NCBI GenBank assembly: GCA_010093605.1
Contig: MU004199.1
Span: 682,001-746,000, forward strand
Reading direction: 5' to 3'
Length of the DNA stretch: 64,000 nt
Source of the DNA: Lophium mytilinum
Lineage: Eukaryota
The notes below the pieces were generated by a model. It was not told where the DNA came from and made no database searches. It saw only the letters and a list, made by a program, of their open reading frames with translations. Both the position numbers and the translations under genes were made by a program. Shown in pieces: positions 1-64,000 of this stretch. Numbering within the stretch: the stretch's first letter is position 1; every line of letters begins with the position of its first letter.

Positions 1-284
1 CTATGTACGTTCTCCCTGCAAATCTTGGAGCAAACCCGACGATTTCCCGGCAAATTCACCACCCTTCGTAGAACCGCCAACTAACGTGTCAATTCTAGAT
101 CCACTCATTTCCTTGATTCGTCAAGTACACTCGTTTATACCTCAGCCCTGACAGTACGTGTCCCGCACCTCAAACCTCGATATCCGCTAACTGTCAAAGA
201 CGTCCCCTCGGACGCGCCTCGAGATACCCTTCAACCATCCTAGACGGAACCTTTTTGCAGACTGTTTGATAATACTGATCCAAA

Positions 285-3200
285 ATGCGTCATTCCACCA
301 CGATATGGGCGGCGGCCCTTGCTATGGCCTCGATATCGGGACCACTGTTAGCTACCGCCGAGGCCATGCCGGCACCCCAGAAGACGGACAAACCACGGTA
401 CTACTTTCCCCGCAGCATCAAGCGCCAGATTGTCACCAATAGTACGGTTCCAGCAAGTTCAACCGTGTCTTCGTCTACCACGTCCGATCTGCCGGAATCT
501 CAACAAAAATTGAGCTCGAGGCAGGGTACGGGCTCCGGTTCCGACGACTTGACATCCTTCTTCGAGAGCTTGCTCAACAGCCCCTCCCAGTCGTCTTCCA
601 CCAGCTCGGGTCCAGCCACAACAACAGTGACGGAGGTCCACATACCGCTTGGAACTACGGTCTCGTCGAGTTGGTCGTCGAGCTCATCGTCCGTCTCGCT
701 GTATATCCCGCCGCCAGCAATTCCTGTAGATTCGTCCTCGAGCTCTACAGACTCCGCCGATTCTTCTACAACTTCTGACAGCGTCGACGCCACGACAACG
801 TCCTACGTCGCATCCACTGGAGCCTTCCCAAGCTCAATAGTCATCCCGACGTCAGCGCCCGATGTCAGCTCATCTGATGTATCGCCAAGCTCGATAGTCA
901 CCCCAACTTCTGCACCTGACGTTGCCTCTACGGGCGATATCCCGAGCATCATAGTTCTCCCGACTTCTCTGCCTGACATTGGCTCTACCGATCTTCTGCC
1001 CAGCTCGATAGTCATTCCCACTTCTCTGCCTGATGTGGGCTCTACTGGTCTATTGCCTAGCTCCATAGTCCTCCCGACTTCAGCACCGGATGCCAGCTCC
1101 ACTGATTCGTTGCCCAGCTCGATAGTCATCCCAACTTCTGCGCCTGACGTAGCCTCCACTGGCGACATCCCCAGCATCATAATTCTTCCGACTTCACTTC
1201 CCGATGTTGCCTCTACCGGTGATATTCCGAGCTCGATAGTTCTCCCAACTTTGGCATCAAGCCAGGAGGTGCCCCTTATCAAGACTGATACCTCATCAGA
1301 CGCTCCTACTTCCGCTCCGGACACTGGCGCCACGTCAACCGGTGTTCTCCCGTTGTTGTCAGCCCTTTTGCCTACTGTCTCATCGGACACTCCTACTTCA
1401 GCTCCGGACACTGGAGCTACGTCAACCGGGGCTCTCCCATTGTTGTCAGCCCTTTTGCCTACTGCCTCATCAGACACTCCCACTTCAGCTCCGGACACTG
1501 GCGCTACGTCAACCGGGGCTCTCCCATTGTTGTCAGCCCTTTTGCCTACTGCCTCATAAAACAACCCCACTTCAGCTCCGGACACTGGCGCTACGTCAAC
1601 CGGTGTTCTCCCATTGTTGTCAGTCCTTTTGCCTACTGCCTCGGATTCGCTCCAGCTTTTGCCTTCGTCGATCCCCGATATTATTGGATCGACTGGGCTT
1701 TTGCCGTCGATAGTTGTCTCTCCTACGACATCAGCGGACGCAGCTACGACGACTGACAGTGCTTCGGAGCCTACTGGCATCATCGTTGGCCTGACCACCG
1801 CTCTTGGAATCACGGATGTCCCAACCTCTACCGGCATTCCGGGCTTAACGTCTACGGATGACACGGCATCGCCCGAGGCCACTCCATCGATCATTGACCC
1901 GTTGGGCTCGATTCTCTCTTCCGCGGTTTCCGGTCTCCAATCTGTTCTTGACCCTACTGGCAGTGGTATTCTCCCTTCAGCCGGAGTGACTCCTACTGGC
2001 ACAGACAGCGGTCCAGTTACCACCGCCCCGTCAGACCCTCTTGCGAGCGTCCTCAGCTCCGTTGTCTCAGGCCTGACTAGCGCTGTAGGCAGCATTGTCG
2101 ATCCTCTTCCTTCTGGAATATCTAGCGTTGTGTCTGCTCTGACATCTGATGTTGCCACTTTGGTGCCGACATCAGCTCCGGACCTCTCCAGCTACCTTTC
2201 CAGTGGCCTTGGAGGAACAGCTCCGGTATCGAGCTTCTTCAGCAGCGTGGGAACCGGACTGGGCTCAATCCTCCCCACGCCAACAGCCAGTGTGGACATT
2301 CCTCTCACAAGCGACGTTTCCTCCTTGATCTCGTCTGTGGTCTCAGGCGTTACCACGTATCCTGGCACTGCTCCCACCGCTCCGGTCACTACATCGGATG
2401 TTTCGTCTCTGCCCGTCCCCACGTCTGTCCCAAGCGGAGTCTTCCCACCGTCGACTTCATCTGATGGGACTACATCCACAGCTGTTGGCACGGGTGTTGG
2501 CACCTCGGTCACTCCCTCCACCCCTGCTGACACCTCCGCTCCTTCATCTCTCCCGGTATCTGCTCCTTCATCTCTCCCGGTATCTGCTCCCCCGACTACC
2601 GCGAATGCAACAACGCCGGTGATCCCAGTGCCAATCACCTCAGCTACATCGCAAACCTACGTTGCTCCATCCGCGACCCCCGCTACCCCGACCTCGGTGC
2701 TCCCGGTGTTCACTCTGCCGCCACACACGATCTTGCCAACGGGGACAGACTCGGCTACTGCTTTCGTAGTACCAACCAGCATTGCTATGGAGCCGACGAC
2801 GGCCGGTGCACCTACTGCTAAGATGAGCGGAATGCCTTCCGGTATGCCACAGATCATTAGGCCCCCAGACGGAATAATCAAGCCTCAGCCAGCGAACACC
2901 ACGCTGTGCGAGTTTGGTTTCAAATGGCCCCTCAACTTCAACTTCGTCCTCACGTCTCAGGATGCGTCCAATCAACTCTTTGTCTACATACCTGAGGCTG
3001 TTGCTTACGCCATTGGGGTCTCGCCGGACCAAGTCGTCATGAGCACCCTGAAGCCCTACGACACCACTCGTTCCCTTGGGTTCGTTACGACTTTGGCGCT
3101 ATTCTACATTCCGAATGACCTGTTTGATGTGCTCTTGCCACAGATGAACAACCCACCTGACCTTCTGTGGAACAACAAGAATGACACTGTCAACGCGTTG

Positions 3201-3662
3201 ACGTCTCTTATCAACACCGGCATCCCTCTCCGGGCTGGCCCTCTCCCTGTTGATGGCAGCCCGACACAGTCAGGAGGCCCATCATCAACTGCCACCGGCG
3301 GCTATGGAGATGACGGACCGATGGGCAAGAATGAGAGCCAACCCGTCAAAGCGACCAGTGTCTACATCGGTCTTGGTGCCGTCGCCGGTGCTGCCGCATA
3401 TGGTGCTGCCATGTTCTTTGTCGCCCGCAGATACAGGAACAAGAGAGTTTCACATCAACGGGCTAGCTCTGTTCCAAGCGCCAGCAACCGTAACAGCGCC
3501 TCTCCTATGGGAGCTGCTTGGATGGCTGGAGGCCGTGGCGCGGGACGATCGACTCCTGGTGGTCGCGACAGCAGGGGCAGCGGAAGTAGCAACGGTCGAA
3601 GCGTGCGAACGCAGCAAATCTCTGCACCAGTGATGGCAGAAAACTCTCTCGGTTGGAATTAA
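285..3662 (+). CDS. MSB2: Msb2/Hkr1-like signalling mucin, interrupted in this sequence by an in-frame TAA at 1557-1559
   Basis: Signal peptide, then RYYFPRSIKRQ, a long S/T/P-rich repeat region and an HMH-like domain (FGFKWPLNFNFV...QLFVYIPEAVAYAIG...VVMSTLKPYDT). One TM helix (IGLGAVAGAAAYGAAMFFVARRYR) and C-terminal ISAPVMAENSLGWN. ORFs 285-1559 and 1614-3662 are in the same frame. Probable 5'UTR introns at about 5-98 and 154-199. Confidence 0.9.
820..1250 (+). repeat. Coding tandem repeat of ~60 bp (20 aa, SSIVIPTSAPDVASTGDIP-like), about 7 copies
   Basis: Recurrent ccagctcgatagtcatcccgacttc-like units at ~60-nt spacing. Confidence 0.85.
1293..1645 (+). repeat. Coding tandem repeat of 87 bp (29 aa, SSDTPTSAPDTGATSTGALPLLSALLPTA), about 4 copies
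   Basis: Near-identical gctccggacactgg...ttgtcagcccttttgcctactg units. Confidence 0.9.
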
Positions 3663-4679
3663 ATCCAGCTCTGAGCCTTTTCCTTTGGACGACAACGGAT
3701 AGCTTGCACTACCCTATACACGAGGCCATGTGTACTGTATTATATTTAGCTCGGACGGGGCATTGGACGAGCACCGATGTATCTTGATTTTCCTTTCATG
3801 TCTGGGACGTCTCCGCCATACTCTTGCAGCCTGTTTCAGGGCATTGCATCAGTCCTGGCTATCCCACACACCTCCCTCGCGAAAAGCTAGTCGCGCCGGA
3901 GGACTTCCTAGTACTTTTGTGCATCGATGCGATTTACCCACCATCCAAGCCCAGCCTGCCAAGGTGGCGACTGCGGTTTCGGAATCAGATAAATTTTCCT
4001 TTCACACTCTCACTCAAATCAAAGCCTCTACCTCTCATAGCACTTTTTATTGGTCCTCTTTTCAGATCACATTTCCCTTGATGGTGTTGCACTTTCACTT
4101 CTTAGATACCTGTCTCGGCCGGCTCACGGTGCGAACGACCAGACAATTTTTTTTCCAGGGGATGAGCGATTGTGGGGCATCTTGCTACATTGTGTGTTTA
4201 TGGCTGGAGAGCTGTGGTGGGCGGTGAGGATGGTGGTGGAGATGGAGGTGGCAGCCCTCACGTATATAAAATGTGGGGGAGAGTCAAAAGGAAATGCTCA
4301 CTTACAATCTGTGGTCCTTTTATGTGTGATGTAATGATTGATATCTAGCCCCATACCGTAATTTAACCAGCCGTTTATCGATCCATAGACTGTTGACCGT
4401 ACCTGATGCCCTCCAGACTCCGTGATATTGAAAGCGCGCTAGCGGCCTTGGCGTTTCCGGGGTCTAAAGGTGGCTTCAACACGACCGCCCTCGTTATTGA
4501 CTGAAATACTTCGAACAATTGTCCCGCCCCACGCACGACCTCCGCGCCCTTGAAAACTTCGTAGAGGACTCCCGAAGTTCCCTATCCGCTGCGTGGACCC
4601 TCGAAATTCCTGTCCGCGGTACCTGGTCCGGCCACCTCGAGGTCTCGTCTCTCCACAAACCCCACCGTGAGCCGCGACG

Positions 4680-7600
4680 ATGCGCTTAGACGTCAAGAGG
4701 CAATTGTTTGCGAGGTCGGAGAGGGTCAAAGGTGCGCCTTCCCCTCAGTGCTGCTTACTTATAGCTCACGCGCTGACACTGTAATATAGGAATCGGTAAA
4801 GCTCAAAGGAACTTATAGCTAAACGAGCTGGTCGACTGATCATATCCCTAGATTTCCACCCTACCGAGCCATGGATCCTTACGACGTTGTACAGCGGTAT
4901 GTTAAGGATATAAGGAGATGCGGTGGTGTGGGGTTACGGGAGTGCTGACGGGGGAGTAGGACACTGCCATATTTGGTCGTTTGCGACGCAGCAGATTGTG
5001 CGGACGTTTGAGCTTACCGATGTTCCTGTACGAGCGGGACGGTTCATTGCGCGGAAGAATTGGATTGTGGCTGGTGAGTTTGGGGATGTGATATGGAGGG
5101 ATTGCTTGGCTGACACTGGAGTACAGGCTCCGATGACTTTCAGTTGAGGGTACGTGAATTCGGCGCGGGATTGGGGGGATACTTGGGAGTATGAGTGTTG
5201 GGATGTGGCTGACGGCGTGGGATAGGTGTACAACTACAACACGGGAGAGAGAGTGACGGCCTTTGAGGCCCATCCGGATTGTGAGTGGAACCACTCAATT
5301 GGAACTTGGGCAGGTTTGCTAATCTGCACCAGATATTCGTGCTATTGTGGTCCATCCTACACAGGTATTTACTGGAGATTCTAGGATTTTAACTCGTACT
5401 GACTTCCAAAGCCTTTCGTTCTCACAGCTTCAGATGAGTAGGTTCATTCCCGCCAAACCGTGATTTGCAACACTAACAAATTTGTAGCATGCTAATCAAG
5501 CTCTGGAATTGGGACCTGGGCTGGAAATGCGTGCAAGTCTTCGAAGGCCACTCTCACTATGTTATGGGCCTCGCCATCAACCCCAAGGACCCCAACACCT
5601 TCGCCTCCGCCTGTCTAGATCGTACGGTCAAGATATGGTCGCTGGGAAGCTCAACGCCAAACTTCTCGCTCGAGGCACACGACACCAAGGGCGTGAACCA
5701 CGTCGACTACTACCCCCAATCCGACAAACCATACCTCCTCACCACCTCAGACGACCGCACCATCAAGATCTGGGATTACACATCGAAGGCGTTGATTGCG
5801 ACATTGGAGGGCCACACGTCGAATGTGTCGTTTGCGTGCTATCATCCCGAACTGCCTGTTATAATATCGGGCTCGGAAGACGGAACGGTCAAGATCTGGC
5901 ACGCCAATACGTACAGGCTAGAACAGTCTCTCAACTATGGATTGGAGCGCGCGTGGTGTGTATCGTATCAGAGAGGCAAAAATGGCATCGCGTTTGGCTT
6001 TGATGACGGCGCTGTTGTAGTCACGATGGGACGGGAAGAGCCTGCTGTCAGCATGTGAGTCGGACTGCTTCCATCCTATGATCTTTAAAGCTAACTGATT
6101 TGACAGGGATGGATCCGGAAAGGTCATCTGGGCGCGGCATAACGAGATTCTCACTGCTGTTATCAAGGGAAATGAGAAGCTGAAGGATGCTGAGACTCTC
6201 ACTCTACCGACTAAGGACCTGGGATCAACAGAAATGTGCGTATCTATCTTCGCTGGGGGTATGTGGTTTTGCTAATGAGATACAGTTATCCGCAATCACT
6301 AATACATTCTCCCAATGGCCGTTTCGTCGCTGTCTGTGGTGATGGCGAGTACATCATCTACACGGCTCTTGCGTTGCGGAACCAGGCGTTCGGCTCTGCT
6401 TTGGACTTCTGCTGGGCTTCTAAGGAGCACGACAAGGATTATGCGATTCGCGAATCTGGCACGAGTGTAAAGGTATAGTGTTCTTGATTCTGTCTTGCTG
6501 AAAATTTTCGGTTTGATTTACTAACATGATCAGATCTTCCGAAACTTCAAAGAGCGAAGCGTGCTAAACGTGGGATACTCTGCGGATGGCTTAAGCGGTG
6601 GTGTTCTCTTGGGAGTCAAGGGCCAGGGAGGAATTGGTCTTTTTGACTGGTAAGTCGAGCCATTACTATGCATGATTTGGCTGATCTAGATACAGGGATA
6701 CTGGTGCTCTTGTCCGCCGCATCGAGGTTGAGCCTAAGAGTGTGTACTGGTCTGAGAGTGGCGAACTATGCACCCTCGCATGCGAGGACACCTTCTACGT
6801 TCTCCGCTACTCGCGCGAAGACTATCTAGCCGCCGTACAGTCCGGAGAGGTCGACGAGGATGGCGCCGAGTCCGCATTCGAAGTTGTCTGCGACATCAAC
6901 GAGAGCGTCCGAACCGGACAGTGGGTTGGAGATTGCTTCGTCTACACCAACAACACCAACCGCCTCAACTACCTAGTCGGCGACCAAACATACACTATTT
7001 CGCACTTCGACTCTCCCCACTACGTCCTCGGCTACCTCCCCCGTGACTCCCGCATCTACGTCGCTGACAAGGACGTCAACGTCGTCTCCTTTGCCCTCTC
7101 CCTCGCCGTGGTCGAGTACCAAACCCTCGTCCTCCGAGGCGACCTCGACGCCGCCGAAGCCATCCTCGACTCGGTCCCCGCCGACCAAAACAACAAAATC
7201 GCCCGCTTCCTCGAAGGCCAAGGCTACAAAGAACTCGCCCTAAAAGTCGCCACCGACCCGGAGCACCGCTTCGACCTCGCCCTGGCCCTCGGCGACCTCG
7301 ACATCGCGCAAACCCTCGCGCGCGAGCAGGACACGGAGCACAAGTGGAAAACCGTTGGCGACGCCGCCCTCGCCGCGTGGGACGTCGCCCTCGCGCGAGA
7401 GTGCTTCCAGCACGCGAAGGATCTCGGCAGCTTGCTCCTCGTGCTCTCCGCGACGGCTGATACCGACGGGCTCCGCCAACTCGCCGAGCTCGCGCAGGAC
7501 GCGACGGCGAACAATGTCGCGTTTGCGGCGCTGTGGCAGCTGCAGGATATCGAGGCTTGCGCGGCGCTGCTGACGAAGACGGGGCGGTGGGCTGAGGCGG

Positions 7601-7896
7601 TGTTGTTTGCGCAGACGTATATGCCGTCGAACCTGCCGGCGATTGCGAAGGAGTGGAAGGCGCAGCTGGAGCGGGAGGGGAAGGGGAAGGTGGGAAGGAC
7701 GTTGGGGGTGCCGGGGGAGGATGAGGAGATGTTTCCTGAGTTTGAGGAGTGGGTGCGGTTGGAGAAGAGTGGGGGCGCGGTGGAGGATTTGATTGAGGTC
7801 GGGGGCGAGGGGGAGGAGGAGGATCAGGGGGTTCCTGAGGAGGAGGTCGAGGTGGAGGAGGAGGCGGGGGAGGAGGTTGATGGGGAGGAGGCGTAG
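4680..7896 (+). CDS. SEC27: Coatomer beta' subunit (WD40), about 13 exons
   Basis: Spliced start [35 protein letters not shown], then [33 protein letters not shown] and [13 protein letters not shown], ending in an acidic tail. About 12 GT-AG introns with branch points. Confidence 0.97.
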
Positions 7897-8843
7897 GGGG
7901 GGCGTGTGTGTGTTGATTGATTGGGGGAGGGGAAGGGGGGTTTCTGGTTAATGTAGACATGAGTAGGCGAAAGGAAAAGGGTTTTATGATTTGATTTTGG
8001 TGTTTGATGGTGTGGATGTCGCTGATGAGGCAGGGAGCTGGGTGTGCTTTGACTGGGTGGAGCCTGGCGGGCTGAGGGACTCCATGCGGTGGTTCGGGGG
8101 GAGCAAGAGAGGAGTATAAGATTTGCTTTGTCGCTGATGGGGTATGTGATTCTTTACGTACGAGGTGGAGGTCAATCGATGAGGAAGTGGACTATCTCTC
8201 AACTCCCTGGATACGTGCTGGCGGGGGCACTCAAGCGGTGGTAGGTATTGGGTGATCAAAAGCGGAGCCCGAGCAGTGAGATAGTTGGGATTGCGGCACG
8301 AAATGCTATCGTAAAACGTTTCCAGGTCATAGCGACAACGCATCTCCTAAAGGCGTGAAGAGGTGAGATAGTTCAGGTAAGCTCAGATCCGAGAAGGAAG
8401 CCGGTGTGTACGCCCATAACCAATTGGGGACTTTGCAGTTTGGCCTATGGGCCCGCTTCTCCATCCTACGGAGTTGTTCCTTCGCAGCTTGTAGTTTGCT
8501 GTCAGGCCTCTTCAGGCCCGCTTCGATGAGCTGTGTGTTCGAACCGTGGGGCCAATTGGTTTTTGATTTTGGGGATTTTTACTTTTGCATTTGGAGTTCT
8601 ATCTTAACTTTGATCAGCGGCTCTTTAGGAGGGCCCGAGTAATCGGACGATGATGGCGGCGGATTCACTGTGACCAGGCAAACGCTGAATATAATGTTCC
8701 TATTTGCAATGTCTTACCAAAAGCATGGACAAGGCCGGTTGCTATTGTTTGGGGGACCTTGAAAGGTTCTAAACTCCAAGACGTGATGTAAATGGTGAGA
8801 GAACGGAAGCGAAAAGCACATTCACTGTGGTCAACACTGTTTC

Positions 8844-8861
8844 ACCGGTCACGTGACCGGT
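8844..8861. promoter_or_regulatory. Perfect 18-bp palindrome ACCGGTCACGTGACCGGT with E-box core
   Basis: Self-complementary, contains TCACGTGA, about 100 bp upstream of ATG 8964. Confidence 0.5.
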
Positions 8862-8963
8862 CACCTTTGGGACTGCACGATAAAGTCTTCCTATTAGCAC
8901 CCCCTTTCTCAACCACCAACCAATAGATCATACTCACTACGACCAGCTACACAAACTACCACA

Positions 8964-9636
8964 ATGCTCATCACCCGTCTGACTACGGTCTTCTCTCTCA
9001 GTCTCCTCACTAGCGGCCTAGCTCACGAAGCGAGTCCCTCGAAGACCAAAGGCTGGTCGTGGTTTGGTATGTCTCTTACCGTTTCGAATGGAGCAAATCC
9101 ATCTCGTAAGTCTTTCTTTCTTCCACTCACATTCTAGACTAATGATCCCCTCAGCCTATCCAAAACTCTCTGTGTCGGCGTCATACCCTACGACTACTCC
9201 CGCTGCCACTCACTCAGGGGCGGAGGAAGATCGGCAAAAGAGCTACGGCGATGGATCTAGCTTCACTTCCAAAGGGGCAACCTACTGGGACCCGGCTAAT
9301 ACCCAACCCCCCGTCAACGATGAATCGGAAGCAGAGGGCAAAACGCAAAAAGAAGATACGCCCCTTCAACAAGATCCGCGAAAGGGGTCCCAGAATGCCA
9401 TCCCCGCATCATCCATGAGCCCAGAGCTGGTCGACGCGATGCGTATCGTGCAGCAGGATGTCGGTCTGCTGATCCCTGCAATCGACGAAGCCAAGCGTGT
9501 GCAGAAGCAGCGCGAGGAGGGAAACGTGTGGCTTTCCGTGTTAGAGACGGATATGGAGTTGCGGGAGCGACAGGCGAGACTATCAAAGTCGTTGAAGGTG
9601 GCGTATGAGCTGCTTCGGAAGGAGAGGGACGGTTGA
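8964..9636 (+). CDS. Small hypothetical secreted protein with C-terminal coiled-coil-like helix (2 exons)
   Basis: ACAATG start and signal-peptide-like MLITRLTTVFSLSLLTSGLA. Intron gtaagt(9106)...ctaat...tcag(9154) joins in frame to ORF 9064-9636. Confidence 0.7.
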
Positions 9637-10520
9637 TGGGACTGTGCTGTCTTCTGCTTTTCATAATGGCGGGCTTAGCGGGAGTTGCGGAGTTCTTTGA
9701 TGGCTTTGGTTTCGGCGATAGGACCATTACGATGGATTGGGAGAGATGTAGGTCCTTTGCGGGGAGCTGTTCGTGCGGAACGTTGCTCCTATTTAGAGCT
9801 ATTTAAAGGTTCATTGACTTGATATATTCTTTCGATACCAATTGAAGCTAGTTGAAAGAAAAGACATGCAATTGAGGCAGGCGATGGCGTAACTGTTGGA
9901 TGAAAAAGGACGCCCCGCCTAAGATTAGGGGGACCGGAAAATAAGCGACATTATATACTCCAACAGTAACAACGCGGCGACTCAAGGAGATGAATCTAGA
10001 GAGAATTCAGTACTACACATGAGTTTGGGCGCTCTGTTCATCTGCTTTGTACCATAGTATCTTCATTGAATTTTGCACGTGACCAGAGCTGATCAATCAA
10101 ACCAGTGAGGTCACTTGGCCGAAAACTAACTAAGAACACTGTGCCACACTCGGTCAATTAGTATTGCATTTTGAAACGGCATAATAGCAGAATGTCTGAC
10201 CCTTAACAGTCGATATCTTGATTAGTAATGTCTTCGGCCTTTAGCGATCGACCCGGGATTAATGGGGCATCCCAGAGTTCCATTCCTAATGGTCAATGTA
10301 CTACAAGACTAATACTCAATACAGTATACGCTGACCTGGATCTAGCTTGGGAGTTCTATATCATGCGGTGTAACCCGGAATTGGTAAAGCAGGCAACTGC
10401 CCGAGCTTTCACAACCTCGAGTACCTAGGTATTCGAAGACTTCGCCCCACACACCAGCACTCTCTCGTCGCCGCCTTTCCTAGAGAAGAAAAGTGAGCAA
10501 CGTCCGCACTGACTCAGCAA

Positions 10521-12303
10521 ATGGAGATGGCAATGACAACTGCGAAGCCAAGTTGTGAGACCTGCCGAGGTGGGACAAGCCCCTGAAGTGGAACAAACGA
10601 TGAATCTAACGGTGTTGAATGTAGAACATGAGATTCACCTTGATCGCATCACTGAAGCGTCCGCAAAGTGCGTTCCACGAAAACAGCAGTCCAAGGTTTT
10701 TTCCAGCCTTCGACTGTCGTGGCCAAAGGCTAGCGACCGTAGACGCGCCATCGTTGGAAAGTCACCGTTGTATGCACCGCCACAAAGGAAAAAGGCCCAC
10801 TACCCCCCGGAATCAAGGATGGTTCATGTGTCACACGAGGATGTTGAGATGCACTATCATTTCGCAAACTCGGTACCAAATGGTGAGGCGCCCCATCAAG
10901 CGTGCTTGCCGAACTTAAGAAAAGTAGACCGTGGTGTCATTAACACGTTATAGAGTCCGCCCTGCCACAGTTACACATACCGATGGTATGGAATCCGTCA
11001 ACATTGCAGGTTGGGAACAAAGACCTATTCCAGTACTGTGGGTTCATACCCCCCTTTCCAGCGTTGCCAGCACAACTCCACATCTTCTGGGGCTGATAAA
11101 GCTAGTTCAATGCGCCGCCTCGCAATCTCTCACCGTTTTTGGCCACAACCCTACAAATCTAGGCAATGCAATTATTCGGATTGCTCTGGCGAGTAACACG
11201 ACCTCTGCTACAGCAGTGCTCCAGTCGCTTCTCGCCTTTTCGTCGCTACATCGCCATAATGTTCAATCGCAGGCTACAGAGCTCAAGATCTCCGCTCTGA
11301 AGGCCCTAGCAGCTGCATCCGGGGACCATGTTGGCACTAAGGAAGCAATTCAGCATGTTGCCGCAGGGATGCTGTTGTGTTCTTTCGAGGTCAATACCAA
11401 CCCTAGCCGCGGCGCTGTACATTTAGAACGTACTGAACTAGTCCATTAGATCCATCAAGCAGCCTGCACCTCGAGCCAATGGACGTGGTATCTTCGTGGT
11501 GTCAAAAACGTCATCAGGGCTGCCGGCCTCGACAAATCCCACCAGGATAGCGATTTGGCTATTCTATTGGATTGGGTGTACTACCACGATGTATTAGCAC
11601 GCTTCACCCTACGGCACTGGCACAACGAAACTAGAGAGTTTACGGGAATTGTTACATCGACCTCCTCATGTGTCCGTGCAGAAGTGAGTATGCAGAGCTA
11701 GCTAGCAGGGATCACTTTCTGACACGTAAGTAGGCTTCCCATACGGCCCCGCCCGCTTTTGCTACTATAGACCTGCTATTAGAACTGTGCGATGCAGTAT
11801 CTGCAAGACCACCAGCTGTAACGCCTGCGGAAAACCTAGCTGACCACAAAAGCTACTTGAAGATACTCGACTGGAGAATCAGGAGCAATCCAGTGGTAGT
11901 CACTGTCGACGATAATGCAGATACGCCATTGATGATGGAATTGTACCAGCTGGCCATGCTAGTGTACCTCAATCGAGCGTCCGGGAATGTGCTTAATCAG
12001 GCTACTAGGACACAGCAGCAGATCGACAAGGCCTTCACTATATTCTCCCAGATGGGTTCGTGTGACCGGCAGTTTCCCGTCTTCGTTTTGGGCTGCGAAG
12101 CACGGAGGGATGACCAACGGGCGGTGGTCCTCGATCTCATCGCTAGGACCGAAAACAATGTCTCTTCCCGATCGTTCAATTATGTCAAGATTTTGATGCA
12201 AGCAATCTGGGCCCAAGATGACCTTGCTGAACGGGATGTCAATTATTGGGATAAGATGAGCTATGTAATTAGCTGCTGCTCAATTGTACCTACCTTTGTC
12301 TAG
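10521..12303 (+). CDS. Fungal-specific transcription factor (Fungal_trans_2-type C-terminal domain) with degenerate Zn2Cys6 N-terminus
   Basis: Spliced frame SCETCR...LRLSWPKASDRRRAIVG...DLFQYFQCAAS...AVLQSLLAFSSLHR...AAGMLLCSFE...LLDWVYYHDVLARF...ELYQLAMLVYL...FPVFVLGCEA. Introns at about 10570-10624, 10883-10953, 11038-11105, 11390-11449 and 11684-11733. Confidence 0.85.
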
Positions 12304-13047
12304 TCGTATTGCACGGAATGGATAGACTGTGCATCTCAGATTACAGCGCTATCTACGAACCTTGAAGGCATGGAGGATTCTTGACGAGTCTAGGTTTCCC
12401 GGTGGGCCTGTGCTTAGGTTTGAATCAGTTGCGAGTGTCGACCCACCCATCAACATACGAAGAAACGGCAAGAAGAGCGTTCCGCCTTGCTCCGTTGACT
12501 GAAACTCTGAAACCGGCGAGGCACTAGTAGTTGCTAGGTTGAGACGCGGCTCGGTTAGGGTCTCGCTAAATGACACTAAAGAGGAATGGCCGCATGCAAG
12601 TAAGACTGAAAACCAGAGTTTGGGCAACTACAGGGATTACCTATATGCAAGTGTAGAGGGAGCGAAGAAAATGGGCAACTGTGAACAAGACAAAACCATC
12701 GACAAAGTGCATCATGCGAGATGCCGCTGAGTAAAACTCGGAGTTAAGACAGCGGGTAGAAGCCTAGATTAGCTGTAATCTACCGGTATTCCGGGCACCT
12801 GCTTATGCAGGTGCGACCCCGATTCAGATTTTGGGCAACTATCAGGTAAGTATGTAGTTACCAAGCATCAAGGAGGTCAACCGGGGATGGCGCTAGTAAG
12901 ATCCCGAGCGCCAAAAGAGTAAATATCAGGCGATAGCATTTCCTTCTAGTCGTCCAAATATTATCTACCTTTCATTTTGAAGCACAAGCAATCCACAGAC
13001 CTAGCACGCAGACAGCTTACTATTGCTTCGGAGTCAAGTCTTTCAAA

Positions 13048-14120
13048 ATGGCTACTTATGTCGTCACCGGCGTTTCCAAGGGAATTGGTGTAAGTTTGAT
13101 CACCCGAAACCCGTGCATGATTTGTGAGGCCTAATCATTGATCGTCTCCAATAGTATGAATTCCTTCGCCAGCTATCCGCAGACCCAAGCAGTACCGTCG
13201 TTGGTATAGTCCGAGACAAGCCTACCACGGTCAAGAAGGTGTCAGAAGACCCAGACCTAAAGGGGCGTTCCAACATTCACATCTTGGAGGCCGACGTGAC
13301 CAACTACGACGCTCTGAAGGTAAGAATTTAACTCTTTGTGGTAGCTAGCTACTACCAATTGGGGTCAAGTACTAATGGACTATGACAGAAAGCTGCCGCG
13401 GACACCGCCAAGATTACCGGCGGGAGCATCGACTACCTCATTGCCAATGCAGGCTACGTTTCGCAATTCGATGGCTTCGATCCTATCGGAGTTTTGTAGG
13501 CATCTTCTGTACCCCCCGAATAAGGCCGAATACTAATACGGCAAAACAAACAGGGGTGAGAAACCTAAGGAGCTGGAAAGGGTCCTGAAGGAGCTATTCG
13601 ACACCAATGTCGTGGGCAACGTCCACTTGTATAACTTGTTTATGCCACTCGTCCTCAAAGGCCAGACCAAGAAGGTCATAGTCATATCCAGTGGCATGGC
13701 GGACCCAGACCTCACAACCAATTTCGACCTGGAGGCCGGCTCTCTATACGCCATTAGCAAGGCGGGAATGAACATGGTAACGGCTAAGTTTAGCGCTCAG
13801 TATAAGAAGGACGGCGTTCTATTCTTGAGCATCTGTCCGGGAATGGTGGATGTGGGCCACTATAACAACGGTATGTTTTACCCCCGTCATTTTCAACATC
13901 AGAACAGCGGGCTGACATTCCGTTTGCAGTGACCCCGGAGCAGACGGTGGGCTTGGGGAAGACGATGCAGAAGTTCGCTGAGTATGCGCCTCATTTCAAG
14001 GGCCCAGCCACCCCGGAATCCTCTGTTAAAGATGTGAGGTCGGTTTGGGAGAAGGCTAGCATCGAGAACGGAGATGGCGGCGCCTATCTTTCGCACTTCG
14101 GGAACAAACAGTGGATTTGA
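13048..14120 (+). CDS. Short-chain dehydrogenase/reductase (CsgA-like), 5 exons
   Basis: MATYVVTGVSKGIG (TGxxxGIG), IDYLIANAG, catalytic YAISK, ICPGMVD. Confidence 0.93.
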
Positions 14121-15901
14121 TCTGGTTGGACAGAATCCGAATACTCTGGTGACTAGAGAATGTTGGTAGTTGAAGGTTGAAGGGGTTTCGCATCGAAAGA
14201 AATTCCACACTCGTGTAAGACCAACTATCGAGTGTATTGATAATCATCCTCCGGCCTCTGGCCCAGCGGTACCATATTCATTACAGGTCTATTGTGTCTC
14301 TCCCTAAGCCAAACCGGGCGTTGTGCGTTTTGCAGGTGGATATCTCATCGAGCGTCTACTCGACATACTAACGTTTGATCGGATCAGCTCCGTCTTACCA
14401 CTCAGATTTGTGAAGTACTGATGTATACGTCTCATTTAAACTGGCCGACTTGTAAAGATAAATATGATGGCTTCTCCATGGGAATGGTATGTTAGGCGAG
14501 CGGATATCGCCGCGAACGTTCATTTCGACAGCAATATGAAACTTACCTAATTCGCGGCGCATGTTTCAGAGGCAGGCAATCGGCGATCCTCTTAGCCCAT
14601 AAACGGTGATTGACTAGTTGGCAAAGCTGAACATACCTAGGCTCCGCGTCTTATGGAGCATAGCTGCAAAAAATCGTCATTCACCTATCTCTTTACTTGT
14701 CGCGTTGCTTGACGCTCGATCATGTTTTCGGAGACTCCGAAAGGTGGCCCTCCAACCGACTTGCGCCCTCTCAAGTCTTTCGAACTAACTTGACAGGCGG
14801 CGAGCGAAGCAATGAACACGGAGTCGAGGCTGTAGACGCAGAGCGGGACGGCTGAGAGGAAGAAGTTCGGGCTGCGAAGATCATAGAGCCGGACCGAAAA
14901 GACGCGCGTCTATGTTGTGCCTCAGGTCTTAATTCCAGGTACAGCATTCTAGGCGATATTTCGGGGTTTTCGTTGAAGAAACGTTGTCGCATGTTTACCG
15001 AAGCACTAGGTTGGCGCCACTATCAGAACTCTCTTTCCATGACGAACAAACATGACTAGTGACTCGGGCTCTTTCCTTGCTGGTGTGTGAATTATTCCAG
15101 TATTCCAAGATATAATAACAAGAGTCGAAGAGGGGAAGCTCACATGTGTCTTGGATTGCGAAAGTTTCACATGATTCCGTTCACCCATAAGACGATCGGT
15201 CAACCTCCATGTCTACTAACGACAGCCGTTTTATTTGGTCGTGTCGAATATCTGACATTCCTCTGGTTTAGGATCTCCAAGAGAACGCCGATTTGACCAG
15301 CACCGAGTCGATCTTCCGCCAAGGAGTCGACTTTCTCGATACCAATTAACGGTATTACCGTTCTAGCCTAATGGCTCCGTGGCCGGTTCCGCATTCAGAG
15401 AGGAAGACAGGTACGCGGCCAGGGATGGGACCAATCGGAAGTATTACCCCGGATTCCGAACGTCGAAGGTCGGCAAATTTCCACATTCCACTCACTCTCA
15501 GCCCTAGAGCGTGTCCCTGCGACTGCCACCAATGAAGATCAGAAATTGAATTACACCCTAGTATTTCGAGATTTGCGTCGGAAGTGGGGTAATATTCCAA
15601 AAGTCGAGGATACAAAAACCATGTGATAGGGAGAATTCCCCAGGGTATAATTAAGCATGTGGGGGTAGGGTATTTTTGCGTTTCATCGGTTAAAAACAAC
15701 GATCCTAGTAGCTAGCAACTGTGAGCTAGGAATTGGGGCACTGTGAGGTGCGGAACAAGGAACGTAAATATCAATAATTGAAAATTCTCCGTCCAGGAGC
15801 AGTGGTATCAACCTCCCTTGAACGCCATACTTTTCCTAGTGTACCGCCTGCGAGTTTCCGGCCTTATCATGAATCACATGTTCTCAAAGAGTTGCCTATC
15901 C

Positions 15902-17222
15902 TTATGGCTTGTCATGAGTAATCGTGTACGTGACATCCCGCTGTATGCCTCCTCCTCTTGCCTCGACGCTTTCGTCGTCGCCGGGCCGTTCCCACTCGTT
16001 GCTCCGGTTGTGCGGTTCTTTGCCGGCCAGCACATGGGTGGTGTGCAGAGGATACAAGGGGAGGACTCCATCGTTCGCGCGTGACTGGTTGTCGAGGTTG
16101 TCCAGGCTGTGCAGTTGGTTCGCATAATCTGAGCGCTTCCTGTTCGAGGCGGAGCCGTATTTGTACGAGGAGCCGAGATGCAGGATGGCTTTGAACAGGG
16201 GTTTCAGTGTGACCATTGACCCCATAGCACAACCGACGCCGATTTCGACAGTAGAAAGAACCCGGGCGTCCACAATTTTATCTAAAACCGTTCAATGGCC
16301 GATTCTTCAAAAGTATAGAAGAACTCACATAGAAAATCCGGGCTGTCGAGGGGAAGAGACGTGACGAATTTGAATCTGACGGCGGTCGCCACCATAGCGC
16401 TGGTTAACCATTAGCCCGAAATGGAATTCGAGACGGTAGGCGGATAGGATCATACCAGTTGCCGACCAGAAGAATGCCTGCCAAGGATACTTTGGTGTTG
16501 CGGTTCATCTGCAGTTCTGAAACCACGAAAGCAGGGAGAACCCCGAAAACCAGATCTGTGATGAAGTTGATAGAATTCTGTCCCAAGGTGGCTCTGGCCA
16601 GTTCGGCGGGCTTTTTACAAGATCCAGGGACGGCTGGGTTCCAGAAATGTTGGGGTGGTGTACAGAAGAAGATTAGCTCGAAAAAAGTCCACAGATTTCC
16701 CGCGATAGAGACGACTATTCCGACATATATGATGTATATATGTAGCTTTCGGCGCACGAATCGTAGGAGTAGAGTCCCGATAGATGCTTTCAGACACGGT
16801 GTCGCGGTAGCATAGAAGATGCCAGAGAGAAACTCCATCTGTATGACAATAGCTTAGAGACGAATCGCATGAAAGTGAGAGGGCGCAACAAACCTTCAGA
16901 GCAACTGAGAAATTTTCTGGGTCAATGTCCGTGTAGTGGCGATCCATTTGATGGGCAATGCCGATTAGGATCACAACAACATAAACCGTGAAAAGTGCCT
17001 GGTGTCATAGAATCAGGATTTATTCTTCATTGCAATTTGCGCTTGTTGATTTCACAGCTCGAGTTGTGTACATACCATCGCAGCTGTCATCAGCATATCG
17101 TCTATGCCAAACGTACTCAGAATCTTGACCCTCACCCACACGCGTAGCACGAGCGCTATCCATGCCATAATGAATAGAGATAGGGTCATCCCTAGCTCCA
17201 TGGAGGAGCGCGAATCCGCCAT
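15902..17222 (-). CDS. PTH11-like (fungal rhodopsin-domain) integral membrane protein, no CFEM domain
   Basis: MADSRSS...LVLRVWVRVKILSTFGIDDMLM; LKASIGTLLLRF; FFCTPPQHFWNPAVPGSC; DLVFGVLPAFVVSELQM; STVEIGVGCAMGSMVTLKPLF. Several introns. Confidence 0.9.
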
Positions 17223-20049
17223 CTTCGTTGATCAGCGGAGAAGAATCGACAAATTCGAGGAATAAATTCTGGATATGCGATCGCAGAGAAAGAATGTAGA
17301 AGACAGCACTTGTAAGATGGCTCGGCAATACGATAAGAGTGGATGTGCCAGGTTATTACTTAAGGCATTGGACGCTGTCAGCGTGTCGGCAAGGGTTGAT
17401 CCCAGCCATCACCCCCAAAGCCGTTTGAACCATCGGCGCATGAGCCTCAAAGTTCAGACTTGGACAGAGGCCGTTCACATTAAATGGCTAATGCATGACA
17501 CTGATCCTTTCAAGAGACGCAAAGCTGGGGTACCTAGACCGTGTGGGGAATTCCGGAGCATGCATACCATTTCACTGGTTGGTCGGCGATCATGACTCGA
17601 GATGGCATGGGCCAGGTCAGGAATACCATGGTAAAATGGTGCCTGAAGAACAACAGCACCCTTTCACTTGCTCGAGGCGAACATCCGCCTACCATTCGGG
17701 TGGCGTCTGGGACGGGTATTTGTGCCGAACCCTACCGGCTGGGCGGCCTATTAATCCTCGACGCGAGGTACGCGACGTGTAAATGGGCTGAATGTCAGGT
17801 TCCAGGCAGGCCACCGTAACTGTAGCGGTCTATACCTTGAAGAAAATAGGTGCGACAACGGCTATGATTTTTTGCCTAACCAGCTGTCGACATTTCGAAG
17901 TCGATCCTCAATAAAGTTTCGTCGCGGTCCATGTTCGGATGAGAATATTCATGCCCCCTCCTTTACTCACGACTCGGAAGCGTGTTGTCTAGAGGGGGCC
18001 ACGAGATAATCCAGACTCATGAAGGCTTTCGGGTATGAGAACCGCGCGTTCTCTTTTGTATACAGATGCTAACTGAGGACAAGGATTGAGGAGGAAACGT
18101 CTGAATTTGCAGGCGGAATCAAGAAAGCAGCAAAAGAGAAGAGAAGAGAACGTAATGATAGATAGGCATTAGAGGTTCCATGGCTTGGTTATTGGTCAAA
18201 AAAAATGAAAGACGCTTTCGGCAGGCCTGGTGGCCAAGTGAGGCAGCCAAGCTTTACACCGTGCGAGTGATATCGACCCTTGTTAGTATAGTTTCCCATT
18301 AGCCCCTGAGGCCAACGAAAATCGCTGGAGTCCCAGCGGTTCGGTCCGACCGTTTAACGAGTCAAGGCTGGCTAGCATTAGGCGTAGTCTTGTCTCAACT
18401 CAAGACAGATGGGGCCCCATGCCACTGTCTTCTGTAACCGAGCAAAATGCCGGTCTTGGTGAATAAGTGGTCAAGGCGTCAGTCTTCAGAGAAGACCAAT
18501 GAAGCGGTGAATATTACCTTGAGCAGTAGAGCAATGGCTGTGACTTGGCATATGTGCAACCTTCTCCTACCCAAATGGGGTTATATGAGCCTGGAAGGCT
18601 ATTGAGCGGGAGCGGCCCGCAGAGAAAAACAGCAACGGGGCGCTTGAGTCGTCTACTAGTACGAATTCGGGAGTTTGGGTAGGCTACTAGTACCCGCTCT
18701 CGAGTAAGGTAAATTCTGAAGAAGTGGTGCGGTGGGCTGAGAGCAGGAAAACAGTGGGGCTGGATCACCCTTTCACACGACCCTTAACATACTATGTAGA
18801 CAAACTTGTGGGAAACACCTGGAGAAGAACTCTACCTCCCCAAGAAGTTCTTGAAACAGTGTTCGCTTGGCGACCTCTAGAACCATAATTCTTAAGGGAG
18901 AACTTACGCCCACCGGACACGGCTCGGATACGGGTGCGGATATCGGGGACGGACAGGAAAGAAAGGTCAACTTCCTGCTTGCGACCGGCAACCAGGTTAG
19001 GTAAAAAGGAACGTGGGTGAAGATCCTATCGGAAGTTGTGGAGGATGAGGGTTTGGTGGGTGACGGCAAGGGCGCGGAGATGAAGTCGTCGATGTTGAGA
19101 AGAAGAGTTGAGTCACGTGAATATAAAGCGCATGAATCCTAATCCTTTTAAGTTGGCGTCTGATGGCTTCAAGCCATAAATATTAGGAGGTATAGTATGA
19201 GCTGTCAAAGAGCCTATTGAAGTTACTAGACGACCTGAAGCACAGTTGCTCACGTGATGATCGATCTTTATTCTATCGAGTTCGCGTCAAATCAGGTTTC
19301 GCACTATCTCCACTACACGATTTTGAATACCTTCAGCTCCGCACAGGTCCTCTAGTTGCAATTGAATGATACATGAATCATCCACGGTACCTGTAAGCGC
19401 TCGAAATGCTTCGAAATGACAGCAGTCAATTCTATTATTAGACGAGGCAGCGAGGCGGGAAAAGGAAAATGCAGTCTCGCCGACGGAGAGTTTACTCGGG
19501 CCTTTCCAACCCCTAGTGTCGCTTTATTAATCAGCCAACATCGTTGACGCAGGGCCGCCCTCGCTGTTTGAACTCATTTTGATGAGACAATCCTTTCAAC
19601 TCCCTTTGATTCGCAGTTTTTCTTAATTTCTCAGCGTATGAGCCTGGATCTCATTGGGGCGCTAGACCTTTGGTCGCGTGCCGTTACGGAGAGAGCGAAC
19701 GAGATACCAAAAGGCAACGCGCGAAAGAGCTTGGCTGTCGGTCGGCCTCACGTCCTATGCAAAGCCATACTCATCCTCACCGCTTTCTAAGCCAGGAAAT
19801 CGTCTGTATATGGGGCAATTGGGGTCCCAATTTAGGCTAGTGTTCGCACGCTTGAACTTCCTCAAGGCTGCCAAGGTCTGATCAGGATTTCGCAGCAGCA
19901 AACTCAGGTTCGCTTAGCCTTTGCTCAGATCAAGACTTGTGGATGGTTTCAGCAACAGAAACTTGAAGAATCTGATGGGTTCAATTTTGGGCCAAGGAAA
20001 CGGCGCATACCCGGCCGCTGACGGCTTAAGACGCTAGATTGTAAAATCA

Positions 20050-20272
20050 CAATACTAGGTCAGAGGGTTGGGCACACGGAGATGTCGTTGCTCCGCCTCC
20101 GCTTTTGGTCCCTTAGCACTACTGTAAAGAATACTACGTCTAGCAGATATTAGCTTTGTTGACAGGTAGTCTGATTTATAATGTGCTGACCCTTACGTAG
20201 TATTTGGAGTTCGAAAGCGAATCGGGGTACCCCCAAGCAGTTGGGGGGTGCGCAGACTTATGCCATAGTGCA
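20050..20272 (-). mobile_element. Decayed copy of the MITE family found at 44984 and 47703
   Basis: caatactaggtcagagggttgggcacac ... cactactgtaaagaatac...ctagcagata...aggtag ... ggggtaccccc ... gtgcgcagacttatgcc is colinear with the reverse complement of 47703-47929. Many transition differences. Confidence 0.6.
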
Positions 20273-20503
20273 GCAATAGGCCATCTTCAAAATCTGTGTA
20301 TCCACGTCCACAACTGCTTAGAGTAATTCGATCGATTTTCAGAAACCCAGGCGCGATGTCAAGGTGGGAGTATAGACGCTCTCTTGATTGACTGGCTGTT
20401 TTCTGCCCGGGCTGCCCCTCACAGTGGTGTCAAGCGAGTAAGATTGGACCCAAGTAGTGATGATTCCGTGTGCTTAGGCTTGTGGCCTGGTCGTACGCGA
20501 GCA

Positions 20504-22705
20504 TCAACGAAGGATGAATTCTTGGTCCGGGTTCGCGTGAAGCAGCTCCCCATTCATCGCATTATGAACGTAAGCGTCGCCGACGAACTGATGCTGACCG
20601 AAGTATTTACGGATGATGTAGAAGACGTCGCCGCCATACAGAAGGCACACAAGATCGCCCGGGGCTGCGTGCTTTGGTCCGATTCCAATGAAGCCAGTCA
20701 GTGTGATGAAGAGGCATCGAGATGCGAAAGTTTCAACTAAGAGCTGTGTAGCTTGTACTTTTGGAGGATCTGTGGCGCGTGGTTCTTTGGGGTCAGACCA
20801 TTCCTCTCCTACGAAATCAAAAGGATTTTTTTTGCTCGGCCCTCCAGCGAGAAGCTTTAAACGATGGAAAGCAGAATATTTGTTGGGGGGGTCACTGCGT
20901 GTTTGATCATATATTGGGCTCCCGGACCCAGCGAGTATATCTCTAGAAACGAGGAATACGGTTCCACCACTAGCCCCCAATCCTGTCGATTCCTGAAAAG
21001 GCTGGGTTGTTACCGCTTTGGCTTGATCAAGCGTACTCTGGACGAAAGCATCGCACACAACTGAGGGTATTGCGGCGGCTTTGTCTACTTGTTCTTCCGG
21101 TTTCTTGCCATGGGCACTCCGGATAGATTGATTGGACGCTGTTTTTGTTCTTGCTTTGTGTAGGTGTGTCGTGAGTTCTTGTATTATACTCGGAAGAAGA
21201 TCGACGACATCGCGACCGTTCTTGAAAGGTCCAAAAACATGGTCGATTGTGTCAATACACGAGCCTTCTAGGCGGAGCGTGCTCATATCATCCGAGAAAT
21301 GAACGATAGCACTCGTCGTTCCTGAAGCCTTGTGCTGAGCATACTGATCGGACTGCCACAATTCCCCGGCGGACATCTCGGTGCTGAAGTCGGGGACCCA
21401 GGACTGGAATATGGCGCTTTGAGTGGAACTCTTGCGAGACAGGATCTTGAGGCTCCGGTCATGAGTAATCAAATGTCGAACAACTTCCTTGCACACGTGC
21501 TCAAAGTTCTTGGAGTAATCGGGAATGATGGCGCCTCGGTCGACCTCTCGCGCTAGCCCGAGTAGCGCATAAATTTTGTCGCGCGGGTCAGTTGCCTGGG
21601 TGTGCGCAGTAAGAAAGAGTAGAGACGCCAAATCTATCTCTTTCTCGTTCCTAAAGCGATCGCGAAGGGCCAGGAATGATGCCATCGGAGGAAGGCCAGC
21701 TCGAAATGTAGAGAAAAACATGTTGAAAGCAGAGCAAGGGGCACTATGAGTGCCAGCGATAATTAGTGGAGCTTTATTTGCGACGGCTATTTCCTGTGCG
21801 ACCCAGATCCTGGACCAGTATGACCGCGACGTCAAGGCGTAGAGGGAGAGCATGTTGAAATGAGATATTTCGACGTTCTTCGTGAACACTGCTCCTATCT
21901 TTGACATGACATTGTCGCTGCCAGCTTGAGCCGCTCCTGTCCAGGCAAGCACTTTCCGGGCGGATCCATAGATCCTTTTCATTTCTTGGACTTGATGGTT
22001 TCGTTCTTGGATATTCTGCTGATCGATACATAGAGCGTCAATCCAGATGGTCCGACTAAAGCTCTTGAGTCGGAGATGTCGTAGCGCTGCCTCTAGATTA
22101 CTCGTCACTTTGAGGTAGCTGTCACCGATTCGTATGTAACGAGCACTTGTTCGGTCTCCCCAAGTGTAAGATAGCGCGTCGAACGAGACTTCGCTGTCAA
22201 AGCTGAAATGTTCTAAGCGACATGAGATCTCATCATCGAATGACCCTGCGTTGAGGACCAACAATCTAATCTGAGACTTGGAAAAGTCCAAGGGGGTATA
22301 TCGATACAAAATTCGGTTCAGCAGATTCAAAGGTCCCTGAGGAACACTTTGAAGTCGTGGGCGCTTGCTCTTATTGTCGAAAAGTGGCCCGAAGAGGTCG
22401 TCGGCACTATCGGGGTTGATGATCTTCTTTCGCTTTGATGGAGTTACAGAGGAAAGCTCTTCTGGCCAAGGGATGCTGAGTATATGGCTATCTTCTCGAC
22501 GAATTCTCTCACTCTCCCCCCAAGAGACTCTGAGTATACCGCCATCTTCTTGACGGATCTTCTCAATCGGTTTTGGGGCTCCAGGAGGCTCGCGAAATGG
22601 ATCTAAGTTTATCACTTGAGCCGGGGGGGTGCAAGGCGAGTTAGATATTGTCTCATGGCCAACGGGCGTCGCTTCCATTGCGGTCTTATCCATGAGCGTC
22701 GCCAT
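20504..22705 (-). CDS. Heterokaryon incompatibility (HET-6-like) protein
   Basis: IRLLVL, FDALSYTWGD, IWIDALCIDQ, ERNHQVQEMKRIY, YWSRIWVAQEI, ATDPRDKIYALLGL, SWVPDF. C-terminal GDLVCLLYGG...FVGDAYVHNAMNGE. Confidence 0.93.
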   Translation of the reverse strand: MATLMDKTAMEATPVGHETISNSPCTPPAQVINLDPFREPPGAPKPIEKIRQEDGGILRVSWGESERIRREDSHILSIPWPEELSSVTPSKRKKIINPDSADDLFGPLFDNKSKRPRLQSVPQGPLNLLNRILYRYTPLDFSKSQIRLLVLNAGSFDDEISCRLEHFSFDSEVSFDALSYTWGDRTSARYIRIGDSYLKVTSNLEAALRHLRLKSFSRTIWIDALCIDQQNIQERNHQVQEMKRIYGSARKVLAWTGAAQAGSDNVMSKIGAVFTKNVEISHFNMLSLYALTSRSYWSRIWVAQEIAVANKAPLIIAGTHSAPCSAFNMFFSTFRAGLPPMASFLALRDRFRNEKEIDLASLLFLTAHTQATDPRDKIYALLGLAREVDRGAIIPDYSKNFEHVCKEVVRHLITHDRSLKILSRKSSTQSAIFQSWVPDFSTEMSAGELWQSDQYAQHKASGTTSAIVHFSDDMSTLRLEGSCIDTIDHVFGPFKNGRDVVDLLPSIIQELTTHLHKARTKTASNQSIRSAHGKKPEEQVDKAAAIPSVVCDAFVQSTLDQAKAVTTQPFQESTGLGASGGTVFLVSRDILAGSGSPIYDQTRSDPPNKYSAFHRLKLLAGGPSKKNPFDFVGEEWSDPKEPRATDPPKVQATQLLVETFASRCLFITLTGFIGIGPKHAAPGDLVCLLYGGDVFYIIRKYFGQHQFVGDAYVHNAMNGELLHANPDQEFILR

Positions 22706-23166
22706 CGCACGTCATCTCAAGCTCGTCAACGAGAGAAAGTACTGTTCTTCCATGGTTTGATTCGGTTCCGTGGGGGAGTGGGAATGTTAGGTTGGCTTGA
22801 TGAGCGCAGTCATGAGGCTGCCTTATCCTGCTGCGCCTCAATAACAGATAATTAGACAGATTTAGACGACATAATTCCGAAGCATCCACAAGTGCTTGAT
22901 TCTAACACAATCCTGAGCCTCTTCCTACGCTCTTACCCAGCTATACCTATGCTTTGGTGAACTTTTCTCTGCAGCTGATTGAAGCTTCGCCCATCTCTAA
23001 AGTTCCCTTCTGCCTCTTTCAAAGCGGTCGAGAATAGATGGCATAGTATGTGCGTGTAGACATAGAAACGCTCAGGTAACTCAAACAGACCCATAGTTCT
23101 AAACATCATCGTATGTAAATGGGATGTGAGACCAGAAATCTGAATGATCTCTTTCTTTGTCATAAA

Positions 23167-23194
23167 TCACGTGAATACACGAATAATCACGTGA
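23167..23194. promoter_or_regulatory. Two TCACGTGA E-boxes 20 bp apart in the divergent HET/hydrolase promoter
   Basis: TCACGTGA at 23167 and 23187. Confidence 0.4.
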
Positions 23195-23607
23195 TCGTAG
23201 AGCAGAAGAGCTACTTTTCGGGATCGGATTTTACACAATCTCCGGCTCCAGTCTCGAAAAGTAAAATGCGGGAGCCTCTTGGCATGGATGATGGTAACAT
23301 AAATGCCCTTTTATGGAAACCTTCGTCTATAATTTACTTCTTCAGTTAAGATTTGAATCAGGCCCCTGATAAGCTTACAAACCTCTAACTAGTCGTACTA
23401 TGAATGATAGCATTAGAAAAGATGTGCAAAGGCCGATGACGTTGTAGAACGATGTAAGATATAAAAAGGTCTGATCTGTCGGCAAAAGATAGTAAAATTC
23501 TTCTTCTCCGACGTGAGCCTCGTTCTTATTAGTTTCATCCTTCAATTCATTTCACTCTGTAGCCAATCCGATATTCCGAGAAGCACCCCAAGGAAACAGT
23601 CAACAAG

Positions 23608-24777
23608 ATGTCTGCCCCAAGTCCAGAAACTCGCTTCGTCGACTTCAACAGACATACCGTTATCTACAAGACAGTCAATGGGCATGCCATTGACGTTCAA
23701 GTCTTAATTCCTAAACACGTCCAATCTGGGAGCCATCCTCTGTTTGTGCAATTCCATGGAGGATGCCTGGTAAGCTTGCTCGTACTGTTCTTTTCTATGT
23801 ACTCCTCATGGCGAGGCAAAAGTAATCTCACTTATATACATATGGTGCTTTTCACGCACCAAGAGGAGGAACCTATCAATAAAGATCGCATGAAGCGGTA
23901 CACGAAAGAATTGCCCCATGCAGCAGCATACGCGGGCACCCAAGCCACTTTCTATCATACCCCCAACACCCCTACAAACAACCAGCTAACCCTCCACCCC
24001 CAGATCACCGGCACCGCCCTCCACCCCGACTGGTTCCCCCCCTACGTCACCTCCTTCATCCTCGCCCACTCCGCCATCCTCATCGCCCCAAACCACCGCC
24101 TCCTCCCCGAATCCCGCGGCGCCGACATCCTCACCGACCTCTCCGACTTCTGGGCCTGGCTCCAATCCTCCCTCCCCGCCTACCTAACCTCGATCCTCCC
24201 AGCCCTGCACGCCGACTTCACCCACCTCCTCGTCTCCGGCGACAGCGCGGGCGGCTGGATGGCGCTCCAATCCGCGTACATGCTCCCAAAAGACTTTATT
24301 AAAGCCATGTTCCTCACGTACCCAATAACCCAAGCCCTCCCCGGCGCCGGCGCTACCGAGAAATACGGCTTGCCGATCCCAGATGCGGAGTGGCTGGAGC
24401 GGTATCTCAGTAATATCAAGCCAGGGGCTGTGGTGACGAGTGCCGCGCCTCCCGCTCGCATGGACGTGTGTTTCGCGCTGATTGAGCATGGGCGGATGAG
24501 CGAGTTCCTCGGTGCGGGTGCGGAGTTTGATACTCTGGAGGCGTTGGATGGGGCGACGTGGTTTCCGAGGACTTGGGTGCTGCATGGGAAGGATGATACG
24601 CTTGTGAGTCTGGAGTACTCGGTTAGGCTTGCGGAGAAGGTGGAGGGGATGTTTCCGGGGCGGTTGAGGCTGACGGTGCGGCCGGGGGAGCATGCGTTCG
24701 ATCATGGGCTGTGTTTGTCGGAAGAAGAGAAATGGTTGGGTGAGGGGTTGGATTGGGTTGCGAAGGCGTGGTTGTGA
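23608..24777 (+). CDS. Alpha/beta hydrolase (HSL-like, Abhydrolase_3); intron 23770-24003
   Basis: FHGGCL, nucleophile GDSAGG, HGKDDTLV and GEHAFD. Confidence 0.92.
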   Translation: MSAPSPETRFVDFNRHTVIYKTVNGHAIDVQVLIPKHVQSGSHPLFVQFHGGCLVSLLVLFFSMYSSWRGKSNLTYIHMVLFTHQEEEPINKDRMKRYTKELPHAAAYAGTQATFYHTPNTPTNNQLTLHPQITGTALHPDWFPPYVTSFILAHSAILIAPNHRLLPESRGADILTDLSDFWAWLQSSLPAYLTSILPALHADFTHLLVSGDSAGGWMALQSAYMLPKDFIKAMFLTYPITQALPGAGATEKYGLPIPDAEWLERYLSNIKPGAVVTSAAPPARMDVCFALIEHGRMSEFLGAGAEFDTLEALDGATWFPRTWVLHGKDDTLVSLEYSVRLAEKVEGMFPGRLRLTVRPGEHAFDHGLCLSEEEKWLGEGLDWVAKAWL

Positions 24778-25847
24778 ATTGGCGCGGAGCTGAGAGTGGC
24801 GAGTTAGTGAAGAAGGGGGTTTGAAGGCTTCGTAGAGGTCTGCAGAGGTTCCGAGGAAGTTTTCTGCGGTGGAGATGGGGTGGATGGAATTGTTGAGTTC
24901 GATTGGCATTTTGGACCTTTCTAAGCCGTTGAAGCATGTTGTATGGAGTGAGCCTTTTCTTGTAGGGACACTGAAATTATTGAAAGAGGCGAAGCTGCAA
25001 GTGCAGTTGGATGATGAAGCCCTATGGGTTTTGTCTGAAGCATTAGGGTGGGTCGATTCGTTGGCCACGCTGAGAACTCAATTCTGGTCGAAATCAAGCT
25101 TGTTTTGTTCGCATACAATGATCTTATTTTCTATTTATGGTCCGGGGCGCAACGCGCGCCATCTAAAAAATCGCGGCCGGACCGAACAGAGTGTTCTGTT
25201 ATGTGAGAGCACAATGTTGGGGACGACTTAACAGTGTCTAAGGTGCCTTCTATGAGCTTTCGGAAACCCAGGCACGCTTTAAAGCTGGACGCGATGAAAA
25301 TTACGTTGCTTTATGACAGACTAGCTACCTAGCGGTCGGGAGACCCCCGGCAGCGGTCTCGAGGAGTCAAGAATGACACTCGAGCGGTAGTTATTGTGTA
25401 CATTGAACTGACGGTCGAGAGTGGACGTAATGGGAACGAACGTAAAGTATGATGAATTGAGATTCAGGATTCATTTTGATTGGTCGATTATTCAACGGAT
25501 GAGTCGCTCCTGGCGGTGGTGTTGGCTGGTCAAGAAAGAAATTCAGGTTCGGGGATCTCAGTTTGCTCACGCTAGGGACTGGATTGAGTAAGAAACGCGT
25601 TACGAAAGGGAAAAGGCATTGAAAATCAATCTAAAATCTAATCGAAAACTGGACAGATGTGGAACTCCGACAACGAGAAGAAGGAGTCACGAATGGCACC
25701 TAAGCTGTGACAAGTCCGTATGGTTGAGCTTTGAAATGAATACCGGAAGAAAGTGACCTACCATGTGATCGAAAAGTCGGCCGGGACGAAAGATCAAGCT
25801 GTTGCTGCTACAGACATGAGCGACAGTTCGCAGCTAGCAAAGCCCAG

Positions 25848-26939
25848 TTAATTGCGTCGAACATCCGTAAACAGCTTCCTTACCGTCCCAACAGGTCCCA
25901 TAGGCGCCACTCTCGCATATTCCATCGCCCTCTTCTCATACCACTCCGCCAACTCCTCTTTTCCCAAGAACCTCGCAACCAAAGAATCCACATGATCCAG
26001 CATCACCTGCATCTTCGCCGCAACAAGCGCCACGCGCCTATCATTCTCGTCGTTGGGGCACGTAGTCCCAAAGCCTGCCAGCACCCAAGAGAAATCCCAC
26101 ATACCAACCGCCATCTCCGCTAAGAATGGCTCGAGATGTTCCTTCAATACTTGCAACCTGCCCCGTGTTTCCGGGTCGGGTACAAGCGCGACCAGAATGG
26201 TCCAGAAGTCTTCGTCGGATTGGTTGCTGACCTGAGCGAGGACTTCTTCGCGCGGAGTCAGACGCTCTGGGAAGAGCTCGCGACGGCATAGGGGGCATTG
26301 GTCGGAGATTTGTATCCATTCGCCAACGCAAGGTTCGCAGAACACGTGGTTGCAAACCCTGGCGCTGACGCGAGGCTTGTCTGTGGTGTTGTAGGGGTCG
26401 TAGCAGATTGGACATTGATCGTCGGTTGCTTCGGCGTCAGCGTCTGCGTCTTCGGGACGATCTATGGCAGAGTCTAGGACTTTGGCTAGCGTTGCGCCGG
26501 TCATTGGGCTCAGTTCGTCCCAGTCGATGTCTGATCCATAGACGTGTGGTAGAATGAGGCCGATAGATATCCATCTCCAGCCGATCACGAGGTTTTCGAA
26601 GCGACATATGCTCTCTAGGAAGCTGACCCAAGAATCGGATAGGGTTTCTTCGCTAACTTCTAGGATCATGTTGAAGAGCTCGGTGTAATGTGTCGATGGA
26701 TCATACTCTTCGTCGCCTAGAAGTGCGAACTCATTTGGAGACATGTATTTGCGCTGCTCCTCGCGAATGGCAAGACGATAGGTCTTGAGGATCACAGTGA
26801 CATGGCCGAAAATGTGTAAGCCGATGTGGTCAGGGTCATGCTCGCATTCGAAGCCGCATCGGGTCTCTAGTATCGGTTCAAGGTCTGGGAGCTCAAGGTC
26901 TGAGAGATCAAGTTGGGGCCGAGAGCCGGACACTCCCAT
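25848..26939 (-). CDS. RING finger (C3HC4) protein, intronless
   Basis: CPICYDPY...CNHVFCEPCVGEW...CPLCRRELF. Confidence 0.85.
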   Translation of the reverse strand: MGVSGSRPQLDLSDLELPDLEPILETRCGFECEHDPDHIGLHIFGHVTVILKTYRLAIREEQRKYMSPNEFALLGDEEYDPSTHYTELFNMILEVSEETLSDSWVSFLESICRFENLVIGWRWISIGLILPHVYGSDIDWDELSPMTGATLAKVLDSAIDRPEDADADAEATDDQCPICYDPYNTTDKPRVSARVCNHVFCEPCVGEWIQISDQCPLCRRELFPERLTPREEVLAQVSNQSDEDFWTILVALVPDPETRGRLQVLKEHLEPFLAEMAVGMWDFSWVLAGFGTTCPNDENDRRVALVAAKMQVMLDHVDSLVARFLGKEELAEWYEKRAMEYARVAPMGPVGTVRKLFTDVRRN

Positions 26940-27531
26940 ATCTGTGGCTGTGTTGGTGGAACTTCTTTGACAAGTGCGTGCCAGAGTTGATATGGTAATC
27001 GGGCTTTCTGGAGTTGAACTGTGACCTAGACGCGAGACCGAGACGTGAGAGTTTATAGTCCGAGTTGGGTATTACCTTACTTGAACAATAAACTTTGCAT
27101 TATTCACAACGTCTTCTTCTATTCATTGCACACTTACAATAGTCACATTGTATTCACGGGTCTCGGCTGTTCGGTATGCTGGTATTGACGTCTTCGCGGG
27201 TTGCAGTCCTACGTAAAGCAGATCGAGATCTGAGGTTTGAGCCGTCTTACTTCTTCCAGCGAAAGCCAGCCTTGTATCAATGCACGTGGTGTTTATCCAA
27301 TTTTTTTACTCGGGGGTTGAGATCCCTGCAATCCACCTATCTCGGAGGTTAACATGCAGCAGCAAAGATAACCCGGCAGCAGCCACAACAAGTTCCACTA
27401 CTGAAGGTCTTGCGAGTTTCCACTCTACTCGGTCAAACCTAAACCTTCTTGATTCTTACATTGTGTAATCAAAGCATTCGCTAGGGTTTCACGTAACCCG
27501 TCTCAAAATGCACGAATCAACCACCCTACTC

Positions 27532-29514
27532 CTACCGTTGAAACAAACATATCATCGCACAATCTCCAACCACCACGCACCACTCACCCCCCCTACTCCA
27601 CGCAATCTGCCTCGTCGCAAAGTTGACCTTTGGGACAACGACGCTCTTATGCGCCGGAATCGGAAAGAAGGGGTCCCCAATAGCCTTCGCAGTCCCAGGG
27701 CCCACCGCCGCCTTTCCTTTCCCTTTGCCACTGACGGAGAACGATCCTAAGCTCGATGCCTGTGCGCTAGTCGCCTCACTAGCGCCCGAGGTCGCGGACT
27801 CGGCGATGCTCTCTTCACGGACGCGGGCAAGGCTTTCCTTTTCTTTGCCCTTCTTGCTTTTGGATTTTACCTTTGTGCTAACTCTGCCCACATCGCCACT
27901 CTCGAGCCTCTTTAGATCCCAGAAGAAAATTCTGCTCTTTTCATTCCCCATTGCCAGGATCGGGGAGTGGCCTAGCTCGTGAAAGAGGCCGAAGCGCATG
28001 TAGAAGAGGGTAGTGAGGGGGGCGTCGAATTGAAGGAGGCGCTGGAAGCGGCCGGGCCAAGCGGAGCGGGTGCCAGAGGAGTCGGTGTTTTGGGTTTGGT
28101 GCTTGGTATGGGAGACGTGGGCAGATGAGAAAGGGGGAATGGGGGCTTCGGATGGAGCGGGAAAGGGGTCGTCGGAGTTGAAGCCGTCGATGCGCCAGAG
28201 GAGGATTTTGTTTTCTTTGGCGGAGCGGGAGATTATCAGATCGCCGTAGAAGCGAATGCTGGAGGGGGTTAGAAAATCTAAGACTCGAAGGGGTGCATTG
28301 GCGAAATCATGCGGGAGTGAGAGATAGAGATGTCGAATCGTAGTGAGATGGACGAGAGAGAATACAATTAGAGCGCTCACCAATCTACGAAGTCGGTATG
28401 GATCTCGGTAGTTGAGAAGTGCGGGTAGTGAACGAGGGTCGTCTTGTCCGTTCCCGCAGTGTTATTGGGAAGTTCAGGCAATACCCACTGTTGGGGTCAG
28501 TCTTGAGGTTATGGGATGGTCTGGATCGGCTTGATAAAACGTACGAGATTGACCATCGTGTCCATGCCACCTGAAAGAAGGTAGCGGCCGTTTCTATGGA
28601 ATCCCTAAGATGGTCAATTAGACGCTGTCAGTGCTTGTTCATCAGCGACATACTACTGCTAAGATGCCTTCTTTGTGGCCACCCCCACCACACTTTACCA
28701 TGGTAGGATTCTTCTTGTGGCTGGGATCTAAACTCCATATTCGTATGGAATGGTCCATAGACCCCGAAGCTAGGATTCGGGGATTGAGGGGCGAGATGGC
28801 CAGGTCATTGATTAACTGGAAGAATTCAGTGGGAGCTGCCGCGAGAACGAGAAGAGCCTACCGCGCCATGTCCTGTCAACGTCTATAGTCTGTTAGAGAT
28901 GTCACGTCGGTTTCGCCCAAGGAGGTCGTCTTAGCACATACCGTTTCTAATTCTCCAGTCTTCACGTTCAGAACCTTGATCTTCGCAACTGAGCCCGTGA
29001 TACAGATGAGTGGGTCTCCATTTTCTGCCTGTGCCCATTCGAGGCTGTTGAGTGTCCACTCCTCCGCCTGGCAGTGTGAGTAAGGACGCTATTAAAACGA
29101 TGGGCCCACAAACCTCTTCCTCATCCTTGAACCACAGGAGAACTTCGATAGAATTCCCCTTTTCGAGCACGCATCTGCATACAACGGTCTACAACAGGAT
29201 CAGATAAGCACACGTGGGCGAATCATGATACGTACATCTCGATCGCCAACAACGGCGAAGACGGGATCAACACCGGGTGGTGTGTAGGGGTAGAACTTGG
29301 CATCGAACCAAGGAGCTGGAAATGAGCATCATTAGTAGAAGCGGTGAGACGTCGGATAGGTGGTTCATAAAAGCATGAACACATACTTTTGATATCTGAA
29401 TCCCTTCCCTGCGGAATCACATTAGCATGAGGATCGCTTTGGATGGACTCCTGAACTCACTCCGAGCCTCACGGTGGATCTAAGCGAGGGCAGATCAGCT
29501 GGGTGATGGGCCAT
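27532..29514 (-). CDS. EED: Polycomb PRC2 WD40 subunit EED/ESC, many exons
   Basis: FDAKFYPYTPPGVDPVFAVVG; LASGSMDHSIRIWSL; RFYGDLIISRSAKENKILLWRIDGF; FYMRFGLF...ILAMGNEKSRIFFWDL; RQIAWSRGGEWCVVVGD. Start codon inferred. Confidence 0.9.
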
Positions 29515-31299
29515 CGTGTCGGACTGCCTTGCAGAGTGAGCGATGGGTGCGTCGGCGGGGTCTTGAGCAGTAGCGTATCTAGCGGCCGCCTCTGAAATGG
29601 ACTGCTGGTGGAAAGCTTGCAGGAAAGGGCGATGGCGATCCCTGCCGGTGCCTGGTCCGCCGGTACCCAGGACCGGGTTTGTGGTGAAGTTGGCGTGGTG
29701 AAGTTTGCTTAGAGCAAACAGGGGTACTGCGCAGACGGCTGTTGAGAACGACGAAGCTCGCTGTGCACATTCTGGGCGAATTGCGAATTACCAGGCTGGC
29801 AGAGCAGTGAATTGAATACAGTGCGTGGTACTGCCGGCGGTGCGGTGAGGAGCGGCTGGGCAGACGTCTGAGAGCTAATCCCAAAGCAGCCTAGCCTATG
29901 TAGATCGCTCGGAGATCGTCGATCCCAAGCAACCACAACACCATTCAGCCATTCGGCCCCTCGGCAGCCAGCCTGCAACGCGCTGACGCGAGTGACCAGT
30001 TTCGGCGCGCGCTTAAGCTGCTGTGAAACTGCTGTCGAGTCCACAGTCCACCGGTTGGCGGGCCTGCGGAAAATTCCTCAAAGCAGGTGCCGAGGCAGGC
30101 TACTTGAGCCGTCGTGATAGTACTGCAGAGGGGCGCAAGCTGACGAGAGATGTTCTGCCTTGTTCCAGGTCACTGGGAAGATATAGCTCCTCTGGTGGGT
30201 TTGAATGTGTAGTGTCTTGTACCCGCCTATATCTCTGTATCACGCTTTAGGAGACGCCCACACCACGCCTCACTAAATCAAGTTGCTTCGCTACGAATAT
30301 CGGAGTTCGGGTCGATTCGCAAGAAAAAGCACGTGCAGGCGTGTATCTGTTGGTTGACGCTGTCATTTCCTAGCCTGACATTCCGACTCCACACCATAGC
30401 GCAGCGTTTCTCACGGCCCAAACTCTGTACTACAACGCGTCCACCGCTGCTGGGCCCTTTGCGCGGATTGCAGGATGAATTGCACGCTCTGATGCACACG
30501 GTGGACTCTGGGCCACGGAGCTTCGCGTTCTGCAGGTATATCACAGTCGGGGCTTCAACGTCATCGTCAGGCTTCACGTCGCCACCGTCCGGTAGCTCCA
30601 CGCTTCCCAGGCACGCAGACCCGCACTGCAGTCGGCCCAAGCCATTGACCCCATTCGTCTGGCCCCGTCTCGCCGGACGCCGAAAGGCAGGGTCTCTCGC
30701 CCAATGCGCCCTTTACTATTTGGCGCCCGCATTCCAGCGCTGCGACCCAGGAGCTCTTCACCACCCCACTGCATCCCCGTATTGACTCGTTCCCCCCTCC
30801 CATCGCGAAGACCCTGACGCTGCTCTTCAGCTGCCATTCGGTGTCTTGCTTGCCGTGGCTGCTTGCTGATCGCTTCACCCAGCATCCTGGTGGGGATCGC
30901 ATATAACGCCTCCCCCAGCCTGCGTTGTAACCTCGCAGCCTCATTCGCGTCCACGTCCACGGGAATATCAACGCAATTCGTCTGTTGGCTCCTCCACGGC
31001 TCGCTTTCCATCTCCAACGCAATCATTCGGCCAACGTCTGCCGCCGCCGAGTGCAACCTGCAATCTGACCCTCTCACAGCCGACCCGAGCACAAAAGTGG
31101 CAAAGGTAGCACCTTCAAGCACGACCAGACGCGATCCGCCGTGATACCCTTATAAGAAGGCCTCTGGGGGCTCTGTCTTGTCTTCACCGCCGGTCCTGCG
31201 CGAATTATTAGATTCCGCCCCAGGACCACCCGGTGCAGAAGATTGGTAGCAGTCTCGTGAATCTATCAGCCGCGTATTATATTCCCCCAATCGTTGACC

Positions 31300-32960
31300 A
31301 TGGATACGACATTCATCACCATTCACGGTCAGCCTCATCGTTTCTGCCACATAGACAGCACTGACGCTCCCCCCCAGACCTCTCGCAAGATGCGAAAATC
31401 TTGTATTCGTCCGACTCTATAGTCGACATCCTGGGCCACACTCCCGATGAGGTGGTCAACAAGTCTTGTTGGGACTTCTTCCACCCCGAAGAGCTCCCCT
31501 TGGCTCGCAAACTGCATAGTCGAGGCGTAGATCTCGACAAGGCCGCGGTGCTAGCCTACTGCCGCATTCAGAATCGTCAGGGAGAGTGGATCGGATGCGA
31601 GTGTTGTTTTTCTGTTGTCTACGATGTCATGGTCGTCTGTACAAGTATATATCGTCGTGGCGAGAGTAGCCAGAGTAAGTTGGCTCAATGTCCAATCTAG
31701 ACTCCCCGCTAATTTAGTCCAGAGCGAGCGGTGGAAGCACCACTCGTGCGGCGTCTCTTTTCGTCCTCGCCCAAGGATCCTCGATACCACATGTTGTCTC
31801 ATCTGTCCAGCAAGTTCAACCTGGGTCCTCAGGAACAGACCCACGAACCTCGTGCGGCGCTCTTCCTCAATCGATTTACTCGCACTCTCACCGTCATGTA
31901 CGCCACTAGTGGGATCGAGCAAATCATCGGCATTCCTAGCGAGGAGATGAAAGGTCGCAGCTTCTACTTCTGTATCCAGGAGAATTGCCTGGAGGATGCC
32001 ATTAGGTGTTTGGAGTCGGCTAAAGGCAACGACTCCATCGCCTACCTTCGTTTCTGGTTCCGTGATCCTCGCCAGGACGACCGCCATGACTCCATCACAA
32101 CAGCTGATAGCGAGGACGATGCTGAGATGACGGATGTGACCGCTTCTGACGATGAAGACGACAACGGAACTGGTAGCGGTACCGGAGCATCTACATCCAC
32201 CACATCCAACAGCATGGACACCCATGAGGAACGTCCCCACAACGACTCGCGCACGAACTCGGGCTCTAGCTCCAACCCCGCTGACTCCAACGAAGCCATC
32301 TTTGGGGAGGCTAGCAACCCACACTCCATCGACTCTTCAGTCGGCTCTCCCGGCGGGTCCAGCGTATCCCGCAACGACCCCATCGAGCTCGAAGCAGTCG
32401 TATCTTGCACCTCCGACGGTCTCGTCGTATGCTTGCGTCGTGCTCGTCCCATAATGCCGTCCAGCGCAGGCCACGTTCCTGCCGCAGCCGGCCAACTCCA
32501 GGCGCCTCCCCGCGGCATGTTTGCCGCCCCTTGGGCACCAGAGCCTGTGTTCTTCCCGCCGCTCCAGGCTGCTCCACCATTCCCGCTCGGTGCCCAGCAT
32601 CCAGCCATGATGAACATGCCATGGCAACAACCGCAGGTCGGCCCAAGCCAGATGGACTTCATGAACTCGATCCGCGACGTTGCGGTCTTCGCGTGGGCCC
32701 TGACTGGCATAAACGGCAGCCTCGCGGAATACTCTCGCGGCAAACCTGTCGGCGACAGTCAGCCGCCCGAGGGCTTCCCTATCTGGCAGCCTGAGGGCTT
32801 TGGCCATGACGGCGCTGGCATGCTTCCTGCGACGCCGTCGGGATACCACTCTGCTGGCAGCGGCAGCGGTGGGAGTGTGTCCGGCACTGCGCAGAAAGAT
32901 CCCTTTGGCGACCCAGGACTCAGCGGAAACAGCGGTCAAGGGAGGAACCAATACCAGTGA
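31300..32960 (+). CDS. Conserved fungal PAS-domain protein (two PAS-like segments), 3 exons
   Basis: MDTTFITIHD/LSQDAKILYSSDSIVDILGHTPDEVVNKSCWDFFHPEE; EPRAALFLNRFTRTLTVMYAT...SFYFCIQENCL; ELEAVVSCTSDGLVVCLRRARP. Confidence 0.9.
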
Positions 32961-33852
32961 TCTCTGTGGCGTCGAGAAATCGATGTCGGCTGGCGAGCAC
33001 AACATAACCCTATCATGCTTCGGTGACACGAAGCATGCAATTTCGGACTATATTATGAGGCATGACGCATGAAGATATGAGGTATGTTACGGGTGGATTA
33101 CTGAGTTGCGCAGGTGGTAGGTGGCGTGTCCAGTCCAGATCGAGCGACTTTACGCAAAAGCGATGGATCTTTCGTTTACATTTTTGCGCATGTGGGAGTA
33201 TATATTAACATTAAGACGCACGGCTATGTACCGAATTTCCGCTCCTCTCCGCTCTTGTAGGACTAACTTGGTGACGCGAGGTTGTCATCGTCGCCAGGTT
33301 CTGTGACAGTACTGACGTCGAGTTGCTTGATTTGAAAGCTGCCGGGAGAAAGAGCTGGAGGCGATTGATTGTGAGGGTTAATCCGGGGCCGCAAGAGCCA
33401 GAAGTAAATTCTGTGCGCTGGTTTCGACATTTTTATGATATTTCTGATGATCTGTCGAGCAACCCCCGGCGGCGCAAATGTGGGTTATTCAGAAGCGCTT
33501 GAACCTCTGATTCGCGTTGTCTTGAATTCACGTCTCTCGTGTTTCTAATTTTACACCGAACCACCTCAAATTACGGCAAGCAAAGTAGACTTCTGTTCCA
33601 GGTAGCGCAATACTCTCGTCTTTTCAAAAGCGCTTTGTTCTTGCAGTTGGGCGGGATGAGCTATTCCCAATCTTACGCTTTGCGTTTCACCTCATTAAAA
33701 GCATCCATCCCGAGTTTCCACCCCTATTACAATCTCTTTCCAATCGACCCTCAACCCTACTCTCCCATCTCCTATCATCAGTCTTCGCTTCCACCACCCG
33801 CCGGTTGTCTTCAGTGCCCCTTCGGTATCGTAATCCCCAATCCACTAATCTC

Positions 33853-34416
33853 TCAACTCGCCAACCCCCCCACACGCATCAAACCGCTCCTCCCCCTCCC
33901 ACGGCCATCCCCCAAACGCACCTGGATCTCGTTTGACATCAGCAACCACCCCCTCAAACCAGTCCCCCAACAACCGCGGACGCACTCACCAAATCCCCCC
34001 TCCATCAGCACCCCCGCAACCGCTCTCGCCCTCTCGCGTCGCGCGTCGGGAGTCAAGGCGCACAATTCCTCGCCGAGAGCCGCCCAGGCGGCTTTGAACT
34101 TCGTCGTGTCGGGTGGAGCGGGTGGTGTGGGTGAGGTAGTGGGTTCGGGAGGTTTGGGTTTTACTTTTTTGCCGCCGCGGCTGCCGCGGTGGGCTTTTTT
34201 CTTGGCTTTGGCTAGGGCGTCGGGGGTGGAAGCGGAAGGTGAGGGGGTTGGCGGGGTGGGGTTGCTGGGCTGCTTTATGGCGGCGGTGTTGCGGGGCTGC
34301 TTGAGGGCGTTGGCAGCAGCGGCTTTGTGGGTGAAGGGCCGAGGCGCGTCGTTGGGCAAGTTGGAGAGGGGTTCGAAGACGTTGGCGGTCGGGGCGAAGG
34401 AGGGGTTGGTGGGCAT
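33853..34416 (-). CDS. Hypothetical basic, proline-rich protein
   Basis: 187-aa ORF with ACAATG context and the same C-rich to G-rich polarity as real genes in this window. No recognised domain. Confidence 0.5.
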   Translation of the reverse strand: MPTNPSFAPTANVFEPLSNLPNDAPRPFTHKAAAANALKQPRNTAAIKQPSNPTPPTPSPSASTPDALAKAKKKAHRGSRGGKKVKPKPPEPTTSPTPPAPPDTTKFKAAWAALGEELCALTPDARRERARAVAGVLMEGGFGECVRGCWGTGLRGWLLMSNEIQVRLGDGRGRGRSGLMRVGGLAS

Positions 34417-34848
34417 TGTTGCGGTGTATAAAAGCTTGTCGGGGTGATACGGAGGGGTGAGGTGTAGTGAGATAGGTAGGATCTCGTCGAAAGGGTGGTT
34501 GGTTTAAGGTTAAGGTTGAGGTAGTAGGCACGTGGTAATGACTAAGCGACTGACGACGAGGAAGATGGGGACGCGGGTAAGGCTACGAAGTCTACAGCGA
34601 TAAGAGATACAGTGGTGAATGGTTTTGAATGGTGTTGGATGGATTGCTAACAAGCTTGCAGACTAAAAGATGAATACGCAGCGGGAATGGGATAATTCGA
34701 AAAAGACAGACCCCATGCGCCATGCCAGAATCAGTGGGAGGGTTCTCAATGGACGAATTCTTACAAAGGTATGATTTAAGGTTGCCGTACTTTCCAGTTG
34801 TGCGTTAACTCTAGCCCCCGAATGGACTAGCAGCTGCAGAATCTACCC

Positions 34849-34902
34849 TTGCTCTATCGGCACCACTGTAAGGAGTACCCTAGGCAACATGACTTTAGTC
34901 AA
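34849..34902 (-). repeat. Fragment of the MITE internal unit
   Basis: caccactgtaaggagtaccc (34861-34880) is identical to 51748-51767. Confidence 0.65.
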
Positions 34903-34941
34903 TCACAAGCTGATGTTACCTAGTAATTCATATTGTGTGAT

Positions 34942-37437
34942 TTAGGGAATATCGCTTGTGCTACGTGCGAACTTCCGCCGACAAATGCTTGAAAACTCTT
35001 GTAACATCCGAGACACCTCTTCTGTAGTGCGCGGCATCGGCTCTAAATTCCAATTCGCTTCGAGGATGGCATTTGCAAGATCAGGAGCCATCACCGGATC
35101 ATCCAATTGAAGAAAGGTGCCATGTTCACTAGTCAGACCCGGCATAGCAGGGTATGACTTGAAAAATCTCAACATCATAGGACTCTCCTCTCCATCCAAC
35201 ACTACCCTATCTCCATTCGAGATAATGCCAGACCCTTGAGCTTTTTGAAGTAAACTCCAGACCCATAGAGTCAATGTAGCGTGGTATAGAGCGAGAACAT
35301 GAATATCGGCGAGTTTCTTCGGCTTGAGGAGTCTCGCGGCCCGAAATATCTGCCCGGAATGCCAGAGTGCGATCCGAGACTTTGGGCTTTCGAACCATCG
35401 ATGAGCGTAGGGCATTGCTGAATGTGCGTCTTCTTCCGTTCCCATTCCAGCGTAATCTGAAAGCTGGTAGAATGGAACGTTCAGATGGAGCGACATTAGC
35501 TCTTGTGCAATCAGCACCTCGGGACAGTCAACTTGCAAATTGACGAGATTGAATTTGAACGAGTCTAGATTTGATATTAGTTCTGCATATCTTGAGTTCA
35601 ACACGAAATCGTTGCTCGATTGCGCGCCTGGAAGGATGGCGTTCATCTGCTGATACTCTAAAATCAACGACCAAAAGCCCGCGAAAAATATAATAGCAGC
35701 GGGGGTCATGTCTGTGATAGACAATTGAACTGCACTTAGTTGAGGTTGGCGTAGTATTTTGCATAGGGAGGGCGGCTGCTGTAGTCTGACTTGAACATCT
35801 TGTTGCAGAATGTCGAACCAAGAAGATGCCGTCTCCGCTTCCCATAGTTTTCCGTGGGAAGGCAGAGGCGTTTTCATCTCTGCATAGGAGAAAAGCACCT
35901 TAGTCCTTCGAGTGATAGAAGTGTGGGCATCCAGCGTCATGGCAAAGTACACGAGACGCTTTTGGGTCTCCTTTTCGGCCCACCTAAGCCATTTTTGATG
36001 TAATGAGAGAGCTGGAATGTCCAAGAATTCCTCTGGAGAGACATATGCGTCTTTTGAAAGCATTTTGCCCCGTCGTAGGATGGTGGCCCCTAACATTGAA
36101 TAGCCTTCTGCCATCTCGATTTTGCGGCTAACGCAGCTGTAAAAAGCTAGGTGGAGTTGGATATAGAATGCCTGACAGACCCTAGACTCTCGAAGCGTCG
36201 CATGATGTTCTTCGACCTAGAAGACTGAGTAACGTATTATGGCCAGGTAAAACCGAGCAGAACTTACAAGTCTCAATATTGATGCGCGCACAATCTCTTG
36301 AAGAGCATATCCAAATTTTCGTACCGTCTGTGAAGGCGAAGAAACGGATCCGTACGCTATGAGAGATCCAAGAAATTCAGCTCGCTGATCATCGAGATCT
36401 ACAGAAGGTAGATGTATGAATTGAATGACTTGATGCTCTTTCATATGCACGAAAGCAAGTTGGATGAGGTCATTGAGCACTTCAAGCGATGGAAATGACT
36501 TAAGGATGCGTTCTGTAGCTGAACCGCACGACGAACGCAGAATCATGGCCAGAACCCGGTCTCTCATCAATGAAGGCATACGTCTGTGAGACATTGATGA
36601 AACCTCGAATGAGCGTCTTATATCTTCTGGCCTCAGTTTTTGTGGCATAATTAAGTTGGGATACTCTTGTCTGTGGTGGTCTTCCGTACCAGGTTCCCAC
36701 TCATTGTGAACGTCTGATTTGCGGAATGCTTCAGCACCAAATCCAACAGTAGAAGGCTGAGAAACTGTAGTAGAAATCGGTGACTGTGAAACCAAAGGAG
36801 GTGGCGGTGGTGACCTGGGCGAGTTCATATCATCCAAGAAGGAGAAATCAAGGTCTCCAAGAGTCGACTCGCAGTCCTGCTGTATGAAATCCCCAATATC
36901 CGGAATATTCAGAGTGTCGTACAGAATATCTTGCATGAAATTATCCTGAGATGAGATCCCGTTATTCCCTTGCAGGTTGGTCTCGAAGGATGATGTATCG
37001 GAAACGGTTTGTTGATTTTGATCGATTGAATTGGCTAACCTCTCCGGCGAATGACTCTCAGCTATTGACTGGGAAGTACCGCCCTGATTTGGCAGCTCTG
37101 GGAGCGGTTCAAACTCGCAATGGATATTTTTCTCCGCGCATCGCTCGCACGGTTTTTGCTCTGAGCATTTCAACTTCTTTGCGGCACAGGCACGACACGC
37201 TTGATGAACGCGTTGGCTTTGTTGCCCAGAATGCGCAAGATTAAATGACTCTCTGGTAGAGCCTGTAGACCCATCACTGCCGTGCGTTCCGACGTGTCGC
37301 TTCAGGAGATCCTGTCTTGCGAAGCCTTTCGTACAAACCGTGCAAACGAACGGACGCTGTCTTGTATGGCTTCTAATATGTCGAATTAGATGGTCGGACC
37401 GGTCATATCCAGATTTACAGACTCCACACTGGAACAT
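34942..37437 (-). CDS. Transcription factor with two C2H2 fingers, a Zn2Cys6 cluster and a fungal TF domain; intron about 36217-36267
   Basis: CGVCKSGYDRSDHLIRHIRSH, CTVCTKGFARQDLLKRHVGTH, ACRACAAKKLKCSEQKPCERCAEKNIHC, FIHLPS, WAEKETQKRL. Confidence 0.93.
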
Positions 37438-37833
37438 TTAGGTCAAATTGTTCCTTTGTGACTCTGCACTCTTATGTCGCGCCGGTAGATCTGACTCCTC
37501 GGATCGATTTAGCAGATTTCAAATCTTCTTCCGGGTGCGAATATCGTTGGGGTATTGTATTATCATCAACTCATACACAAATGTTTGAACGTTTGAAGGA
37601 ATGCTTGAGGGAGACCGAGGACTTGATGCGCATTGGTAAGCTCTCGGAATTTCGGGAGAAGCGCTATTCTTTTGTGACCGAGCACTTTTGTAACTGCGGT
37701 CTAGCGCAGAATTGTACGCATCGAGATCTTTTGACATTCAACTAAATTCGATAAATTTAGATGTTCTTAATAGTCGCCAGCACACGGGCATCGTTGCATA
37801 TCTAGAAATTCCAAGTATGTGATTAGCTCGGGA

Positions 37834-37868
37834 GCCCACCGGCTGGCCACCCTATGTAGCCGGTGGGC
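37834..37868. promoter_or_regulatory. 11-bp inverted repeat GCCCACCGGCT-N13-AGCCGGTGGGC upstream of the TF gene
   Basis: Perfect arms at 37834-37844 and 37858-37868, containing CCGG. Confidence 0.4.
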
Positions 37869-38225
37869 CACATCCCGAAAGATAAACGGGTCATCCTCGT
37901 AAGCTAGCTCTACCTAATATAGCTGGCTCCACTTATGCTGTGCCGATTGGCTTCTCTTCCAACCCTCACATTCGAGACTCCTTACCTTCCACGGTCTCTG
38001 CCTGATTATTGGAACAACATTTGGCAATCTGCAGCTTTGTTAACTCTACGTGATTATTTTATAACGCTAAGTGTAGGAAAGAATGCCTTGAAAATGACAG
38101 TCTGGTAACCCTTTTTGGGAGAATGCTTTGCAGTCATTTCACTTTTAGTTGCTATAGCAGGATTCGACGGGAATAGACAAGACGCATATTATTTATTGTC
38201 AGGTTGCATTAATCTTTAAACACGC

Positions 38226-38750
38226 CTAATGCGCCCATTCGCCAACAAGCTTCTTGCCCCCAATATCTACTGCATCAGCAGCTGACTGGATGAATGCAAC
38301 CCAACGTGCCCATCCGTTATCAGGCGTGACATTGATCCACTTGTGCATCGTTGCTCTTTCAACAATGCTGTCCCCTGGCTTGAGCACTCTCTTCTCGCCC
38401 GAGTCTAAGTGCATCTCAATCTCCCCTTCGATGACCACCACGACGTCTAGCGTCATTGTTCGATGCATTATACCACCCTCCTTCCCAGCTCCAGGTTTCA
38501 GAGACATGATGCATACTGATGTGCCACCATCGGGGCAGATACGACGTGTCCCAGGGAACATCGGTTGCTTGCGGTCATGTTCGTATTGCTCAATATCGCT
38601 TTCGTTGGAGAGGTCCACCGGGAATTCGTGAGTGGATGAGATGATTTGAATATCGCCAAGCGGGATCTCCTTCTTCGGTACCTCTTGTGAGATTCTATCG
38701 GAAAATACGGCCTTTCCTTCGGCGTTGTGGGTCGTGACGTAAAGCGACAT
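38226..38750 (-). CDS. Cupin-2 domain protein
   Basis: YVTTHNAEGKAVF, MHRTMTLDVVVVIEGEIEMHLDSGEKRVLKPGDSIVERATMHKWIN. Confidence 0.92.
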   Translation of the reverse strand: MSLYVTTHNAEGKAVFSDRISQEVPKKEIPLGDIQIISSTHEFPVDLSNESDIEQYEHDRKQPMFPGTRRICPDGGTSVCIMSLKPGAGKEGGIMHRTMTLDVVVVIEGEIEMHLDSGEKRVLKPGDSIVERATMHKWINVTPDNGWARWVAFIQSAADAVDIGGKKLVGEWAH

Positions 38751-39084
38751 TTTGGGTGGAGCGGAATGAGTGACAAAATGTCAACTTGCGATGAGTCGAG
38801 GGTTGCGAAAGAGCTTTGAGCAAAAGGGCCCCCAAGTATGTATGAGACCTCGCAAGTAAATGGACCACTCCCGATTCTCTCTGTCTCTAAATTAGTCATC
38901 TCGCTCTTTCGGATCGTTTGATGGCCGAAGCAAGGGCGTGATCTCGGGTCCTCCACTTGCCCGCCTTTCTAGTGTTCTGGGGTCTCACTTCGCGTATCCT
39001 ATAAGATACTAAATTCAAAATTCTAAGCTCACATAACACGGCCGCAAGGACGGAGATCTTCTAGAGCACCACTACCTACACACC

Positions 39085-39914
39085 ATGGAAACCGTCCTGA
39101 TTATTGGAGCCACAGGCAATATTGGAACTGCCGCTGTGAAAGGTGCTTTGAATGCGGGTCTCCAGGTGCTAGCAGTCGTTCGAAATTCGGCTTCTGCCGA
39201 GAAACTGTTCCAGAATTTGGGAACGAAAGAGGGCATCAAGACAGTCGAAGCAGACATTTTATCCGACGATGGCGTACAATCTGTCGTTGATCAAGTCAAG
39301 GAGGGCAAACTCCCCACATTCCAACATGTCTACGCCACTGGTCAGTATCTTACCCATCAGCAAGAAAATGCCTATGGCTGAGCTGACTGGTTAATCTAGC
39401 TGGTGGAGCGTACGCGTTGACGGATCTAAGAAATATCACGACTGAAGAACTGCGCCATTTGATGAGAGTGAACTTTGAACCGAATTTTTGTAAGACTTCA
39501 AAGTGATAACATGGGAGGCCGGGAAGCTGACGTCTAGCAGTTGCATATCGCGCGACGATTCCCTATCTGCTCGAGCAGAACAGCGGTAACAGTTCTTGGA
39601 CGCTTTGCACCGGATCTCAAGGCGAAGAAGGAGTTCGTGCAGGGCCGGGCATGACGCAAGGTGCACTGTTCTCAATGGCGGTGGCCGCTTGTCGTGAGCT
39701 GCACGGAACAAACATCCGCTTCAATGAAGTCCTCCTTTGTCGTCGTGTTGAGGTCGACCAAGACGCGGAGAAGTCAGGTGCAATGAAGGCTTCGGATTTT
39801 GCCAAGAACTACGAAACGATCCTTGGCCAGCCAGATGTCAGAGGCAGCCGGATTCGCGTGGAGACCTACGATGATCTGATGAAATTGAGCTACGAACCGA
39901 AGTTGAACCTGTAA
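39085..39914 (+). CDS. Atypical SDR / NAD(P)-binding protein, 3 exons
   Basis: METVLIIGATGNIG, FQHVYAT, FAYRATIPYLLEQ, TNIRFNEV. Introns at about 39341-39399 and 39490-39540. Confidence 0.88.
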
Positions 39915-41108
39915 ATAGAAGTTCTCAGATCGCGATGAACTGTTTTGGGAGTTCCGCCACTTTTCAGCTGTCCAAATTATGTAGTGCTGGCCATTTCCAA
40001 GCCATATCTTCGGGCGGAGGCCGTGGCATTCGACTACCATTATGGTACAGCTCTCGATTCCTTCTATTCGCAATGGTCAACAATGCAGCAGCTCCACAAT
40101 CAGATAGGTGAAGCTTATGCGTTCATAGAGGGATGCCCTAATGGTGACGGTGGTGGGCGTCACGAGACGAGTGTCTAGACACGATGGATAACGTTGGGAA
40201 AGACATCAAGAAATGCTCAGGTGCACACGAGGAGGGTGAGAAAATCATAGGTAGTAGGTGCTCGCAGAAGGTTGGAATGGGTAGAGATCTAGGCTCTTGA
40301 GTAAAAATAGGCGTCCTTCGCGCGCTAGACTCGATAAGATTGGCGCGGACTCCTGTCCCTGTTTTACAAAGGCAACACCAAACTGCAGATCTCGACAAAA
40401 TCGTGGCGAAGACCAAGGACCACTTGAGCCAATACAACCCACGATGCCTCTATATAGAAAGCTCGAAATTTACCACTCTTTTCATCGCCCATCCTGACAC
40501 GAGACTCCGCAAGCTGATGATGACACAGCCCATCAGTGCATGTGTCTAAGCTTCCGGGTATCTCAGCTGGATCTTGTGCCCTTGCAAATAACTCGTTCGT
40601 TTGAGATGCAGAACCGCTGGACACGTTGACATGTGACGACGTAGCCAGAATTTGGCATGGTATAGGGCAATCTAATTTCCGTCCAGGATGTCTTCGGATT
40701 CTGGAAGCTTGATCCCACTGGTGTGTAGTGTCAACCACAACGCCTCGTTGGTAGGTAATTTTTGCAGATCCAAGGTACTGACATACGTGTACGAACGCAC
40801 AATGAGCGGTGGCAAGTCGGAGCGGCCGCCAGGGTCCTATTCATCGGTATGACAGACCTGCTCATCTCCAGCCCATGTTTTCCGTGTTCTGGTGACTGGG
40901 TGATAAGATGAACCAAGGATTTGTTCGTGGTTCTTCCGCGGAACCACAGGACCAAGCTCTTGCCCACTGAGAAGGAATCAAAATTTCAAATTCCTACTTG
41001 TCTTCAAATCTAAACGCACTCTTCTCTATCTCCTCATGCACCATGCCCTTCTAATTCAGGCTTTCTTCTAAGGATAACTTTCAGTAACTGCACACCCGGC
41101 ACTTCACA

Positions 41109-41814
41109 ATGGAATCTCAACGGAAACGTGTATTCGGCAATAGTTTGGGAATCAAGGTGGCGCCTAACCATCACGCTGTTCGTGTAGGAGGCCTTTTCTG
41201 GAGCCGTCGCGCTTTTGAGAAAGCATTGCTTGACCGAATATCCGAGCTCAACAGTACCCTCGACCGCGAATTCACGTTCGAAGACATCGGCGATATCTTT
41301 GTGTACGTGCAGTGTGCACATATTTTCCGCGCTTGTTGTCTACTCCGCCATATTTACTCACCAACGGAAAACTCTTGCAAATGCCCTGCGCCTAATTGCT
41401 GGTCCCATCTTTTCTGGCCGGGTAATACCGCAGGGCCATACAATAAGAGCGCTCTCATCAAGAACGTTAATCGTCGCACCAACGAAAAAGCACTGAAGAC
41501 CATCCTGTCAAAATTTGGTGACATCGAAGATTTCGAAGTTGATCGACAAAAGGTACATATTTTGAATTGCCGCAGTCAAGACAAAAGCTAATCAGATGCA
41601 GCGTTCCATTTTCGTCGATTTCAAGACTACTATTGGCTACAAAGCTGCCGTTGCCGCGAATCCTCACAAACTTGGTGAGCAACTTTTTCTCGTCGAAGAG
41701 CGTGGGCTCGCTACCAACCTTTCCATTCCTTTTATGGATCAGAACACGCCGGACGAGTTGTTTTTTAGGGCTATATGGCAGCGCGATCTGTGGAAGAGGA
41801 TTCAAAACACCTAA
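41109..41814 (+). CDS. Small protein with a partial RING-like motif fused to a G3BP/Nxt3-type RRM; intron about 41552-41601
   Basis: CAHIFRACCLLRHI...KCPAPNC followed by ALIKNVN...LKTILSKFGDIEDFEVDRQK/RSIFVDFKTTIGYKAAVAANPHKLGEQLFLVEER. Confidence 0.7.
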
Positions 41815-42690
41815 ATGCGGGTCAACAACACAATTCATCATACCCATCTGGCGTGCGACAGGCAGCTCTCGGAGCGAATGCAGGGCGCTGCAATCGCGAC
41901 GGCAACGACGGCATGACCACAATTACAAAGTTTCGCGATAGCCCTATAGCTTCAAGCTTGCATAAAAAAGCGATTGCTCCCTGTTCGGTATCTCCAGGGC
42001 GTGTTTAGCTTTCTTTCTTTTTATGTTTCAGCTTGTCGTCACTCTGGCAGTAATCAGTAACAAATCTTATTTTCCAAGATCATAACATTTTAGCGGTCCT
42101 GCTAGCATCCCTGACTACCGCTTATCTAATAAGATATTACTACTAATGCAGAAGAGTACTGAAAGTTAAGCTTTACGGAAAGGCACTTACAGCGAATGTT
42201 AACGATGCCTGCAATTATAAAGCCGATTTCGGATGTCAGATGCAATCACTGCATCTAAGGCAGGCTAACCTCAGACCGAGATACTAATAATCAGCCTAAA
42301 TTACTAGGGCCTTAAGTAATTGGTAGTGTGGTCGATATCATGATTGGCAGGTCCCGATTCCTATTCCGTCGGGAACCATCCGATGAACGCTAAGCACGTT
42401 CGGTACTATCCCTGTTCAACCTATTGGTCGACAACTATCCTTATCATTTGAAGCGACTTGCTCCGAAACAATTGTGGTAAATAAAGGCGACGGACATGAA
42501 GCTTGGTGTCGCATGGCAATCGGCATGATAGGGACTAGATCTTAAAACGCCGATGACGGACCAATATCTGAGCATATAGATATATGGTTATGATTCCCGA
42601 TGATCTGGTCCTCGGAACTGTCAGATCTCCGCTTTGGTCTTCTCGAAATCTGTATTTAGGACTAGGTCGTTTGAGTACTCAGTAAACACC

Positions 42691-44961
42691 ATGGAAGCAG
42701 TCGCGGTAGTGAAGCCACCACTGTCCCAGGGCGTTGCCTATGGCATCGTTCTTGGTATGTACGCCCAACATCCCAGCTACATTATCTTGCTGACTGCTTT
42801 CAAAAGGATTTGGTATCGTCTTCGCATTGTCCATGAATGCAATCACGTGGATATCTCGAAAATATCTACATGAGAGCGCGGTGAGTAAAGCAGTGTGACT
42901 GGCGTGGTGTTCTTCAACTGAGATATATAGGACGCAAACATGCAATTAACGGCTCGCAAAAGCGTCAAGTCTGGACTCGTGGCTTCTGCTGTTGTCTCTT
43001 CCTGTGCGCATATCCACATTCTCCTCATCTGAACTCTCACTAAATTCGCTAAGGGTGCTACGCTGCTACAATCCTCAATTCAGTCCGCTTAACCTATGTG
43101 TTCGGATTCCCCGGCCTATGGTGGTTCGTCAGCGGCGCCACTGTTCAGATTATTCTCTATGCCGTCATCGCTATCGAGTTGAAGCGTCGTGCCCCTCGAG
43201 CCAACACAATCCTCGAAGCCTTGCGGATCCGCTTCGGGACAGCTGCTCATATCATCTTCTTCGTATATGGAGTCTCAGTTCAGATCCTCATCACTGCAGC
43301 ACTCCTTTTGGGCGGATCAGCAGCTCTGAACGTCACGACCGGGGCCAATGTCATTGCGATGAACTATCTGATTCCTCTTGGTGTCGTAGCTTACACGTAC
43401 TTGGGCGGCTTGAAGGCGACCTTTCTGTCTGATTATATCCAGTGAGTACTGCTATCTCCGGTACTACTAGGTTTACTAAAGTTTCAAAGTACTGTGATCA
43501 TCTTTGTCATTCTTCTCATCACCATGTTCGCTGTGATGAGTCCAGCTGCCTCTGTGCCGATATTGGGCTCCCCTGGAGCACTTTGGGATCTACTCCAGCC
43601 AGCCGCTACCGCACATCCTGCTTATGGAACCAAAGGTGGAGAGTATCTCACCATGGAATCGGGACAGGGTCTCTTGCTCGCTGGTGTCATTCTGGTGTCG
43701 GGCTTCGGATCAGTCTTTGTAGACCCATCTGTACGTTATCTCCTATCTCTTCCAGACTTCAATTGACAGCTAGCAGTATGGTCAGAAGGCCATCGCGGGA
43801 GAGCCTTTCGCTGTCGTCCGGGGCTACTTCTATGGAGGCTTCGCTTGGTTCTCTATACCTTTAGGTCTTTGCGCAACGATGAGCTTCGTAGCGGTCGGCC
43901 TTCAAGACACTGACTACTGGCCAATTCAAGGTGGGATCACCGCCTATCAGATCAACAATGCCCTTATCCTCCCTCTCGCCGCACAAGCCGTAATGGGGAC
44001 AGGCGGCTCCGTCGCTGTCATCTTGATGGTCTTCATGGCCGTAACCTCATCCTTCAGCGCCGAGATCATCGCCCACGCCTCCATCGTAACCTTCGACATC
44101 TACCAGCCCTACATCAACCCCGCCGCCGACGATAAAAAGCTAAAACTAGTTTCCCACCTCGCCCTCACAGGCTTCGCCATCTTCTCTGCCTCATTCGCGA
44201 CCGCCCTCAACGCCTCCGGCGTCTCCATGGGCTGGATCCTCGAATTCGTCGGCGTCGTTCTCGGAGCTGCTGTGATACCCATCGCTCTAGCCATCACAAG
44301 CGCGCACGTCTCGCCTCTATACATGATCATCGCCGCGCCCGCAGGCACGATCTGCGGACTCGCAGCCTGGCTCGGAACGACAAAAGGCATGTACGGAGAA
44401 ATCAACGTCACCACTACCTTCGAGAACTGGAGCATGTTCGCCGGGTGCACCGTCAGCCTGGGCCTCCCACTGCTCATTTGGGCATGCATGTGGCCGTTCA
44501 TGCGCACACCGTACGACTGGGACAAGCTCTTCCTCATGCAAGCCCTACAGCCACGCGCAGGTGATGCCGTGTACACCTACGGCGAAGACTCAGATCTGGG
44601 AGCTGACTGGAACCCACAGGGTTTGCGACAGGCGAGCAATTGGGCGAAGATCGTGAGTGTAGTGCTGTGTCTGATCTTCTTGATCATCATTCCGTTTTCG
44701 TTATATGGAACGGGTTATGTGTTTTCTAGGAACTTCTTTACGGGGTGGACGGTGGTTGTGTTTATCTGGAGTTGGTGTGCGGCGCTGCTGATCTGGTGTA
44801 TGCCGGTTTGGCAGAGTCGGATGCAGTTAGTGGGGATCGTGAAGGGGCTGTTTGGGGCAATGCCTGGTCGTAAGAAGGCAAGTTCTGTTGAGGGACAGGA
44901 TGTTGTGGAGATTGAGCATAAGGGATTTGAGGCGGGCGAGAAGGGGAAGGTGGAGCATTGA
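42691..44961 (+). CDS. DUR3: Urea active transporter (sodium:solute symporter family)
   Basis: PPLSQGVAYGIVLG, ARKSVKSGLVASAVVSSW, SGATVQIILYAVIAIELKRRAPRANT, YTYLGGLKATFLSDY, FMAVTSSFSAE, YGTGYVFSRNFFTGW. Confidence 0.92.
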
Positions 44962-44983
44962 GAGTGGGCCTGGCTGGCGGTTA

Positions 44984-45361
44984 CAGTGACAAGCCATAAG
45001 TTTGGCCACACTGGTTCGCCACTGCTAGGGGCACCCCCAAGGGTCTAGAAGATCTATAGGCGAGGTTGAATTTCAAATAGTATAGATTAGACTGCCTCTT
45101 GACTAAGTAGCTTATTAGCAGCCACGCTACCCCCTACGGTGGCGTTGAGTGAGCAATATTAGAGCCTAGCAGTAGCAAATCTAGGTGTTACAGGGTTTCA
45201 AAGATCTAAGGGCGATGCCAAGTTTCAAGCAGTGCAGGTTAGATAGCCTCTTGACTGCGTACTTTCGTAGCAGCCAGGCTACCCTATACGGTGGTGTCGA
45301 GCGAGCAACATTAAAGCCAAGCAGTGATAGTTAAGTGTGCCAGACTTGTGACCTACTACTG
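44984..45361 (+). mobile_element. Tc1/mariner-type MITE, 378 bp, two internal ~151-bp units
   Basis: TA|cagtgacaagccataag ... cagacttgtgacctactactg|TA; internal duplication (gcctcttgac at 45094 and 45246). Confidence 0.8.
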
Positions 45362-47413
45362 TAGCTGGTTGATCTAGGGTTTTGGAGGATGGCCCTGATC
45401 TTATCCTATCCTCGTAGAATATACGTCTAGCTGATGTTTTACGATGCTTTCGAAGCACGCCAAAAGTGGCAAGAGTGTGCAGGTTTTCCAAACTAATAAT
45501 CAAACTCTCAGTTCGCGGTTTCCCGACGCTCGATTCGCATCCCATGGACTTCACATTTTCTATGCTGCTTTGGGGTCATCTAATAGCGCTCGATAGGTGG
45601 TGTCTTTCACTAGTTCTCATCACTTGATTCAAAGGCTTCGGGTTTTTACATCGCGATCTTATTCGGAGTCGTAATGTCTGAGGTGGTTTAGCAGGTCACC
45701 CAGGCCCCCAAAAGAATAGACCGAAGCTGCCGAATCATGCTGTTGCATCTCGCGTTATGTAGGTCTATGGACGTGTCCAAAATCTTACACCGTGGAAACA
45801 TCTAGCGTCATAGGGCTCGGTAGGGTGTCGTGGGTGTGGGTGTGTACACTCCCAACATTATCGTCGCGCATGGTCTGATTTGAGCGCTTCAAAATTTAAC
45901 ATCATGAACCCGATTGGATTCAATAAGCCTGGCGCTCCCGACGGTGGTATCTAAAGCCTAAATAGTAGAACTATCTAGCGTACGATTTTGACTCTGGCGT
46001 CTCTTACATTGATTGAGATTTTGTGCACTACACTGGAGGCCCTCCTACGGTGGAATATAAGCTCGAGGCAGCCATAATTCATAGCGCCTGGTTCCCGACG
46101 TGGCAATCATGACATTGCATCTAGCTTTTTTAGAGTAGGTTGGAGGACTTCTCACAGTGGCAAGAGTGTGTCAAAGTCTTGATATATGAGAGTAAAATTC
46201 AATACTGTCTACAAAAAGGTATCCATGTGCGCAAGAAATCTCACAAAAGTAACGACAAGACGTATCCAACTATTTCACGCAGCGTAACCTCCATACACCC
46301 ATCTTGCACGACATTTGGCGTACTCTGCACACCAAGTCCCCGCTGCCTGCGGGCTCTTTGACACCTAGGCCCCGTAACGTCGCTACTTCCTTTGAAACTT
46401 GCACCGGCCGTGTGGTCCTTCCGCCCTTGGTCGTATCGTCGTTCGTTCACAGCTCTGGATATTGCCAACATCACCAAATCGCGCCGCATGCCTATCAGGC
46501 GCAGCTGGAAGATGAACGGGCTTAGGATAAACCTATAGGGGTAGGATGCTATACTTTTGTAGCCGCGGACTTGTCGTGTGTAGACGCGGCAGCTGCCATT
46601 CTCCGCACTCGGTAGCCATGCTCTGTGAGTGAAAGCCCGTTGTGCTTTACAAGGCTCCACAGTACTAACACATGTGCGGTAGTAAGTACAGGGTATTTGC
46701 CTCGTTGCGAGTGAAACGCGGACCTATTCATACAGTTCCAACCAAGCAACAAACCCTCTGTCCCTCCACCAACCTCGCAAAGTGTCTGCAACAACCATCT
46801 CTGATTACAGTCCACACCACAGCAGGAGCGACATTCTGCTGACAAGCAACGTGAGATGATGTTGGCTGAGGGTAGGTCGGCGTATGGAAAAGCCGAAGCT
46901 TGCGTAGCACTTGGCATTCCCGAAACCATCCCGCGGAGGCAAGCTGACTCGCCGGATTCTGTGGGACAGCCAACGGATTATGTTTCTTCCATCCTAACTT
47001 CGAGTCTTCCCATCCCAACTCTACATCCAGCCTTCCTCTCATCAAACGCCATCTAGCAGCTAGCCCTAATCGACAGCACAATCCAAGTATCGCTTTTTGG
47101 CGCCGCGCTGCAGCTCTTCGCAAGCCCAGGCAGCTAGAACTGCCTCGAACGACTACTATTTTGACCAATACACTACACCCTAGCTAGGGTACTCCTGACG
47201 GCGCTATCCAGCGCGCAGGCACAACGCCCAAGCAGTCTTATGTCTATGCTGCTCATCATTACTAGCTAATATACACTATTACTGGTAGATATATACACCG
47301 GATCAGCACTATCAAGTACCTGAACGTAGTGATAAACACCTGAAAAAGTTAAAAAGTCACCATTTTAAACATTTAGAAAACGGCCTAAGGCACCTTTACA
47401 CGCCGTCTTTAAA

Positions 47414-47673
47414 AGGTAACAGAAGGCATAAATGTAGGTTTTATTAGTTATACTGGCATATTTACAAGGCAACAGAAGGCACAACTGTAGGATTTGTTAG
47501 TTATGCTGTCATTATCACGAGGTAGTGCAAAGCACAAATGTATGTTTTATCAGTTATACTAACATTATCACGAAGTAACACAAGTTACAAATGCGGGATT
47601 TATCAGTTATACTAATATCATCACGAGGTAACACAAGTTACAAATGCGGGAATAATCAATTATACTGGCATTA
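47414..47673. repeat. AT-rich minisatellite, 53-bp period, about 5 copies
   Basis: Unit starts at 47414, 47467, 47520, 47573 and 47626; consensus close to aggtaacacaagttacaaatgtaggttttatcagttatactaacattatcacg. Confidence 0.92.
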
Positions 47674-47702
47674 GTGTGCTATACTACTAAGGACTCTGTG
47701 TA

Positions 47703-47929
47703 CAGTGACAAGCCACAAGTCTAGGCACACTAGCTCGACACCGCATGGGGTTCCCCCACAGGATTTCGAAGATCCAAGGGTGATGTCGAGGTTCAATCAG
47801 TGCAGATTGGACTGCCTCTTGACTAATAGGCTGCTCAATAGCCAGGGTACCCCCGACAGTGGTGTCGAGTGAGCAAGTTAGAGCCAAGGTGTAATGAGTA
47901 TATGTGCCCAGACTTGTGGCTTAGTACTG
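47703..47929 (+). mobile_element. Tc1/mariner-type MITE, 227 bp, one internal unit
   Basis: TA|cagtgacaagccacaagtctaggcacac ... atgtgcccagacttgtggcttagtactg|TA. The 28-bp TIRs match at 23/28, with a perfect 13-bp core aagccacaagtct. Confidence 0.88.
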
Positions 47930-48086
47930 TAGTTCCGAGTATGCAAAGAAGGAGAAGAAAGGAAGGTGAATTTAAACCATTTTCCGTTAGCGTCAGAAAA
48001 GGCTTGGCATCAGTCCACAACAAGAGCGCGCACGCACTCGCGCTCCTCTTCTCTCCTTACAAGCTTTTTCATTTCGGCGTGAGACT

Positions 48087-51000
48087 ATGGAGGGCCTTGA
48101 GTCGACATACACAGAGTGCCGGGACTTCGACAAGGAGGCCTTCGAGGGCGACATGCTGGAGCAGGTCATGGCGATGGATAGCCAGTGGTACCCAGCTGGT
48201 GACGATGCGCGATTCTTCGGGCTTCATGGCTCCGACTACCCTCAAGATTTCAAGCAATTCTCCAATCGTACAACACTTGCAGTTGTTGTCACGGATGATA
48301 ACGAAATATGGGGCACGCTTGACCGGACAGCGAGTGGGAATAGCAACGCGTTCGTCACGGTCTGTCCAGAGCTGCACAGCCAGTGTCCCGGGCTCTTGTT
48401 TCAAATCTCAGACGACCCCGATCAGAAGTACTTCAATCAGACGTTTAAGTTCCAAGGCAGCGCCATAGCTGTGGAAGAGAAAGGGCCAGCTTACACCTTT
48501 GGGTCACCACTCTTCGACGATTCGAAGGCAACAGGCCACGACAAGGACACCTGGCTCAAGTATATCCAGGAGCAGGTGCCGGCGACCCGCCCCGAGCTTC
48601 TGACACTGGCTAAAAACGGTCATCTTGAGATGTACCAACTCAAAAGGTCACACGCAATGCCAGTCTCCCGGGACACGGCGCGGCATATGGAGGATATTCA
48701 AAAGCGTATCGAGAAGGAAGAGGCCCTCTCCGAAAAGGATAAGTGCATGCTGGCCTTCGCTAATTCTGGCACTTACACCATCTTCGTCAAAGGGAGGTTC
48801 AAGTTCAACACCGCCGAGCAAACCAAGCAGAACAACGAGCGCTGGATGGAGTTCAACATGTGGTTCCAAGCCATGATGAGCTACGCGGCAATGCACGGCA
48901 ACCTTTGGTTCTATCGGCACCAAGCGCTGGACTTCGTGGACCCGCTCCACGAGGCGTTTCCCATAGAGTCGATGCGCGTGCCTCGCTGGATGGTCACCGA
49001 ATGGACGTTCGAGCGACGGATTACGGTTGACGGGGAGGGCAAGAAAAGACACGAGGGCAAGTGGCAGAACCCTGAGCCCAAGACTTGGGCCCAATTCAAG
49101 AACATCTGGCTGGATATGGAATCAAGCCTGTTCCTCCACAGACTGGCGCTAGTTCGAGAACAACGTTTCCAATCCAAGGAAATAGCGGCGCTGCTGCAGT
49201 CCGGGCCAAACTGTATCCTCACAGCTAAATTTTGCCCAAGCAAGTGGCCGAAGGTTGGCGCAAATTGCACCTACTTTGTATCCGTCATCGGCCAGAACAT
49301 GCAACACTTCGTCGATGGTCTGGTTCCTATGCCAACCGCGGGCATGGCGATCGAAGTCAGCCTCATCTCCGAGGTTGACGACAGCAAATCGGTTCGCTAC
49401 AAAGGCCGGGTGGTCGAAGATCCTTCCGCCGCAGAGGGGGTCCTCTATACCTGTGCCATGGAGGGTCCGGAGGACGACAGTATTGACCCCACGAAGGAGC
49501 GCAACATACGACTTGTGGTTTTCGACTACACGTTGGCCAATCAACGCAAGCTCACGGCCCTCAGCGAGTGTGCAAAACAGCGCCCTACTATCGCGGGAAA
49601 CATCGGGGTCAATACCCTGGGGGTCCTCTTCGACGCTAACGTGCCGGACCCAAGCGCTGCCGACCTGGTAGCGGAGCTGAACACGAAGGGTGCACGCGCC
49701 GTCGCCAATGCCATCGCCGACGATGCCCACCTCAACAAGACGCAGGCGATGGCCTTGCGAGCTATGATCGAGTCGCTCAACCCTATTGTTCTCACACAAG
49801 GACCACCTGGTACAGGCAAGACCATGTTGATTAGAGCTATAATCAAGATGTTCGCCACTCTAGGTTACAAAGTACTCGTCACCAGTGGACAGAAAGAGGC
49901 AGTGAATAATTGCGCTAATGTCGCCAAAAGAGATTCTAAGCGCGATCGCGAGTTCGTCCACTTCACGGGTGCGTCGTCGACCCTGAGGGGAGCACAAATG
50001 TTGAAGATGCGCCATGAAGCCAATACTGCCTCTTTTGACATCAACATTAACCAGGGACTGACCGACCCGAGTGTCGAGGACGACCCAGAAACTATAATAT
50101 GGGAGCTTCAGCACAGTGCCGACAAATCGAAGCGACCCCAGTATAGGGAGGATGCATTCGGTGCCAGGTTGAGGGGGTATATGGAGGAATGGAGCCAAAA
50201 GATCGACGGGAGGACGCCGCATGCCATGCAAAAGGAGGCCAGCGACTACTTTGCCTACGAGGCTAGCTTGCAATCCCTGCTTCAAGCCACCAACCTTACT
50301 CAGGAGGACCGCAAGGAAATCAAGCACACTCGCCAGTGGATGGAGAAACTTGAGCGCGATCTTGGCAGGCACTTCCTAGCGAACCACGTCGCAGCAGTCT
50401 TCTGCACATCAAGCATGTCCTGCCACCCGCGTCTATACGAAGCGTTCAAGCCCGATATATTGCTGGTCGACGAGGCAGCTCTTACATCCCTGTCCGACAT
50501 CGCCACATCGATGATCGCGTTCGAGCAGACTCTCAAGCGAGTCAGCTTGCTAGGAGATCATGTCCAACGGAAGGCCGTGGTTGGCGGAAGAGGATGTAAC
50601 GAGGGCTTCGCGCTCCTGGAATCGTCCATATTCGACAGGCTCATACGCCCTGGTTCCGGATACGAAGTCACGATGCTTAACTTACAGTATCGGATGCATC
50701 AAGATATCTGCGCCTGGCTTAGCAAAGAATTCTATAACGGGCTCCTCCAGACCCACTTCCAGACCGTCAATAATCTTGAGCCGGAGCTTCAGGTCACTCT
50801 GCGGGCGTTCTGGCGGGCTCGGCTTGGAGAAAAATGGATCGGAAAGATGCGGATTGCGATCGATGTCACCGACGTTCCTATGATCAAGTCGATGACATAT
50901 AAGCAGACAACATCGCAGTACAATATCTGGGAGAGCGACATGGTCCTCGAAATTATCGACGCTATGCTATATTTCGACCCACCGGTTGCCAAAGAAGGTG

Positions 51001-51566
51001 AAATCCAAGGCCGAAAGATCGAAGCTTCCGATATTGGTATCATTTCGCCATACAACGGACAGGTTGGGTGGGTCATCAGTGCGCTCGTTAAGCAAGACAA
51101 TCTCAGGGCGCACAATAATCAACCAAAGCAGAATCGAGACATCCAGGTCTCAAGCACTTACGGAGTGCAAGGCCGGGAATTCAACATTGTTCTCGTCAGC
51201 ATGGTCGCCAACGCTGGTACTGTGGGTACGCAAGAGGATAGGTTAGCGGTTAGATTCATTGCCAATAGGGGTCAACTTTGCGTGGAGATGTCTCGGGCTA
51301 GGTGCAACCTCGTCATCCTTGGCAATTTCCAGGCATGGTATCAGGGCATCTACACCAAGAACAACTTCATGAATATGGTCCCTAACAGGCATCTCAAGAG
51401 CCTTGTCGTCGATCTTCACATGAGAAAAGATGTCTTTACCAGTGATGAGTTCAGGAACTGCCTCGCCGTCGGCGAATTCGACAAGAGGGTAATTGGCCGT
51501 GCGCCTCGCGGTGGTGCGGCTCGTGGAGGTACTTACCAGGTAAATAAGAGACAGCGTGGTATTTAA
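48087..51566 (+). CDS. Intronless superfamily-1 Upf1/Sen1-like (DNA2/NAM7) helicase with a long unrecognised N-terminus
   Basis: LNKTQ, QGPPGTGKT, LLVDEAA, LLGDHVQ, SIFDRL, LNLQYRMHQDI, FYNGLL, IGIISPYNGQV, QGRE, MSRAR; 1159-aa open frame. Confidence 0.93.
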   Translation: MEGLESTYTECRDFDKEAFEGDMLEQVMAMDSQWYPAGDDARFFGLHGSDYPQDFKQFSNRTTLAVVVTDDNEIWGTLDRTASGNSNAFVTVCPELHSQCPGLLFQISDDPDQKYFNQTFKFQGSAIAVEEKGPAYTFGSPLFDDSKATGHDKDTWLKYIQEQVPATRPELLTLAKNGHLEMYQLKRSHAMPVSRDTARHMEDIQKRIEKEEALSEKDKCMLAFANSGTYTIFVKGRFKFNTAEQTKQNNERWMEFNMWFQAMMSYAAMHGNLWFYRHQALDFVDPLHEAFPIESMRVPRWMVTEWTFERRITVDGEGKKRHEGKWQNPEPKTWAQFKNIWLDMESSLFLHRLALVREQRFQSKEIAALLQSGPNCILTAKFCPSKWPKVGANCTYFVSVIGQNMQHFVDGLVPMPTAGMAIEVSLISEVDDSKSVRYKGRVVEDPSAAEGVLYTCAMEGPEDDSIDPTKERNIRLVVFDYTLANQRKLTALSECAKQRPTIAGNIGVNTLGVLFDANVPDPSAADLVAELNTKGARAVANAIADDAHLNKTQAMALRAMIESLNPIVLTQGPPGTGKTMLIRAIIKMFATLGYKVLVTSGQKEAVNNCANVAKRDSKRDREFVHFTGASSTLRGAQMLKMRHEANTASFDININQGLTDPSVEDDPETIIWELQHSADKSKRPQYREDAFGARLRGYMEEWSQKIDGRTPHAMQKEASDYFAYEASLQSLLQATNLTQEDRKEIKHTRQWMEKLERDLGRHFLANHVAAVFCTSSMSCHPRLYEAFKPDILLVDEAALTSLSDIATSMIAFEQTLKRVSLLGDHVQRKAVVGGRGCNEGFALLESSIFDRLIRPGSGYEVTMLNLQYRMHQDICAWLSKEFYNGLLQTHFQTVNNLEPELQVTLRAFWRARLGEKWIGKMRIAIDVTDVPMIKSMTYKQTTSQYNIWESDMVLEIIDAMLYFDPPVAKEGEIQGRKIEASDIGIISPYNGQVGWVISALVKQDNLRAHNNQPKQNRDIQVSSTYGVQGREFNIVLVSMVANAGTVGTQEDRLAVRFIANRGQLCVEMSRARCNLVILGNFQAWYQGIYTKNNFMNMVPNRHLKSLVVDLHMRKDVFTSDEFRNCLAVGEFDKRVIGRAPRGGAARGGTYQVNKRQRGI

Positions 51567-51744
51567 GTGGCAGTAGATGTTAGCAGTCCACGAATCCATA
51601 AGGTATACCCATAACTTTCATGCTTCTTTAGCACCGTTGGAGGTCCTTTAGTATGCTATTGCTACTCATGAAACACCAGCTTTGGTAAGCCTGATAGCTC
51701 TCTAGGCCACCTCAGACGGTGTTAAATTGCTTGAGTGTGTCGCT

Positions 51745-52567
51745 TGACACCACTGTAAGGAGTACCCCCGCTAGCAAATACCAGCGTCGTCAAAAGGTAG
51801 CTCAATATCTATAGTGTTTACCATAACATCGTATTCGCGGTTGGAAAAGCCTATGAGTTCGATGTTGTAGTCCCGCGACTTCACTCTTGCGCGCTTAGTA
51901 GCACTATTAGGGGTGGCCTGACTAGCCTGTGGCGTATCTGTTAAAAGGTAGCTTAATATCTATAGTGTTTACTTTAACATTGCATTCGCGGTTGGAAAAG
52001 CCTACGAGTTTGATATTGTAGTCCCGCGGCTTCACTCTTGCGCACTTGGTAGCACTGTTAGGGGTGGCCTGACTAGCATGTGGCGTATCCGTCAAAAGGT
52101 AGCTTGATGTCTATGGTGTTTACTTTGACATCGCATCGGCGGTTGGAAAAGCCTATGAGTTTGATTCTCTAGTCCCGCGGCTTCACTCTTGCGCGCTTGG
52201 TAGCACCGTTTGAGGTGGCTTGCGGCGGTGTAAATATGGAGGGCACGATGTTAAAGTTTTAAGCCTTTAACTTGGAAGGGCTAGGATTGTAGGGTTTTAA
52301 GGGGTGTTTAATGGCATTTGAGGTGGCCTATAGGGTTGTGAATATAGGCACGGCTTCACTCATGCGCGCTTGGTAGCACCGTTTGAGGTGGCTTGCGGGG
52401 GTGTAAATATGGAGGGTACGATGTCAAGATTCTAAAGCTTCAACTTGGAAGGAAAAGGATTATAGGGTTTTAAGGGGTGGTTGATGGCGTTTGAGGTGGC
52501 CTGTGGGGTTGTGAATATAGGCACGGCTTCACTCTTACGCGCTTAGTAGCACCGTTTGAGGTGGCCT
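51745..52567 (-). repeat. Composite tandem array: ~151-bp units followed by 173-bp units that share a ~40-bp core
   Basis: Core g(g/a)cttcactcttgcgcgcttggtagcac at 51877, 52028, 52179 (period 151), then 52352 and 52525 (period 173). The reverse complement resembles the MITE internal unit. Confidence 0.92.
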
Positions 52568-52884
52568 GCTCGGCTCTTAGTCTTGTTAAAAACTGTCCTT
52601 TTCCGATCTTATATAATGTACTGTAGGACTCCAGGCGGTGCTAGGCCAGTGTACGGAAAGCCTAGAGGGTATATGTTGCTCAAGTATCTCGCTGCGGCTC
52701 TCATCACTCAAAACTTCTTATTCGTTGTATCCTTATGGATATCGTAGAGCCAAATGCGACGAGCCAAGAGAGAGATGTCGTCAATAGAAAAAAAGAAGTC
52801 TACGCCCCCTCGGCTCTCGGTCTATCCCTTGCGTAACGTGACCGCCAAAAAGAAGAAGCTGAAGCAAACAGCAAAAGAGATTTG

Positions 52885-52997
52885 TGACATCAGTGAGATT
52901 CGAACTCACGCGGGTTGCCCCAGTAGTGTTCCACAGTGTGTTTTCACATTGTAAAGTGACTTGAAACTACCGCCTTAGACCACTCGGCCATAATGCC
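52885..52997 (-). tRNA. tRNA-Leu(CAA) with intron
   Basis: GGCATTATGGCCGAGTGGTCTAAGGCG GTAGT TT CAA G [intron] ACTAC TGGGGCAACCC GCGTGAGTTCGAATCTCAC TGATGTCA. A/B boxes, long variable arm and downstream T-runs are present. Confidence 0.95.
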
Positions 52998-54327
52998 AGT
53001 TGAATACTGATGCCAAAAAAATAGAGCGTACACATCCCTCGAAGGGATGGAATATTGAAAGGCCTCAAAATACAAGCCCAATTGTTATGCAAACTGCAGA
53101 AAGCGGGACAAGAAGAAACTTCATAGCAATCCAGTGCACCATTCAAGGAAGGCAAGATGATTGCTTGACCGCTATGGCCCTCAAATACCTCAGACGCCTT
53201 CCCAAAGACCTCGTCAAGGTGTCTCAAGCCTATTCGGTCAGTAATCACGAGCTATACGGCTAATCCTTTTCTCACTATCTCTTCATAGGCATAGTAACTT
53301 CCCTGGAGAGCTCAGAATGCTCAGTCGCTCTCGCTCTCAATGATGTAGCCAGCCAAACATCTGGCATCAAAGCAATTGGCATCATTCCTTCCATTCTACA
53401 ATCGTCCCATCATTCCAAATCGGACTTTGTGACCAGAGGGAGGGCGGTCTAATGTGCAGGACACATAGTCATCTGAAGCTCGCAGACCCGCGGAGGGTTT
53501 CGAAGAGGATGTATGAAGAGGACTTTTTGTGTGGACTGGGGGCCAAGGAAACTCGTGTTTAGACGCGGTTATCCCTTTGATATTCATTCTGCAGGTATTT
53601 TCTGTGGGGAGATCGTCAACACGGTGATGATGCATTGTTCGTTTTTTTGACCTGGCCAAGGGATTTGACAGGACTCAAGATACGCATTTCTCAGGCCTAG
53701 GATCTCTGAAAGGAGCTATGGTTTGCCGCATAAAAGACAATTCCGGTATTAGCACAAGAATCGTTGGCAAAACGAGCTAGGAAGAAGAGGAGTTGGAAAA
53801 ACGGCTGAAATCATCAGAGTTTCGCTAACTCTGGAAAATCCATTGTCGAGTTACCAGCATGGGCATTGCAGGAAGTCCTTGCAAATGCGATTGACGGATA
53901 GTCTTCGTTCGTGATAATGGCTGAGAGAGCAGGGGTATTTTTACGCCGATATATATAACATATGTTACGAAGCTGGTCAATGCGTTCGTGATCGTGAATT
54001 TCTGAATAGCATCAAGATCCAACTCAACACCACAAACTAGCTATCTCACTCTTTACAGCTGCGTTTCCGTCTGTAAATTTCCTGGGCTAGCTTAAGACTC
54101 TCTTTTCGACAACAACGACCCCTTCCAAAGCTAGCAAGCACTACTACATCACACCAATCAAACTAAAGAAGTAACTACGAAGACAACGAGCGAACCAATT
54201 GACACTCTGCGTTCTATTATAAACCCAGTAATACCTCCGACCGGCATACGTAAGCTCTCATGCGCGCTCCCCTTGGAGTATGTCAGTCTAACATCCTCTA
54301 GATACCACCATAATCGCAATCACCACC

Positions 54328-54891
54328 ATGTCCACTCTCCCCCTCCGACCCCTCTTCCGTCCCCGCCCTCTCCTCTACCCCCTCTCCAACGTCGCCTTTA
54401 CCACCACCCGCCCCCGCCGCTCCGCCTCCCCAGGCCCCATCCTCCCAACCCTCCGCCCAGCCCTACTCGCCGCAATGAAAGCAAAAGACACACAACGCCT
54501 CACGGTCCTCCGCTCCCTCCTCGCCTCAATCACCAACGCGTCGAAAACCAGCTCCCCAATCGCAAATGATGCGGCGCTGTACACGCTACTAAACAAACGG
54601 ATATCAGAATGCAATACTGCGGCGAAGGAGTTTGGAGAAGCTGGTAGGCAGGATCTGGTGGAGAAAGAGCAGGGGGAGGTTGTTGTGCTAAAGGAGATCG
54701 CGGAACGGTGTGGGGCGCTGTCTGAGGAGGAGGTTAGGGGGGTTGTTGAGGGGGTGGTGGAGGGCATGAAGGGGGAGAAGGGGGGTGTACAGGTGGGCAA
54801 GGCCACGGGGAAGGTGTTAGGGGAGCTGAAGGGGAAGCCGGTGGATCGGGAGATGGTTATGAGGGTTGTGAAAGAGGTTGCGGAGGCGTGA
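54328..54891 (+). CDS. AIM41: Mitochondrial YqeY/GatB-domain protein
   Basis: Arg-rich presequence, ALLAAMKAKDTQRLTVLRSLL, AAKEFGEAGRQDLVEKEQGEVVVL. 5'UTR intron at about 54250-54301. Confidence 0.88.
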   Translation: MSTLPLRPLFRPRPLLYPLSNVAFTTTRPRRSASPGPILPTLRPALLAAMKAKDTQRLTVLRSLLASITNASKTSSPIANDAALYTLLNKRISECNTAAKEFGEAGRQDLVEKEQGEVVVLKEIAERCGALSEEEVRGVVEGVVEGMKGEKGGVQVGKATGKVLGELKGKPVDREMVMRVVKEVAEA

Positions 54892-56300
54892 GAGGCGGAT
54901 CGAAGGAGGGTGTATATATTAGATATCCGGAGTGCTTGGGAAGGCTGAGCTGTGTATAGGACGTGTACCACTCCCTGTACTTTTTAAATGTATCATATAG
55001 TAGATCATCAGGTATTTCGAACGCAATCGGCTTTTATTCAGGTGATAATATATGCGATCAAATTGGGGGGCATTTGACATAGGGATCGAGCAGCCTAACT
55101 CGTCCCCTACTAAAGCCAATGACTCTCTAACACTCTACGAATAGACAATTTGCGCGACAATGATCACAATGAATGATAGAATGAAGATCATGGGAATGAG
55201 TCGTAATATGTAAAGGCTTGGCCGGTCAGGTATTGATGTAATAGTGTGATATATTCCTATCTGTGCCCATTCTAGAGTGAAACATGCCTATTGAGTGCGG
55301 CAGCTGCCATTTCTTGGGCCTAGTATGTGTCAGAGTTCTGTATTCTTTAAGGGAGTGTAAGATGAATAGTTGGTTGATTTTCGGTCAAGTGCATAGCGGT
55401 TCTTTCGCTCGCTTTTTGTTGATTTGAGCACTTGAATGCTAAAGGAACCACTTTGACTAGCGGTACTTCGCTTTCAAAATAAGGCTCGTTGCCCAGAGTA
55501 TGAATCTTAGCAGAGCTCCGGTGTCTATAATGATTCTTTTTGTTATGATCAAATTACTGCTGTGCGTCAATTATCCTAGAGTTTAGCTAGGAAGGGGTGT
55601 GATTGCGATTGGAACGAAGCTGCTGGTGTTGCATATTATCTAGCTTAATCTGCACAGGGACTTCGGCGACGCCACCTGCGTCATAGCTCGTGAACCCACA
55701 CCGAGCATGAAGGGCTTTATAACGAGGATATCCTGTCGACGCAAGCAATAACTCTCTCCCAAATCAAACACGCCCCAAGTACAAGGACTTTTGTTGAGCA
55801 GTGCGCTGAAAGGGCATCAAAAGAACACATTATTTCACTCTCCCAACCAGTCCGAAGCCCTTTGCCCAACGCAGCAGCCCAAAGTCGCAGATTGGGCGTG
55901 CTCTTGCTGTCAACTTGTCAACTTCGCCCCAAGGTACGGGCCGAATCCTCCTTTCGTTCTCCACTGTGTTAGCTGTGCCGTGGACCCCCACTTGGCATCA
56001 ATCTGCAGCATCCAAGAAACCCTGGCTGGATGCGGCGGCCGCCGATGACGCCGTCCATCCGCAACTCCAGAACTTGGATATTCTATCAACCTCCCCACAC
56101 TCCCTCGTCCTAGCTGGCCTTTGCACTGACAGCTTACTCACCCCCGCTCATCCCACATATATCCTCTCTTCTTACCACTCGCAACCTTTCCTCTTTGCAA
56201 CTCTCTTTTTCCGCGTCACTTCTGACATACCCCGCCTTCCAGCCTCACTCTGCGACAGACAACCCATCACCACAAATACCATCACTAAAGATCCGCGACA

Positions 56301-57885
56301 ATGTCACGCGCTGGTGGCTATCGTTCTTCCGCTGGAGACCTCGGATTCTTCGAGGATGATCCCCATAACGGTCCTCGTCGAGGCCCACAACGATGGGATA
56401 GGGAGACATTCGAGCGTGCAGCAGGCAGACGAGGCGGCCCCTCTGAGCGCGAATTCCGCGATCCCAGGGATTCTCGCGAATCTTTCCACTTCGAAGAACA
56501 CGACCGCGGACCAGTAGCGAACCGTGCTCTAGAGCCTGATCGCCGCAAGTCTATCATCGAGGAACGAGAGCGTCGGGCGCCTCCAACCCGCGTTGTCGAG
56601 AAAGAACGCTTCTTCGAAGAGTTTGAGCGCCCTTCTCGCCGCCGAACGGATTTTCTCGATGAGCCGTCTGCTGCTGAAATAGCGAACCGTGCTCTAGCGC
56701 CTTATCGCCGCAAGTCTATCATCGAGAGAGACTTTGAACCGCCTGCCAGACGTCCTGCACGACCCCAGTATATCCGACGTCAGTCGTCCCTCGATACTTT
56801 CGATCGCCGTCCGTATCCTCGATATGGCGATCAGGAACGTGAAGAATGGAGACCTCCGGTTAACGTTCCAATTCCTCTCCCTATCCGAGAACCGCGAGAG
56901 CCCCGTCGTCGATCTCCGCCTCGCAGCCGCAGCCGCTTCCACGAGGAAGACTACGAGGAAGTCAGGTATAAGGATGAGGAACCCGAAGAAGACTATCGCG
57001 AAGTTGAAGTCCGACGGGAGAAGAGCACAGCTCGCCGCAGCAAAAGCAAGAGCCACAAGGCCCAGTCGGTGCGAAGCTCATCCTCTAGCTTCGAGGAAGT
57101 GTCGCCCGTACGGGAGCCTCCCGGACGTAAGGGCAAGACCAGAATGCCCAAGAGATTGGCCAAAAAGCAGGTCATAGTCGATTTGGGATATCCTTTCGAG
57201 GAAGAGGTAAGCCGCAAATCGATTAACGAAGAACATTGCTCATTGGACCAGGACGACTTTATAATCATTCGCCGAGCCCTGGAAAAGGATCAGATTGATG
57301 AGATCATCAAAGTCAGCGAGACTTATGAAGAGAGCGGCGGTAACGGTGAGCAAAGAGAAGCAGTCCAGCTATCAATGTCTACTAATCGGCGAAACAGAAC
57401 GAACGACATATGTCTACGAAGACACCAAAACCAAGGCTATTGAGCCGCCTCCACCTCCGCCTTCACTCCCACCCCCGCCGCCTGAATCCATATATGCGCC
57501 TCCTCCTCCACCTAGCATTCATTACGCTCCGCCTCCTCCACCCAGCATTCATTACGCTCCGCCCCCACCACAAAGCATACATTACGCACAATCTGTTCGG
57601 AGCGCGTCTCCGCCGCGGCATGAACACTACGAAGAACGCATTGAGGAATCCAATCGCATTGGAGGCCCTCTGCAAGTTCTTGTACCTGGAGATCGCCGAG
57701 ACGAGCGTGACATCAAGGCTGAGATCCGCAGATTGGAGGATGAGCGTCGTCTGCTCAAATATGAGCGCGAGAGCGACCGTCTAGTGGACTACGAGGTCAT
57801 TGAAAGGAGGGAACCTGTTCGAGAGGTTGTGCGGATCGAGAAGGATCGAAAGGGTAGGTTGGCCCTGGTCCGATCTGCCAAATAG
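56301..57885 (+). CDS. Conserved Pezizomycotina R/E/P-rich protein of unknown function; introns about 57207-57251 and 57341-57398; alternative last exon to 57960
   Basis: RWDRETFER, RRQSSLDTFDRRP, KGKTRMPKRL...IVDLGYPFEEE/DDFIIIRRALEKDQIDEII, DIKAEIRRLE, EKDRKG. Confidence 0.85.
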
Positions 57886-58397
57886 TACGATGTTGATATC
57901 TGGACAGCGAGGAAACCAAATCCGAAACTAGTGGCCGCCATGATGGCTACCTTGTCTTGAGGACCACATACTGGAAGTTGGAATTGGGCATATGCCGTGG
58001 TGCGCTTAAATCAGGAGCTGGTGCTATCCCCGGTAGGAGCTCTGGGGTTTCTCAAACGTGGCCACTTTCTTTCTGAAGCTTGAGGTGTAACTTTCTTTTC
58101 AGTCAAGACTCTGACAATTCCCTTGGGACATTTATTTTCTTAGGATCGGTGGCGGGTTGAATATCTTGGCAAGATTGGAGTATGGACGGCATATGGTTGG
58201 AAAGTAACAGAAAGCCCAACCCACGTGTAACGAAGACAAGAATCACTGAGAGAATGAATTGTAATGACTGAGATACCTATGAACTTGAATGCATTAATGG
58301 GTGTTTTTGGCTCGCATGTGATATATCTTGGCATCCATGATCCTAAACTCCGCACCACCTCCGACGACACCCAAACACGCACGACTGACCACCCTCA

Positions 58398-59432
58398 ATG
58401 CCAATCTGTATAGAATGCCGCTACCCAGTTAAGACCCTCTACACAACCTACAGCAAAGCCGATGACCGCTCCCTAGGCAAGGGCGTGCGGCTAACGCAAT
58501 GCCCGCGCTGCAAGCGCTTCGCCGACAAATATGTAGAGCATGATTTCGTCGTGCTGTTCATTGATCTCGTCTTGATCAAGCCTCAGGTGCGCCAGCCCTC
58601 CACAATCACGCGTCAATTACTAAACATATCTATATCACAGGTCTACAGACACCTCCTCTTCAATCGCCTCGGACGCGACGACGACCGCTTTGACGTAATA
58701 CCACTCCCACTTCTCCTCCATAACCCTCTCTAACAAACCCCCCAGCGCTCCATAATCCGCCTCGGCATCCTCCTCCTCCTCTTCGACGTCTACCTCACCT
58801 GGGCGCGCATCGAAAAGCTCTCCCCTCCCCTCTCCTCCTCCACCGCGCTCAACACGACCTCCCCCTTCGCTCCCAACGCCACCGCGCCCACCAACGCAAC
58901 CCTCCTCAGCACCCAGCCCCTCGTCCTCCAATACCTCTTCTTCCTCTTCCTCGTCGCCCTGTCCACCGCCGCCTTCCACCTCCCCATCCGCCTGCTCTGC
59001 GCCCACCCGCCGCGCCTCCCCGCCCTCAACCTCCACATCCCCACCATCCCGCTGCCCGCCCGCGCTCGGGAGATCGTGACTGCGCTCACGCCCACCGCGC
59101 CACTGATCCCGTACTACCCGCGCCCGACGCCGCTGAGCACGGCGCTGCTGGTGTCGAGCTGCACGAAGCTGTTTCCGATTCTGCTGATTATCTGGGAGTA
59201 TGACCTGCCGAGCTCGGCGAGCGCGGTGAGTTGGGCGGTGATTGTGAATAATATCGCGGCGTTGGAGATACTGATGGATTGCGGGTATGTGAGGGCGGCG
59301 GTGTTGGTGGGAGTGGGAGCGGGGTGTAGAGGACTGGTGGCCGGGGGGGTATTGAAGGCGGTTGGGTTGGGCGGATGGGGATGGGGGGGGTGGGAGGCGG
59401 TGGGGGAGGGGTGGATGGGGTGGTTGAGGTAA
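58398..59432 (+). CDS. ARV1: Arv1 ER sterol/lipid homeostasis protein, 3 exons
   Basis: MPICIECRYPVKTLY...VRLTQCPRCKRFADKYVEHDFVVLFIDLVLIKPQVYRHLLFN; LSTALLVSSCTKLFPILLIIWEYD. Confidence 0.95.
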
Positions 59433-60310
59433 ATTTGGCTGTAGAGATGGGGTGGGTTGAAATATCATCGAGATCTTCTCAAAGCTCTGCAAGTTGTGAG
59501 TGTTTATGGGTGTTATAGTGATATTGGTGTCTTTTCTACCACCTCCTGTCATCCTCCCGGTTTCGCTATTCATATTCGGACGCACTAAAGCATTCCCGGT
59601 CGCAAAATCCAACATATCGAACGGCGTCGTTACCCCTTTTAAAGACGCAGCGTATACACGGCATAGCCTCCGCGTCATCGAAATGGTATTGAGTAACGAC
59701 CTCACCACAGCAGAACACAACAGACACTTCGTAGAGCACTCCTCCCACACTCCCGCTCTTCTTGTACGTAAACGCCACATATCAAACCGTACAAGAGCTT
59801 TCTTGAAATCCTTAAGACCCCCCCAAGCTGCCCTTTGCCTCGTCAACAGTAGCACCTAAAAGCCCATTCCACCTCAAAACTCGTAAAGAACATCGAAGCG
59901 AAAATGGTAGAGAAGATTGGAACCACTTCGTCTACCCATTCGCCTCTCTTGTCATAAGAAGTCACAGAATCAACCGTAGAACAGGGGCCTTGGTTCAAAG
60001 GGAGGAAAGGCCTAGCGTCTATGTAGTTGGACATTGGGAGGTTGGAGATATTGAGTGCTGGACTGAAGGGGAAAACGATAGAAAACTTCCTTTACGATTT
60101 GGCTGGGTTCCCGGCCTAGAGTTCTTATTGAGACGTGGAGGGAGGGGGGCGGGGGCAAAGGTCTCTTAGACCAGGGCCGAAGGTGCTTTATGCGAAGAAT
60201 GATATATGGAGTATGGCGAAGCACTTACGCTACGATTTGGGCCCTTTATGTAGTAAGTCTTACAGATCTGACCGTGTGATGATTTTGTTGGGAGACGTGG
60301 CGTGGGATCT
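59430..60310 (-). pseudogene. Possible frameshifted gene remnant
   Basis: Three overlapping protein-like minus-strand ORF pieces in different frames (60224-60012, 60034-59843, 59855-~59430), convergent on ARV1. No domain recognised. Confidence 0.25.
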
Positions 60311-63300
60311 ATGTTCCTCCGCGTAGTTGTAAATTATTCGTAATTTAAGGTCCCAAAATTAGACAAAAGGGGTCTGAGGTACAGTGAATAGCTTTGAAGA
60401 GGTTGTGAAGCACTCCGGACACAAAATGGTCCTTCTTGTTGGGAAAAGTAACAAATCTAAGTGCATGGTCACTTCATTCGCACACGCGACGTGCGCTCCG
60501 CATGGCCTCGGGGTAAGCACATAGATGAGCAGAACAGCCAAAACACGATATGATAAGCATGGGCTCAGGAGCACGGTGTACAGTCATGTGATCCCATGAG
60601 GTATCCCGTTGCTATTGCTAGCTATGATACACGTTGACGCCGTCTCAGCGTCCGCAGCCTGAAGTATCCCAAGGAAGTATGAAACATGTACCGCACGCCC
60701 TGCTTGTCTCCTCGTTCTGCAAGTCCTCGCTCTCCCCTTAGAAACGCTGTATGAGATGGTGGTGGGTTTAATGCGAACCCTCGTGTGGTCGGAGGTCGAG
60801 TCGGATGGGGGTGATGAGAGGGTGCCATTGGGCGAGGAAGGTGATAGCTGGATCGCGAGTTAGTGGGGGTCTTTAAATCGAGAGATGGTTGAATGGGGAT
60901 GTGGCTGGATGTGGAGCTGCAGAGACGTGCAGATGTGCAGACATGCAGAGGGCAAAAAGGGCGAAATACGTACCCCACATGAGAAACATTGACACAGCAG
61001 AAAGTAGAAGAGTTGATCGCCAAACACTGCTTCCGAGTTAGCATGGTATTCATATATCCGTGTCCGCCTTGCTGCGTAAGTCTGCCTAATGGTCCTTCTC
61101 CGCCGTCGCATTTATCACTGCGTCATCCGTGTCCGATGGCGCCAGGCCTTTCCAGAAAGTCTTATAGACTGAGATCTCTTCCACATGATAACCCCATCTG
61201 GATTACACCGTGAGATCGTCTCATGAGCCAGACGACTGAGGCTATCCGGACCGGAAGAAGCAAAGACGATATTCGAACGGAGCGACCGTCGACGGCGGCG
61301 GGTGGCACACGGAGGGCAAGGTATATACGGTATCGAAGCCGGATTCCAGGACTGGGGAAAGAGGGGGCGACTCACGTCTGGGTCTCGCCCTTTGGCGCAA
61401 CGAACCACGACACGACGCAGAAGATGAGGACGACGACGAAGCCGACAAGCAGACTCCAACTGCCAGATAAGCGTTGTTAGCGGGGATCTCCGAAGTCGAG
61501 GATATGAACAAGCTGGAAAGCATACCCGTTAGCCATGGTTGTGAGGGTTGATAGTTACTGGTGTCGTTGATGGAGTGTAGCTTTGGTGGAGCTCCAGCAA
61601 TGACGCCGGGGTGGATGGATCTCGATTGGCTTAGTGCTAAAACGGTCACGTGCAAAAGATGCTCTTTCCCTATTACATACCCGCTAACATATCCAGCACA
61701 ACATCACTTCATCCGACTGGTTTTATGAATACAATCTGCCTTGCAACTGGTGGTTCAAGTAGTGAATTGGCATGCTAGTTGTCTTTAGTGCCGTTCAGAC
61801 GATAACATAACTATTTTAAGACCCTGTCGTAGAGTACTTATTCCATTAGCTATTCCCCATTCAACCTTGTTCGCTCCACCAAAATCCCCAGCAAGTAAGA
61901 CATCAATGCATCTCTACCAGCTTTGAGGAAGCTTTTCTCGACTCTCCTTCTGTGTCTTCTGATGCACCATTTCTTCTGATAAACAACGGGCCCACTTCTT
62001 CTCCATTCGAGATTCACATTTCCATCGCCGATTCGCTTGTTGTCTCCTCTGTTTTGCTCTTTTCCAGTCGTATTCCTATGTGTACAGTGTTACAATGAGG
62101 CTACCTAGCGATGTAGCTCTGTGATCTCCAGATGTCTCTTCCTTTTCTGGCAGCTGAGAACAGCCTTAAGAACTTCGCCACCACCATGCTGGAGATTGCT
62201 TTCATTATCGACCTCAGGCGTGCCGAGGCTTCTTCACTCCCCTGCCGTGTGCCGAGTCTGCCTTGCGCTTCTCCGGTGTCATGGCCCTGGAAAATGAGGC
62301 GGTTTCGCACGCGTGGCTTGCAGCCTCACGCATCGTTGAAGTACCGAAAGGAGCCAGAACGTCGATCAGGAACACGAACCAATCAAAACACTCTTTTTCT
62401 GAGAAAGTTTCCCTCATCTCTTCCAGAAAATTATATCTTTGCATGATTGGATATACTGACTCTTAATCATTAGACGTTCTCTCATTGGCCGCCTCCACGC
62501 TTTGACCTTGCTATCTGCAGCACATTGCAGCCACTGGCGCTGCGTATTCCCACTGCATATTCTCACCGCTCCCTGCAAATTTCACAGGAACTCGAGCATG
62601 ATCTGATTGTTGCATAGATACTGGCGAGGCCTACACCATCGAATCCGGAGCGATTTGATTGTTGTGGTTTATGAAATGCGTTCGGGACTGGTTCTTCTGT
62701 GCAAGGTTTCTCTTGACTTCGACATATATAAAGTCAATACTAGATCCCCCTTCAAAGGCGGATCTAACGACAAGACGAGAATACCTCGCCAGCCAGGACC
62801 GGTCGTACGAAATAGCTTTCTAAAACCCGGACAATGGGTACCACGAATTGCAGCCGAGATTGCTCTCACACAAATACAGTGTGTCCGTAACGCAAAATTA
62901 CTATGCCGTCGAAACCGTTATCGTCTTCCTAAGTGGTGTCCCGCTATCTGCAACCATTAGGTTAGCGTCAAATGCCTACATACGAGTCATTTTCAGCCTA
63001 CATAGGCCTCCTCGTTCACCGACTTCAGGTCTGACGCCGTTCTAGACCTGAGTTTATCCCTTCGACTGTCTTGCCGGATGGCAACTTTGTGCTTACACTG
63101 GTTGCCAAAAGTTTACGATCTTCCACTTGTCAGGAGAAGAGGGTAGGTTTGAGCTGCTTCCAACTGCACGATGAAACGTGCTTTGTCTTATATTCCAACT
63201 GCTCTCGTCTTCAAGCGTGGCTTATTGAGCGTAGGACGGCGAAGCATCCGGGAGAACCTGGTCCCAGGCTGCGAACATTCAGACATGGCGCACTGATCAA

Positions 63301-64000
63301 CACCAATCAACTGACTTTGAAAACCCCGTCCGAAGCACGCCTCATCTTAGCTCATGCAAGAGCAAAGGCCTAGGCATAGAGAGGGTTGTTCCCTGTTCCA
63401 CCGCTTCACCCTCCAAGCGCAATAAGTGGCCACAGCGGAAGCTGCGAATCATACAACCCTCGCTGCCCTCCAACCATGCGTCCTCTGCGCATCGGTGTCC
63501 TGGAATGATATTGTCCAGCTGTGCTTTCTTTCTGTTAGGCTACCTATCACTATCCTCCTCCTAATGCCCAACTCGGATCTTGAACTCCTCCCCAATAGTA
63601 ATCATGAGGCGTACTTTACGGCTCCAACTATCTCGTCTCACCTTTCCGGTCACAGTTAGAGCTATCACAGTCGTCAGAAGCTCATGATCGACTCAAGACC
63701 CTCCACGCGTTCGCTGCGGATGACATACACGCCCAGCCACTTCGGACAACTGTGCGCTACCCTGTGCATGCCGCCAGCACATCGTGCAGTCACCTCTGTT
63801 GCCTTGCAATTTTTCACAGCTCCTAGACCCGGAGGAAATGGCTTAGAGACGTTGCCTCACTCCGAACCAACCTAGCGGGAAGTCTATCGTGCGACGACAT
63901 ACGACATCTTGCGTAACTTATTGCGATTTCTACCTTCTGGTGACTCGGCAAATCGGCAGCTTGCCGATTGTTCTTGGTTTGGTGCATATAAACACCATGT

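Follow-up and report, generated by a model that had tools for sequence, protein, structure and literature searches.

The window analyzed here, a stretch of 64,000 nt, contains an intact gene for an Upf1-like helicase surrounded by repeats. This gene is probably a resident, single-copy host gene of a Dothideomycete Upf1-like clade, lying in an intergenic zone that has gathered non-autonomous elements at different times. The first-pass annotation of this DNA had instead suggested a non-autonomous mobile cassette carrying the helicase. That suggestion was not supported: no paralogue of the helicase exists in this genome, one adjacent MITE inserted alone, no TIR is common to the two sides of the gene, and nested piles of repeats exist that hold no helicase. 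The repeats seem to be passengers rather than a vehicle for the gene.

Organization of the locus

The upstream neighbour, represented by its 3′ exons (43118-44961, + strand), had been called DUR3. We retain only a putative sodium:solute symporter gene, since the match is to TIGR00813 (E 8e-18, below the cut-off); a Pfam scan of the gene gave no match. MITE1, of the M family, follows at 44982-45364; it contains two internal units of 152 bp, carries CAGTG-type TIRs and is flanked by TA on both sides. The DNA behind it (45365-47151) had been described as decayed, yet a genome search with 45370-47160 returned only the sequence itself; it is unique, apparently non-coding DNA with just short frames, and no repeat. 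Next comes the left piece of a low-copy array family, Z (47152-47977, + strand), which consists of the tail of a 151-bp unit, five 53-bp units (4.9 copies at 47414-47673) and an end segment. It is interrupted by MITE2, an M-family element with one internal unit (47701-47931), a young independent insertion at a TA. The helicase gene (48087-51566, + strand) encodes 1159 aa, with AAA_11 and AAA_12 matches over the cut-off.

The 3′ end of the helicase gene runs into an internal fragment of an X-family MITE (51530-51745, + strand; profile positions 225-446 of 490), followed by the right Z piece (51746-52569, - strand). The latter, with its arrays at 51788-52569, is built of 151-bp units (about 3.5 copies) and 173-bp units (2.3 copies) and is inverted with respect to both the left Z piece and the MITE unit. 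The right half of a Y-family MITE of ~290 bp (52550-52772, + strand) and an intron-containing tRNA-Leu(CAA) gene (52885-52997, - strand; Rfam RF00005, 43.8 bits) complete the region. ARAGORN missed this tRNA; its CAA anticodon and long variable arm can be read off the sequence. All parts named previously (MITEs, 53-bp minisatellite, helicase, array and tRNA-Leu) were found in place. On the right flank the array was thus confirmed, and the X and Y pieces are additions to the earlier description.

The helicase gene

Besides itself, the helicase matches only UPF1, DNA2, a ZNFX1-like gene and an RdRP-helicase in the genome, and its N-terminal half has one genome match, namely itself. The genome has 15 matches to AAA_12, including SEN1, AQR and an HCS1-like gene, with no helicase paralogue among them. 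A check for paralogues sharing the flanking repeats, prompted by the cassette proposal, was therefore negative.

The description of the open reading frame as intact and intronless was borne out. All 1159 codons are open, and one contig of a sequencing run, X3, covers 47937-51716 with zero differences and zero skips. We took run X3 to be RNA by guess, and it gives neither strand nor level. Its contigs carry GT..AG joints in genes nearby, and one lies over 46200-46865 in the unique stretch downstream of MITE1. Bins 42201-42767, 45603-46169 and 52974-53540 have no cover, a pattern that fits RNA and alone proves nothing. The one other sequencing run found is letter-identical across the gene. Lack of introns is not distinctive of this helicase because long open frames are usual for the Upf1-like helicases of the genome (2011 aa for SEN1; 1599, 1688 and 1186 aa for others). 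In codon use and dinucleotide indices the gene resembles its host (GC3 0.66, CAI 0.80, TpA/ApT 0.60).

The junction alignment with two other X-family copies showed that the X fragment provides the last 11 codons of the helicase (1149-1159) together with the stop codon, and that the 3′ flank begins within it. The alignment indicates that this fragment clipped the RGG tail of the helicase and created a new stop codon, at the cost of only the low-confidence tail of the protein.

Motifs and predicted structure of the helicase

Motifs Q, I, II, III, V and VI are all kept, the motif letters being LNKTQ, GPPGTGKT, DEAA, LGDHVQ, QYRMH, QGRE and MSRAR. Motif Ia is divergent (TSGQKEAVNN), and its TSGQ variant is common to the relatives P0012, P0016 and P0018. 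The predicted model (pLDDT 77.9) comprises an N-terminal region (residues ~1-335), a stalk and 1B barrel (~340-500), RecA1/1C/RecA2 (~545-1125) and a short RGG tail, with a helical insertion (subdomain 1C) at residues 633-766. Over residues ~340-1125 the model was aligned to IGHMBP2 and Upf1 across 578-595 residues (Z 25-29); the best structural matches were tied between IGHMBP2 (Z 29.0, rmsd 4.3) and Upf1 (Z 28.1, rmsd 6.0). For the 1B barrel alone Upf1 was the top match (Z 7.2), using a low-confidence second model of residues 192-538 (pLDDT 58) that probed mainly the barrel.

The ~335-aa N-terminal region has no Pfam family and no usable Atlas match. A Pfam scan of the helicase gave no match to the CH zinc domain, the UPF1 1B profile, the PF25396 ZNFX1 domain, zinc fingers, HUH Rep or PIF1; SEN1_N, R3H and nuclease domains were likewise not found. 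The previous label 'Upf1-like' agrees with the SF1 motifs, the AAA_11/AAA_12 matches and the predicted stalk/barrel/RecA fold. With its Q motif, two RecA domains and predicted subdomains 1B and 1C, the protein is assigned to the Upf1-like SF1B helicases. UPF1, IGHMBP2/Hcs1, Sen1/SETX and Dna2 have this architecture too, with a Q motif, a pair of RecA domains, a stalk with the 1B barrel and a helical 1C insertion (PMC5452015), and the predicted fold matches this set with Z 22-29. In contrast to these proteins, to which it is 16-22% identical, the helicase belongs to a clade of its own and has its own N-terminal region.

Relatives of the helicase

An exhaustive protein search with the N-terminal half returned 27 non-self matches, of which 25 are family members; the other two, P0029 and P0036, are repeat-rich and were set aside as chance similarity. 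AAA_11 or AAA_12 is present in 19 of the 25. Of 20 matches looked up, 8 name an organism, and the genera of all eight are ones that we take to belong to the Dothideomycetes. Word-indexed searches retrieved no family: a single query gave 11 matches (generic helicases and the query), alignment A1 gave 55 with the family represented by the query alone, and the N-terminal alignment gave zero among longer proteins. Family membership, range and patchiness are accordingly those of the one exhaustive search.

In a tree of 26 rows, 10 of them from the family, the helicase clade is monophyletic (support 100/100). Its members share the N-terminal region without a Pfam match and are 22-29% identical; no relative of the query exceeds 30%. 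The deep branches are poorly supported, and the sister group has no firm placement. The clade appears to be fast-evolving, and its named members are all Dothideomycetes. It is also apparently undescribed so far: we found no description in the literature as judged by titles and abstract starts, in a coverage mostly outside subscription journals. An earlier quick tree without SEN1 and DNA2 placed two helicase clades in one species, Dendryphion.

Identity with known members of the superfamily was rejected in each case, UPF1, SEN1, HCS1 and SAD-3/ZNFX1-type genes all being encoded elsewhere in the genome. The helicase has no CH domain and was not grouped with UPF1, whose gene is on contig C1, which argues against a UPF1/NAM7 orthologue. 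SAD-3, Hrr1 and ZNFX1 are silencing helicases. They share with our protein the Upf1-like core, several fungal paralogues and a possible silencing role, but the helicase lacks PF25396 and zinc fingers and stands apart from the ZNFX1-like genes of the genome, which form a separate group (96.7/99) and stood in for Neurospora SAD-3 and S. pombe Hrr1 in the tree.

A metagenome scan gave two loci, both with distant relatives of the helicase. On one contig the family member lies after a 91-bp tandem array and before an ORF for a Ulp1/C48 protease, a domain counted as a transposon accessory (PMC5751038). Neither contig has a tRNA, and one of 14.8 kb has neighbours unlike the symporter/tRNA setting.

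Possible role of the helicase

By analogy with its family, the helicase would hydrolyse ATP and translocate in the 5′-3′ direction along a single strand of nucleic acid, RNA being the likeliest, and would strip proteins or unwind duplexes. The ~335-residue N-terminal region may give partner or target specificity. Its rapid divergence, the existence of paralogues and the fact that all housekeeping Upf1-like helicases are encoded at other loci lead us to propose tentatively, with chances slightly short of even, an accessory role in RNA surveillance or in defence against viruses or transposons; an accessory defence locus was also among the first-pass suggestions. Known eukaryotic Upf1-like members are few, and they are central to silencing, to transcription termination and to the decay of RNA. 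A further clade in a large fungal class, evolving fast and equipped with an N-terminal region of its own, is a candidate for a still unrecognised RNA-surveillance or defence pathway.

Repeat families flanking the helicase

It had been proposed that copies of one repeat family bracket the helicase. The flanks instead combine at least four repeat families found across the genome, and the bracketing repeats belong to distinct families, each with its own termini and with further copies at other loci. MITE1 and MITE2 have 29-nt TIRs. The genome has 305 M-family candidates, and 24 of 30 copies have TA on both sides. MITE1 has nine matches elsewhere (348-398 bp, 81-83% identity); MITE2 has a 97% copy on contig C7 and 41 further matches among the 40 of 305 candidates scored. 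The M family is a Tc1/mariner-type MITE by its TIRs, its TA duplication, its many copies and its lack of coding capacity. An empty site for MITE2, with a single TA, is present on C1, and MITE2 inserted independently into the older Z repeat.

The left Z piece matches C1:2099932-2100417 at 76-98%, with partial copies on C1, C12 and C14; the right piece has seven other loci (67-88% identity), and the A/B array just eight candidate loci in 43 Mb. The kinship first noticed between the array after the helicase and the MITE internal unit, in opposite orientations, was upheld (54-60% identity, score 69-84 versus a shuffle maximum of 56-60). X, Y and the 173-bp units have a common core motif though their TIRs differ.

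The Epichloe EFT MITEs, also of Tc1/mariner type, have the same short non-coding form, TIRs, TA duplication and hundreds of degenerate nested copies (PMC3227409). The M elements here differ in holding one or two 152-bp units related to free arrays, and X, Y and the 173-bp units in combining a common core with differing TIRs. Tetris of Drosophila virilis (PMC4079207) and Pack-TIRs (PMC8277862) offer the same kind of modular non-autonomous repeats, with internal tandem units, rearranged forms and links to MITEs and inversions.

Origin of the arrangement

Our preferred reading, a resident gene among passengers, would have the MITEs and fragments land one by one. The inverted Z pieces would be two hot-spot insertions, or the parts of a single element separated by an ancient inversion of ~4.6 kb between inverted core motifs; the breakpoint cores are no closer to one another than to other units. 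The facing pieces fit such an inversion or decayed arms. The locus illustrates clearly how stacked MITEs can pass for an element that carries a gene, and how a fragment of one can rewrite the C-terminus of a protein.

The best of the other explanations, which we nevertheless consider unlikely, is that the helicase was relocated in a lineage-specific manner, for example as cargo of large elements, the present repeats being uninvolved. The deep divergence of the family, the two clades in Dendryphion, and the different surroundings on the foreign contigs would fit. However, missing synteny with the foreign loci says little because they are distant paralogues, and among the 19 window ORFs scanned there is no recombinase domain and, as already reported, no transposase.

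We give still less credence, as a doubtful outside chance, to the helicase being cargo of an old foldback-type composite (FB-NOF or Pack-TIR-like) that landed beside the tRNA, with the Z pieces as modular tandem-repeat arms, and was riddled by MITEs later. FB-NOF is a foldback system resembling modular repeats with internal tandem units. Z is low-copy, its two pieces face each other across the helicase although the units run in one direction at the other Z loci read, and the left piece ends 110 bp before the ATG; the patchiness of the family among named matches and the distant relative with an upstream array and a Ulp1 neighbour point the same way. Yet the Z pieces are not mirror images, having in common just a unit tail of ~65 bp (76% over 34 bp; 38/65 globally, no better than other units), and the five other Z loci read adjoin unrelated genes without common cargo. 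Unlike Tetris, Pack-TIRs and FB-NOF, the helicase has neither matching arms nor a second or parental copy, and its composition is host-like. At six candidate end pairs no common TIR was above background and the longest direct repeats, 4-6 nt, equalled background, although the true ends are hard to place and decay may have erased an old TSD. The X fragment has neither TIR of the ~430-bp full-length element, Y lacks its left TIR, and the M elements are complete and separate, so no pair of ends from one element surrounds the gene. A broader version, in which the whole clade is cargo or helper of unrecognised modular foldback-like elements of Dothideomycetes and the inverted Z pieces are decayed arms, seems equally improbable; if true, it would be a transposon system carrying an Upf1-like RNA helicase, perhaps against host RNA surveillance.

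That the ORF is a recently dead relic, open by chance, is barely credible: the clipped 3′ end, divergent motif Ia and lack of any relative above 30% identity are outweighed by 3.5 kb of open frame with catalytic residues kept, a confident model, the putative RNA-run contig, relatives sharing TSGQ and a loss confined to the low-confidence tail.

Two further vehicles were rejected. Capture inside an X element was discarded because the left half of X was not found upstream of the helicase. A Helitron RepHel protein combines an HUH Rep domain with a Pif1-type helicase; our helicase matches neither, and its predicted fold is Upf1-like.

Repeat density and tRNA genes

Insertion near tRNAs had been raised as a further sign of mobility, but MITEs were no commoner there: they occurred at 3/30 tRNA loci (30 of 42 tRNA matches were taken in) versus 4/60 arbitrary pieces (Fisher p 0.68), and tRNA targeting was rejected. 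In a sample of twenty 10-kb stretches drawn from contigs C1-C10 we counted five M/X/Y clusters in 200 kb, and zero in shuffled sequence; extrapolation from these five counts gives ~1,000 clusters genome-wide. One locus on C1 (L079, at 3154k) is a nested X/B/A/X pile without any helicase. Counting against the resident-gene reading, four of the six clusters in the window fall in this 7.8 kb, a region chosen for that, which is far more than the background of 2.5 per 100 kb.

Sequence, fold and transcription of the helicase gene

The first-pass annotation had described a repeat-bracketed island around an intronless Upf1-like helicase, and all of its named parts are present in the window. The open reading frame at 48087-51566 (plus strand) encodes 1159 aa with Pfam domains AAA_11 and AAA_12 and carries the catalytic helicase motifs Q, I, II, III, V and VI. 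An AlphaFold model built on an alignment of 18 sequences (pLDDT 77.9) matched structures of Upf1, IGHMBP2, SETX/Sen1, Dna2 and ZNFX1 over residues ~340-1125, the top matches being tied (IGHMBP2, Z 29.0; Upf1, Z 28.1). The predicted model is laid out as stalk, barrel, RecA1, prong and RecA2, an arrangement shared by Upf1-like SF1B helicases according to PMC5452015. The label 'Upf1-like' is borne out by motifs, domains and predicted fold. The N-terminal ~335 residues had no match in Pfam or Atlas.

Codon use and RIP-type indices of the gene are those of host genes. One contig of sequencing run X3, given without strand, spans 47937-51716 with zero differences and zero skips. Since neighbouring genes show GT..AG joints in this run, it is probably RNA, and the helicase gene is probably transcribed without introns, though carried-over DNA may have contributed to the contig.

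Copy number and relatives

The helicase is single-copy in the genome (43.4 Mb, 49 contigs, with the window at 682001-746000 of contig C19), and the search for paralogues proposed in the first-pass annotation returned none. Other matches were to UPF1, DNA2, SEN1, AQR, an HCS1-like gene, ZNFX1-like genes and an RdRP-helicase, and the N-terminal half matched only itself. When residues 1-538 were searched exhaustively, 27 non-self matches came back, 25 of them members of a family that shares the N-terminal region; identity to the query is 22-29%. AAA_11 or AAA_12 was found in 19 members, the other 6 having no Pfam match, and a motif N-terminal to the stalk, GNxWFYRxQ...PRW, is family-wide. An organism was named for 8 of 20 relatives looked up: Boeremia, Lophiotrema, Dendryphion (two), Melanomma, Curvularia kusanoi, Ascochyta and Taxawa, all of which we take to be Dothideomycetes. 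In a tree of 26 rows and 410 columns, the 10 family rows formed one group (support 100/100) that included neither the ZNFX1-like nor the HCS1-like genes; its placement beside any sister group was without support. A literature search, judged from titles and abstract starts with few subscription journals, found no description of this clade.

On one of two foreign contigs, an intronless family member lies between a 91-bp array and an Ulp1/C48 protease ORF. That ORF (8745-12614 of stretch L096, from another fungus) is intronless and encodes 1289 aa with an RS-rich repeat region, an Ulp1/C48 domain just over the cut-off and C-terminal CxxC pairs. Both helicase and C48 protease are listed in PMC5751038 as accessory domains that fungal DNA transposons can carry.

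Repeats surrounding the gene

At least four repeat families surround the helicase. MITE1 (44982-45364) and MITE2 (47701-47931) belong to family M, which has 29-nt TIRs and 305 candidates in the genome; of 30 copies, 24 are flanked by TA at each end. MITE2 has a 97% copy on contig C7 and is nested in an older repeat, whose copy on contig C1 lacks MITE2 and has a single TA there. Further M copies lie at 20049-20491 and 25210-25394; the first two of them are oppositely oriented and sit immediately beyond the 3' end of a gene with a HET domain.

Of an X-family MITE (full element ~430 bp), only the inner part is present (51530-51745); its left half was sought upstream of the helicase and is not there. 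Because the X junction falls within the ORF, codons 1149-1159 and the stop derive from X. Longer RGG-rich tails end 3 of 16 relatives examined. A Y-family MITE is represented by its right half (52550-52772).

Family Z consists of modular arrays with units of 151, 173 and 53 bp. Its 151/173 part occurs at 7 other loci, and unrelated genes adjoin the Z loci read (four of these 7 and one further 53-bp locus). The 151-bp units 3' of the helicase are inverted relative to the MITE internal unit (54-60% identity), and each of the three scores above all 300 shuffles, which upholds the array relationship noted earlier. Set beside PMC3227409 (fungal MITEs) and PMC4079207 (modular repeats), these repeats are ordinary in kind.

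X and Y, despite different TIRs, share a short core motif with the 173-bp and 151-bp units (51687-51724, 52547-52584 and 52178-52569 in the window; also in family consensus sequences). Family-to-family junctions coincide with or lie near this motif, a possible site of binding or recombination.

Origin and role of the locus

We consider it likely that the helicase gene is resident and that the spacer in which it lies collects repeats. M/X/Y clusters occurred 5 times per 200 kb of arbitrary sequence (20 stretches of 10 kb from C1-C10) versus 0 in shuffled sequence, and a nested X/B/A/X pile at C1:3154k has no helicase. Enrichment next to tRNAs, as the suggested tRNA-proximal insertion would predict, was not seen, clusters being present at 3 of 30 tRNA loci versus 4 of 60 arbitrary pieces (p 0.68). 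However, 4 of the 6 clusters of the window fall within the 7.8 kb of this island, and the low-copy Z family has two pieces (47152-47977, plus, interrupted by MITE2; 51746-52569, minus) that oppose each other across the helicase, unlike the co-oriented units at other Z loci read. This density and the facing pieces speak against an ordinary resident gene, as do the array and the Ulp1/C48 ORF beside the family member on the foreign contig.

If 47190-51745 were flipped, the Z pieces would run B-A-C-D on the minus strand, and B-A and A-C junctions are found at other Z loci; an ancient inversion with its breakpoints in inverted core motifs would account for the layout. We hold this as a hypothesis only, since the two breakpoint cores are not specially alike. 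Relocation of the gene unrelated to the present repeats seems unlikely. A decayed foldback cassette appears less probable still. Neither a TSD nor a terminal inverted match exceeded background at six candidate end pairs, though these ends are uncertain and an old TSD may have decayed. That the ORF is a relic is very improbable.

By analogy with its family, the helicase would use ATP to move 5'-3' along single-stranded nucleic acid, probably RNA, and its private N-terminal region would direct it to its targets. Our best guess, a tentative one, is that it has an accessory role in surveillance or defence, given the fast divergence, the existence of paralogues and the fact that all housekeeping members are present separately.

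Other features of the window and genome

The gene upstream of the helicase encodes a sodium:solute symporter, and its RNA-run contig (43777-45104) extends into MITE1 with 15 letters different. Another RNA-run contig (46200-46865, depth 29.9) covers unique DNA with short reading frames only, a possible non-coding or unannotated transcript. The adjacent tRNA-Leu was confirmed with Rfam as an intron-containing gene (52885-52997, minus) that reads as Leu(CAA). By eye, an 11-base word of its intron (52925-52960) recurs in the inner Y consensus, which may be chance. At 884-1642, overlapping ORFs of 424 and 430 aa, neither with a Pfam match, contain tandem repeats of coding type (57/114 bp and 87 bp).

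Elsewhere in this genome, a 1184-aa single-frame ORF on contig C14 (L081:5844-9398), without a match in Pfam or PDB, lies immediately upstream of a Z array. Contig C6 encodes another highly divergent Upf1-like helicase in a single 1688-aa open frame (L182:1744-6807, ~57.7-62.8 kb); it has weak AAA_11/AAA_12 matches, no further Pfam domain and no match to the family's N-terminal profile, and was the longest branch in the initial tree. On contig C8 (L082:4875-8687), an RdRP domain is followed in the same direction by an Upf1-like helicase, probably as one fused RdRP-helicase gene.
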